Assembly: GCA_036228265.1 (NCBI GenBank)
Contig: JAZAOF010000075.1
Span: 1-49,848 of the forward strand
Length of the DNA: 49,848 nucleotides
Source: Myxococcota bacterium
Lineage (GTDB): Bacteria > Myxococcota_A > UBA9160 > UBA4427
Direction: 5' to 3'
Both the position numbers and the translations under genes were made by a program. The notes under the pieces are model-generated. The model was given only the letters and a program-made list of their open reading frames with translations. It was not told where the DNA came from and ran no database searches. Position 1 is the stretch's first letter; the number at the start of each line of letters is the position of its first letter. Positions 1 to 49,848 of the stretch are shown here, in pieces.

Positions 1-483
1 GGGCTCCCCGCTGCGGCATACGGGGGGCGCCGAGATCTGATGTCCGAGATCGCACCGGAGGGCGGTGTCTACCAGGCTGGGACCCTCTCCGGGAACCCGC
101 TGGCCGTGGCTGCTGGGCTCGCGACGCTTCGAGAGCTCCAGCGACCGGGCAGCTACGAGAAACTGGCCGATCGCTCGGGGCGTCTCTCCGCGGGCCTGGC
201 CGAGCGGGCGGAGAGCCACGGCGTGGATCTGTGCACGGGCTCGCTCGGGGGAATGTTCGGTTTCGCCTTCTGCGCGGGCCCGGTCCGCAACTTCGCAGAT
301 GCCCAGGGGGCCCACCTGGGGAAATTTCAGCGCTTCTTCGACCAGATGCTCCGGGGCGGGATCTATCTGGCTCCTTCGGCGTTCGAGGCGGGTTTCGTAT
401 CACTGTCCCACAGGCGGGCGGATATCGATCGAACCCTGGATGTCGCCGAAGTGGCGCTCGCCCGGGCGGCTCGGGTCTGTTGA
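1..483 (+). CDS. hemL: Glutamate-1-semialdehyde 2,1-aminomutase, 3' part (begins before window)
   Basis: Frame open from base 1 (GLPAAAYGGRRDLM); motifs VYQAGTLSGNPLA, GIYLAPSAFEAGF typical of HemL C-terminus. Confidence 0.93.
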   Translation, partial: GLPAAAYGGRRDLMSEIAPEGGVYQAGTLSGNPLAVAAGLATLRELQRPGSYEKLADRSGRLSAGLAERAESHGVDLCTGSLGGMFGFAFCAGPVRNFADAQGAHLGKFQRFFDQMLRGGIYLAPSAFEAGFVSLSHRRADIDRTLDVAEVALARAARVC

Positions 484-532
484 GGCGGGTCCCTCCCTCG
501 GCTAGTATGCGCGCCGCCTCGCGGGGCCGGGC

Positions 533-781
533 ATGAACCTGAGCAAGTCCGGTGGTGCGTACCAGGGAGGGGTGGAAGCTTCCCTCGCGGTCGCGATCTG
601 CGTGGGAGCCGGGGTCTGGGCCGATGACTATTTCGGAACCAGCCCCGGATTCATGTTGGCCGGGCTCGGGATTGGATTCGCCGCTTTCATCACGCGATTG
701 ATTCGTCTCACGAAAGAGTTGAACGATGACTCCGCCGACAGCGGGAAAACGAAGCAAGGAGACAACGGGCGTGATGCGTAG
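533..781 (+). CDS. AtpZ/AtpI-family small membrane protein of ATP synthase operon
   Basis: 82 aa, two hydrophobic helices, GVWADDYFGTSPGFML pattern (G.W.D..FGT.P), first gene before atpB. Confidence 0.8.
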   Translation: MNLSKSGGAYQGGVEASLAVAICVGAGVWADDYFGTSPGFMLAGLGIGFAAFITRLIRLTKELNDDSADSGKTKQGDNGRDA

Positions 782-1259
782 CTGGACACCCGACCCGATT
801 GTGCGCGCGAATCTTGCGCTCTCGGCGACGGCCGTTCTTGCGAGCTTCGCGTTGGCCCCGCCCCGTTTCGGCGTCAGCCTTGCGGCGGGGGCCCTACTCG
901 AGACGGTCAACTTCCGCGGGCTGCGACGAGCGACCGGGAAGCTTTTTTCGGGCGAACTCGACGGCGGTCGCTCCTGGATGATTCAAGCCAACCTACGCCT
1001 GGGGTTGCTCGCGGTGGCGATGTATTTCGTGCTCGAACTCGGGGCGAATCCGTTTGGCCTGGTTCTGGGGCTCAGCCTGATCGTTCCCGCAACGATCTGG
1101 GTGGCCTGGCGGACCGCGCCCGCCCCGCTGCCGCCCGAAGCATTCGATGTGCCGGCGCCTGACGATCCAAGCTGGGATGAATGGAACCCGTGGCTCGCCC
1201 GGGAGCGCAAACCCCGTGAAGATGACGCGGTGACCAACGAGAAGGAGGTTCGCTCGTGA
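774..1259 (+). CDS. atpI: ATP synthase subunit I (AtpI-like, four TM)
   Basis: Four hydrophobic segments; overlaps upstream gene and atpB start (GTGA); ATG 774 chosen over 726. Confidence 0.7.
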   Translation: MRSWTPDPIVRANLALSATAVLASFALAPPRFGVSLAAGALLETVNFRGLRRATGKLFSGELDGGRSWMIQANLRLGLLAVAMYFVLELGANPFGLVLGLSLIVPATIWVAWRTAPAPLPPEAFDVPAPDDPSWDEWNPWLARERKPREDDAVTNEKEVRS

Positions 1260-1936
1260 CGATCTACGACCCCCTTCAGAGTGTTGGCGTGCCGGTTGTC
1301 ATCCAGGCCGCGGTACTCGCCTCGGTGGTACTCCTGGGCACGGGTTTCCTGGTGAAGCGGCAACTTTCGGCGGCCTCGGAAAACGGGATTGTTCCCGACG
1401 AAGGCGTGACGCTGCGAAACGTCCTCGAACTCATCGTCGACGCGATCGCCAACCTCGCCCGGGACAACATGGGCGCCGAATGGAAGCGGTGGTTCCCCTT
1501 GGTCGGCACCATTTTCTTTTTCATCCTGGTCTCCAACCTCATGGGCCTGTTCCCCGGGCTTGGCGGTGCGACGAGCTATGTCGAGACCACGACGGGCTGG
1601 GCGATCATCTCCGTGGCGATCGCGGAGTATGTTGGGGTTCGGGCCCACGGCTTTGGCTACATCAAGCACTTTCTCGGACCGATCTGGTGGTTGGCTCCGA
1701 TCTTCCTGATTCTCGAGATTCCACTTCACATCGCGCGCGTACTCACGCTTTCCGTGCGCTTGCTCGCCAACATGTTCGCCGACCACACGGTCGTCGGAGT
1801 GTGGCTAATGCTCGTTCCCTTCGTGGTGCCGGCGATCTTCATGGGCTTGGGTCTCGTTATTGCGGTCCTCCAGGCGTTCGTATTTTCGCTGCTCACCATG
1901 ATCTATATTGGCCAGGCGCTGGAAGAGGCTCACTAA
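1256..1936 (+). CDS. atpB: F0 ATP synthase subunit a
   Basis: FFFILVSNLMGL, LSVRLLANMFADH (essential Arg), LQAFVFSLLTMIYI; RBS GGAGG upstream. Confidence 0.96.
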   Translation: MTIYDPLQSVGVPVVIQAAVLASVVLLGTGFLVKRQLSAASENGIVPDEGVTLRNVLELIVDAIANLARDNMGAEWKRWFPLVGTIFFFILVSNLMGLFPGLGGATSYVETTTGWAIISVAIAEYVGVRAHGFGYIKHFLGPIWWLAPIFLILEIPLHIARVLTLSVRLLANMFADHTVVGVWLMLVPFVVPAIFMGLGLVIAVLQAFVFSLLTMIYIGQALEEAH

Positions 1937-2008
1937 GGAGCGAGGCTCTCTGCGCTAGATTTCGTTCGGAACCCCGCAAGCGGGTATTCCATAAGGAGAA
2001 ACAACACC

Positions 2009-2347
2009 GTGAAAAAAATCGCCAACATCGGCTTCTGGACCCTACTTCTCGTACTCGTACTCCCGCTCGTGGCGTTCGCGGAAGGAGCCGCTGCGGATAG
2101 CGCCGTCGCGACGGGCCTACCCTGGATGGGATTCGCCATCGGCGCCGGGGTCGCGGTCGGATTCGCGGCCCTCGGCTGCGGTATCGGACAGGGCATCCTC
2201 GCGGGAAACACGACCGCGGGTATTGCTCGGAACCCGGGAGCGAGCGGCACCATGAATACGCCGTTCATCCTCGGCATGGTGCTCATCGAGTCGATCGCGA
2301 TCTATGGCTTGCTGGTGGCGCTTCTCCACTGGCTGAAGCTTCCCTAG
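2009..2347 (+). CDS. atpE: F0 ATP synthase subunit c with N-terminal leader
   Basis: GxGxGxG stretch, IARNP loop, LIESIAIY carboxylate; RBS AAGGAGA before GTG. Confidence 0.96.
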   Translation: MKKIANIGFWTLLLVLVLPLVAFAEGAAADSAVATGLPWMGFAIGAGVAVGFAALGCGIGQGILAGNTTAGIARNPGASGTMNTPFILGMVLIESIAIYGLLVALLHWLKLP

Positions 2348-2370
2348 TTCCGTCGACGTCCTTGATGTCG

Positions 2371-2534
2371 GCCCGCGCCTAGTCGCGGGCATCGAGAGAC
2401 GCCGGGCGGGAGCGCGAAGTGGGACTCACCCCGTTGGATCCCACTTCACACCCGTGCCCCCGCCCGGCGACTCGAGCCCCGCTATCCCCCGGTCCCGTAT
2501 GAGGGGAACAAAGCGGAGACGCCTTGCGGCGCGT
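2371..2534 (-). ncRNA. Candidate sigma54-dependent small RNA (four stem-loops), family unknown
   Basis: No credible ORF; stems at 2371-2390, 2392-2475, 2479-2516, 2520-2531 (GCAA tetraloop on minus strand); directly downstream of a -24/-12 motif. Confidence 0.45.
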
Positions 2535-2544
2535 TCTTTCCAAG

Positions 2545-2560
2545 AGCAAGTTGCGTGCCG
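2545..2560 (-). promoter_or_regulatory. sigma54 (-24/-12) promoter
   Basis: Minus strand CGGCACGCAACTTGCT vs consensus TGGCACGNNNNTTGCW; GG-N10-GC spacing exact; intergenic. Confidence 0.65.
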
Positions 2561-2817
2561 CCCGGGCAAACCCGTCTGCGCCTCTTTTTCGGGGGGTTCG
2601 GGCCCTGGGTCGCGTTGCCACTGCTTCCGGTGTGAACGCTTCGACACAGCCGCGCCGTGACCGGATGAACCTCCTCGGCGCTCGACGGGATTCGGCGTGT
2701 CGGTGTGTCCCCCGTTCTGGGGGGCCCATGACAGATCGGATATGTTCGAACGGCTCCGCCGCGGAGGGCGCGGGGGAAAAGGGATAGAGCCGCCGTGGAG
2801 TCGGTTGTAGGGATGCC

Positions 2818-3453
2818 GTGGAGCGAGGCAAGCTGATCGCGTTCGAGGGGCTGGATGGCTGCGGGAAGACCACGCAACTCGGTCGTCTCGCCGACCAACT
2901 GCGAAAGCAGGGCATCGACCCGATCGAAACCCGCGAGCCGACCGACGGCGAAACCGGTCGGAAAATCCGATCGATGGCCCGTTCCGGCGAAGGGGTCGAC
3001 CCCGAGGTCGAGCTCGAGTGGTTTTTCCAGGATCGACGCGAACACGTCGACCAGGTGATCCAGCCCGGATTGGATGCCGGGCGCTGGGTCCTCTGCGATC
3101 GCTACACCCTTTCGAGCGTCGCGTACCAGGGGGGCCGAGGGCTGGACCCAGGGGCCATCCTCGAGCGGGGCGAGGCGGAGTTCCCGGTGCCGGACCTGGT
3201 TCTGCTGTTCGAACTCTCCGCGGCCCGGGGACTCGAGCGCGTTTTGTCACGAGGGGGTGTTCTCGAGCCCCACTTCGAAAAACGAGATTTTCTCGAACGC
3301 GTTTCCGTGATTTTCGATGCCCTCGATCGGCCCTACATCGAACGAGTCGACGCCACGGGGGAACGTGAGGCGGTAACCGCCGAAGTCCTGGAGGTGATCG
3401 AAAGACGTTTCGGTGTCGGTTTTTCGGACAGAAAAAGCCCCGGGTCCTATTGA
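2818..3453 (+). CDS. tmk: Thymidylate kinase
   Basis: IAFEGLDGCGKTT P-loop, REPT, LCDRY..SSVAYQG, PDLVLL. Confidence 0.95.
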   Translation: MERGKLIAFEGLDGCGKTTQLGRLADQLRKQGIDPIETREPTDGETGRKIRSMARSGEGVDPEVELEWFFQDRREHVDQVIQPGLDAGRWVLCDRYTLSSVAYQGGRGLDPGAILERGEAEFPVPDLVLLFELSAARGLERVLSRGGVLEPHFEKRDFLERVSVIFDALDRPYIERVDATGEREAVTAEVLEVIERRFGVGFSDRKSPGSY

Positions 3454-3455
3454 GC

Positions 3456-6341
3456 CTACTCCAGGTGCCGTCGGAGGGCCTGGCCGGTGTGCGAGAGACG
3501 CTCGTTGCACAGCTCTTCGGGAGTTCCGGTAGCGACAATCTCCCCGCCCCCGGAGCCGCCTTCCGGTCCCAGGTCGATCACGTGATCTGCGAGCTTGACC
3601 ACGTCCAGGTGATGTTCGACCACCACCACGGTATTGCCCAGGTCGACGAGACGCTGGAGCAGGGACATCAAGCCCTCGACATCTGCGAAGTGCAGACCCG
3701 TCGTGGGTTCATCGAGAATGAAGAGGGTCCCGCCGGTGGCGCGCTTCGAAAATTCGCGGGCCAGCTTGATCCGCTGGGCTTCGCCGCCAGAAAGAGTGGA
3801 GGCCGCTTGTCCCAGGCGGAGGTACCCCAACCCGACGTCGGCCAGGGCGCGGAGGGGGCGTTTTACGGCACCCGTGTTCTCGAACAACGCCAGTGCTTCC
3901 TCGACGCTCATCTCCAGGACGTCGGCGATGCTTCGGCCTTTGTAGAGAATTTCGAGAGTTTCCCGCTCGTAGCGCCTTCCGTCGCACTGTTTGCAGGTCA
4001 CGAAAAGATCCGGGAGAAAATTCATTTCTACGCGAATGGACCCATCCCCGTCGCAGGTCTCGCAGCGTCCGCCCTTCACGTTGAACGAGAATCGCCCGGG
4101 TGCGTAGCCGCGGACTCGGGCTTCCGGCACGCCGGAGAAGAGACGCCGGATCGGGTCGAAACAACCGCTGTAGGTCGCGGGGTTGCTGCGCGGGGAACGG
4201 CCGATCGGAGACTGATCGACGGCGATCACCTTGTCGATGAAGTCGAGACCGCGAACGCTCTCGTGATCGCCGGGTATCGCGAGTGCCTTGTGGAAGTGGG
4301 AGGCCAGAAGGCGCTGAAGCGTATCCTCCACGAGTGTTGATTTTCCCGAACCCGACACCCCGGTCACCACTGTAAAGCGACCGACGGGGATGTGGAGATC
4401 GATGTTTTTCAGGTTGTGTTCGCGGCATCCCGCGATAACGATCTCGCGCTCGGCCGGAGGGCGTCGTTGTTCGGGCATCGCGATGTGGCGGCGCCCGGAA
4501 AGATACGCGCCCGTCAGGGATTGTTCGTTGGAGAGAAGCGACACGGGGGGACCCTCGGCCACGATGGCGCCTCCGTGAATGCCGGCGCCGGGTCCCATGT
4601 CGACCACGTGATCGGCGGTTCGAATGGTCTCCTCGTCGTGTTCGACCACGAGCACACTGTTGCCCATGTCTCGCAACCGCAAGAGACTGTCGAGCAGGCG
4701 GCGATTGTCTCTTGGATGAAGGCCGATCGACGGCTCATCGAGGATGTAGAGAACCCCCATCAAGCTCGTCCCGATCTGGGTGGCCAGCCGGATCCGCTGG
4801 GCTTCCCCTCCGGAAAGGCTGGTGCTGGGCCGGTCGAGGCTGAGGTAATCGAGCCCGACGTCGTCGAGAAAGCGCAAACGATCGCGAATTTCCACCACGA
4901 TGGGTTCGGCGATCTGCCGGGCTCCGTCGGGGAGTTCGAGCTCGGCCAGGAAGGCATCGAGGTCGGCGATGGAAAGCGCAGCAAGGCGGTCGATGGACTG
5001 ATCGCGGAGGCGAACGTGGCGAGCCGCCGGCCGCAGCCGAGAACCGCGGCAGTCCTTGCAGGGGCTCTCGCTTCGGTAGCGCTCCAAGCCGCGCGCCGCG
5101 CGTGCCCCGCTTTCTTCGCGTCGAACGAGTTCGCCAATCACCCCGTCCCAGGTTCTCGAGATCGAGTCTCCTTGCGCGCCGCCGGTTTCGAAATCAATCG
5201 GGGTGTCGCCGGTACCGTGCAGGATGGCCTGTCGGGCTGCTTCGGGAAGCTCCTGCCAGGGGAGATCCGGGTTCACGTCGAGATGGCTCGCGAGGGAGTT
5301 TGCAAGCCGCTGGTAGTGGCGCGCTTCGGAGCGCCCGCGCCACGGTTCGATGGCCCCCGTCGCCAGGCTGCGCTCGGGGTCGGGAACGATCCGGGAGGGG
5401 TCATAGGCCGAGGTGGTTCCCAGCCCGTTGCATCCCGGACATGCGCCCTGGGGGCTGTTGAAAGAGAGCATACGGGGTGTGAGCTCGGGCAGAGAGACGC
5501 CGCATTCGGGGCAGGCGCTGCGCCGCGAGAGCAGCCGGGGTTCTGCGCCGTCATCGAGATCGAGCCGGGCCAGCCCGTCGGCGAGTTCGAGCGCCATGGC
5601 GAGCGATTCTCGGAGCCGGGCGTGGACTCGCGCGTTGACCTGGAGGCGATCGACGACGACGTCGATGTCGTGTCGCGCCTGCCGCTTCAGCGAGATTTCC
5701 CCGGCCAGGTCCCGAACTTCGCCATCGATTCGAACGCGGACAAAGCCCTGCTTCCGGAAGGATTCGAGTTCCTTCCGGTAGCTTCCCCGTCGGCCGCGGA
5801 CCACGGGTGCAAGGATGGCCACGCGAGAGCCCTCGGACAGGCCGTAGATCTGTTCACACATTTCGTCCAGGGTCTGGCTCGTGATTGGGCGGTCGCAGTC
5901 GGGACAGTGGGGTTGTCCCGCCCGGGCGAAGAGAAGCCGCAGGAAGTCGAAGATCTCCGTCACGGTCCCGACGGTGGAACGGGGATTGCGAGTGGCGCCC
6001 TTTTGTTCGATCGCGATCGCTGGAGAGAGCCCTTCGATGGCATCGACCTCGGGCTTTTTCATCTGGTCGAGGAAAATTCGCCCGTAGGTCGAGAGTGACT
6101 CGACATAGCGACGCTGGCCTTCGGCATAGAGAGTGTCAAAGGCGAGCGAAGATTTGCCAGAACCCGAGGGCCCCGTGACCACGACGAGTTTTTCCCGAGG
6201 AATTCGCACGTCGAGGTCGCGCAGGTTGTGTTCCCGGGCTCCGACGACCACGATTTCACTGGGTCCATCGTTGCCGGGATAGGCGTTCGGGGTGGGGGTT
6301 CTGGGCGACGGAGGATCGCGGGGCGGAATGGCCGAGCTCAG
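3456..6341 (-). CDS. uvrA: Excinuclease ABC subunit A (start uncertain: CTG 6341 or GTG 6251)
   Basis: GAREHNL, two Walker A ([20 protein letters not shown]), two LSGGEAQRI signatures, CxxC zinc fingers. Confidence 0.96.
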
Positions 6342-7363
6342 GGTGCCGCCTTCGTTTCGTTGAGCAGGCGCGAAGTCTCGGAGAAGAGGCCCTTGCGTTG
6401 GATGTAGGTCTGATCGCGGAGCGTGTCGATCCACCGGGCGTATTCTTCTTCGGTCTTGCTCTGGAAGACCTCCTGGTAGATTTCGGGGCCAACCGCATCG
6501 AGAGTGATCGCGGAGTGGCCCTTGCGCGCCACGACCATCAGCAGGTTGCAGCCGAAGTTGGTCGCGATGACCGTGCTCACCTCCCCATCGCCAAGACTCT
6601 CGAGCGTCGGAGCCATCCAGGCCGCGACATCCGAACCGTGGATCCAGCCGATGTCGCCGCCGGACTCGGCCTTGATCGCCGAATACTTCCGAGCGACGTC
6701 TACAAAACTGGTCTTGCCGGCGATGATCCTCTCGCGTTCTTTCTCGAGCACCGGGCAAGCGTCGGCGTGACCGCGCAACACGCCGGCACCGGCGGGCATC
6801 ATGATGTGCCGGAGATGGATCTGGTCTCCCCCGACGTGTTGATCGCCGTAACGTTCGAGGTAGATTTTTTCTACCTCTTCGGGTTCGACGCGGATCCGCG
6901 ACCGGATCATGGTGTTGAGCACCTTTGAGCGTTCGATCTCGTGCTTGATCTGCTTGCGGTAGGTCGAGAAGGGAATCCCATGGGCGGAAACGCCGCTGGC
7001 CAACTGGTTCAGGGTCAGCCCGTTCTCGTCGGCAATTTTCGTGATGGCGGCGTCCAACTCGGCCTCGTCGATGGAGAGTTCCGTTCGCTTCACGACGTGG
7101 TCGATGATCTTCCCCTCGATCAGGCGCTCGAGGGCCTCCGCCCGCATCATGGCGATCTCGGAATCCGTAAGCCCCGCCTGGCGCATCTCGGCTTCGAGGG
7201 CTGCTGAAATCTGGTCGACGTCCGAAATCAGGACGATGTCGCTGCCGACCTGGGCCGCGATGCCGTCCACGACCTGTTCGGTCGCAGTGCCGGGGGTCGC
7301 GGGCAAAAGCCCGAAGAGGCCCAAGGCGGCGGCGAGGCGAGTTCGAAAGCGGGAGAACGACAT
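6338..7363 (-). CDS. surA: SurA-like periplasmic chaperone/parvulin peptidyl-prolyl isomerase
   Basis: Signal peptide, VVDGIAAQVG..IVL.SDV SurA N-domain, HLRHIM...FVDVARKYS...GGDIGWI rotamase domain. Confidence 0.85.
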   Translation of the reverse strand: MSFSRFRTRLAAALGLFGLLPATPGTATEQVVDGIAAQVGSDIVLISDVDQISAALEAEMRQAGLTDSEIAMMRAEALERLIEGKIIDHVVKRTELSIDEAELDAAITKIADENGLTLNQLASGVSAHGIPFSTYRKQIKHEIERSKVLNTMIRSRIRVEPEEVEKIYLERYGDQHVGGDQIHLRHIMMPAGAGVLRGHADACPVLEKERERIIAGKTSFVDVARKYSAIKAESGGDIGWIHGSDVAAWMAPTLESLGDGEVSTVIATNFGCNLLMVVARKGHSAITLDAVGPEIYQEVFQSKTEEEYARWIDTLRDQTYIQRKGLFSETSRLLNETKAAP

Positions 7364-7430
7364 CCCGCGATTCTAGCGATCCGGGGGTCGGAGCCCACCG
7401 CGGCGCGCCAGGCACGCTAGCCTTTCTTGG

Positions 7431-8381
7431 ATGGAAGCCCCGCCCCCCGCACAGCCTCCGATCGAGCGTCGCCGCGTTCGCGCCAACGGTCTCGAGTTTG
7501 CCGTTGCGACCAGTGAGGCGCAGCAGAGCGGCGGCCGCTTGGCGCTTTGCCTACATGGCTTTCCCGAGTGCTGGCGCTCCTGGATCCACCAGTTTCCCGT
7601 GCTCTCGGAGCTGGGCTACCGCGTCTGGGCGCCGGACATGCGAGGCTACGGCGAGACGTCGCGGCCCGGTCAAACTGCCGAATACGCGGTCGAAAAGCTC
7701 GTGGACGACGTTTCGGGCCTGATCGACGCCGCCGGCGCGGATTCGGTCACGGTGATCGGACACGACTGGGGTGCCATCGTGGCCTGGTATTTCGCGATGC
7801 GGCGCCCGAGCGAGCTGGAACGGCTCGTCATCATGAACGTTCCCCACCCGGCCGCTGCCGGCGAAGGGTTCAGCTGGCGCCAGCTGGCGCGCTCCTACTA
7901 CATGTTCTTCTTTCAGCTGCCGTGGCTTCCCGAGCGCCTGCTCTCCCGGGTCGACCCGAACCGCGTTCCTGAGGGGCTTCGGTCCGGCATGGTGAACCCC
8001 CAGAACGTCGATGCCGACACGGCGCAGCTCCTGACCGACAATTTCTCCAGCCCGGGGCGGGTGAAACCGATGCTCGACTACTACCGGGCCCTGATTCGGG
8101 GCGGAGGCGCTCGTCGCCAGTCCAAGCTGGGGTTTCCCGTGATCGAAACGCCGACCCTAATGATCTGGGGCGTGAACGACGTGGCGCTGACGGTCCAAAC
8201 CACCTACCCGACGAGCAAATACGTCCGGGACCTGACCCTGCGGTATCTCCCCGAGGCGAGCCATTTCGTGCAGCAGGACGCTCCGGTCCTGGTGAACCGG
8301 TTGCTCGCGCACTGGCTTCGAGGCGAGCCGGTCCCCGAAGAGGGCGAGGCCGAGGGCGTACACGTCGCTACGCGCGCCTAG
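7431..8381 (+). CDS. Alpha/beta hydrolase, epoxide hydrolase-like
   Basis: LHGFPE, PDMRGYG, GHDWGA (Asp nucleophile), SHFVQQD. Confidence 0.9.
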   Translation: MEAPPPAQPPIERRRVRANGLEFAVATSEAQQSGGRLALCLHGFPECWRSWIHQFPVLSELGYRVWAPDMRGYGETSRPGQTAEYAVEKLVDDVSGLIDAAGADSVTVIGHDWGAIVAWYFAMRRPSELERLVIMNVPHPAAAGEGFSWRQLARSYYMFFFQLPWLPERLLSRVDPNRVPEGLRSGMVNPQNVDADTAQLLTDNFSSPGRVKPMLDYYRALIRGGGARRQSKLGFPVIETPTLMIWGVNDVALTVQTTYPTSKYVRDLTLRYLPEASHFVQQDAPVLVNRLLAHWLRGEPVPEEGEAEGVHVATRA

Positions 8382-8399
8382 AGATCTGCCAGTTCTCTT

Positions 8400-8470
8400 A
8401 AAATTTGGATATTTATATCAAATTGTATTTTTATAGATATTGATAACAGTATCTATTAATATTCCATTTT
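8400..8470. promoter_or_regulatory. AT-rich promoter region with inverted repeats, probable TetR operator(s)
   Basis: ATAGATA-N10-TATCTAT at 8433-8456 with further inner symmetry; second imperfect palindrome at 8402-8424; upstream of TetR gene. Confidence 0.55.
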
Positions 8471-8532
8471 CTACTCTCGAGCGGAGAGATACGTGCCGGA
8501 CCCCTCGCGTCCGGCACCGGGGGGTCGTATCG

Positions 8533-9123
8533 ATGGCGAAGCGCCGAAACCCGGACCAGGTCCGGTCGGACCTGTTGGAAGCCGCTGCGAAGCTCATTGC
8601 CCACCAGGGCCTCGGGGCGACCAACAGCAACGAGATTGCCAGGGAGGCGGGGGTCGGCGTGGGTTCGTTCTACCGCCACTTCCGCGACAAATGCGATCTT
8701 TTCGAGTCCCTGCAACGAGAGATGACCCACGCCATGCGGGATCGGACGCGGAGCGCGGCGGCCACCGCCAAAAGCGTGGAAGGCCAGGTGAGAGCGCTCG
8801 TTGAGGCCAGCGTGAAACTGGCCGAGGAACGCCCGGAAGCCTTCCGCGTGTTGGCCTCTACCGGGGGGCCGCGCTCCCCGGTTCGGCTTTCCCGCAAACC
8901 CGTGGAAAAGCGGCTGGCGGAGATGCGCGCAGGTGGGCTTCTGGATTCATCGATTGACCCCGCCGTCGCGGCCAAGGGCTTCGAAGTGATGCAGGAGGGG
9001 GTTCTCGCCTGGTGGCTGGAGGACCCGCGTCGAGCAAAACGCGCTTCGGTCATAGAGACACTCGTTCGGCTTCACCCGGCCCTCGCCGGAAATTCAACTC
9101 GCGAAGCCACCGAGGCGGAGTAG
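8533..9123 (+). CDS. TetR/AcrR family transcriptional regulator
   Basis: LLEAAAKLIAHQG...IAREAGVGVGSFYRHFRDK HTH; ATG 8533; 3' end overlaps mfd by 30 bp. Confidence 0.92.
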   Translation: MAKRRNPDQVRSDLLEAAAKLIAHQGLGATNSNEIAREAGVGVGSFYRHFRDKCDLFESLQREMTHAMRDRTRSAAATAKSVEGQVRALVEASVKLAEERPEAFRVLASTGGPRSPVRLSRKPVEKRLAEMRAGGLLDSSIDPAVAAKGFEVMQEGVLAWWLEDPRRAKRASVIETLVRLHPALAGNSTREATEAE

Positions 9124-12100
9124 GACCTCGCGAGCGGAGTCGAGAAGCACACGCGGACCCGCCCCAAGCGGAGGACAGGGCGCGTAGATCTTGTGGTCCG
9201 GGCTCACGCGGAGACCCAGGTCGGGATCCTGGAGCGCGGCGACCAAGCGATCGGGGTTGAGCTTGGATGTCCCCGCCGCCTGGAAGACAAACTCGCCCCG
9301 CACGATCTCGACGGACGCAATTCCGAGTGGGCGCGCCAGGATCTTGAGGCGAATCACCCCAAGAAGATTGAGCGCCTCTTCGGCGAGGGGGCCGTAGCGG
9401 TCCAGCAACTCGTCTCGAACCCGCTCCAGGTCCTCGTCGTTTCCGGAGCCGGCCAGGCGCTTGTAGAGAACGAGCCGCTGGTTGACCTCGGGTACGTACT
9501 TTTCGGGGAGCCGTGCCGTGACCGGAAGGCGGATCTCGGGATCGATCGGAACTTCGCGAAGGTGCCCCCTCAGTTCTTCGATCGTCTCTTCCAGCATCTC
9601 CATGTACGTGTCGTAGCCGACGGCCAGTAGGTTGCCCGACTGTTCTGCACCCAGGAGGTTGCCGGCCCCGCGAATTTCGAGGTCCATGTTCGCCAGCCGA
9701 AATCCGCTCCCGAGTTCCGCCAGGTCCTGGATCGCTTCGATCCGGCGTTGGGCGTCGTGGGAAAGCGCATCCTCGGGCGGAACCAGCAGGTAGGCGTAGG
9801 CACGGTGGTTGCCGCGCCCAACGCGTCCGCGAAGTTGGTAGAGCTGGGCGAGGCCGAAGGCGTGGGCGTTGTTGATCAGGATCGTGTTGGCGCGAGGCAG
9901 GTCCAGGCCACTTTCGATGATCGTCGTGGAGAGCAGGACGTCGAATTCGCCCTTGAGGAAGGAGAGCATTCGGTCTTCCAATTGGCTCTCCTTCATCTGG
10001 CCGTGAGCGACGCACACGCGAACCTCGGGCACTGCGTTTTCGAGCAATTCCGACAGGTGGTCCAGGGTGCGGACGCGGTCGTTCACGAAAAAGACCTGGC
10101 CGCCGCGTTGAACTTCGCGGAGGATCGCATCCCGGATGAGTTCGGGGCTGGATCGGCAGACCTGGGTCCGGATCGCATAGCGATCCTCCGGCGGCGTATC
10201 GATCACCGAGAGTTCTCGGAGCCCGGTAAAAGCCATCTGCAGTGTTCGCGGGATCGGTGTTGCCGTGAGCGTGAGGACGTCCACGGTCTTCTTGAGTTTC
10301 TTGACGCGCTCCTTGTGCGCCACGCCGAAGCGGTGTTCTTCGTCGACCACGAGAAGCCCGAGGTCGCGAAACTGGATGTTCTTGTGGAGCAGGCGGTGCG
10401 TGCCGACCACCACGTCGATGACCCCCGATGCCATCCCCTCGCGAATGACCCGGGCTTCGGCCGTCGACTTGAAGCGCGAGAGGGATTCGACGCGGATGGG
10501 ATAGCCCTCGAAGCGCTCCCGAAACGTGGCCTCGTGTTGTTGGCAGAGGAGCGTCGTGGGCACGAGGATGGCTACCTGCTTGCCGTCGAGGGCCGCCCGG
10601 AAGGCCGCCCGGATGGCCACCTCGGTCTTGCCGAAGCCGACATCCCCGCACACGATTCGGTCCATGGGGCGGGACTGCTGCATGCCGCCGAGAACGTCCT
10701 CGATGGCGGCGCGCTGTCCGGGGGTCTCCTCGAAGGGAAAGCCCGCCTCGAATTCGTCGAAATACGCGTCCCGGGGCGAGAACGCGTGGCCGGTAGCCAC
10801 TTCCCGAGAGGCGTGGACCTTGAGCAGCTCGGCGGCCATGTTGCGCAGCGATTTTTTGACCCGTCCCTTGGTCCGCTCCCAGCTACCGCCGCCGAGGCGG
10901 TCGATCCGGGGTTTCAGGCCGTCGCCGGCGGCGTAGCGCTGGACCAGGTTCAGACGATCGACGGGAAGAAAAAGGCGGTCTCCGCCGAGGTATTCGATGC
11001 ACAGGAGCTCGGCGAGTCCACCGCCAGCGGCCAGCTCGAGGAGCCCGCGGTAGGTCCCGATGCCGTGTACCGCGTGAACCACGTAGTCACCGCTGGCGAG
11101 TTCGGCGAGCCCGTCGACGGCCCGCCCTTCATCCCACTGGGGCTTGCGGTGGCGTCGTTCGCGGGGGCCGAAAATCTCCTCCTCGGTCACGACGACGAGG
11201 GCGTCGCCGGGCAACGCGAAACCCTGGGCGAGGTCCGCAACGCGAACCTCGAAGCGGGCGGGTTTCGACCACTTCCAAATCGGCCGGGAATCGTTCGCCA
11301 GGTGGGTCTTGATGCCGTATCCGTCGAGCAGGGTGCGCAATCTCTCGACACCCGACAGCGAAGGGCATGCCAGCACCACGCGCCAGCGGTCGGCTCCCCA
11401 GGTCGCGAGCCGGTCGACGAGGGGCCCCAGGGCTCGGTCGGAGGTTCGTGCAATGGCCAGTTCGCGGCGGAGTTCTTCGTGGTCTGAGCTCTTCACCGGG
11501 AGGGTCGTTGCGGTGTCTGCAGCATCGACGATTTCGATTCGTTCGAGCGCCAGGTGGCGATGCTTCGAGGTTCCGGAGAGGACTTCCTCGGGAGAGAGGA
11601 AGAGTTCTCCGGGGGGAGCCACCACGCGCCCCGCCTGCTTTGCGACCGCATAGTCGCGTTCGATGTCTTCCCAGCCCTCGTTCAACCGTGCCCGCCCGGC
11701 GTCTTCATCGACCGCGATCAACTGGGTGGTCGCGGGCAGGTAGTCGAAAACCGTTTCGGATTCAGGTCGGAGCCGCGACGCCAGGGCTTCGATGCCCGGT
11801 GGCGCATGCCCGCGGAGTAGTCCCCCGACCAGGGATTCGGCCTCACCCCGAGACGCCTCGGTGTCGGCGGCAAGATCCCGGATGGCATCGGCGTGTTCAA
11901 GGACGGTTTCGCGGTCGAAAAGCAACTCCCGCGGTGGCGGGAGTGCTGCGTGGGAGAGAGTCTGCTGGGACCGCTGGCTCGCGGCGTCGAAGCTTCGGAT
12001 CGATTCGAGTTCGTCTCCGAGCAACTCGAGCCGCAAGGGCCAATCGTGTTGCGGCGGGAAGACGTCGAGAATTCCTCCGCGGACCGCGAATTCGCCTCGG

Positions 12101-12636
12101 TCTTCCACGAGAGGCATCCGGCTGTATCCCGAAGCGATGAGACGCTCGCAAAGCGCGTCCCGATCGATCGTTTGGCCGATTTCGAGGTGCACCGTGTGTG
12201 CTCGCAGCCTGTCGCGTGACGGAACCCGCAGCGCCAGGGCCGTCCAGGGGGCGACCGTGACCGGGGTCGCCCGGGAACGCGAGGAGGCCGCGACCAGCCA
12301 GCGGTACAGGCCGGCCGCTCGCTGGGCGAGAACGAAAGGCTGGGGCGAGAAGCGCTCGTAGGGCAGCGTGTCGTGGCGGGGGAAGACGTCGATCTTGGAC
12401 GTTTCCGCCTGCTCTCCCAGGAGCAGTCGCAGCTGGCCGGCAACCCGGTCGGCTTCGCGAGATCCGGAAGTGAGCACCAGCACAGAAGGCGCTGTCGAGG
12501 CGCGAACGGCCTCGGCGAGTACGGCGGTGTGAACGCCCCCACGCAGCCCGCTCACGCGAAGCGGGGTTTCGCTCTCGGATGCGAGCTGGGCGATGTCGCG
12601 AAGCGACTGGGGCAACCGGGGGTTCGTCTTCGGCAC
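9094..12636 (-). CDS. mfd: Transcription-repair coupling factor
   Basis: UvrB-like N-term (GEFAVRGGILDVFP), VVHAVHGIG RID, CGDVGFGKTEVA, DEEHRFG, QLRGRVGR, DLEIRGAGNLLG; GTG 12636 after GGAGA. Confidence 0.97.
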   Translation of the reverse strand: MPKTNPRLPQSLRDIAQLASESETPLRVSGLRGGVHTAVLAEAVRASTAPSVLVLTSGSREADRVAGQLRLLLGEQAETSKIDVFPRHDTLPYERFSPQPFVLAQRAAGLYRWLVAASSRSRATPVTVAPWTALALRVPSRDRLRAHTVHLEIGQTIDRDALCERLIASGYSRMPLVEDRGEFAVRGGILDVFPPQHDWPLRLELLGDELESIRSFDAASQRSQQTLSHAALPPPRELLFDRETVLEHADAIRDLAADTEASRGEAESLVGGLLRGHAPPGIEALASRLRPESETVFDYLPATTQLIAVDEDAGRARLNEGWEDIERDYAVAKQAGRVVAPPGELFLSPEEVLSGTSKHRHLALERIEIVDAADTATTLPVKSSDHEELRRELAIARTSDRALGPLVDRLATWGADRWRVVLACPSLSGVERLRTLLDGYGIKTHLANDSRPIWKWSKPARFEVRVADLAQGFALPGDALVVVTEEEIFGPRERRHRKPQWDEGRAVDGLAELASGDYVVHAVHGIGTYRGLLELAAGGGLAELLCIEYLGGDRLFLPVDRLNLVQRYAAGDGLKPRIDRLGGGSWERTKGRVKKSLRNMAAELLKVHASREVATGHAFSPRDAYFDEFEAGFPFEETPGQRAAIEDVLGGMQQSRPMDRIVCGDVGFGKTEVAIRAAFRAALDGKQVAILVPTTLLCQQHEATFRERFEGYPIRVESLSRFKSTAEARVIREGMASGVIDVVVGTHRLLHKNIQFRDLGLLVVDEEHRFGVAHKERVKKLKKTVDVLTLTATPIPRTLQMAFTGLRELSVIDTPPEDRYAIRTQVCRSSPELIRDAILREVQRGGQVFFVNDRVRTLDHLSELLENAVPEVRVCVAHGQMKESQLEDRMLSFLKGEFDVLLSTTIIESGLDLPRANTILINNAHAFGLAQLYQLRGRVGRGNHRAYAYLLVPPEDALSHDAQRRIEAIQDLAELGSGFRLANMDLEIRGAGNLLGAEQSGNLLAVGYDTYMEMLEETIEELRGHLREVPIDPEIRLPVTARLPEKYVPEVNQRLVLYKRLAGSGNDEDLERVRDELLDRYGPLAEEALNLLGVIRLKILARPLGIASVEIVRGEFVFQAAGTSKLNPDRLVAALQDPDLGLRVSPDHKIYAPCPPLGAGPRVLLDSAREVLLRLGGFAS

Positions 12637-12710
12637 GTGGATCGATCTCCGAACGCAGAAAAGCCGCGACGCAGCGAGTTTCGAGCGCTGCGCCCGGTCT
12701 GGGTCGAAGT

Positions 12711-13877
12711 CTAGCCCGCTTCGACGCGAAGACCCCGAGACCGGCTTTGCTCCACTGCGTCGACGGTGAAGCGCGCGAGCGTGCGAGCGAGCGGCGCGGA
12801 GGCGTGGTGCCGCTCGAGATGAGCGCGACCCTCGCGACCGATTCGCGATGCCATCTCCGGGTGGCGGCGCAGCCAACGCAAGCCATCGGCGAGGGACTCG
12901 GCGCCAGCACGGCGAGGGAGAAGCCAGGCATTGCGGGCGTGTTCGAAGCCGTCGGCGATCCCTTCGTGGGCGAGGATGGGTCGACCACTCTCCATGTAGT
13001 TGAGGAGCTTGACCGGGAATCCCCCGGGCCGGGTGCGCGTCGCCACGAGTTCCCCCGCGGCGAAGGTGAGGGCCCGCAGTTCCTCGAAATTCGAGACCTC
13101 GAAGAAACGCAGCGCGGCTCCGAGGTTCGCCGGCAGCCCGCGGGGGTCGTGGCTGGCCACGAGAATCGGGTGATCGGCATCTGCTAGCCGTTGGGCCGCC
13201 TGGGCGAGCCGGGGTAGGTCCTGGTAGGGGTCGAGGTTTCCCGCGTAGAGGCTGAACGCCCCCGGAACCACGCCGGCCCGAACACAGGCTCGCGAGCGGC
13301 TTTCGTTCGAAGGGGCCGGAGACGGGTCGAGAGCCGGGGGAACGAGCGCTACGGGGCCTCTTGCGTGCGGAGCCAGTTCGGCGCGCGCATCTTCGCACAG
13401 CACCACGAGGGCGTCGGCGTAACGCGCCAGGAGTCGGTCCACCTGGCCGCCCAGCGCGTCGATCGGGGGGGCGGTTGCGGCGGGGCCGTAGCAGGAAAGC
13501 TCCCGGCGCATCAGCGTATGCGCCACATAGATCACGGGCACTTTGATGGCGGGCCGCACCGCGAGAGCGATGGCCGCGGCCTCGGCATTGTGTGCGAGGA
13601 CGACGTCGAAGGGATTCGCGCCATGCAGCTCGAGGAATTTTCGGGCCAGGGCCAGGTCGGCCAGGGGTTTGCGCCACTGGGGTCCCGAGCGGGGATTCCG
13701 GGGTTTCCAGCGCGGAGCGATGGCATGGCATTCGAGGCCGGGTGTCTCGTCACCGCCATAGGAAAGGATGGAGATGTTCAGGCCTTCGCAAATCAGTGCG
13801 CGCGCCAGTGTCTCGGCGTAAACCTGGGAACCCTGGAAGTGGGGAAAGGCAAAGGCCCCCAGCAGCGCGCAGCGCAC
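12711..13877 (-). CDS. Glycosyltransferase family 4 (GT-B)
   Basis: FPHFQGSQVY N-term, YAGNLDPYQ, GFPVKLLNYMESGRPIL; GTG start at 13877 just after GT2 stop. Confidence 0.85.
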   Translation of the reverse strand: MRCALLGAFAFPHFQGSQVYAETLARALICEGLNISILSYGGDETPGLECHAIAPRWKPRNPRSGPQWRKPLADLALARKFLELHGANPFDVVLAHNAEAAAIALAVRPAIKVPVIYVAHTLMRRELSCYGPAATAPPIDALGGQVDRLLARYADALVVLCEDARAELAPHARGPVALVPPALDPSPAPSNESRSRACVRAGVVPGAFSLYAGNLDPYQDLPRLAQAAQRLADADHPILVASHDPRGLPANLGAALRFFEVSNFEELRALTFAAGELVATRTRPGGFPVKLLNYMESGRPILAHEGIADGFEHARNAWLLPRRAGAESLADGLRWLRRHPEMASRIGREGRAHLERHHASAPLARTLARFTVDAVEQSRSRGLRVEAG

Positions 13878-13879
13878 GC

Positions 13880-14590
13880 CTAGCGACTTCGCAGGTCGCG
13901 GTAGAGCGCACAGAGTTCGACGACCGCGCGAATCACTACCCGGGGGCGCGCACCGCTTTGCCGCCCCCTCGTTCGTCGCCGGTGGGTGACCGGTACCTGG
14001 TGGATGCGGAAACCCGCGGCCCGCGAGCGAACGAGAATTTCGGTGTTGATGAATGCCCCGATGGCGGCCAGGGGAATGGTTTCGAGAACCTCGCGCCGAA
14101 AGATCTTGAAGGCGCAGTCGATGTCTCGCACCGAGAGAGCGAAAACGACCCGCACCAGGGAACCCCAAGCCCACGCGATCCATGCGCGTGGCCAGGGGTC
14201 GCGACGGGGGCTGCGGTAGCCGGCCACGATGTCGAAATTTTCGCTGTGCTCCAGCAGTTTCTCGATTTCGCTGAGGTCGAACTGCAGATCGGCGTCGCTG
14301 AAGAAGACGAGATCGCCTCGGGCCTCGCGCAGACCACTGCGCAGAGCGGATCCGTAGCCGCCGTTGGTGTCGTGATAGACCGCGCGAATCCGCGTGTGCT
14401 GTCGGCACCAGCGGTCGATCAGCTGCCGGCTGCCATCCCGGGAGCCGTCGTCGACGAGTATGATTTCGAAGTCGGGTGCGAGCCGAGCGGCCGTTTGGAG
14501 CGCGGACGTCAGGAGGGGGCCCAGGTTCTCCGCCTCGTCGAAGACGGGAAAGACCAGTGAAAGCGCGGGCTGGTTCGAGTCGGGATTCAT
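13880..14590 (-). CDS. Glycosyltransferase family 2 (dolichol/polyprenol-phosphate mannosyltransferase-like)
   Basis: SLVFPVFDEAEN, VDDGSRD, NGGYGSAL, SDADLQF (DxD), DIDCAFKIF. Confidence 0.92.
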   Translation of the reverse strand: MNPDSNQPALSLVFPVFDEAENLGPLLTSALQTAARLAPDFEIILVDDGSRDGSRQLIDRWCRQHTRIRAVYHDTNGGYGSALRSGLREARGDLVFFSDADLQFDLSEIEKLLEHSENFDIVAGYRSPRRDPWPRAWIAWAWGSLVRVVFALSVRDIDCAFKIFRREVLETIPLAAIGAFINTEILVRSRAAGFRIHQVPVTHRRRTRGRQSGARPRVVIRAVVELCALYRDLRSR

Positions 14591-16272
14591 TCGAGATAAC
14601 CCAGTGCGCGCAGTCGAGCGGCGACCCGCGCATCCTCCTCGGGGCTGTAGTCTGGCGCAATCGGCCCGGGGTTGCGCCCATCCCCATCGGCCTTGTCTGC
14701 ACCGGGCAGCCCCATGGCCGCCAGGACCGCTGGCGCAACGTGGCGGAGGCGAGGCGTTTCGAGGTCGCCGAAGCGGGCCCGCGCTCCTTCTCCGGTCGCG
14801 ATCAGGATCCCGTCGCGGCGGTGGGTTCCGTTCATGCCGCGCCCCCGCCCCCCGCCGAATTCGGCCGGGTCGAGGCGGCGGACCGGGGGCGGAGTTGCGG
14901 TGTCGGTGGGCGTGGGCACGAGGGACAAGCCATAGCCGGCATCCAGGCCGAGCTCGAAGACGACATCGGGGGCGCGATCGGCGAAGGGCGGGGTGTAGAC
15001 TTGTTCGCGGCGCCTTGCTCTTGCGACCACGGGTTCGCCTCCCGGGAGCTTCCAGTCGAGAAGTGCGCGAATCACATCTTCGCAAGCGCGCTCGTAATCG
15101 CTCGAAGCCACGCAGCCCCTGGCTTCGCGCCCGCGCAAGTTGATCCACACGCCCGGATTCGTGTTGGCCTCTTCGCTGAAGGCCAGGGTTCGATCCCAGT
15201 CGAGCCCGCCGAAGCGGGCGGCACTTTCCAGGCGCGCCGCCGCCGAAGGGGCCTGTCGGAAGACGCGTTGGGCGGCGGTCGCCGGCAGCGTGCGCAATGC
15301 GAGGTCGCGAAGCCCGCGGGCCACGCGGTCGGCCCGAGTGGCCGATTTCGTCCGAGCGACGAGCAGCCCGCATTCGGCAAGGCGCGCGTTGACATGCACC
15401 ACGTGCGCACCGGCCGGGCCCATGCCGTGATCCGAGACGACGGCGCAAAACGCGTCGGGACCGTAGGCTGCGCGGATCTCCCCACAAGCCGCGTCGAGTT
15501 TCTCGTACACGGAGTCGATCGCGCCCTTGCGGGTCGCGCTGGCTCGTGGATCGTGGCGCGGCGATTCGGGGTCGAAATCGCGAAAGTAGTGATGGCCCAC
15601 GGTATCGCTCTCGGAGAAAACGATCGTCATGAGATCCGGGCGGTGTCCGTCCCTCGCCTTCATCTGCCCCAGGGCTTCGAGCGCGAAGGCCGTCTTGCGC
15701 TCGATGCGAGAGAGAAGCGTGCCGACGGCCCGCTCGTGGAATTCTTCGCCGACCGCGTTCTCATCGAGTTCGGGTCGCATCCACGGTCCCGCCCGCGCGG
15801 CGACCTGGCGGTAGAACTCGGGGTCGCTCGCCGAGCGTGCGTCGGTTCCGACCGATACCGGCGCGTCGAATCCCGAGACCAGCAACCCGTTCACCGGCTC
15901 GGGCGGAAAGGTGGCGGGCATGCCGAGGACCAGGACTCGTCCGCCGGCCTGGCTTGTGCGGGCGAACAGGGAGGAGCCGTGGCGATGACCGGCGTGGGTG
16001 AAACGCAGCCGGTAGGCGCCGGCCACTTTCTGGGTGAAATCGAAGATGCCGTGCTGGCCGGGTTCGAGACCCGTCATGAACGTCGACCAGGCGGGAAAGG
16101 TGACCGGGGGACACGTGCTGCGCAGGGGGGCCGCGACGCCGTCCGCCATCCATTGCGCCAGGTGGGGGAGTCGACCGGCTCGCGCGAGGGGCCGGATCAC
16201 CTCGAAGCTGGCCCCGTCGAGTGCCAGCACGAGGGCCGGCTTGAGACCGGGCGATCCCCTGGATGCGCTCAT
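14587..16272 (-). CDS. Alkaline-phosphatase-superfamily nucleotide pyrophosphatase/phosphodiesterase-like protein
   Basis: LALDGA, STCPPVTFPAWSTF (Thr nucleophile), DTVGHH, VVSDHG, GTHRRDG, C-terminal RLRALGYLE. Confidence 0.88.
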   Translation of the reverse strand: MSASRGSPGLKPALVLALDGASFEVIRPLARAGRLPHLAQWMADGVAAPLRSTCPPVTFPAWSTFMTGLEPGQHGIFDFTQKVAGAYRLRFTHAGHRHGSSLFARTSQAGGRVLVLGMPATFPPEPVNGLLVSGFDAPVSVGTDARSASDPEFYRQVAARAGPWMRPELDENAVGEEFHERAVGTLLSRIERKTAFALEALGQMKARDGHRPDLMTIVFSESDTVGHHYFRDFDPESPRHDPRASATRKGAIDSVYEKLDAACGEIRAAYGPDAFCAVVSDHGMGPAGAHVVHVNARLAECGLLVARTKSATRADRVARGLRDLALRTLPATAAQRVFRQAPSAAARLESAARFGGLDWDRTLAFSEEANTNPGVWINLRGREARGCVASSDYERACEDVIRALLDWKLPGGEPVVARARRREQVYTPPFADRAPDVVFELGLDAGYGLSLVPTPTDTATPPPVRRLDPAEFGGGRGRGMNGTHRRDGILIATGEGARARFGDLETPRLRHVAPAVLAAMGLPGADKADGDGRNPGPIAPDYSPEEDARVAARLRALGYLE

Positions 16273-16468
16273 CGTCCCTCGAGAGGGCCAGATCCGGGCC
16301 GGGTCGACATCGCGGGGGTGTCCTCCTATATTCGGCGCCCCTCGCTGGCCTTGGTGTGGCGGGGCTCAGCCCGTGGGCACACCTGGCACGCGCCGTGAGC
16401 CCCTCGGGTCTACAAGGATAGGGCACGCGGAGCCGGATAGACCGGCTGGGAATCGGAGGAAATCTCTC

Positions 16469-17113
16469 GTGGCGATCGAGTTCATGTGCCGAAAGCTCGG
16501 CATGACGCAGCTCTTCGAGGACTCCGGCGCTTGCGTGTCGGTGACCGTTCTCGAGGCCGCGCCCAATGTCGTCGTCCAGAAGAAGACCGGCGAGACCGAT
16601 GGCTACGACGCCGTCCAACTTGGCCAGGGAGCGCGCCGGACCAACCTCTTCTCGCGCCCCGAGCGGGGTCACTTCGAGAAAGCCAGTGTCGAACCTCGGC
16701 GTTATCTCCGCGAGAGCCGCCTGACCGCCGACGAGGCCGAAGCCTACGAAGTCGGCCAGGAAATTTCGTGCGACCATTTCGAGGCCGGGAGTCGCGTGGA
16801 CGTGATTGGGACCTCCAAGGGTCGGGGAACGGCGGGCGTGGTGAAGCGTCACGGTTTTGCGATCAAGAAGCGAACCCACGGTACCCACGAGGCCTTCCGT
16901 CAGCCCGGCGCCGTCGGCGCGGGGGCTTACCCCGGTCGCGTCATCAAGGGCATGAGCATGGCCGGGCGCATGGGAAACGAGCGCGTCACCGTCCGGAATC
17001 TCCAGGTGGTGAAGGTCGATAGCGAACGGAATCTGCTGTTCGTGCGAGGCGCGGTTCCGGGCCACAACGACGGCCTGGTCCGGGTTCGCAATGCCGTCTC
17101 CGCGGGCCGCTAG
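16469..17113 (+). CDS. rplC: 50S ribosomal protein L3
   Basis: KLGMTQLF, DGYDAVQLG, VDVIGTSKGRG.AGVVKRHGF, MAGRMG, VRGAVPG; RBS GGAGG before GTG. Confidence 0.97.
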   Translation: MAIEFMCRKLGMTQLFEDSGACVSVTVLEAAPNVVVQKKTGETDGYDAVQLGQGARRTNLFSRPERGHFEKASVEPRRYLRESRLTADEAEAYEVGQEISCDHFEAGSRVDVIGTSKGRGTAGVVKRHGFAIKKRTHGTHEAFRQPGAVGAGAYPGRVIKGMSMAGRMGNERVTVRNLQVVKVDSERNLLFVRGAVPGHNDGLVRVRNAVSAGR

Positions 17114-17115
17114 CC

Positions 17116-17748
17116 GCGGCGCGCTACCAGCGAAAAGACGGTTACCACCAGCGGGCCAAGAACGAGGGCTTTCGCTCTCGCGCGGTCTACAAGCTGGCGG
17201 AGATCCAGCAAAAGCACCGCCTCCTACGGCGGGGCCAGCGCGTAGCCGATCTCGGCTGCTGGCCGGGCGGTTGGCTACAGCGCGCCGCCGCCGATGTGGG
17301 TGCTTCGGGCCGTGTCGTTGGAATTGATCGCGCACCCGTGGACCCTCCCCTGGCCCTTCCGAACGTGGTCGCACTCGAGGGCGACCTCGGCGATTCGGGA
17401 ACCGCGTCGCGCCTCATCGAAGCCCTTGGAGGCGTTGCCGACGTCGTGCTCTCCGACGCCGCCCCGAAGTTGACCGGGATCCGCGACCGGGACCGAGCCG
17501 CGGAAGAGGACCTCCTTTGTGCCGTCGAGGCGCTCTTGCCCGCGCTTTTGCGCCCGGGCGGGGACCTGCTTCTGAAGATCCTCGAAGGCCCCGAGGCCCA
17601 GGAGGTGGACCGCCGAATTCGGAAGCTCTTTGCCAGCGCCAAGACGGTCAAGGTTCGGGCAACCCGAAAGGGGAGCAGCGAGCGCTATTTGCTGGCGCGC
17701 AAATTCCGACCGCCGGGCGACCCTCGCGAGGCGGCTCCTCCGGGGTAG
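17116..17748 (+). CDS. rlmE: 23S rRNA U2552 2'-O-methyltransferase RlmE/FtsJ (no canonical start codon in frame)
   Basis: Frame from 17116 reads [27 protein letters not shown]...DLGCWPGGW...VLSDAAP...LKI...SSERY (K-D-K-E tetrad). Confidence 0.9.
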
Positions 17749-17804
17749 ACTGGGCGCCCTCGCCGCGCGCGGGTGTGCGCGTTCTCGCCAGAAAGGAATC
17801 CCCC

Positions 17805-18293
17805 ATGTCCGAAAAACGACCCTTCCAGGTTCTTGGCTTGCAGCAGATTGCCGTCGGAGGCCTCGACAAGAGCGCCCTGCGCCGTTTCTGGATCGACATC
17901 CTGGGGCTCACGCCCACCGGGACCTACCGGAGCGAAAAAGAGAATGTCGACGAAGATATCGCCGTGGCGGGCACAGGCCCCTTCAAGGTCGAAGTCGACC
18001 TGATGCAGCCGATCGATCCCGAAAAGCGCCCGAAGGTTCACGAGCCCGCTCTCAACCACGTGGGTCTTTGGATCGATGATCTCGCGAAGGCGGTCGACTG
18101 GCTGACCGAGCAGGGCGTGCGCTTTACGCCGGGGGGGATCCGCAAGGGAGCCGCGGGCTTCGACGTCTGCTTCATCCACCCAAAGGGAAACGACGAGTCT
18201 CCCATCGGTTCCGAGGGCGTACTCGTCGAGCTCGTCCAGGCTCCCGACGAAGTCCTCGAGGCCTTCCGAGCGGTTGCGGGACACTCGGGTTGA
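17805..18293 (+). CDS. VOC/glyoxalase family protein, methylmalonyl-CoA epimerase-like
   Basis: [31 protein letters not shown]; RBS AAGGA. Confidence 0.85.
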
Positions 18294-18317
18294 GTCGAGA
18301 AGGGGGCTGGCTTTCGC

Positions 18318-21300
18318 TTAGAAGTGGATCAGGAGACCAAGGCTGAGGTTGTGCTCCTGGAGCTTCGTGTTGCCGCGAAAGTCGTAGCCGAGAAAGGTGC
18401 TGAGGCCGCCGGAGTCGATGAACTCGATCGTGGTCCCCACGAGGCCAAAGTCGCGGCCGGTGCTCGCGCCTTCGACCGAGAAGGGGTTCCCGCCAATGCT
18501 CGCGTCGAGCGTCGGGTGGGTGTCGAGAAACTCGTGGTCGTAGCGGGCGCGCAATTCAGCGCGGAGTTTCAGGGACGGGCCCAGGGTGACGACCTGGTCG
18601 GCGCTGAGCCCGATCGCGAGGTCGAGTGACTGGTAGTCGCTCGAGGGCCCGCTGAGATTCGTGCCGACGGGGGCACCGGATTCCGCGAAGCTCGCCTGGT
18701 CGAAATAGCTGTAGCCGAGACCGAGGAACGGGCGCAGGTGGACTTCGCCCAGCGCAAAAGCCCGGGTTCCGGCTTCCGCGTAGACCGTGAACTCGTTGCC
18801 GTCATAGGTTGCCTTGGCCTGGTCATTCAGGGCGTTGTAGGTGAGCCTTCGGCGGTCTTCGAAGTCGCTCCAGGCGTAGCTGAGTTGCAAGCCCGCGTAC
18901 GCCCCGAGTTCGGGGTGGGCGTAGGCCGCGTAGAGGCCCCCGCGAACGGTGTCGCCGGTCCCTTCGGCCTCTATGCTCTCGTAGTTTTCGATGTCGGTTC
19001 GGGCGTAGGCCATCGAAGCTCCCACGAGAAAGGGTGCGCTGAAGCTGTAGTCGGCTCCCAGTGCGGCACCGTAGATCCGGTAGTCGAAGCCCGGGGTATT
19101 GGCGTTGCCGTCGAGCTCGCCCAGGATTCCGTACCCGTCGATCCAACCCCCGAAGCCCGAGGTGTCGGCCGGGGTGCCGCCGCCGCTCCCGTTCCAGTAG
19201 GTCTGGGCCGCGGGGGGAGTCGAGGTGGGGGCAAAGAAGCGCCGGTTGTGTTGGCGTCGGCGCGGAGCAAACCCCCCGCCATCTCCTTGCATGGGGTCCT
19301 GGGCTTCGAAGCGGCGAGCGGGGTTGCCGCGGTCGGCGTAGTTGCGCAAACGGCGCGCCAGTTGCCTTTGGTAATGCAGGCTCTCGGACTGGCGAGTGGT
19401 GAGTGCGGAGGTGAGCGGGATTCCGGCGAGTTGCTCGAGGGCGGCGGGGATCTCGGCCGAATCGATGGTGTGTAGGCTGGGGGTGTCACAAAACGCCACC
19501 GCGCTGGCAACGGCGGCCTCGTTGCGGGTTCGTGCAAAGCTCGCGAGGTTTGCGTTCGGGTCGCATTCTACCGTGACCTGGATGAAATCTGTCGCCTGGT
19601 TCACACCGATGTTGAGAAGCGGATAGTCCTTGGCGTAGGAAACCGCGAACGTACCGCTACGCCCCGTGGCCGAGTCGGTATTGTCAAAAATCGTGGCGAC
19701 CGATTCAACGCTGTAGTCCTCGTTGTCGGCGATGGTCAGCCGGAGGACCGCGCCCGCGAGAACGTCGGTCGTGCCGTCCGCGATGACGTAGTCCGAGCGG
19801 TCTCCGCCGCCGACGAAGGCTGAGAAGGTGCTGCCCGAATCGAATGTCAGGACGGAAGCGGGGAAAAAATAGAGAGGAAGAGACGTTTCGAGATTCGAGG
19901 GAGCGAGCGCCCCGCCACTCTGGATGTTCACGGGGCCGCCAATCCCATTGTCGGTGGCGAAGAGTTGACTCCAGCCCGAGAGGGCTCCACCGTCATGGAT
20001 CGCAATGGGCGTTTCGGTGTATCCAAGCACCTGGAGATTGCCCGTTCCCGAGACGTCGAAGTTCGAGGTGTCCATCTGGTCGATGGCTTCGCCGAGAGCC
20101 AGCGTGCCCCCGGTGACGGTCGTGGGGCCCGTATAGGTCTGGTTCTCCACCAGGGTGACGCTGCCGCCACCGACTTTCGACACGCTGCCATCACCGGAGA
20201 TAACGCCGGTAAACTCGGGCGTCGTCGCGACATCGTCGAAGGCCAGGAAGGACAGGGTGGCACCCGACTCGACCTCGGTGGGGATGATCCCACTGGGCCC
20301 GGTCTCCACGGGCAGGCTATCGGTCGTGACGACGAGCGTTCCGGCCCTGACTTCGGTTCCAGCCTCGGTTGAACTTCCACCGCTGTAGGTGTTCTGGCCC
20401 AGGAGGGTGACCGTCCCGGTTCCTTCCTTGATCAGCTTGCCATTGCCGCTGATGTTGCTCGAATTCGTCCCGGCGTCCGGCTGGCTGACCGTCTCGAAGA
20501 TGAGTTGGGCCGCGTCGGCAAGCACGATGCTGGATCCGGACGCGCCGGGAATGGTCGTCGTGTCCCCGTAGAGCTCAGCCCCTCCGACCAGGTCGAGAGT
20601 GCCCACCAGCCCCTGGTTGTTGCCCGTCAGCCGCACCTTCGACGCCTGGACCTGCAGCGTGCCCGTGCCCGTGACCGCAGTGGAGAAAACCGCCGTATCG
20701 GTGGGGTTGGGCAAGGTCGAGGTGTCGATCTCGAGCTTGAGCGTGCCCGTCGAACTCAGCGACACGCCGCCGGTGCTGGGGAGGGCCGCGGTGTCGAGGA
20801 TCCGCAGGATCCCGACTTCGACCTCGGTACCCCCCGTGTAGTCGCTGGTCGTGTTGGTGAGTTGGAAGGAGATCGCCTCGGGGTCGACGGGATTCGTTGC
20901 GACCAGCCGGACCTTGCCCGATCCCGTAATCTTGCCGCCGAAGGACTGGCCATTGGTCGTGGGTTGGAACTCGAGTGCGGTGGTATCGCCGCCCAGGGTG
21001 ACTTCGCCGTCCGCAGGAAGCGCCACGGCGCCCCCCGTATTCGATGACACCGCCAGCGTTCCCCCGTTCACCTCGGTTCCGCCCTTCCAGTCGTTGCCCG
21101 AATTGGCGAGGGTCACGGTGGCGTCGCCTTCCTTCACCAACTGGCCATTGCCGACGATCTCGACGCCGTACACGGGCCCCGTGTCCGCGGCGTCGATCTT
21201 GGCCAGGTTGAAGACGAGCTTGATGTCCGAAGTGGGAGCGGCCGCCGGATCGCCGATCGTCACGACATTTCCCGTGATGTCGGCCAGTGCCCCGGCATGG

Positions 21301-21902
21301 GTGATGATGAGATCGCCCGCCTCGATCCGGGTGTTTCCGTAAGAGTTCTCGCCGCTCAACGTGAGTGATTCCGCGCCCTGCTTCACGAGATCCTGGAGGT
21401 TGCCAGCCGTCCTATCGATGTTGGCGGAGACCTCCCCGGATCGGGTGGCCTGGTCGAAGATGAGGTTGGCGCCGTCGGCTCTCAGGGAGAAGCCGCTCTG
21501 GCTAAAGAGCGCGACGTCGCGAAAGGTGGAGGGCTTGTCGAGACCGAAATTGGAGCCCGTTTCGGTGCCGCGCGTGATCGTCAGCCCCGGCGAGTTCGAG
21601 GCGTCGAGGGTGACGGGATTGATGATCTCGAGCGGAAGAGGCCGGTCGATGCCCGGCAGGGGGTCGTCGATGAGGATGATGCTCTGATCCGTGCCCACAG
21701 CGATGTTGATCGAAATCGTGTCGGTGCCGTCGACAAAGGAGACGGCGTTGGCCTGCTCGATGGCCCAGCGCAGGGTGGAGTTGGCACCGTTGTCGGCGGT
21801 GCTGGTCACCTGGAACGCGTAGTCGGTGGCCCAGCCCCCCCCGGCGGTTGCGCCCGCAAGCACGACAGCCATGCCGATCGAGCGAAAAAGCGAAGCGATC
21901 AC
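18318..21902 (-). CDS. Autotransporter (type Va) with passenger-associated transport repeats and C-terminal beta-barrel
   Basis: Signal peptide; about five LxKxGxGTxTLxxxNxYxG repeats; G/T/S-rich passenger; barrel ending LSLGLLIHF; GTG 21902 after GAGGAG. Confidence 0.92.
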   Translation of the reverse strand: MIASLFRSIGMAVVLAGATAGGGWATDYAFQVTSTADNGANSTLRWAIEQANAVSFVDGTDTISINIAVGTDQSIILIDDPLPGIDRPLPLEIINPVTLDASNSPGLTITRGTETGSNFGLDKPSTFRDVALFSQSGFSLRADGANLIFDQATRSGEVSANIDRTAGNLQDLVKQGAESLTLSGENSYGNTRIEAGDLIITHAGALADITGNVVTIGDPAAAPTSDIKLVFNLAKIDAADTGPVYGVEIVGNGQLVKEGDATVTLANSGNDWKGGTEVNGGTLAVSSNTGGAVALPADGEVTLGGDTTALEFQPTTNGQSFGGKITGSGKVRLVATNPVDPEAISFQLTNTTSDYTGGTEVEVGILRILDTAALPSTGGVSLSSTGTLKLEIDTSTLPNPTDTAVFSTAVTGTGTLQVQASKVRLTGNNQGLVGTLDLVGGAELYGDTTTIPGASGSSIVLADAAQLIFETVSQPDAGTNSSNISGNGKLIKEGTGTVTLLGQNTYSGGSSTEAGTEVRAGTLVVTTDSLPVETGPSGIIPTEVESGATLSFLAFDDVATTPEFTGVISGDGSVSKVGGGSVTLVENQTYTGPTTVTGGTLALGEAIDQMDTSNFDVSGTGNLQVLGYTETPIAIHDGGALSGWSQLFATDNGIGGPVNIQSGGALAPSNLETSLPLYFFPASVLTFDSGSTFSAFVGGGDRSDYVIADGTTDVLAGAVLRLTIADNEDYSVESVATIFDNTDSATGRSGTFAVSYAKDYPLLNIGVNQATDFIQVTVECDPNANLASFARTRNEAAVASAVAFCDTPSLHTIDSAEIPAALEQLAGIPLTSALTTRQSESLHYQRQLARRLRNYADRGNPARRFEAQDPMQGDGGGFAPRRRQHNRRFFAPTSTPPAAQTYWNGSGGGTPADTSGFGGWIDGYGILGELDGNANTPGFDYRIYGAALGADYSFSAPFLVGASMAYARTDIENYESIEAEGTGDTVRGGLYAAYAHPELGAYAGLQLSYAWSDFEDRRRLTYNALNDQAKATYDGNEFTVYAEAGTRAFALGEVHLRPFLGLGYSYFDQASFAESGAPVGTNLSGPSSDYQSLDLAIGLSADQVVTLGPSLKLRAELRARYDHEFLDTHPTLDASIGGNPFSVEGASTGRDFGLVGTTIEFIDSGGLSTFLGYDFRGNTKLQEHNLSLGLLIHF

Positions 21903-22153
21903 GGGATTCTCCTCGAGGCCAAGCGCGGGGCGGGAGTCCGGGAAGACTCCGAGCATAGTCAGTGAAGAACGCAGCCCCCACCCCCTCCGGCGAGTCGCGG
22001 GGCCTTTCCCAGGGCTGGCCGGGAAGACCTTGAACCGTCGGGGTCGCTCCCGTAGCCTTGGCGAGCGCGCCCCGCGAAGAATCTTCGTCGGGGCGACCCA
22101 GTCGATACACCCCCACCCCAGACGCGCCGCGAGCGCGCAGGAGACCCCCCACC

Positions 22154-23260
22154 ATGGCGAGAAAAGGCAAGGCTGTTGTCTGTCGCGAAATGAACGCCCC
22201 GGTCGTCGTCGAGACCGTCGAGATCGCGGACCCCAAGCGCGACGAAGTGACCCTCAAGATGAAGGCGTGCGGGGTTTGTCACAGCGACCTTTCTGCGACC
22301 AACGGCACCATCCCCTTGCCGCCGCCGTCGGTCCTGGGCCACGAGGCCTGCGGGATTGTCGAGGAAGTGGGCGAGGGAGTCACGGATATCAAGGTGGGAG
22401 ATACGGCGATCGTCTCCTGGGTCGCGATGTGCGGAAAGTGCAAGTACTGCGCCATGGGCCGACCCGCCCTCTGCGACGTGGGCGCCCAGGCCACCATCAC
22501 CTTGCCTGACGGAACCAGCCGCCTCACCGACGGTGACGGCAATACGCTGAACCACTTTGCCGGTGTCTCGGTGATGGCCGAGTACGCGACGATGCATCGC
22601 GACAACATCATCCGGATCGATCCGGACATCCCCGCGCCCGCGGCGGCGCTGGTAGGCTGCGCCGTGATGACCGGTGTGGGCGCGGCGCTCAACACGGCCA
22701 ACGTCCAACCGGGTTCGTCGGTCGTTGTGATCGGCGCGGGCGGCATCGGCCTCAACGTCATCCAGGGGGCGGCCCTGGCGGGGGCGGAGAAGGTGATCGC
22801 CGTCGACATGGAGGACAAGAAACTCGAATTCGCCGCCGAGTTCGGGGCCACGCACCGCATCAATCCGTCCACCGACGGCGACGCCGTGGCGAAGGTGATG
22901 GAGTTGACCGGCGATGGCGCCGACTACGCCTTCGAGTGCATTGGCCTCGGCGCGACGGTCGAGCAGACCTACAACTCGATTCGCAAGGGCGGTACGGCGG
23001 TGGTTGTCGGCGTTTCGAATCTTGCCGAGACCGTCACCCTGGGCACGTTCTTCATGCCCTTCCAGGAGAAGATCCTCACGGGTTCGATGTACGGCAGCGC
23101 CCGTCCGCGCGAGGACTTCCCGAAGCTACTGGCCCTCTACCAGGCCAACCGCCTGAAGCTCGACGAACTGGTTACCGCGACCTACTCGATCGATGAAGCG
23201 CCACGCGCCTTCGAGGACATGCAGAACGGTTTGAATGCGCGCGGGGTGATCATTTTCTAG
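22154..23260 (+). CDS. Zn-dependent alcohol dehydrogenase (MDR family)
   Basis: GVCHSD, LGHE, CGKCKYC...C structural Zn, GAGGIG. Confidence 0.93.
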   Translation: MARKGKAVVCREMNAPVVVETVEIADPKRDEVTLKMKACGVCHSDLSATNGTIPLPPPSVLGHEACGIVEEVGEGVTDIKVGDTAIVSWVAMCGKCKYCAMGRPALCDVGAQATITLPDGTSRLTDGDGNTLNHFAGVSVMAEYATMHRDNIIRIDPDIPAPAAALVGCAVMTGVGAALNTANVQPGSSVVVIGAGGIGLNVIQGAALAGAEKVIAVDMEDKKLEFAAEFGATHRINPSTDGDAVAKVMELTGDGADYAFECIGLGATVEQTYNSIRKGGTAVVVGVSNLAETVTLGTFFMPFQEKILTGSMYGSARPREDFPKLLALYQANRLKLDELVTATYSIDEAPRAFEDMQNGLNARGVIIF

Positions 23261-23287
23261 GGGGCGCGGGGCGCTGGAGATTCGACG

Positions 23288-25021
23288 ATGACGAGACGGG
23301 GCCGGATCCGGCTGGCGGCAGTCGTGCTGTTGCTCCTGTTGGGCCTCGCGTTTTTCTTTCGGAGCGAGGCGACGGACGCGATCGAGCCCGGCTCGACGCT
23401 CTTGCTGACCGTCGGCGGGGCCTATGCCGAAGCACCCAAGGACTCGCCCCTGGCCAAGATTCTCGGAGAAGGTCGCGAACCGTTTCTCGACCTGCTCTCG
23501 ACGCTAAACCTTGCGCGTCGTGACGATCGCCTGGACGTCGTCGTGGTCCGGCTCCGGGATCTCCAGGTCGGCTGGGGGAAGGCCCAGGAAATTCGCAACG
23601 CCCTGGGCCGGGTTCGAGACGCAGGGCGGCGGGTGGTGGTCGTCCTCGAAACCCAGGGCCTCAGTGCCAACGGGGAATACTACGTCGCGAGTGTCGCGGA
23701 CGAGATCTATGCGACACCGGGATCCGTTGCGCCGGTGTTGGGTCTCTCGGCGGAGGCGTATTTCCTGGGAGGACTCTTCGAGAAGCTCGGGCTCGAGTGG
23801 GACGTCGCCCAGGCGGGGCGTTACAAGAGCGCCGTAGAAACCTACACCCAGACCCACTTCTCCGAGTCCGCCCGGGAGAACCTCGAATCGATGCTCGATT
23901 CGTTCAACGCCCAGTTCGTGACGGGAATTGCCCAGGGTCGCGGTTGGACCGTCGACGAAGTTCGGGAGGCGATCGACCGGGGTCCGCTGCTTCCGACGGA
24001 ACTCGAGGCGCTCGGATTGATCGATGGTGTCCGGCACGTCGACGAGGTTCTCTGCGACTGCGATGAGCCCGAAAAGCTCGTCCACGGCAAGAGCTACCGG
24101 AACATGGACCCCGCGGCTCTGGGGTTTGAAGCCGTTTCGCAGTACGCGATCCTCTATGGCAGCGGGGCCGTCGTGTCGGGGTCGGCGAGCATGACCCCGA
24201 TGGGGGCGCCGGTATTTGCCTCGCGCACCTTCACGGCCGCGGTCGACGAGGCCGCCGAGCGAGAGGACATCGACGCGCTCATTCTTCGCATCGATAGCCC
24301 CGGCGGTTCGGCGATGGCCTCCGAGGAGATCTGGTACGCCGTCCGCAAGGCGCGTCGCCACGGAAAGCCGATCGTGGCCTCTTTTTCCGACGTGGCCGCG
24401 TCCGGGGGGTATTACGTGGCCGTGGCTGCGGATGCGATCGTGAGTTCTCCCGGGACGGTGACGGGATCGATCGGCGTGTTTGCGCTTCGCCCGATCCTGA
24501 AGCCGGTTCTCGACGAGATCGGGGTTTCGGTTCAGACGTTTACCCGCGGCCGGTACGCGAATTGCCAATTTACCCTCGAACGGCCATCGGAGGAATGCCA
24601 GGCGCGGCTCCAACACACGGTGCTCGACATCTACGGCCTGTTTCTCGATCGTGTTTCGGAGGGCCGTTCGCTTGACCTCGCGGAAGTCGACGCCGTGGGC
24701 CAGGGTCGGGTGTGGACGGGCGAGCAGGCGTTCGAGGTCGGCCTGGTCGACGAGTTGGGGGGGCTCGACGCGGCGGTCAAGCGGATCAACCGAATGCGTG
24801 GCTTGGAAGAAGAGGCCGACGCCCTCCTGGTTCCGTATCCGCGACCGCAGTCGTTGGGCGAGCAGTTGGCCGATTTGTTCCAGGTCCGTGCGATTGCGGC
24901 GCTGCGTTCGTGGTGGCCGGTCCCGTTGCCGGAATCGGTGGCGCCATTCCACGCCTGGCTCGCCGGTTGGTCTTCGGAAGGCCCGCTATTGGTGCCACCG
25001 GTCTGGGTCGAGGTAAAGTGA
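23288..25021 (+). CDS. sppA: Signal peptide peptidase SppA (two-domain, S49)
   Basis: N-terminal TM, GRYKSA (Lys), RIDSPGGS, AASGGYY (Ser), TGSIGV, GRVWTG. Confidence 0.93.
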   Translation: MTRRGRIRLAAVVLLLLLGLAFFFRSEATDAIEPGSTLLLTVGGAYAEAPKDSPLAKILGEGREPFLDLLSTLNLARRDDRLDVVVVRLRDLQVGWGKAQEIRNALGRVRDAGRRVVVVLETQGLSANGEYYVASVADEIYATPGSVAPVLGLSAEAYFLGGLFEKLGLEWDVAQAGRYKSAVETYTQTHFSESARENLESMLDSFNAQFVTGIAQGRGWTVDEVREAIDRGPLLPTELEALGLIDGVRHVDEVLCDCDEPEKLVHGKSYRNMDPAALGFEAVSQYAILYGSGAVVSGSASMTPMGAPVFASRTFTAAVDEAAEREDIDALILRIDSPGGSAMASEEIWYAVRKARRHGKPIVASFSDVAASGGYYVAVAADAIVSSPGTVTGSIGVFALRPILKPVLDEIGVSVQTFTRGRYANCQFTLERPSEECQARLQHTVLDIYGLFLDRVSEGRSLDLAEVDAVGQGRVWTGEQAFEVGLVDELGGLDAAVKRINRMRGLEEEADALLVPYPRPQSLGEQLADLFQVRAIAALRSWWPVPLPESVAPFHAWLAGWSSEGPLLVPPVWVEVK

Positions 25022-25025
25022 GACC

Positions 25026-25850
25026 ATGGCTGTGGTTGTTGCAGGAGACGGCGTCGAACTCTACGCCGAGGTCCACGGGGAGGGTATCCCGCTCCTTTTT
25101 TCGTGCGGCTACTGCACGACCCACGAGAACTGGCGCCCGCAGGTGGAGCCGCTCGTGGAAGCGGGTGCGCGGGTCATCTTGTGGGACTACCGCGGTCACG
25201 GACTCTCGAAGGCGCCGGCTTCGCCCGACGGTTTCAGCATGGCGCAGGTGGTGGACGACATGGGGAGGGTTCTCGATTGGGCCGCTCCCGAAGAGCCGGC
25301 CGTACTGGCCGGGCTTTCGTTCGGGGGATTGGCTTCCCTGCACTTTGCGAAACGGTCACCGAAGCGCGTGAAGGGACTGATCCTCGCGGGCAGCGGCCCC
25401 GGCTTCAAGAAACCCGAGGCCCAGGCGCGTTGGCAGGCCCAGGTGGAAAAGACGGCCCAGATCTGGGAGTCGCGCGGAGGCGGCGCGTTGGTTTCAGGGC
25501 GTGCGGCCTCGACCACGATTGGCCGTGATCCGGAGGCGAAAGCGGCGCGCCGTGCCGCCGCCGCGATCGAGGCCCAGGATCCGCTGGCCGTGGCGTCCTT
25601 TGGTCGCCTGGTGGTGGGGTTTGCCGAGAGCGTGATCGATGACCTCGCGGGGATCGACATTCCGGCTCTTGTCGTGGTCGGTGAAGAGGACGCGGCTTTT
25701 CTCCGCGCCGCTGACGTGATGGGCGCGCGCCTGCCCCGGGCGCAGACGCTGCACATCCCAGGAGCCGGTCACATCGTCAATATCGAGGCCGAAACGGCCT
25801 TCAACGATGCCTCCAGGGGGTTCCTGGCCTCCCTGGCCCCCTCGGGTTGA
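25026..25850 (+). CDS. Alpha/beta hydrolase
   Basis: WDYRGHGLS, GLSFGG nucleophile elbow, GEEDA, GAGH. Confidence 0.9.
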   Translation: MAVVVAGDGVELYAEVHGEGIPLLFSCGYCTTHENWRPQVEPLVEAGARVILWDYRGHGLSKAPASPDGFSMAQVVDDMGRVLDWAAPEEPAVLAGLSFGGLASLHFAKRSPKRVKGLILAGSGPGFKKPEAQARWQAQVEKTAQIWESRGGGALVSGRAASTTIGRDPEAKAARRAAAAIEAQDPLAVASFGRLVVGFAESVIDDLAGIDIPALVVVGEEDAAFLRAADVMGARLPRAQTLHIPGAGHIVNIEAETAFNDASRGFLASLAPSG

Positions 25851-25947
25851 AGCGGCGGGCCCATGGCCCGCCCAGAGGCGCTATTTCTTCGAAACCGGCG
25901 AAACCTTCGGGCCTTTGCCGGGTTGGATTCTCTTGTCGGAGGCGTGC

Positions 25948-26526
25948 GTGCAGGAGATCGACCCCGACGCACAGCTGATGCTGGCGTTTCAAGCGGGTGA
26001 CGTTTCGGCGTTCGACAAGCTGTTCGAACGTTGGTCGGCCCCACTGCTGCGGTATCTCGATCGGATCGTGCGCGATGCGTCGACGGCCGAAGAACTCGTG
26101 CAGGAGGCTTTTCTGCGCGTCCACCGAGCGAGAGAACGGTATGTACCCGAGGCGAAATTTTCGACGTGGCTCTACCGGATCGCATCGAACCTCGCCTTCA
26201 ACGAGTTGCGCCGACCTCAAAGCCGCCACCGTCATGCGAGCGTGGACGACGAGACCACCGGCCTCCACCTCCAGGCTCGCGAGGCCGACCCGGAAAGCGT
26301 GGCCCCCCCCCGCCTTCTCGGGGGCGATGTGGAGCGCGAATTCCAGCGACTCCCCGAGCGCCAACGGATGGCGCTCTGGCTGTCGGCTGTCGAGGGGATG
26401 CCCTACGCGGAAATCGCGGAAGCCCTCGAGACCACCCAGAAGTCGGTAAAGAGCCTGGTTCACCGGGGGCGGGCCACCCTGGCCGACCGAATTCCCGGGG
26501 CCCGGGAATCCGAATCGAAACGATGA
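25948..26526 (+). CDS. ECF RNA polymerase sigma factor
   Basis: DAQLM..FQAGD, AEELVQEAFLRV, FSTWLYRIASN, LPERQR, YAEIAE...VKSLVHRGR; RBS GGAGG. Confidence 0.93.
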   Translation: MQEIDPDAQLMLAFQAGDVSAFDKLFERWSAPLLRYLDRIVRDASTAEELVQEAFLRVHRARERYVPEAKFSTWLYRIASNLAFNELRRPQSRHRHASVDDETTGLHLQAREADPESVAPPRLLGGDVEREFQRLPERQRMALWLSAVEGMPYAEIAEALETTQKSVKSLVHRGRATLADRIPGARESESKR

Positions 26527-27200
26527 GCGATAGTGATCGCGGCGAGAAACGAGACGAGAAAGAGATGACCGAGGAACGCGATACCCGCCTGGACGAAGCG
26601 CTTTCGGCGCTCCGCGACGGAGAACTCTCTCCCCGGGAGCAAGCCGACTTGTCGCGGCGTGTCGACACCGAGCCGGCCCTGCGCGAGCGAGTCGAAGCGT
26701 TCGAGGCCGTCGATCGGGCCCTGGAAGGCTTGTCGTCACGAGAGATTCCGGCGGATCTTGGGGAACGCCTCCGGGCGCGGATCGATCGCGATCCTTTCGC
26801 TCCGCGGGTTCGCTTGCGTGACGGGGATCGTCGCTCGGCGGGGCCGCGTCGTCGCCGCCGATCGTGGGCCGCGGTAGGAGCGGGCCTCGCGGCGGCGGCG
26901 GCCTTGGCTCTCTACCTGGCCCTCCCGACGCCCGGGCCGCGTGCGCCATTGCCTGGGTTCGATTCGCTCGCGCCGAGTGATCCCTCCGACGTAGTCCTCG
27001 TCGAGCGGGCTCCGTCTCGAGTCGATCCGGTGGCACTGGCGGAGCCGGTTCTGGCCGATCCCCTGGGGTTCCAAGATGCCTCGGAGGAAGAGGTGGCCAT
27101 TGCCTTCCACTATGAAACGCTGGCCGACCTGGAGATGATCGAAGAACTCGAAATGCTCGAGTTGCTCGCGGCACTCGACGACGGAGGGCCCCGGGGATGA
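26523..27200 (+). CDS. Probable membrane-anchored anti-sigma factor
   Basis: ATGA overlap with sigma; LSALRDGELS N-terminal anti-sigma motif; one TM; acidic C-term. Confidence 0.75.
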   Translation: MSDSDRGEKRDEKEMTEERDTRLDEALSALRDGELSPREQADLSRRVDTEPALRERVEAFEAVDRALEGLSSREIPADLGERLRARIDRDPFAPRVRLRDGDRRSAGPRRRRRSWAAVGAGLAAAAALALYLALPTPGPRAPLPGFDSLAPSDPSDVVLVERAPSRVDPVALAEPVLADPLGFQDASEEEVAIAFHYETLADLEMIEELEMLELLAALDDGGPRG

Positions 27201-28315
27201 GATGGCTTCACCTCCCGTGGGTTGCGACGTTGCTGGTGATGGGGGCGGTCGTGCCGGCCGTTGTTCACGCCGACGGCCCTTCCGAACCCCGGGGAGAGGC
27301 CCTTCGGCCTCATCGCGCGGGCCCAGAAAGAGCCGGCCCCGGCTCGCGGGCCTACCGGGATTCGCTCCCACCGGACGAAAGAAAACGGCTGCGGCACATG
27401 GAAGCCGAGGAGCGCCGCGCCGAAATGCGCGAGCGAGCCGAAGCCATGTCCCCCGAACAACGCCGCGCTTTGCGGCTGGGGCGTCGAGAACGGGAGCGCG
27501 GTCCGGGTCGGCGTCCACATGCGGGATGGAAGTCGGACATCGAGGCCCTCGCTCCCGGGGAACGCGAGGCTTTGCACGAACAGATGCGAGGTCTTTCCCC
27601 CGAAGAGCAGCGCGACGTTCTTCGCGATCGCTTCGGCGATCCCGGGCGCCCGCCCTCGGGCGAAGGAGGGCCCGGGCATCGAGGACCGGATCATCGGCGG
27701 AGGGTTGGGGAGTACATGGACTCGCTCCCGGAAGACGAGCGCCAGCAATTGCGCTCTGAACTCAAAGGTCTCGAACCCAGAGAACGCCGAGAGGTGATGC
27801 GCGATCGATTCCAGAATCTTCCAGCCGAGGAGCGCGAGAGGCTGCTCAAGCGCTTCCGCTCCCTCGGCCCCGAAGATCGCGAACGCATGCGAGATCGAAT
27901 GCGGGCCGAGAACCCAAGGGCGCGTCGACAATTGTGGGCGGAGGACGGAGAAATCGACCCCGCGCAACGACGCGCCCAGCACCGCGCCTTGCGAGAAAAC
28001 GTGAAAAGTCTTCCAGAGGCCGAGCGACAGCAGGTGCGCGAGCAGCTTCGGCGCTACCGGGAGCTTCCTCCCGAGGAACAGGAACGACTTCGCGAAAGAC
28101 TCCGCGAGGTCGAATCGATGTCGCCCCAACGCCGGGAGCAACTCCGGGAGCGCGCAGAAACCTGGCGAGCACTACCCGAGGCCAAGCGCGATCGCCTGCG
28201 CTCCCAGATGAGACGCCTGAACGAACTCCAACCGGAAGAGCGCCTCGAACTTCTCGATAGCGTGCTCGATGGCGAGGGCGGCGTGTTCGAAGAGCCGGAC
28301 GCGTCTCTCGACTAG
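27197..28315 (+). CDS. Exported helical-repeat protein, DUF3106-like
   Basis: Signal peptide (AVVHA-D); about 14 L/M-x-P/x-E-E-R-x-x-L repeats, R/E-rich; ATGA overlap. Confidence 0.7.
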   Translation: MRWLHLPWVATLLVMGAVVPAVVHADGPSEPRGEALRPHRAGPERAGPGSRAYRDSLPPDERKRLRHMEAEERRAEMRERAEAMSPEQRRALRLGRRERERGPGRRPHAGWKSDIEALAPGEREALHEQMRGLSPEEQRDVLRDRFGDPGRPPSGEGGPGHRGPDHRRRVGEYMDSLPEDERQQLRSELKGLEPRERREVMRDRFQNLPAEERERLLKRFRSLGPEDRERMRDRMRAENPRARRQLWAEDGEIDPAQRRAQHRALRENVKSLPEAERQQVREQLRRYRELPPEEQERLRERLREVESMSPQRREQLRERAETWRALPEAKRDRLRSQMRRLNELQPEERLELLDSVLDGEGGVFEEPDASLD

Positions 28316-29832
28316 TTCCGCTCTCCGTGCCAGCGCAGGAGTGCGGGCACCCCGCCCCGGAAGTGAACCGCATCGAAGCCTTCTTTGCGCATGAGCTCGA
28401 CGAGGTGTGCGCTCTTGAGCCCGAATTCGCAGTAGACGAGGTAGCGGGAGTCCCGAGAAAAGTTCGGGTAGGCGCGGAGGGCATGGGCGAATTCAAGGAA
28501 GAGAGCCCCGGGGTGGTGCCACGAGTCGAAGGCCGCCCGGGACCGGAGATCGAGGACGGTTTGGTCGGGCTCGATGGCATCGACTTCCAGCCCGGGAACT
28601 TCGAGGGAGTCGAGGTCGAGTTGTCCCAGGTCGAACGTACTCATCTCCTGGAACGCCGACTCGAGTACGCCCGGCGTGAGTCGGCGCTCTTCGGCGGTGA
28701 TCGCCTCGAGAGCGGCGGATGTCGCCGGTTTGCGAGGGACCAGCGCGCAATATTCTCCCACGACCTTCGAAAGTTCATAGGTGCCGATGTGCCGGGCCGA
28801 GGCCAGGATCTCGTCCTTGTTGAGTCCAACTAGCGGGCGAAGTATGGGAAGCCGCGTCGCCTCCGAAACCACGGCCATATTCTGCAAGGTCTGGGAAGAC
28901 ACCTGGCCCATGGCGTCGCCCGTGATGATCGCGAGAGCGCCGGAGCTCGATGCAACATGCTCGGCCGCGCGCAGCATATGTCGTTTCAAAACCACCTGGA
29001 GATAGCGCGGCGTTACGTTCTTCTGCAGATCTTCTGCGACGATGTCGAAGTCGATGGCGTGAAACCGTGGCCGGGTGCCCGCACACCACTGCTCGGCGAG
29101 GCGTTGAAGAACCCGAAGCGCACCCAGTTGATGCGTTCGGCCACCGAGGTTGCAGAACACGAAATCAACCGAGACACCCCGTTTCATCATGTGCCATACG
29201 GCCACGGCCGAGTCGAACCCCCCGGAGACCAGCGCGACGGCACGCCCTTCCACGCCGAGGGGGAGGCCGCCCGGTCCCGGGATTCTTTCCGTAAAGAAAG
29301 CGGCCCGGCCGGGCATTACCTCGATCTGGACCTCGACCTCGGGACGATCGAGGTCCACACAACGCGCCGTCGCAAGCAGTGCCGTTCCCAGTTTGCGTTT
29401 TAGGTCGTTCGATCGAATCGCGATCCGTTCGCGGTTTCCGACCCGGCGGGCGCGGATGGCGAAGCTGCGGTCGCGGACCGTTTCGCCGAAGAGCTCGGTG
29501 GCCTTGTCGACGATGTCGTCCAGGTCGTTCCAGGGAAAGTGTTCGACGGGCGACACGGACTGAACCCCGAAGATCCGGGACAGGGTGTCGGTCGGCGGAG
29601 GGCCCGGGCTTTCGACGCGGATTCGGTCATGGCTTCGGAAGATCTCGGCCCGAATCCCCTGCTGCCGGAGCGCGTCCTTCATGTTGCGAATCAACCGCGT
29701 CACGAAGCGGCGCCGTGTCTCCCGGCCCTTGGTCGCGATGTCGCCGCCGAGGCGCACGAGGGTCGACGAATTGCGTTCGGAAGCCGGCCGGGTCGGCTCA
29801 GGGTTCGAGAATTCGGTCGGTCGAGCGCCCAT
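28312..29832 (-). CDS. thiI: tRNA 4-thiouridine synthase with C-terminal rhodanese domain
   Basis: THUMP region, GPGGLPLG, SGGFDS PP-loop, TGDAMGQVSSQT, RPLVG, EYC, YCEFGLKS. Confidence 0.93.
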   Translation of the reverse strand: MGARPTEFSNPEPTRPASERNSSTLVRLGGDIATKGRETRRRFVTRLIRNMKDALRQQGIRAEIFRSHDRIRVESPGPPPTDTLSRIFGVQSVSPVEHFPWNDLDDIVDKATELFGETVRDRSFAIRARRVGNRERIAIRSNDLKRKLGTALLATARCVDLDRPEVEVQIEVMPGRAAFFTERIPGPGGLPLGVEGRAVALVSGGFDSAVAVWHMMKRGVSVDFVFCNLGGRTHQLGALRVLQRLAEQWCAGTRPRFHAIDFDIVAEDLQKNVTPRYLQVVLKRHMLRAAEHVASSSGALAIITGDAMGQVSSQTLQNMAVVSEATRLPILRPLVGLNKDEILASARHIGTYELSKVVGEYCALVPRKPATSAALEAITAEERRLTPGVLESAFQEMSTFDLGQLDLDSLEVPGLEVDAIEPDQTVLDLRSRAAFDSWHHPGALFLEFAHALRAYPNFSRDSRYLVYCEFGLKSAHLVELMRKEGFDAVHFRGGVPALLRWHGERN

Positions 29833-29899
29833 CGGTCGGAGCCTACAGGAACCTCCCGCAGGCCGCGCGAAACCGGGTCCCGGGCGTAGAAAGGGATTT

Positions 29900-29919
29900 T
29901 TGGGTCTTTTTAGACCCAA
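29900..29919. promoter_or_regulatory. Inverted repeat in thiI/pal divergent region, possible regulator site
   Basis: TTGGGTCT-N4-AGACCCAA. Confidence 0.35.
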
Positions 29920-30102
29920 TACGGAGAGGCGCGGACACGAGTCCTGCCGAAGTCCAGTGCCCCCCGGAGGGTGGCAGTTGCGCTGCGGCAGAGGAATCCC
30001 CACTATCTGCCGCGACGCCTCGAGGCCCGGGACCCGTGGGGTTTTAGGGGATCCGGGACGGGGCCGGATTTCAACAGGATTCAAACGCGAAGTAAGGGGT
30101 CC

Positions 30103-30606
30103 ATGATGCGACGATCGACCACCCGATTTGGCACGGTTCTGGCCTGCGGGGCCGCTTTGGGATTGCTGGGTTCCGCCTGCGCGACGACCAAGGAAGAGCC
30201 CGCGGCGGCATCCACCGGCAGCGAGTTCGACCAGGGGCACACCCACGACAAGGCGCCGGAAATGAAGAAGGCGGCCGTGAAACTCGAGCCCGTCTATTTC
30301 GCCCTCGATCGCTCGGACCTTTCCGAAGAAGCGCGCTCGACGCTCCAGGGAGAGGCCGAAGCCATTCGTTTCGCGAAGGGCGAAGTGACGGTCCAGGGGT
30401 ACACCGACGACCGGGGCACCTGGGAGTACAACCTCGCCCTCGGGGATCGCCGTGCCAACTCGGTCAAGAATTATCTGTCGAACCTCGGAGTACCGAGCGC
30501 CAAGATGCAGACCGTCAGCTTCGGCGAGGCGGATCCGGCTGTCGAGGGCAACAACGAGGCGGCCTGGCGCTGGAATCGGCGCGTCACCTTCCGGGTGGAC
30601 AACTAA
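30103..30606 (+). CDS. pal: Peptidoglycan-associated lipoprotein (OmpA C-terminal domain)
   Basis: Lipobox LGSA-C, VYFALD, GYTDDRGTWEYNLALGDRRA, VSFGE, NRRV. Confidence 0.88.
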   Translation: MMRRSTTRFGTVLACGAALGLLGSACATTKEEPAAASTGSEFDQGHTHDKAPEMKKAAVKLEPVYFALDRSDLSEEARSTLQGEAEAIRFAKGEVTVQGYTDDRGTWEYNLALGDRRANSVKNYLSNLGVPSAKMQTVSFGEADPAVEGNNEAAWRWNRRVTFRVDN

Positions 30607-30737
30607 ACACCCGAGGCGTCGTTCGGCTCTACAGGGTTCGAGGCCCGTACCGCGGTCGTTTGAGCCGTTGGCTCGGTGGGCCGACGGGTGATACCGTGCC
30701 CGCAGTGTCCAATTGACGCGCGGTAGGAGCCCCCCAA

Positions 30738-32384
30738 ATGTCGATGCACGGTGGAAAACACGCGGCCAAGGCCCTCAAGGAAGCCGGGGTCGAGGTCATC
30801 TTCACGCTTTCTGGCGGCCACATCATGCCACTCTACGACGGTTGCGTGGACGAGGGCATCCGGATCGTCGACGTTCGCCACGAGCAGGCGGCCGTGCACG
30901 CGGCCGATGCCTGGGCGCGTTGCAACCCCGGGAAGATCGGGGTGGCGGCGATTACCGCAGGGCCGGGCGTCACCGATGGTGTGACCGGAGTGGCCAACGC
31001 CTGGCGGGCCAACTCCCCCATTCTCGTTTTTGGCGGCCAGGGACCCTTCGAAAATCTTCGCCGCGGTTCACTCCAGGAGATGGACCACATCGGCGTGATG
31101 CGTCCCATCACGAAGTACGCGGACGCCGTCTACCAGACCGAGAGGATCCCGGAGTACATCGAGTTGGCCATCCGGCACGCGGTGTCGGGAATTCCCGGAC
31201 CCGCCTACCTGGAGATCCCGATGGACGTCTTCATGGGGGAATGCGAGGAGGCTGAGGCGCCGGTACCGAAGATTCGAACGGCCCCGCCCCGGCTCTCTCC
31301 CGATCGCGGAGAGGTGAGAAACGCGATCGATCTCCTGCGCAATTCCCAGCGGGCCATGCTCATGGCCGGGACCTCGGTCAAGTGGTCGCAGGCCGCGAAG
31401 TCGATGAATCGTTTCATCGGCGAGACCCATATTCCGACCTATACGAACGGAATGGGGCGCGGCACCGTCCCGCCGGATTCCGAGGAATTTCTCAACCGTT
31501 CTCGCCGCGTGGCCCTGGAGAAGATCGACTGCATCGTGCTGGCGGGGACCCTGCTCGATTTCCGAATGCGGTTCGGGCAGACGATCCCGGCCGATGCGAA
31601 AATCATCCAGCTCGAAATGGACGCGACGTTGATCGGCCAGAACCGCTCGACCGATGTTCCCCTGGTCGGAAACCTCGGCTGTAGTTTCGACCTGTTGCTC
31701 GAGGAGATGAAGGAACAGGGAGTTTCCCTCGATTTTTCGGTGTGGCGCGATGAACTCCGCGCGGTCGAGGTCGAGGCGGAGGCGAAAGTGGAATCGGCGC
31801 TGAACAGCGACGAGACCCCCATCGACCCCCAGCGGATGTGTCGAGAGGTCCGGGACTGGCTCGACGATCTCGGAGATCCGATCGTCATCGGCGATGGGGG
31901 CGATATCGTGGCCACCGCGGCGAAGATTCTGCCCGTCAAGAGCGAAGGAGCCTGGATGGATCCGGGCCCGCTCGGGACCCTGGGTGTGGGAATGCCTTTC
32001 GGTCTGGCGGCCCAGCTCGCCAACGCCGATCGGCGCGTGGTGATTGTCTATGGCGATGGCTCCTTCGGCCTCAACGGCTTCGAGTTCGATACGGCCGTTC
32101 GCTTTGGCCTCCCGGTGATCGGGGTTATCGGGAACGACGGCGCCTGGGGACAGATGATGCGTCCCCAGGGCACGATCTATGGATGGGACCGCCTGCAGGG
32201 GACCCTTCTGAACTTCACGCGCTACGACAAGGTGGTGGAAGCCCTGGGCGGTCACGGCGAGTTCGTCGAGCGGCCCGAAGACATCCGGCCGGCCCTGGAC
32301 CGGGCTGCGGCCTCTGGGAAGCCCGCTCTCGTGAATGTCGTCATCCGCCAGGATCGAGAGTACAAGGGGTCGACCTACGTCTAG
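30738..32384 (+). CDS. ThDP-dependent enzyme, acetolactate synthase-like / 2-hydroxyacyl-CoA lyase-like
   Basis: LSGGHI, RHEQAA, TAGPG, GTLGVG, GDGSFG...N ThDP motif. Confidence 0.9.
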   Translation: MSMHGGKHAAKALKEAGVEVIFTLSGGHIMPLYDGCVDEGIRIVDVRHEQAAVHAADAWARCNPGKIGVAAITAGPGVTDGVTGVANAWRANSPILVFGGQGPFENLRRGSLQEMDHIGVMRPITKYADAVYQTERIPEYIELAIRHAVSGIPGPAYLEIPMDVFMGECEEAEAPVPKIRTAPPRLSPDRGEVRNAIDLLRNSQRAMLMAGTSVKWSQAAKSMNRFIGETHIPTYTNGMGRGTVPPDSEEFLNRSRRVALEKIDCIVLAGTLLDFRMRFGQTIPADAKIIQLEMDATLIGQNRSTDVPLVGNLGCSFDLLLEEMKEQGVSLDFSVWRDELRAVEVEAEAKVESALNSDETPIDPQRMCREVRDWLDDLGDPIVIGDGGDIVATAAKILPVKSEGAWMDPGPLGTLGVGMPFGLAAQLANADRRVVIVYGDGSFGLNGFEFDTAVRFGLPVIGVIGNDGAWGQMMRPQGTIYGWDRLQGTLLNFTRYDKVVEALGGHGEFVERPEDIRPALDRAAASGKPALVNVVIRQDREYKGSTYV

Positions 32385-32423
32385 GGGGCGGAAACGCCGC
32401 CGCGCCCAGGTTGCGGGAGCGTT

Positions 32424-35246
32424 GTGCTGAAGATCGAAGCGGGGGACGCCGAAAGGTTCGGGATCTCCGTACGCGCCTTCGCCGACTTCACCCGAGCGCT
32501 CGGCCCGATGGCCGTGGTGGATCTCGAAACCACGGGCCTTCCCGACGACCCTGGCGCGGAACTCCTTGAATTTGGCGCCGTTTGTTTCGATCGAGATGGC
32601 TCCGAGGTCACGACCGCCCAGACCCTGGTACGCCCCCGGACGGCCCTACCGCTGTTGATTCGTCGCTTGACGGGGCTCTCGGACGCGGACGTGAGCGATG
32701 CTCCCACGAAGGAAGAGGTCGCCGCAGAGATTGCGGACCTCCTGGCGGGCCGGGTGTTGATCGCTCACAACGCCGATTTCGAGCGTACCTTCCTCGCGCG
32801 CTGCGTGGACCCGGCCCTGGCGGATGCGGTCTTCCTCGACACCCAGGACCTTCTTGCCCTGACGCATCCTGACGCACCGGATCTGCGACTGGAGTCGTTT
32901 ACGCGCATGCTCCTCTCCACGGAGGAGCGACATCGCGCACTCGACGATGCCCTCGACACCGCTCGCGTGTTGTCGCGAATTTCCGACGGGGCGGCTTCGG
33001 GATCCTCACGCTATCTCACTGCTCGCGCGGCACTGGACCGTTACGCCCCCGAGTCGCCGTGGCTCGCGCTGCTCGGCCAGCAACTGGACGTGGGTTCGCA
33101 AAGCGAGTCGAACCCCTACATCGAGGTGGGGCCCAGCGCGGAGAAGCCCGTGGCCTTTGACGAAGAGGCCATTGCCAGCGCTCTCTCCGATGTGGAGAGA
33201 GGCCAGCGGCATTTTCCCGGGTACCGGATTCGAAAAGAACAGGTCGATCTCGCCCGTCATTTCTTTCGCAACTTCGATTCGGGAGGAGCGCTTCTGATCG
33301 AGGGAGGTACGGGCGTCGGGAAGTCTCTCGCGTACCTGGCGGCTGCAATTCCCTTCGCGATGGAGCGTGCAGCGGGCGGCATTCGCGAACCGATCGTGGT
33401 GTCGACACGAACCAAGCTTCTCCAGGATCAACTTCTCGAGAAGGATATTGGGAGCGCCGCGCGGATGTTGGGCTATCCCGACCTTCGCGCTCTCTCGATC
33501 AAGGGGCGCGCCAACTACGTGTGCGAGCGCCGGTCCGAGCACGTGCTGGACGAAGGACGCCAGGGTTCGATATTCGAAGAGGACCGCTACGCCTCCGCGG
33601 TGTTGATGGCGTGCGTACGCACGCGCGCCCACGGTGAGATCGGCGCGATTCCGGCCGCCCTGCTCCGCCGCTACCCTCCGTTGCGCGAGCTTTTGCGCCG
33701 CTCGGTGTCCTCTCGCCCGGTTCAATGCAGCCGCGAACAGTGTGCCCGACGGCGAGAGTGTCCGTTCGGACGGCGTCGATCCGCCCTGGCGAGAGCCCAT
33801 CTCATCGTCGCCAACCACGACTTGTTGCTGCGCTGGCCGCCAGACTATCCGTCCTTCACGCACGCGATTGCCGACGAGGGTCACGAGCTGTCGGGAGTGG
33901 CCGACGAAGTTTATGCCACCGTCGTGCGCCCGGATGAAATCATCGAACGCGTCGATGAAATTTTCGGCCGCCCATCGGATCGGGGTCGGGGGGGTACCGG
34001 GCTGGCACGCCCGGCCCGCCGGGGAGTGGGGAAGGATGCCCGGGCGTGGCGTCGCGATCTCTACGCGGACCTGAGCGCGCTTGGTCGTGTTCTCTACGAC
34101 GACGCGAGCGAGTACGGAGAAGTTCACCTTCCCGAGAATGCGGCCGATCGCCTTCCGCTGGCCGCGGAGTTGGCGACGACCGCGGCCCTGCGCCTGGAGC
34201 AGGTGGCCTCGGAAGCCATGCGGCGGGACGCCGAGGCCCGGGACGCGGACGGCGACGAGAGAGAAGACGGACCTTCCCCGGTGGAGAGCGCGGCCCAGGA
34301 CCTCCGGCTCGCCTCCACCGGGCTTCGCGAGGCTTTCTCCGATCGGTCGAGCGAAGCGGTTTCGGCTTTCGAACAGCTCGCGAGCCCTTTTGACCACTGG
34401 CAATTGTCGATTCGCGCCGTTTCCCCGGCCCCCGCGTTTCACGAAGCTTTTCTCTCCCGGCTCGAATCGTTTGCCGCGGTCTCGGCGAGCCTTTTTGTCG
34501 GTGGCGACGCGTTTGCGGCCCTGGGCGAGTTGGAGATTTCCGAGCGCAGTCTCCTGCCCGTCTCGCAGGTCGCGGTGGAGAGCCCATTCCCCTATTCCGC
34601 GCATATGCGTTTCGCGGCCCTGAAGCAGGCGGAGGGAGAATTGGTCGACGAGACCGCGGCGGTGTTGGCCGATCTCGCTCGCCGACTCGATGGGCGGACG
34701 CTTGGACTCTTTACGAGCCTGAGGCGCATGAACCGGGTAGCGGAACTTCTGAGCGAGGAGTTTCGCGGCGAAGGCATCGAGATCCTGGCTCCCCGCCGCG
34801 CCAGTGACGACCCGTCGGCGTTGGTCGAGCGTTTTTGTCGCGCCCGCGGTGGCGCGGTGCTTCTCGGCGCTCGGACCTTCTGGCAAGGCCTGGACATTCC
34901 CGGCACCGACCTCCAGGCGGTCGTGATCGAAAAGCTGCCGTTCGAAGTGCCCACCGAATTGCGTCGGCGTCGGGAGTCCCGGATCCGGGAGGCCGGAGGG
35001 GATCCGTTCATGCGGTTCGCGCTGGGCAAGATGCTGCTCCACCTGAAGCAGATGGCCGGGCGACTGATCCGGAGCGAAGACGATCGCGGGCTGGTTGTCG
35101 TCGTGGAGGGTCGGACCGATCGTCGCTATTTCCGGCAGCTTTCCCGGGCTCTCCCGGGCGGGGTCCAGGTCCGCGTTGGGCGCCGAGAATTTCTTTCGGG
35201 CCTACTTGCCGAACTGGGCCTCGGCACGCATGTTGACGATGCCTGA
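32424..35246 (+). CDS. dinG: DEDDh 3'-5' exonuclease fused to DinG-family Fe-S helicase
   Basis: VDLETTG, AHNADFE, HRALDDA; GGTGVGKS, KGRANYVC and CSREQC...CPF, DEGH, FWQGLD, QMAGRLIRS. Confidence 0.9.
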   Translation: MLKIEAGDAERFGISVRAFADFTRALGPMAVVDLETTGLPDDPGAELLEFGAVCFDRDGSEVTTAQTLVRPRTALPLLIRRLTGLSDADVSDAPTKEEVAAEIADLLAGRVLIAHNADFERTFLARCVDPALADAVFLDTQDLLALTHPDAPDLRLESFTRMLLSTEERHRALDDALDTARVLSRISDGAASGSSRYLTARAALDRYAPESPWLALLGQQLDVGSQSESNPYIEVGPSAEKPVAFDEEAIASALSDVERGQRHFPGYRIRKEQVDLARHFFRNFDSGGALLIEGGTGVGKSLAYLAAAIPFAMERAAGGIREPIVVSTRTKLLQDQLLEKDIGSAARMLGYPDLRALSIKGRANYVCERRSEHVLDEGRQGSIFEEDRYASAVLMACVRTRAHGEIGAIPAALLRRYPPLRELLRRSVSSRPVQCSREQCARRRECPFGRRRSALARAHLIVANHDLLLRWPPDYPSFTHAIADEGHELSGVADEVYATVVRPDEIIERVDEIFGRPSDRGRGGTGLARPARRGVGKDARAWRRDLYADLSALGRVLYDDASEYGEVHLPENAADRLPLAAELATTAALRLEQVASEAMRRDAEARDADGDEREDGPSPVESAAQDLRLASTGLREAFSDRSSEAVSAFEQLASPFDHWQLSIRAVSPAPAFHEAFLSRLESFAAVSASLFVGGDAFAALGELEISERSLLPVSQVAVESPFPYSAHMRFAALKQAEGELVDETAAVLADLARRLDGRTLGLFTSLRRMNRVAELLSEEFRGEGIEILAPRRASDDPSALVERFCRARGGAVLLGARTFWQGLDIPGTDLQAVVIEKLPFEVPTELRRRRESRIREAGGDPFMRFALGKMLLHLKQMAGRLIRSEDDRGLVVVVEGRTDRRYFRQLSRALPGGVQVRVGRREFLSGLLAELGLGTHVDDA

Positions 35247-35259
35247 CCCGACGGCATAC

Positions 35260-35275
35260 TGGCTCGGAGCTTGCT
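35260..35275 (+). promoter_or_regulatory. Candidate sigma54 promoter of the fatty-acid operon
   Basis: TGGCTCGGAGCTTGCT, one mismatch to TGGCACGNNNNTTGCW, intergenic. Confidence 0.5.
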
Positions 35276-35451
35276 TGGGGGCGCTGGAGCGAGATCGGAC
35301 CGGTGTGCTCCTCGGGCATCCGATCACGGAAAAGGCTGTAAATCCAAGCTGTTAAAATCGAAGCGGAAACCCCGGCGGGTTTTCGCGAGGCAACCGATTA
35401 CGGAGCGCCGTCCGGGCTTCGAGACCGACATCCTCAGAGGGAGGGGAAATA

Positions 35452-36399
35452 GTGGCAACCGCGTTCGACGAGGGGAACTGGGCGCTGATCCTCGGTGGTT
35501 CCAGTGGTTTCGGATTGGCCACGGCGCGCAAGCTCGCCGAACAGGGTTTGAACCTCTGCATCGTGCACCGCGACCGGCGTGGAGCCATGCGCCAGATCGA
35601 GCCCGAATTCGAAAAGCTTCGAAGCCTTGGGATCGGATTCCGCTCCTGGAACGTCGACGCGATTTCGGAAGAGAAACGCACGGGAGTCCTCGATGAGCTG
35701 CCCGAGGTGATGGGCGAGAATGGCCGCGTTCGCGTGCTCCTCCACTCGATTGCGTTCGGCAACCTGAAGCTGATCGCCCCGGAAGCCCGGCTGCCCCGCA
35801 CGGCGCCGCAGGCCCTGGCGGAAAAGCTTGGCCTCGATCCGGGTGCGGTCGTTGCGGCCGCGGACGAACTGCTCTCCGCCGGAGAGGATGGGCTCCATCC
35901 GCTGGCGACGCCTCCGGCCTATTCGGCGACGTCCTATCTCTCCGAGGATGATTTCGCTCGCACGATTCTCAGCATGGGGACCAGCCTTCTGGGTTGGACC
36001 CAGGGGTTGTTTGACCGGGGCCTCTTCGCAAACAACGCGCGCATCTTCGGCCTGACGAGCGAGGGGAATACGCTCGCGTGGAAGGGGTATGCCGCGGTAT
36101 CGAGCGCCAAGGTGGCCCTGGAGGCGTTGGCCCGTTCCATTGCCGTCGAGTACGGACCGCACGGGATCCGCTGCAACGTGATCCAGGCGGGGATCACCGA
36201 TACGCCGGCCCTCCGAGCGATTCCTGGCAACGAACAACTCGTGGCCCAGGCGCGCCTTCGCAACCCGGGGGGGCGCCTGACCGAGCCCCACGATGTGGCC
36301 GACGTCATCTATCTCCTTTCGTTGGAGGAGGCCTCCTGGATCAACGGCGAAGTCATCCGCGTCGATGGGGGTGAGCATGTTTCGGGGGTAACGCGTTGA
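35452..36399 (+). CDS. Enoyl-ACP reductase, FabL/FabI-like SDR
   Basis: GGSSGFG, LLHSIAFG, LTSEG, YAAVSSAK (Y-x6-K), TDTPAL, VDGG. Confidence 0.8.
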   Translation: MATAFDEGNWALILGGSSGFGLATARKLAEQGLNLCIVHRDRRGAMRQIEPEFEKLRSLGIGFRSWNVDAISEEKRTGVLDELPEVMGENGRVRVLLHSIAFGNLKLIAPEARLPRTAPQALAEKLGLDPGAVVAAADELLSAGEDGLHPLATPPAYSATSYLSEDDFARTILSMGTSLLGWTQGLFDRGLFANNARIFGLTSEGNTLAWKGYAAVSSAKVALEALARSIAVEYGPHGIRCNVIQAGITDTPALRAIPGNEQLVAQARLRNPGGRLTEPHDVADVIYLLSLEEASWINGEVIRVDGGEHVSGVTR

Positions 36400-37400
36400 C
36401 CCTGCACCTCCACGGACTCGGTCATTTCCACCCCGATGCCGAGATCACCAACGGCTTTCTCGAAGAGCTCGATATCGGGACCGACGACGAATGGATCCTC
36501 GATCGCGTTGGAATTCGCTCCCGCCGGACAATGCTTCCTCTCGATTACATCCGGGAAACCCGGAATCGCGATCCGCGGGAAGCCCTCGAGGCGGCGACTT
36601 TTTCGAACGCCCAAACCGGCGCTGAGGCCGCGCGCATGGCGCTACGGCGTGCGCAGGTCGAGCCTTCCGAAATCGGCATGGTCATCGCGGGATCGTCGGC
36701 TATGGACACGGCTTCGCCGGCCGAGGCGTGCAATATTGCTCGCGAACTCGAGATCGAAGTTCCGAGCTTCGACATCAACTCGGCCTGCACGAGTTTCTTC
36801 ACCCAACTCTACCTGCTCTCCCGGATGCAGCCGGAGTCTCTGCCGAACTTCATCCTGGTCGTGACGCCCGAGGGTTTGACGCGAACCGTCGACTACACCG
36901 ACCGCTCCTCCGCGGTGCTCTGGGGAGATGCGGCGGCGGCGGCGGTGGTCTCCCTGGTGGAGCCCGGGCGCGCCGAAATCGTCGACACCAGCCTTGTCTC
37001 GAGCCCGGCAGGAGCGGAGAAGGTGGTCGTTCCGCGCATCGGTCACTTTCACCAGGAAGGTCGCACCGTCCAGATGTTTGCCATCAAGAAGACCTCGCGG
37101 ATCCTTCGGGCGCTCCAGGCCGATCACGGGGGGGGCGACCGCGCGTTTCATTTCGTGGGACACCAGGCCAACCTGCGAATGCTCGAGACGGTCTGTGAAC
37201 GCTGTAAGATCCCGTCGGACCGTCACCACGCGAATGTCGAATGGTATGGAAACACGGCTGCGGCCAGCGCCGCCTCTGTCATTTCGATGGAGTGGGACAA
37301 GTGGTCCGCGGAAGACGATATCGCTGTCGTTGGAGTGGGGTCCGGGCTCACGTGGTCCGGGTACCTGATGCGCTTTTCCGGGGAGGAGCCCGATCCGTGA
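36396..37400 (+). CDS. fabH: 3-oxoacyl-ACP synthase III (FabH-like)
   Basis: WILDRVGIRSR, SAC, WGDAA, HQAN, YGNT (C-H-N triad), GSGLTW. Confidence 0.88.
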   Translation: MTLHLHGLGHFHPDAEITNGFLEELDIGTDDEWILDRVGIRSRRTMLPLDYIRETRNRDPREALEAATFSNAQTGAEAARMALRRAQVEPSEIGMVIAGSSAMDTASPAEACNIARELEIEVPSFDINSACTSFFTQLYLLSRMQPESLPNFILVVTPEGLTRTVDYTDRSSAVLWGDAAAAAVVSLVEPGRAEIVDTSLVSSPAGAEKVVVPRIGHFHQEGRTVQMFAIKKTSRILRALQADHGGGDRAFHFVGHQANLRMLETVCERCKIPSDRHHANVEWYGNTAAASAASVISMEWDKWSAEDDIAVVGVGSGLTWSGYLMRFSGEEPDP

Positions 37401-37987
37401 AATACGATGAATTTCTCTCCCGGGACCACTTTACGAAGCCCGAACTGTTGGCGCACTCGTACGGTCGTCTCGTGGAGAATCCACCGGAACACTTCCGGGC
37501 CCGGTTACCGGCGCCGCCAATGCTGATGCTCGATCGCGTGCTTGAGCTTTCGGCGCAAAAGTCCCGCGGGAGGATGGTGGCCGAGCGCGACATTCATCTC
37601 GACGACTGGTTTTTCCAATGTCACTTCGATGGAGATCCGGTTCAGCCGGGCTGTCTCGGGGTCGATGGGATCTGGCAGATGCTGGGCTTTTACTGCATCT
37701 GGCGGGGGGGGCTTGGGTCCGGGCGTGCTCTTGGGTGCGGCGAAGTTGATTTTTTTGGACAGATCCGCCCTCACGACAAGGTCGTTCGCTACGAGGTCGA
37801 CATCCGTCGCTACACGGAAATTCCCCAGCACGGCGCTTCGATCGTGATCGGCGATGCGCGGCTCCTGGTCGATGGCGAGGAGATCTACGCGGTCAAGCAG
37901 GCCAAGGTTGGACTCTTTCGGGACATCGATTACGCGGATTACCCGCTGCCCTCCGAGCGTTCTCGCGGCGGGAGGATGGAGCGATGA
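37397..37987 (+). CDS. fabA: 3-hydroxydecanoyl-ACP dehydratase/isomerase
   Basis: LPAPPMLMLDR, WFFQCHFDGDPVQPGCLGVD (His/Asp), GRALG, KVGLF. Confidence 0.92.
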   Translation: MKYDEFLSRDHFTKPELLAHSYGRLVENPPEHFRARLPAPPMLMLDRVLELSAQKSRGRMVAERDIHLDDWFFQCHFDGDPVQPGCLGVDGIWQMLGFYCIWRGGLGSGRALGCGEVDFFGQIRPHDKVVRYEVDIRRYTEIPQHGASIVIGDARLLVDGEEIYAVKQAKVGLFRDIDYADYPLPSERSRGGRMER

Positions 37988-38712
37988 GCGAGTCTCCGGT
38001 AGCGATCGTCACCGGGGCCGCGACCGGCATCGGAGCGGCGTGCGCCCGGAAATTGGCGGCGGAAGGTTTCCAGGTGGGTATTCACTACCGCTCGAGCGCC
38101 GAGAAGGCGGAAAAACTTCTTTCGGAGATACCGGGGGCATTTGGCCTGCGAGCCGACCTTTCCAATGCCGAAGAGATCGACGCAATGATCAAGGAGATCA
38201 AGAACGGCCCCGGGCGTGTCGACGTTCTGGTCAACAACGCCGGTTACAACGAGAACGCCCCGATGCTCACCATGAAGCTCGACGCCTACGACGCGGTAGC
38301 CGGATTGGCCCGCGGAACCTGGTACCTGACGAAGCTCGTTCTCCGGCGATTCATGTTGCGCAAGGAGTCGGGCCGGATCGTCAACATTTCGAGCGTGGTG
38401 GGTTCTACCGGCAACCCCGGCCAGATCCCGTACACGATGGTGAAGGCTGGATTGGATGCGTTTACCAAGTCTCTCGCCCAGGAGCTCGCGGGACGGGAGA
38501 TTCTCGTGAACTCCGTTGCGCCGGGTTTCATCGAAACGGAAATGACCGGCGAACTGCCCGAGGAGATCCAGGCGGGGATCCTGGCTCGAATTCCCCAGGG
38601 TCGAATGGGTCCGCCGGAGGAAGTCGCGGACGTCGTGTGCTTTCTCGCCAGCCGTGCGAGCTATGTCAACGGCTGCGTGCTTCATGTGAACGGAGGGCTC
38701 TATGGGGGATGA
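37984..38712 (+). CDS. fabG: 3-oxoacyl-ACP reductase
   Basis: TGAATGIG, NNAG, ISSVVG..GNPGQ, YTMVK, APGFIETEMT. Confidence 0.9.
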   Translation: MSESPVAIVTGAATGIGAACARKLAAEGFQVGIHYRSSAEKAEKLLSEIPGAFGLRADLSNAEEIDAMIKEIKNGPGRVDVLVNNAGYNENAPMLTMKLDAYDAVAGLARGTWYLTKLVLRRFMLRKESGRIVNISSVVGSTGNPGQIPYTMVKAGLDAFTKSLAQELAGREILVNSVAPGFIETEMTGELPEEIQAGILARIPQGRMGPPEEVADVVCFLASRASYVNGCVLHVNGGLYGG

Positions 38713-39169
38713 ACGGCTGAATTTTGGCCCCGCCGAGGTCCTGGCGGCGCTTCCGCAGCAGGAACCGTTCCGCTTTCTCGACGAAATCGTAGAGCTCGAT
38801 GACGAACATATCGTGGCTCGATACACGTTCCGCGAGGAGGCGGACTTCTACCGAGGACATTTCCCCGGAAATCCCCTTACCCCGGGCGTGATCCTGGTGG
38901 AGACCATGGCCCAGGCTGGTGTCGTGGCCTTGGGTCTCTATCTTGCTTCCCATGAACTTCCCCGGGAGGAATTCGAGAAACTCGTGACCGTTTTCACCGA
39001 CGCCAACGTGGAGTTCAGCGGGAGCGTGTATCCCGGAGATCGGGTGACGTGCGTGGGCCGCAAGGTCTTCTTTCGCAGGCGGAAACTACGGTCGGAGGTG
39101 GAGCTTCGGCTCGATGACGGCTCGGTCGTGTGTTCCGGAGTGCTTTCGGGGATGGGGGTCGCTCAATGA
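38702..39169 (+). CDS. fabZ: 3-hydroxyacyl-ACP dehydratase, FabZ-like
   Basis: LPQQEPFRFLD, GHFPGNPLTPGVILVETMAQ (His/Glu). Confidence 0.85.
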   Translation: MGDERLNFGPAEVLAALPQQEPFRFLDEIVELDDEHIVARYTFREEADFYRGHFPGNPLTPGVILVETMAQAGVVALGLYLASHELPREEFEKLVTVFTDANVEFSGSVYPGDRVTCVGRKVFFRRRKLRSEVELRLDDGSVVCSGVLSGMGVAQ

Positions 39170-40446
39170 GCCGCCGCGTCGTCGTGACGGGCATGGGGGT
39201 GGTGGCTCCGAACGCCAACGGCGTCTCGGAGTTCGATGACGCGCTGCGAAAGGGGCGGTCGGGGATTCGATTCGTCCCGGAAATGGAAGAGCGTGGATTC
39301 GGTTGCCACGTGGCCGGGGCACCCCAGGGCGTGGATGCGATCGCAGAAGCCACATTCGAGGAGGAAGAACTTCTCGTGATGAATGTCAGCCAGCGCTACG
39401 CGAGCCTTGCCGCGCTGGAGGCCTGGACCGATGCGGGCCTGGAACGCCCCGATCCGAAAGACGATCGTGTGAACTGGGACACGGGCGCAGTTCTCGGAAC
39501 CGGGATCGGCGGGATGGACACGACCGCCGATCGCATCGTCCCGTTTGTCAATGCGAAGAAAGTGCGCCGCCTGGGTTCGACGGCTGTTGAGCAGGTCATG
39601 GCCAGCGGAATTTCGGCCCGGGTTTCCGGACAACTCGCCCTTGGGAACCAGGTCACGACGAACTCGAGTGCGTGCAGCACCGGTAGCGAGGCCGTTGCCA
39701 TTGGAGCGGAACGGATTCGACTCGGGTTGGCCGAGCGGATGGTTTGCGGCGGATCCGAGGCAGCGAACGTCTACATCTGGTCCGGATTTGACGCGATGCG
39801 CGTGTTGTCTCGAAAATTCAACGACGAGCCGGAGAAGGCCTCCAGGCCGCTCTCCGCATCGGCCGCCGGGTTCGTCCCAGGGTCCGGGGCTGGGGTATTG
39901 GTCCTTGAGAGTCTCGAGAGTGCCGAGGCGCGCGGGGCCCCCATCCACGCGGAGATCCTGGGAGCGGCGATCAACTGCGGAGGTCACCGGGCGGGCGGTA
40001 GTATGACCGCGCCCAACCCCGACGGGGTCCGGAGGTGTATTCAGCAGGCCCTGGAGGCGGCGTCGATCGAAGCGGAATCCGTCGACGCCCTCAACGGGCA
40101 CCTGACGGCTACGGGGGCGGATCCCCGCGAGGTGGAGTCCTGGTCGATCGCCCTGGGCCGGGGCCCGGGGGAACTGCCGCCCATCACCGCGACGAAATCC
40201 ATGATCGGGCACGGACTTGGAGCGGCCGGAGGGCTGGAAGCCGTTGCCAGTGTGCTGATGCTTCGCGGCGGCTACCTTCACCCCTGTCTCAATTCCGAAG
40301 ATGTTCATCCCGAGATCGAGCCCTTCGCGGGGTCGATCTCGCAAGAGACGCGGGAGATGACCGATCTCCGGATAATGATGAAGGCGAGTTTTGGTTTTGG
40401 GGATGTGAATGCCTGCCTCGTCTTTGAAAAATGGATCAACGACTGA
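39166..40446 (+). CDS. Beta-ketoacyl-ACP synthase (FabF/FabB-like)
   Basis: RRVVVTG, SSACSTG, NGHLTAT, KSMIGH, SFGFG. Confidence 0.92.
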   Translation: MSRRVVVTGMGVVAPNANGVSEFDDALRKGRSGIRFVPEMEERGFGCHVAGAPQGVDAIAEATFEEEELLVMNVSQRYASLAALEAWTDAGLERPDPKDDRVNWDTGAVLGTGIGGMDTTADRIVPFVNAKKVRRLGSTAVEQVMASGISARVSGQLALGNQVTTNSSACSTGSEAVAIGAERIRLGLAERMVCGGSEAANVYIWSGFDAMRVLSRKFNDEPEKASRPLSASAAGFVPGSGAGVLVLESLESAEARGAPIHAEILGAAINCGGHRAGGSMTAPNPDGVRRCIQQALEAASIEAESVDALNGHLTATGADPREVESWSIALGRGPGELPPITATKSMIGHGLGAAGGLEAVASVLMLRGGYLHPCLNSEDVHPEIEPFAGSISQETREMTDLRIMMKASFGFGDVNACLVFEKWIND

Positions 40447-40473
40447 TCGAGTGAACCGAGGGAGATTCTCGAG

Positions 40474-40722
40474 ATGGAAGAGAAACAGATCATGGAGAGC
40501 GTCGTCAAGATACTGACGCCGTGGGTGAAGAACGAAGACGCCCTCGCGTCGGTTGCGATGGAGACGAACATCCTGGACGACCTGAAAGTCAACTCCGCGC
40601 GGCTGGTGGACGTGGTGATTGCTTTCGAGGACGAGTTCGATATCGAAATCGAGGACGAAGACGTCGATTCTGTCAATACGGTGGGTGACGCGGTCAAGCT
40701 GATTGGATCGAAACTCGGTTGA
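40474..40722 (+). CDS. Acyl carrier protein (NS-type motif)
   Basis: 82 aa acidic; DDLKVNSARLVDVV..FEDEFDIEI...TVGD. Confidence 0.9.
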   Translation: MEEKQIMESVVKILTPWVKNEDALASVAMETNILDDLKVNSARLVDVVIAFEDEFDIEIEDEDVDSVNTVGDAVKLIGSKLG

Positions 40723-40762
40723 TGCCTCGCCGCCGTCTACGGGTACCGGTGCAGATCCTTCT

Positions 40763-41548
40763 GTGAATCGGAGCCCAAAAGAGGGCACGCTCTTGGACGG
40801 AGCCGCGATACAGCCGGAGTTCAATTTTCGGCACGCGTTGCAACGCGAACTGGGTCGGCTCCTGGCTCCGCTTTGGGTTCCGTGCGTGGCGCTCTACCTC
40901 TGGTCGGTAAAACGCTACCGGATCCAGGGAGTCCAGGAGTCGCGCCGAGCCTTTGCGCGTTTTCGTCGGGAGAGCGACGCACCGATTCTCGTATGTGCCA
41001 ACCACCTGACACTGATCGACTCGATGCTCGTCGCTCTCGCCCTCGTGCCGGTTTGGAAGCTGACCTTCTTTTTTGACTGGATGCCGTGGAATACGCCGGA
41101 ACGAACGAATTTTGCCTCGGGATGGGGCATGCGCTTTCTGACCTATCTTGCGAAGTGTATTCCGATCACCCGGGGCGGGCGTCGCGAAGACGTGGCCACC
41201 GTGTTGGACCGGCTGGGCCGCTTGACGCGCCGCGGAGAGTTGGCACTCGTCTTTCCCGAAGGCGGACGGAGCCGAACCGGGCGCGTCGACGTCGATGCGG
41301 CTGCGTGGGGGGTCGGTCGTGTTATCGGTTCCATACCGGGCTGTCGTGTTGTGTGCGTCTACCTCCGCGGTCGGGTCCAGGAAAACTGGAGCGATTTCCC
41401 AGTGACCGGCGAAAGTTTCGACGTAGAGGTGGCCTGCATTGAACCGAAGTCCGATTCGCGCGGCGCCCGCCGCTCTCGAGACCTGGCGCGTCAGGTCGTC
41501 TCCCAGCTGGTTCGCATGGAGGAGCGGGTTCTCGATGATCGGCAATGA
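40763..41548 (+). CDS. PlsC-family (lyso)phospholipid acyltransferase; start uncertain
   Basis: NHLTLID (Hx4D), FPEGGRS. Confidence 0.88.
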   Translation: MNRSPKEGTLLDGAAIQPEFNFRHALQRELGRLLAPLWVPCVALYLWSVKRYRIQGVQESRRAFARFRRESDAPILVCANHLTLIDSMLVALALVPVWKLTFFFDWMPWNTPERTNFASGWGMRFLTYLAKCIPITRGGRREDVATVLDRLGRLTRRGELALVFPEGGRSRTGRVDVDAAAWGVGRVIGSIPGCRVVCVYLRGRVQENWSDFPVTGESFDVEVACIEPKSDSRGARRSRDLARQVVSQLVRMEERVLDDRQ

Positions 41549-42173
41549 CGTCGTTGATCTCTGCGATCGGGATGCCGATTCCGCGACCTTTTCCGCGCGT
41601 TTCGACGAGCGGGTCTTTGCCCCATCGGAAAGGTCGCGCATCGCCATGTCCGCGGATCCCGAGAACTGTCGCTGGCGCATGTGGTCGGCAAAGGAAGCGG
41701 CCTACAAGGCTGCCCGGAAGGCGGATCCCACGGTCCTCTTTTCGCCGAAGCGATTCGAGGTCCGATTTTCGGAAACCGACTCCCCGGGCGCGGAAATTTG
41801 CCTCGGCTCCACGAATCCTTCACGGATCGAGGTCCAATTTTTTTCCGAGGGATCTTCGGTACACGCCGTGGCTCTTTCTCCAGGATGGAAGCACGCGAGG
41901 GTCGTTCACGGGTGCGAGCGGATTTCGACCGATTCGATGGGAACGTCTCGTTCGTTCGGTCCGGGAAACGCCGCGCGCCGGCTGGCGCTTCAGCGCCTGG
42001 CCCGGGCCTTGGAGTTTCGGCGGGACCAACTCGAGATCCGCCGTGAAGACAGGATCCCCGTCCTCTTTGAGAGCGGGCGCCGGGTCGCGGGGAACCTTTC
42101 GCTCTCTCACCATGGGGAGTGGGTGGCCTTTGCGTTCGAGTGCGGAGTGACGACTGGGGAGGCTGCGGAGTGA
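41535..42173 (+). CDS. 4'-phosphopantetheinyl transferase
   Basis: MIGNDVVD, WSAKEAAYKA, LSLSHHG. Confidence 0.9.
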   Translation: MIGNDVVDLCDRDADSATFSARFDERVFAPSERSRIAMSADPENCRWRMWSAKEAAYKAARKADPTVLFSPKRFEVRFSETDSPGAEICLGSTNPSRIEVQFFSEGSSVHAVALSPGWKHARVVHGCERISTDSMGTSRSFGPGNAARRLALQRLARALEFRRDQLEIRREDRIPVLFESGRRVAGNLSLSHHGEWVAFAFECGVTTGEAAE

Positions 42174-45100
42174 GCGGAGCAACCACGGGACCCCGCGAGA
42201 TACGGCGCCTGGCCATCGCGAACCGGGGCGAAGCGGCCCTGCGTTGCATTCGCGCGGCACGATCTCTTGCGGCTCGCGAAGGTACAGTGCTCCAGACGAT
42301 CGCTCTCTATACGGAGGTGGATCGAGATGCCCCCTTCGTGCGTCACGCGGATGTCGCCATCGAGCTTCCGAGTCGAGAGGGCGCGGTGGCGGCCTACCTG
42401 GACCACGATGGCCTGATCGCGGCCTGCCGGGAAGCCGGAGCCGACGCGGTCTGGCCCGGTTGGGGCTTTGTTGCAGAAGATCCGATTTTTGCCGACCGGG
42501 TGGCTTCCGAGGGGATGGTTTTTTTGGGTCCTTCCGGCGAGGCGATGCGAGTTCTCGGCGACAAGATTGCCGCGAAGAAGCTGGCCGAAAGTGCTGGTGT
42601 CCCCGTGACTTCCTGGAGCGGTGGCGAACTCGAGACGGAAGACGACGCCTCGGCGCAGGCGGAATCCATTGGATACCCCATCGTGATCAAGGCCTCGGCC
42701 GGAGGCGGAGGTCGTGGCATTCGGATCGTTCACCAGCCGTTCGAAGTCAAGGAAGCCTTTCGGGCGGCCCGGGCCGAGGCCGAAACCGCCTTCGGGGACA
42801 ACCGCGTGTTCTGCGAAAAACTCGTTGAAGGCGGTCGGCATATCGAGGTGCAGATCGTCGCCGACGCGCACGGGCACGTGATGGCGGTTGGAAGTCGAGA
42901 CTGCTCTGTCCAGCGTCGACACCAGAAGGTCCTGGAAGAAGCGCCGCCTCCGAACCTGTCGGCGGAGGTACTCGAGCCCGTAACTTCAGCGGCTGTTCAA
43001 TTGGCCGAGCGAGTGGGCTACGTCGGCGTGGGCACCGTTGAATTCCTCTTGTCCGGGAGCACCGCCTACTTCCTCGAAATCAATCCCCGGCTGCAGGTCG
43101 AACACGGGATTACCGAGGAAATCACGGGGCTCGACCTCGTCGAGCTGCAGATACGTATCGGTCGGGGTGAGTCCCTCGGCGATCTCACGTGGGAGGAAAG
43201 CGGCGTCGCGATCGAGGCCCGGGTATGCGCCGAGGATCCGGACGCGGGTTTCCTTCCTTCACCGGGACGCATCGTCGTATTCGACCCGTCCCTCGGCCCC
43301 CGCGTACGGCTGGATTCCGGTGTCGCCGCGGGTACCACGGTGCCATCGGATTTCGACTCGCTCATCGCCAAGGTCATTGCGACAGGCAAGGATCGCAACG
43401 AGGCACTCGCGCGACTCGCGTGTGCCCTCGGCGACTTTGAACTGGTGGTCCAGGGAGGAGCCACGAACAAGGGGTATCTCCTGGAATTGCTCGCGAGCGA
43501 CGAGTATCGGCGTGGCGGGGTGGATACGGCGTGGCTGGACCGCTGGGGCGAAGCCCGCGAACGCGAGTCGAGTAGCGACGCCGAAGTCTCGCAAGACGCG
43601 CTGGTTGCGGCCGCGATCCTGGCCTACCAGGATGCCCGGAGCGTCGCGCGTACGAACTTCTACGTCGATACCACTCGGATCACGGGCGACCGGATTCCTC
43701 CGAGCGAGGGTCAACAGATCGACCTTTCGCATGCCGGAGAAGCCTACCGGCTCAAGGTCTACGCCACGGGTTCGTGGCGCTATCGCGTTCATCTCGATGG
43801 GCGCGTGGTCGGGGCGACCATGCGAGAAGAGGGAGCGCAATCGGCGGGGATGATCATCAACGGGCGCCGTCGTCGAATTCTCTACGACCGTACGGATGTG
43901 AGCCTGCGGGTAGAGGTCGACAGCCGTCCCTATCGATTTGGCTGGCAGACCTTGGGCCAGGTCGCTGCGGCAACGCCCTCGGTGGTCGTGGCCATCCACG
44001 TCGGGGTTGGGGACCGTGTCGAGACGGGCGATTCGTTGGGGCTCGTCGAAGCGATGAAAATGGAGGTTTCTTTCCAGGCCCCGGTTTCGGGAGTGATCCG
44101 CGAGATTCGGGTTCGCAAGGGTCAGCAGGTTGCTGCGGGCGAGATCTTGCTCGAGATCGACCCGGCGGGAGAGAGTTCGGACGGCACCGAGGTGCGATCT
44201 CGCCTGGAACTTCCCCGTCAAACGGACCCCCTGGCCCTGTTGTTTCGCGCCGACGGTGACAACCCGTTGGGTGAGCCAGCCCTCGAGGCGGCTGCCGCCG
44301 CGCAAGCCGGACCCATCGACGATGCCATTCGGGCCGCGCGCGAGGAGGTTCGGCGCGTTCTCCTGGGTTACGACGCCAATTCTGAACGGGGCGACAGCCT
44401 CGTGGCTTTTCTCGACGCCCCACTTCCCGAGGATCTCCCGGCCTCCTTTGAGCTCCAATTGGCGGAAATTCGAAGCGAGCTCGCCGTGTTTGCCGACATC
44501 GAGGAACTTTTCATCCGGTCTCCCCGGGCCTCGGTATCGGGAGACCTTGGCCCATCCAACAACGCTCGCTTTCGTATGTACGTGCGTCGCATGCGGGCCG
44601 AGGGCGCAGGGATCGCGCCGGAATTCCTCGACCTGGTAAGGCGCGCTCTTTGGCACTATGGGATCCACGAACTCACGCCGAGCGACGGCCTCGAGCGCGC
44701 GGTGTTGCGGATGCTCGCCAGCGAGCGAGAGCCTTCGCTTCGCCAGCGGCTGGTCTTGGGGATGTTGCACCGCATCGCCGCACTCTCAGAATCCGGCGTG
44801 GACCTGGGTGCCCAAGCTGAACTCCGGGACGCACTGCGTCGAATCACGCGCATGCGCGGACTCCTCCCAGACACGGTTGCCGATGCGGCGAGCGAGGCCC
44901 ACTACCTGATCTTCGAGCGTCCAGAGCTCGAACGCGAGGTCGAGCAGAGTTCCAAGGATCTCGAGGCCTGGCTTGCTCGTGCCGAGTGGCAGCCGACCAA
45001 CCCTTCCGCGAACGTCCTGATGGAGGTGGCCGCCGGGGCCCGTCGCGTTTTCGACCGCGTCGGCCGGTGGATCGGGGCCGCCGATGTCAACCGGCGGGAG

Positions 45101-47815
45101 ATCGCGCTCGCCGCGCACGTCCAGCGGATCTACGCGCCTATCGCGCCCTCGAATCGGCGCCTCTTCAACCAACAGGGGACCGGTATCCAGTCCGCGGAAT
45201 ACGCGGACCGGGGTCTCGTTCTCGCGGCAACGGCCTCCGAAGAAGAAATCGCGATGGTGGCCGAGCGCCTTTGCCTGGCGGGGGCGAGTCTTGCGGCGAA
45301 CGAGCTCGAGACTCCGCTCTACGCCCTTGAACTGGTCGTGCCGTCGGGTTTCGAAGGATCGGCTGAACGTTGGGGCAACGAACTCCCGGTGTTGCTCTCG
45401 GACGCGGGCCTTCGTTGTCGCTTCAGCATTGCTTTCCTGGTTGAAAATGGAAACCACGTCTATCGCAGTTTCCTGCCGGATTCGGACGGTGGCGTCGCGC
45501 TGATGCGCGAGTGCGGAGAGATCCATCCCGAAGTGGCCCACCGCATCGACTTGGAGCGTTTCAAGGAGTTTGAACTCGAAAGAGTTCCCAGCGACGAGGG
45601 GATCTACACGTTCCACGGCCGTGCGCGAAGCATGCCCGGGGACGAGCGTATTTTTGTGCTCGCCGACGTCCAAAGCCGGGTCACCGGGGAAGAGCACGAA
45701 GCGCGGCTTCACCTCGCGACCTTTGAGCGAGCGTTCTACCAGGCGGCTCGTAGTCTCCGCAGTACGCTGCAAAGTCGCGATCCGCGGCGCCGCCTGCACT
45801 GGAATCGGATCGCGCTCTTTTTGGCACCGGAAATTTTCCTGGACCCGGAGATCGCCGACGATCTCGCCAAGCGACTCGCCCCCGCCACGCGTCACCTGGG
45901 CCTGGAGAAGGTGTTGGTTCGGTTGAGCCTGCTCGACCGGAATTCTCCCGAGCGGGCTGCCGAAGTTCGCGAACTGGTGATCACCGAGGCGAGTGGCGAG
46001 GAGATGAAACTCGACTTCCGGGAGCCGCACCACGACCCGTTACGGCCGGCCGCCGACTACGAACGGCAGGTCGTGGCTGCCCGAAGCCGAGGGCTCGTCT
46101 ACCCCTACGAAATCATTCGGATGCTTGCCTCCGACGACGAAACCGATGGGGGGGTCGGATCCAGCGCCCTGATTCCGCGCGGGCGTTTCGAGGAGTTCGA
46201 CGTGGAGTCGAGTCCATCGGGCGTACGCGCCGTAAGCGTTGCGGGGCGCGAATACGGTCGGAACCAAAGCGGTGTCGTCTTCGGGATCATTTCCACGCCC
46301 ACGGGCAAGGTTCCCGAGGGCATGCGACGGGTGCTGGTTCTCTCGGATCCGAACCGGGGTATGGGGTCGCTCGCGGTTGCCGAGTGCGAACGCATCGTCG
46401 CAGCGATCGATCTGGCCGAGCGCGAACAGATTCCGGTTGAGTGGGTCCCGGTCAGTTCGGGAGCGGCGATTGCCATGGACAGTGGCACGGAAAATCTCGA
46501 CGCGACCGCACGGGTCGTGCGTCGGATCGTGACCTTTACGCAAGCGGGTGGGGTCATCCACGTGATCGTCTCGGGGGTCAATGTCGGAGCGCAGAGCTAC
46601 TTCAACGCGCTATCGACGATGCTGATGCACAACCGGGGCATCCTTGTGATGACGCCGGGTGCCTCGATGGTGCTCACCGGTCGAGCCGCCCTCGAAGCCT
46701 CGGGAGCGGTTTCGGCCGAAGACGAAGTCGCCATCGGAGGTTTTGAGCGAATCATGGGGCCCAATGGGCAGGCCCAGTACTACGCCACCAGCCTCGGGGA
46801 CGCGTTTCGCGTCCTCTACGATCACTACCGCTATAGCTATGTCGTACCGGGAGAAACCGGCCCGAGGCGCTTTACGACGACCGACCCAACCGAGCGTTCG
46901 GTGTGCGACTACGCACTCGATGAGGTTGACGGATTCGACTTTGCCCGGGTCGGAGAAATTTTTGACGACCAAAGCAACCCGGGCCGCAAACGTCCCTTTG
47001 CCATGCGGTCGGTCATGCGCGCGGTCATCGACCAGGACGGGGGGCACCTGGAACGCTGGCGGACGATGGTGGGGGCTGAAACGGCGATCTGCTGGGACGC
47101 TCACCTCGGCGGAAATGCCGTGACGATGATTGGGATCGAGAGCCACTCCGTGCCGCGGGAAGGTTACCGATCCTTCGACGGGCCCGAAGCGTGGACCGGG
47201 GGAACCCTGTTTCCGCTCTCTTCGAAGAAGGTGGCGCGCGCCCTCAACTCGGCGAGCGGGATTCGCCCGACGGTGGTCCTGGCCAACCTTTCGGGTTTCG
47301 ACGGGTCTCCCGAGTCCATGCGGAAACTCCAACTGGAGTACGGTGCTGAAATCGCCCGAGCCGTGGTGAACTACGAAGGCCCGTTGCTGTTTCTCGTGGT
47401 GTCGCGGTACCACGGGGGCGCCTACGTGGTCTTTTCCCAGGAACTCAATGACGATCTTCACTCCATGGCGCTCACCGGATCCTTTGCTTCCGTCCTCGGC
47501 GGTGGACCGGCGGCCGCGGTCGTCTTTACCCGCGAGGTACGTGCTCGCGCGCTGGCCGATCCACGGGTAGTGGCCGCGGAGTCGCGGGTTCGGGAGGAGC
47601 GATCGCCTGAGTCCCGCGAATCCCTGGAGGAAACTCTCGCGGACGTGACGTTGGAGGTCCAGGCGGATCTCGCTGCAGAATTCGATCGGATTCACAGCGT
47701 GGAGCGGGCCCAGGAGGTGGGGAGCCTGGAGCGCATCCTGTCGCCCGAAAAAATGCGTCCCGAGTTAATCCGGTGGATCGAGGCCGGGAGCCGGTTCGGT
47801 GGCGAACGGGGCTGA
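42170..47815 (+). CDS. Single-chain multidomain acetyl/acyl-CoA carboxylase (BC-BCCP-central-CT), 1881 aa
   Basis: IANRGE, PGWGFVAE, KASAGGGGRG, CSVQRRHQK, NPRLQVEH; EAMKM at 44048-44062; CT motifs SSGAAI, LANLSGFDG, YHGGAYVV; GTGA overlap. Confidence 0.93.
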   Translation: MSGATTGPREIRRLAIANRGEAALRCIRAARSLAAREGTVLQTIALYTEVDRDAPFVRHADVAIELPSREGAVAAYLDHDGLIAACREAGADAVWPGWGFVAEDPIFADRVASEGMVFLGPSGEAMRVLGDKIAAKKLAESAGVPVTSWSGGELETEDDASAQAESIGYPIVIKASAGGGGRGIRIVHQPFEVKEAFRAARAEAETAFGDNRVFCEKLVEGGRHIEVQIVADAHGHVMAVGSRDCSVQRRHQKVLEEAPPPNLSAEVLEPVTSAAVQLAERVGYVGVGTVEFLLSGSTAYFLEINPRLQVEHGITEEITGLDLVELQIRIGRGESLGDLTWEESGVAIEARVCAEDPDAGFLPSPGRIVVFDPSLGPRVRLDSGVAAGTTVPSDFDSLIAKVIATGKDRNEALARLACALGDFELVVQGGATNKGYLLELLASDEYRRGGVDTAWLDRWGEARERESSSDAEVSQDALVAAAILAYQDARSVARTNFYVDTTRITGDRIPPSEGQQIDLSHAGEAYRLKVYATGSWRYRVHLDGRVVGATMREEGAQSAGMIINGRRRRILYDRTDVSLRVEVDSRPYRFGWQTLGQVAAATPSVVVAIHVGVGDRVETGDSLGLVEAMKMEVSFQAPVSGVIREIRVRKGQQVAAGEILLEIDPAGESSDGTEVRSRLELPRQTDPLALLFRADGDNPLGEPALEAAAAAQAGPIDDAIRAAREEVRRVLLGYDANSERGDSLVAFLDAPLPEDLPASFELQLAEIRSELAVFADIEELFIRSPRASVSGDLGPSNNARFRMYVRRMRAEGAGIAPEFLDLVRRALWHYGIHELTPSDGLERAVLRMLASEREPSLRQRLVLGMLHRIAALSESGVDLGAQAELRDALRRITRMRGLLPDTVADAASEAHYLIFERPELEREVEQSSKDLEAWLARAEWQPTNPSANVLMEVAAGARRVFDRVGRWIGAADVNRREIALAAHVQRIYAPIAPSNRRLFNQQGTGIQSAEYADRGLVLAATASEEEIAMVAERLCLAGASLAANELETPLYALELVVPSGFEGSAERWGNELPVLLSDAGLRCRFSIAFLVENGNHVYRSFLPDSDGGVALMRECGEIHPEVAHRIDLERFKEFELERVPSDEGIYTFHGRARSMPGDERIFVLADVQSRVTGEEHEARLHLATFERAFYQAARSLRSTLQSRDPRRRLHWNRIALFLAPEIFLDPEIADDLAKRLAPATRHLGLEKVLVRLSLLDRNSPERAAEVRELVITEASGEEMKLDFREPHHDPLRPAADYERQVVAARSRGLVYPYEIIRMLASDDETDGGVGSSALIPRGRFEEFDVESSPSGVRAVSVAGREYGRNQSGVVFGIISTPTGKVPEGMRRVLVLSDPNRGMGSLAVAECERIVAAIDLAEREQIPVEWVPVSSGAAIAMDSGTENLDATARVVRRIVTFTQAGGVIHVIVSGVNVGAQSYFNALSTMLMHNRGILVMTPGASMVLTGRAALEASGAVSAEDEVAIGGFERIMGPNGQAQYYATSLGDAFRVLYDHYRYSYVVPGETGPRRFTTTDPTERSVCDYALDEVDGFDFARVGEIFDDQSNPGRKRPFAMRSVMRAVIDQDGGHLERWRTMVGAETAICWDAHLGGNAVTMIGIESHSVPREGYRSFDGPEAWTGGTLFPLSSKKVARALNSASGIRPTVVLANLSGFDGSPESMRKLQLEYGAEIARAVVNYEGPLLFLVVSRYHGGAYVVFSQELNDDLHSMALTGSFASVLGGGPAAAVVFTREVRARALADPRVVAAESRVREERSPESRESLEETLADVTLEVQADLAAEFDRIHSVERAQEVGSLERILSPEKMRPELIRWIEAGSRFGGERG

Positions 47816-47869
47816 GGCCCACCTGCACCCGGCTGAGGTTTGGATATCCTGACAATGGGAGATGGGGAT

Positions 47870-48277
47870 ATGAAAACAGTCGAGCAGCGTTCCGGGGTGG
47901 ACGGATCGGGCGGGGACCGGATCTTTCTCGAGGGAATCCAGATACCGGCTGCGTTGGGCGTGACGGCGGCCGAGCGGCGGATGCGTCGACCGGTCATCCT
48001 CGACGTCGAAATTGGTCAAGATCTCCGGGTTGCGGGTCGCAGCGATCAGATCCGTCACACGCTTCAATACGAACGCATCTTCGAAGTTCTCGAGGACGTC
48101 GCAGGAAACCAGGAACACCGCCTGGTCGAAGCGCTGGGGCAGCGAATTGCCGATGCCGTACTCGATAAGTTCGACCCGGAATGGGTGACGGTCTGGGTGC
48201 GCAAGCCGAAGCCCATCGCAGGCGTTCTCGACTACGCCGGCATTCGGATTACGCGGAGGCGAGACGAGGGCCAGTGA
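47870..48277 (+). CDS. folB: Dihydroneopterin aldolase
   Basis: DRIFLEG, GVTAAER, TLQY, LVEAL, VRKP. Confidence 0.88.
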   Translation: MKTVEQRSGVDGSGGDRIFLEGIQIPAALGVTAAERRMRRPVILDVEIGQDLRVAGRSDQIRHTLQYERIFEVLEDVAGNQEHRLVEALGQRIADAVLDKFDPEWVTVWVRKPKPIAGVLDYAGIRITRRRDEGQ

Positions 48278-49257
48278 GCCTCGCCCAGCGCCTCGAGTAC
48301 GGTGCGCTGTGCCTGCTGCGTGAGCCGTTTCGGCGCCTCCCGGTGGCAACGTCGCTTTCGCTGGCTGCGCGCCTGGGCACGTTCTACGCCTCGCTTGGCG
48401 GGGTTCGCCTCGAGTTCGCGCGCATCAACCTCCGCATCGCCTTTCCCGACTGGAGCGAAGCCCGGCGAGAGCGAGTCCTGGCCGAGAGCCTGGCCAATAT
48501 CGGTCGCACGCTGGCCGAGTTGGCGCTGATCCAGGGTCGCCACCGTTCGCAACTGCTCGGCCGCGTTCGCCTCGAGGGGCTCGAGCACCTCGAACGCGCG
48601 CGCCAGCAGTCGGCTACGGGGGGCGTGATGGTGATCTCGGCGCACCTGGGCGACTGGGAGCTATGCGGCATGGCGGCAGCCGGCCAGGGTTTCCCGCTGA
48701 CGGTGGTCCACCGTCCGTTTGCAAACCCCCACGTCGAGGCCATGGTGCAGCGTTGGCGCGAGGGGTCGGGAATGCAGCCGCTGGCGCTTGGTCGCGCCGC
48801 CTCGGGGGCCTTCCGCGCGCTGAAGCGGGGCGAGTACGTGCTGATGTTGCTCGATCAGGACGCCCCGCGAGAAGAAGCGGTGTTCGCGGACTTCTTCGGC
48901 GTCCCGGCGGCGACGCGCTCGGCGCCGGCACGGCTGGCCATGAGGGCCGGCGCATCGGTGCTTCCGGTATCGGCCTTGCGCCAGGGGCGTGGCGCCGACC
49001 ACGTCGTTCGCTTCGAGTCGCCACTCGAGATCCTGGGCGACGACCCCGGTGACCGCGCGCAGCTGCAGGCCAACGTGGCCACCATGAACCGGGCCCTGGA
49101 GGCGCTCGTCCGGGCCGCCCCGGAGCAATGGAGTTGGCTGCACCGGCGTTACCGCACGCGACCCGACCCCGACGAGCCCGGCCCCTACCCCTCTCGCCGC
49201 GGCGTGAGCCGACCACTGATGCCCCTGCCGCCCGGCTCGAACACAGCCCACCAATAA
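48274..49257 (+). CDS. Lipid A lauroyl/lysophospholipid acyltransferase (LpxL/HtrB family)
   Basis: NLRIAFP, SAHLGDWE, LLDQD, FFG.PA, PEQWSWLHRRY. Confidence 0.9.
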   Translation: MSLAQRLEYGALCLLREPFRRLPVATSLSLAARLGTFYASLGGVRLEFARINLRIAFPDWSEARRERVLAESLANIGRTLAELALIQGRHRSQLLGRVRLEGLEHLERARQQSATGGVMVISAHLGDWELCGMAAAGQGFPLTVVHRPFANPHVEAMVQRWREGSGMQPLALGRAASGAFRALKRGEYVLMLLDQDAPREEAVFADFFGVPAATRSAPARLAMRAGASVLPVSALRQGRGADHVVRFESPLEILGDDPGDRAQLQANVATMNRALEALVRAAPEQWSWLHRRYRTRPDPDEPGPYPSRRGVSRPLMPLPPGSNTAHQ

Positions 49258-49312
49258 CATATTTAATTTGTCAAGAATTTGAATTAAATACGTAGTTTAT
49301 TATGATGTTTTA
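49253..49312 (+). promoter_or_regulatory. AT-rich promoter with inverted repeat upstream of sulfur-assimilation genes
   Basis: TATTTAATT-N13-AATTAAATA (49260-49290); TTGAAT-16-TATGAT (49279-49306). Confidence 0.5.
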
Positions 49313-49455
49313 CCTGGATACGCGAAAAGTCCGTTCTTCGGCGGCATGTGCAGCCCGGTGGAGCTGTGAGACACTTCGCCCTCCGGATCGGGACGCGAAC
49401 CGCGCCCGCAGCGACTTCAACGGGATCCCAGGTCCCAGACAAAGGTGACCACGCC

Positions 49456-49749
49456 ATGCTCCAGGTCGTCATTGCGAACCGGCTCCGCGATGGCCTCGTC
49501 GTTTTTCTCGGAAACGGGAAGAAATGGGTCGAGCGCGTCGAGGATTGTGCGCCGGCGGGCGACGACGCAGCGGCGGCCGAGCTTGCGGCCCTCGGCGAGG
49601 CCGCCGAGGCGAACCAGGAAGTGATCGGGGCCGCCTTGATCGAGGTCGAACACCGCGACGGGGTGCTGACCCCGATCAAGATGCGAGAAGCCATCCGGGC
49701 CCAGGGCCCGACGGTCCGCAAGGACCTGGGAAAACAGGCAGGCAACTGA
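49456..49749 (+). CDS. DUF2849-like protein
   Basis: VIANRLRDGLVVFL...REAIRAQGPTV; family usually precedes sulfite reductase. Confidence 0.8.
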   Translation: MLQVVIANRLRDGLVVFLGNGKKWVERVEDCAPAGDDAAAAELAALGEAAEANQEVIGAALIEVEHRDGVLTPIKMREAIRAQGPTVRKDLGKQAGN

Positions 49750-49753
49750 CGCG

Positions 49754-49848
49754 ATGTATCGCTACGACGAATTCGACCGGGCCCTAGTCAACCAACGCGC
49801 CGAACAGTTTGCTCGGCAAGTCGATCGGCGTCTCGCCGGAGAACTCTC
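49754..49848 (+). CDS. Nitrite/sulfite reductase (CysI/Sir-type), 5' fragment
   Basis: MYRYDEFDRALVNQRAEQFARQVDRRLAGEL N-terminus typical of this family; follows DUF2849; runs off window. Confidence 0.75.
   Translation, partial: MYRYDEFDRALVNQRAEQFARQVDRRLAGEL

Follow-up and report, generated by a model that had tools for sequence, protein, structure and literature searches.

Coxiella burnetii carries, at CBU_0034-CBU_0038, an operon which, like its counterpart in Spirochaeta africana, is described in the sections cited as acquired en bloc by horizontal transfer, besides a vertically inherited fab locus (PMC5423948; PMC13252051). The same sections assign to the Coxiella operon, by homology, a role in unsaturated fatty acid synthesis (PMC5423948; PMC13252051). 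A second reference is the type II fatty acid synthase (FAS) of E. coli with its FabA/FabB branch; in the part of the source used here, FabB residues R62, K63 and R66 contact D35 and D38 of the carrier AcpP (PMC10566503). For the carboxylation step, SACE_4237 of Saccharopolyspora erythraea is a multidomain acetyl-/propionyl-CoA carboxylase (PMC6491548).

The window analysed here is a stretch of 49,848 nucleotides (contig JAZAOF010000075.1, assembly GCA_036228265.1) from a Myxococcota bacterium (GTDB lineage Bacteria; Myxococcota_A; UBA9160; UBA4427), whose genome, G000, has a completeness of 71% and combines two strains. An initial annotation had pointed to ten co-oriented, mostly overlapping genes, and this layout was borne out: positions 35452-47815 hold ten intact plus-strand open reading frames in the order announced, and family profiles agree with the calls (FabL, KAS III, FabA, FabG, FabZ-like, elongating ketosynthase (KS), ACP, PF01553 acyltransferase, PF01648 phosphopantetheinyl transferase (PPTase), carboxylase). 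The features are:

32424..35246, +, dinG-type helicase, a neighbour outside the pathway that marks where the operon ancestrally sat in the order
35452..36399, +, FabL-like enoyl-ACP reductase (SDR), Tyr213-X6-Lys220, best family FabL
36396..37400, +, FabH-like KAS III, C131-H256-N286, with a 19-residue insertion
37397..37987, +, FabA dehydratase/isomerase, H76 and D90
37984..38712, +, FabG ketoreductase, S137, Y150 and K154
38702..39169, +, FabZ-like dehydratase, H53 and E67
39166..40446, +, elongating ketosynthase, C170-H312-H349, with an acidic residue at the position of FabB K63
40474..40722, +, acyl carrier protein, Ser41 in N-S-A-R, not D-S-L-D
40763..41548, +, HX4D glycerolipid acyltransferase (GPAT/PlsC/tafazzin superfamily), start codon ambiguous (GTG 40763 or TTG 40793)
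41535..42173, +, 4'-phosphopantetheinyl transferase, PF01648
42170..47815, +, single-chain acetyl-CoA carboxylase of 1881 aa, BC-BCCP-central-CT, biotin motif near residue 630

Seven of the nine junctions are overlaps of 4-14 bases; a 27-base gap separates KS from ACP, and 40-70 bases, depending on the start codon chosen, separate ACP from the acyltransferase. With KAS III, KS, ketoreductase, dehydratase, enoyl reductase and ACP together and catalytic residues intact, the block is, judged from its predicted proteins, a type II FAS. Recurrence was counted on 80 loci kept of 143 found, each denominator being the loci with the gene's slot inside the fetched DNA. These loci span several phyla with a constant gene order, and the recurrence is not due to chance. 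The labels 'Spirochaetaceae' and 'Geobacter' do not figure in the phyla, because record titles proved untrustworthy: locus L025, titled Geobacter, belongs to G074, whose coordinates are those of order genome G015. Slots were occupied by ACP in 67/67, the acyltransferase in 64/64, FabA in 73/74, FabL in 62/77, the PPTase in 53/59, carboxylase in 22/54 and FabG in 30/74. The FabH-like triad was invariant (80/80 loci), as were the catalytic residues of FabA (His/Asp pair, 75/75) and of the FabZ-like protein (73/73), the H and D of the acyltransferase HX4D (67/67) with the E, R and S of its second, FPEG-type block (66/66), and the N-S-A-R type carrier motif (68/68).

Enzyme set and catalytic residues are those of E. 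coli; the block differs by its second ACP (NSAR type), a KS outside the FabB and FabF clades, FabL or FabV replacing FabI, a single-chain carboxylase and its grouping in one operon. Its order FabH-FabA-FabZ-KS-ACP is of the Coxiella type, FabG being inserted in 30 of the 74 loci; in the sections cited, the Coxiella and S. africana operons read FabH-FabA-FabZ-FabB-ACP, identical by gene order to the FabG-less form. Unlike the operon described there, the window's block includes reductases, acyltransferase, PPTase and carboxylase, and whereas the Coxiella operon supplements a canonical set, the window's order is without canonical fabG, fabZ and fabI. The proposal of an undescribed system goes too far: the five-gene core is published for Coxiella in the same order (PMC5423948) and the carboxylase is of a characterised type (PMC6491548). 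No biochemical study of the operon was found in the literature searched, most subscription papers lying outside its reach. What is new here is the genome test of canonical fab gene losses.

For this test we surveyed the class, using G000 and, besides it, 70 genomes of at least 90% completeness, 52 from the same order and 18 from a sister order; these genomes are kin and not independent. The operon KS was present in 43/52 order genomes versus 2/18 in the sister order. Canonical FabZ (PF07977) was found in 18/18 sister-order genomes and in none of the order, where one weak match came up besides the operon FabA/FabZ-like proteins and PKS-type domains in three genomes. At the usual site, skp abuts lpxA in 4/4 order genomes, and G010 has fabZ between them; fabZ has been deleted cleanly between skp and lpxA in the order. 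FabI-like proteins were found in 0/53 order genomes (G000 included) versus 16/18 in the sister order, and in 50/52 order genomes nothing but the operon-type FabG matched at E<=1e-48, both searches having scored part of the SDR candidates of each genome. Canonical fabH, fabD, acpP, fabF and acpS are retained. The remote fabD usually lies in fabD-acpP-fabF, and fabD-acpP(-fabF) was without fabG in 12/12 order genomes read. In G000, fabD is at C144:1018-1959 and a separate AcpS on contig C101. fabD and plsX are indeed missing from the block, as annotated, but fabD is therefore not missing from the genome; and a search for a canonical cluster elsewhere, as had been advised, recovered fabD-acpP-fabF and fabH but not canonical fabZ or fabI.

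As to malonyl supply, full-length AccA occurs in 1/71 class genomes, an order member, and the fused carboxylase in 64/71, standing alone in the sister order. The block enzyme has the BC-BCCP-central-CT architecture of multidomain eukaryote-type bacterial ACCs in one chain, with a weak ACC_central domain match (E 1e-7). Compared by architecture, it resembles SACE_4237, a ~200 kDa single chain with the same domains from a genome without an AccA-type enzyme, and differs in being outside actinobacteria and inside a fab operon. Because AccA is absent from 70/71 genomes, we infer that it acts on acetyl-CoA. Among hosts of the block compared for AccA, four having AccA carry the block without carboxylase, and the single one without AccA carries it with carboxylase.

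Since canonical fabZ, fabI, locus fabG and, in all but one genome, accA are missing, no source of these steps other than the operon can be recognised in the order. From these gene contents we think it rather probable that the block is a portable type II FAS with its own carrier, likely to have become the core of everyday fatty acid synthesis in the order after loss of fabG, fabZ and fabI. A lineage-specific replacement of the standard FAS served by a remote FabD, one of the possibilities raised at the outset, fits the order best, canonical fabZ and fabI being missing and fabD retained. The other, an orthogonal and self-contained line dedicated to a single chain, survives in part: the ACP-KS pair looks private, but these genomes show no recognisable FabG, dehydratase or carboxylase besides those of the block. 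Of the 9 order genomes without operon KS, 7 still carry the operon-type FabG, which in G005 comes immediately after dinG. In the sister order, G012 acquired an operon that includes FabG and has no fabG at the canonical locus; G006 acquired one without FabG and still has canonical fabG. Eight order genomes had no FabA/FabZ-family gene whatever, so the block is dispensable there; seven genomes without operon KS also lack the carboxylase, a loss expected if de novo synthesis had been given up.

FabL is the best family of the first gene, though its 120.6 bits fall under the family cut-off of 328, and its best PDB match is 3oic, named enoyl-ACP reductase [NADPH] (E 6e-23). The gene is missing from 11/21 family genomes; FabV was found in 4/5 tested genomes without FabL versus 0/5 FabL carriers, so that the two are complementary in 9/10, and in G039 neither was found.

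FabA brings in another explanation, in which the block would be an accessory line for oxygen-independent unsaturated chains, while the AcpP line makes bulk chains with a MaoC-type dehydratase that has escaped recognition, taking nothing but FabG and malonyl-CoA from the block. FabA itself scores above the NF003509 cut-off (209.5 bits, cut-off 124) and below that of TIGR01749, is paired with a FabB-leaning KS, and is retained in G015, where no desaturase was found; the same role was proposed for the Coxiella operon. MaoC-type hydratases number 5-9 per genome in 5/5 tested and could replace FabZ for AcpP. The retained canonical genes speak the same way: the idea that AcpP is kept only for lipid A was rejected, since 7 genomes without lpxC keep fabD and fabF at the AcpP locus. 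In 4/4 hosts from other lineages canonical FabZ coexists with the block, which makes the block accessory in other phyla. Within the order this explanation meets several difficulties: FabA was not found in 7/43 operon-bearing genomes that keep the remaining genes, seven KS-less genomes also lack the carboxylase, and desaturases are almost universal (69/71 genomes). We regard it as unlikely. The frequency of desaturases also made a comparison of FabA with desaturase loss uninformative. Together with six further PF01553 acyltransferases in G000, one of them PlsB-like, it means that bulk lipid can be made without FabA and without the block's acyltransferase.

A quick tree that included three FabB-type references, used for clade separation only (23 randomly chosen cassette rows left out, long branches flagged), puts the KS in its own clade outside FabB and FabF; the KS scores lean to FabB over FabF, and the protein falls short of FabB proper (NF005935, 270.8 bits, cut-off 630). 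The ACP fold is predicted with a pLDDT of 90. FabB K63 aligns with D/E in the operon KS and AcpP D38 with R43 in the carrier, an alignment near an indel; the host FabF retains K63/R66. In these predicted proteins the pair shows an apparent charge swap that matches the NSAR motif. Because the NSAR carrier is unusual and the KS swap matches it, elongation is probably private to the ACP-KS pair, FabD, FabG and carboxylase being shared. A strictly dedicated PPTase was rejected, as this enzyme is the sole PPTase found in 8 operon-bearing genomes and is missing from 6/59 loci; 3 operon-bearing genomes show only some other PPTase. No close solved structure was found for KS, FabH-like protein, acyltransferase or full carboxylase.

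The carrier, with its atypical recognition helix, could also be taken to favour loading without FabD, by direct acyl-ACP carboxylation or by self-malonylation. Self-loading ACPs exist, and fabD is missing from 77/80 loci. Yet in the remaining three loci a fabD that retains its GHS motif lies inside the block, evidence against loading without FabD, and a FabD-family match was found in 71/71 class genomes. Direct carboxylation of acyl-ACP, envisaged in the initial annotation, found no support: the carboxylase is absent from 32/54 loci and stands alone in the sister order, and the characterised enzyme of the same architecture carboxylates acetyl- and propionyl-CoA (PMC6491548). We consider loading of this kind highly improbable.

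The acyltransferase raises the question of the product. It scores 22.7 bits against the PlsC family TIGR00530 (cut-off 103). Its best fold match is chain T of 7zkq (Z 15.2, rmsd 3.7, 224 aligned), an entry that contains tafazzin according to the part of the source cited (PMC9668296); human GPAT1 (Z 14.7), plant GPAT (13.6) and PlsC (12.9) follow in the same ranking. Such a match, a gene inseparable from ACP (64/64) and far from the PlsC family, and the insertion in the FabH-like protein would suit a special acyl chain built on the private carrier and put on one lipid, possibly in tafazzin-like remodelling, with housekeeping use of FabG and carboxylase secondary. A Bacteroidota type III PKS locus, for which no paper was found in the literature search, points the same way: it carries (FabL)-FabZ-KS-ACP-PPTase, with a homologous KS (48-51%), FabZ-like and FabL-like proteins, a PPTase and an N-S-A carrier, and no fabD among the genes called. 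Its neighbours are a type III PKS and mostly a methyltransferase and a FAD enzyme, where the block instead has FabH, FabA and acyltransferase. However, GPAT1 is tied in fold and Foldseek places PlsC first, fold rankings differing by program; tafazzin, in the portion of the source cited, is ACP-independent (PMC9668296), which fits poorly a gene fixed beside ACP; and no tailoring gene travels with the block among the recurring loci. As first annotated, the block also lacks aryl-polyene, PUFA and type III PKS features (KS-CLF pair, multidomain Pfa proteins, chalcone-synthase-type PKS). A special chain seems to us distinctly unlikely. A separate aryl-polyene-like locus lies on contig C32.

Returning to the core FAS that we favour, the single-chain carboxylase would supply malonyl-CoA to the whole cell, the remote FabD would load malonyl on both ACPs, and the PPTase would activate the NSAR carrier. 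On this carrier the operon FabH would prime and the operon KS elongate, with the charge swap separating it from FabF and AcpP. Each cycle would be finished, probably on both carriers, by FabG, the FabZ-like enzyme and FabL (or FabV), and FabA, where present, would divert part of the flux to cis-unsaturated chains without oxygen. The acyltransferase would then take chains off the NSAR carrier and place them in membrane glycerolipid, and the membrane chains to be expected are ordinary saturated and monounsaturated ones. The chemistry as such is probably unexceptional. A more far-reaching scenario is possible but doubtful: a mobile, charge-insulated second FAS would have displaced the ancestral reductive half order-wide, the NSAR carrier feeding membrane chains through an undescribed acyltransferase family, with AcpP a dependent side line and the operon-losing lineages scavengers.

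If true, this would be a clear case of an imported module taking over a core pathway, and extant genomes would show its stages, from an accessory role in other phyla through partial displacement in G012 and takeover in the order to relics after loss. For one uncultured family it would predict dependence on fatty acids, a point of relevance to cultivation. An ACP-KS pair insulated by nature would be useful for carrier-recognition studies and for engineering parallel fatty acid lines, and FabA-type unsaturation and single-chain carboxylases extend well past their textbook hosts.

Several minor observations concern the locus itself. A promoter and terminator scan of the block stayed near chance level. 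Among the RNA runs (4, with 5-7% of words present), the three examined gave 150-230-base pieces, with no evidence of transcription or co-transcription, and none of the 522 plasmid records hit reached 60% identity. A second copy on C125 was rejected as a duplication: its DNA is 90% identical, and since ~35 such contig pairs exist across the assembly, it represents a second strain in the bin. A link to lipid A through a downstream LpxL-like gene was also rejected, the gene being treated as a neighbour; folB-lpxL is absent from the fetched DNA of G065, G001 and L011, lies a few genes further in G038, and follows the carboxylase in G007 and G061.

The fatty-acid block and its flanks in the window are as follows.
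30738-35246, 5′ of the operon site: a thiamine-diphosphate enzyme (PRK05858-like, under the cut-off) and dinG
35452-47815, + strand: the operon, ten ORFs, overlapping at 7 of 9 junctions
47840-49257, after the carboxylase and co-directional: folB and an LpxL-like acyltransferase, kept in part of the order only

Every gene label of the initial annotation was backed by Pfam and NCBIfam searches, and the GC content of the operon is like that of the rest of the window. When species genomes were scanned using the FabH-like protein as query, 143 relatives were found and 80 of them kept. Catalytic sites were intact and nearly invariant across relatives: the C-H-N triad of FabH was kept in 80/80, the H/D pair of FabA in 75/75, the H/E pair of the FabZ-like protein in 73/73, the H/D of the acyltransferase in 67/67 and the N-S-A-R motif of the ACP in 68/68, while the elongating ketosynthase (KS) had its C in 69/70 and both H invariant. 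Gene order was fixed across kept loci, FabL-FabH-FabA-(FabG)-FabZ-KS-ACP-acyltransferase-PPTase-(carboxylase). Restricting each count to loci whose slot falls inside the fetched DNA, FabA was found in 73/74, ACP in 67/67, acyltransferase in 64/64, PPTase in 53/59, FabL in 62/77, FabG in 30/74 and carboxylase in 22/54. Record titles of the relatives, part of them wrong, span Myxococcota, Gemmatimonadota, Binatia and Acidobacteriota. We conclude that the operon is real and conserved, and that it is a new form of type II FAS. In three genomes of one family fabA was relocated outside the block (G038:C1:769370, G017:C646, G035:C168). Of the block's genes, a locus titled Planctomycetota (L008:10001-11730) has only FabH-like and FabG; they are inserted behind genes for hydrogenase-like membrane proteins.

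The window's own assembly (G000) is 71% complete and mixes two strains: across the whole assembly, some 35 pairs of contigs share 82-94% identity, which indicates two related strains in the bin, and contig C125 carries the operon's 5′ half again (compared with window 31279-38363). The fabD gene missing from the operon was located on C144, as fabD-acpP-fabF. A canonical FabH lies on C55 and AcpS on C101, and C196 has a PlsB-like gene. The survey was extended to 70 genomes of the class with a completeness of 90% or more (52 from the order, 18 from the sister order; 71 with G000). Operon-type KS was present in 43/52 order genomes versus 2/18 in the sister order, and FabD family matches in 71/71. 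Of the second, canonical fab cluster that the initial annotation asked to check for, G000 has fabD-acpP-fabF and FabH; canonical fabZ was not found in the order. Canonical FabZ was found in 18/18 sister genomes; in the order, the FabZ search matched the operon FabA and FabZ-like proteins, domains of large PKS-type proteins (G001, G031, G051) and one weak hit. This absence is no assembly gap, because skp directly adjoins lpxA in G000, G007, G065 and G055; in G010 fabZ stands between them. FabI-like enzymes numbered 0/53 (order plus G000) versus 16/18; in each genome at most 31 SDR candidates were scored. For the enoyl reductase of the sister order (L107:7825-8712, G010), the family cut-off passed was that of PRK06300, not that of a proteobacterial FabI model. 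The canonical locus had no fabG in 12/12 order genomes read (fabD-acpP-fabF in 10, fabD-acpP in 2), and operon-type FabG was the sole match at E≤1e-48 in 50/52. An AccA-type carboxylase was likewise sought, and full-length AccA appeared in 1/71 class genomes, at a contig edge; the fused carboxylase occurred in 64/71, standing alone in the sister order. PlsX was present in 8/71, none within the window's family, and LpxC in 64/71. The lpxC-free genomes (G039, G040, G056, G059, G068, G003, G069) form two genera (5/5 and 2/2 searched), which suggests that both have lost lipid A.

We lean towards the reading that an imported module now provides the order's ketoreductase, dehydratases, enoyl reductase and carboxylase, its ACP-KS pair being private and FabD shared. 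Because the surveyed genomes are kin, their counts are to be read as a pattern rather than as independent trials. Nine order genomes had no operon KS, 7 of them without fused carboxylase and 8 without any FabA/FabZ-family gene. Operon FabG was kept in 7 of the 9, in G005 directly behind dinG, the usual operon start; G023 retained FabH and carboxylase, and G033 FabZ-like and carboxylase. Judging by these remnants, the order's ancestor probably had the block, which was later lost in part, FabG going last; this would imply that operon FabG also serves AcpP, the canonical host carrier. The thiamine-diphosphate enzyme and dinG mark the operon site order-wide, even where the operon has shrunk to fabG. 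Near-complete G005, G019, G045, G047, G055, G066 and G070 had no FabA/FabZ-family gene, AccA or fused carboxylase, with lpxC and fabD present, and single-contig G055 had also lost fabF. These genomes are candidates for fatty-acid scavenging or for an alternative route.

In the sister order, G012 acquired the block including FabG, and its canonical locus has no fabG; G006 acquired a version lacking FabG and kept canonical fabG. FabL was missing in 11/21 genomes of the window's family, and FabV was found in 4/5 tested FabL-less genomes versus 0/5 FabL carriers. Canonical FabZ coexists with the block in four hosts from other lineages. In four hosts with AccA the block has no carboxylase; in the sole AccA-less host it has one. 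Several points count against replacement: desaturases in 69/71 class genomes, FabA missing from 7/43 operon-bearing order genomes, and MaoC-type hydratases (5-9 per genome in 5/5 tested), which could serve AcpP. G039, where neither FabL nor FabV was found, also speaks against it, and RNA runs yielded nothing usable on expression.

For malonyl loading, the initial annotation had proposed a remote FabD or direct carboxylation of acyl-ACP. Since every class genome has FabD and 32/54 loci have no carboxylase, loading via FabD is the plain reading. A fabD-like gene adjoined FabL in 3/80 loci (L016, L023, L074, one clade), with an intact GHS motif and 218-231 bits (cut-off 261). In architecture the 1881 aa carboxylase matches SACE_4237 of S. 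erythraea, which the accessible part of PMC6491548 describes as an essential carboxylase of acetyl- and propionyl-CoA.

The operon ACP takes the ACP fold in its predicted model, and has N40 and R43 at the positions of AcpP D35 and D38, residues that contact FabB R62, K63 and R66 (PMC10566503, excerpt). In the KS, D or E aligns to K63 and L to R66; host FabF retains both K and R. Bacteroidota KS relatives have L at position 63, and their ACP has N or H in place of an acidic residue. This alignment, beside an indel and taken by itself, suggests a compensating charge swap that may insulate the KS-ACP pair. In a quick tree the KS branched apart from both FabB and FabF, as a separate clade; it scores closer to FabB.

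The 34 aligned acyltransferase members all match PF01553 and nothing else. The predicted model (pLDDT 87) had 7zkq chain T as best fold match (Z 15.2, rmsd 3.7, 224 aligned), tied with human GPAT1 (Z 14.7) and followed by plant GPAT (13.6), PlsC (12.9) and LpxM (9.2), while Foldseek ranked PlsC first. The 7zkq entry contains tafazzin (PMC9668296, excerpt), and we infer that chain T is this protein. G000 has six further enzymes of this kind.

The literature searched contained no biochemical study of the operon and no report of such a replacement. In gene order the operon matches Coxiella CBU_0034-0038 (ACP, FabB, FabZ, FabA, FabH), for which the accessible part of PMC5423948 describes en bloc acquisition from a deltaproteobacterium or spirochete and an unsaturated fatty-acid role assigned by homology, an account restated in the accessible part of PMC13252051.

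The wider KS family extends into Bacteroidota, where 8/23 loci were read. These have FabZ-KS-ACP-PPTase, some with FabL, adjoining a type III PKS (three PKS proteins scanned):
L147, L148, L150, L152, L158, L159, L164, L165: FAD oxidoreductase, methyltransferase, type III PKS, (FabL), FabZ, KS, N-S-A ACP, PPTase

No paper on this locus was found in the literature searched. Given neighbours that change between it and the operon, the module appears to be a portable chain supplier. G000 also carries, on C32 (L142:7008-19997), an aryl-polyene-like cluster with a halogenase-like flavoprotein, FabG2, KS, MMPL-type transporter, ACP and CoA ligase.
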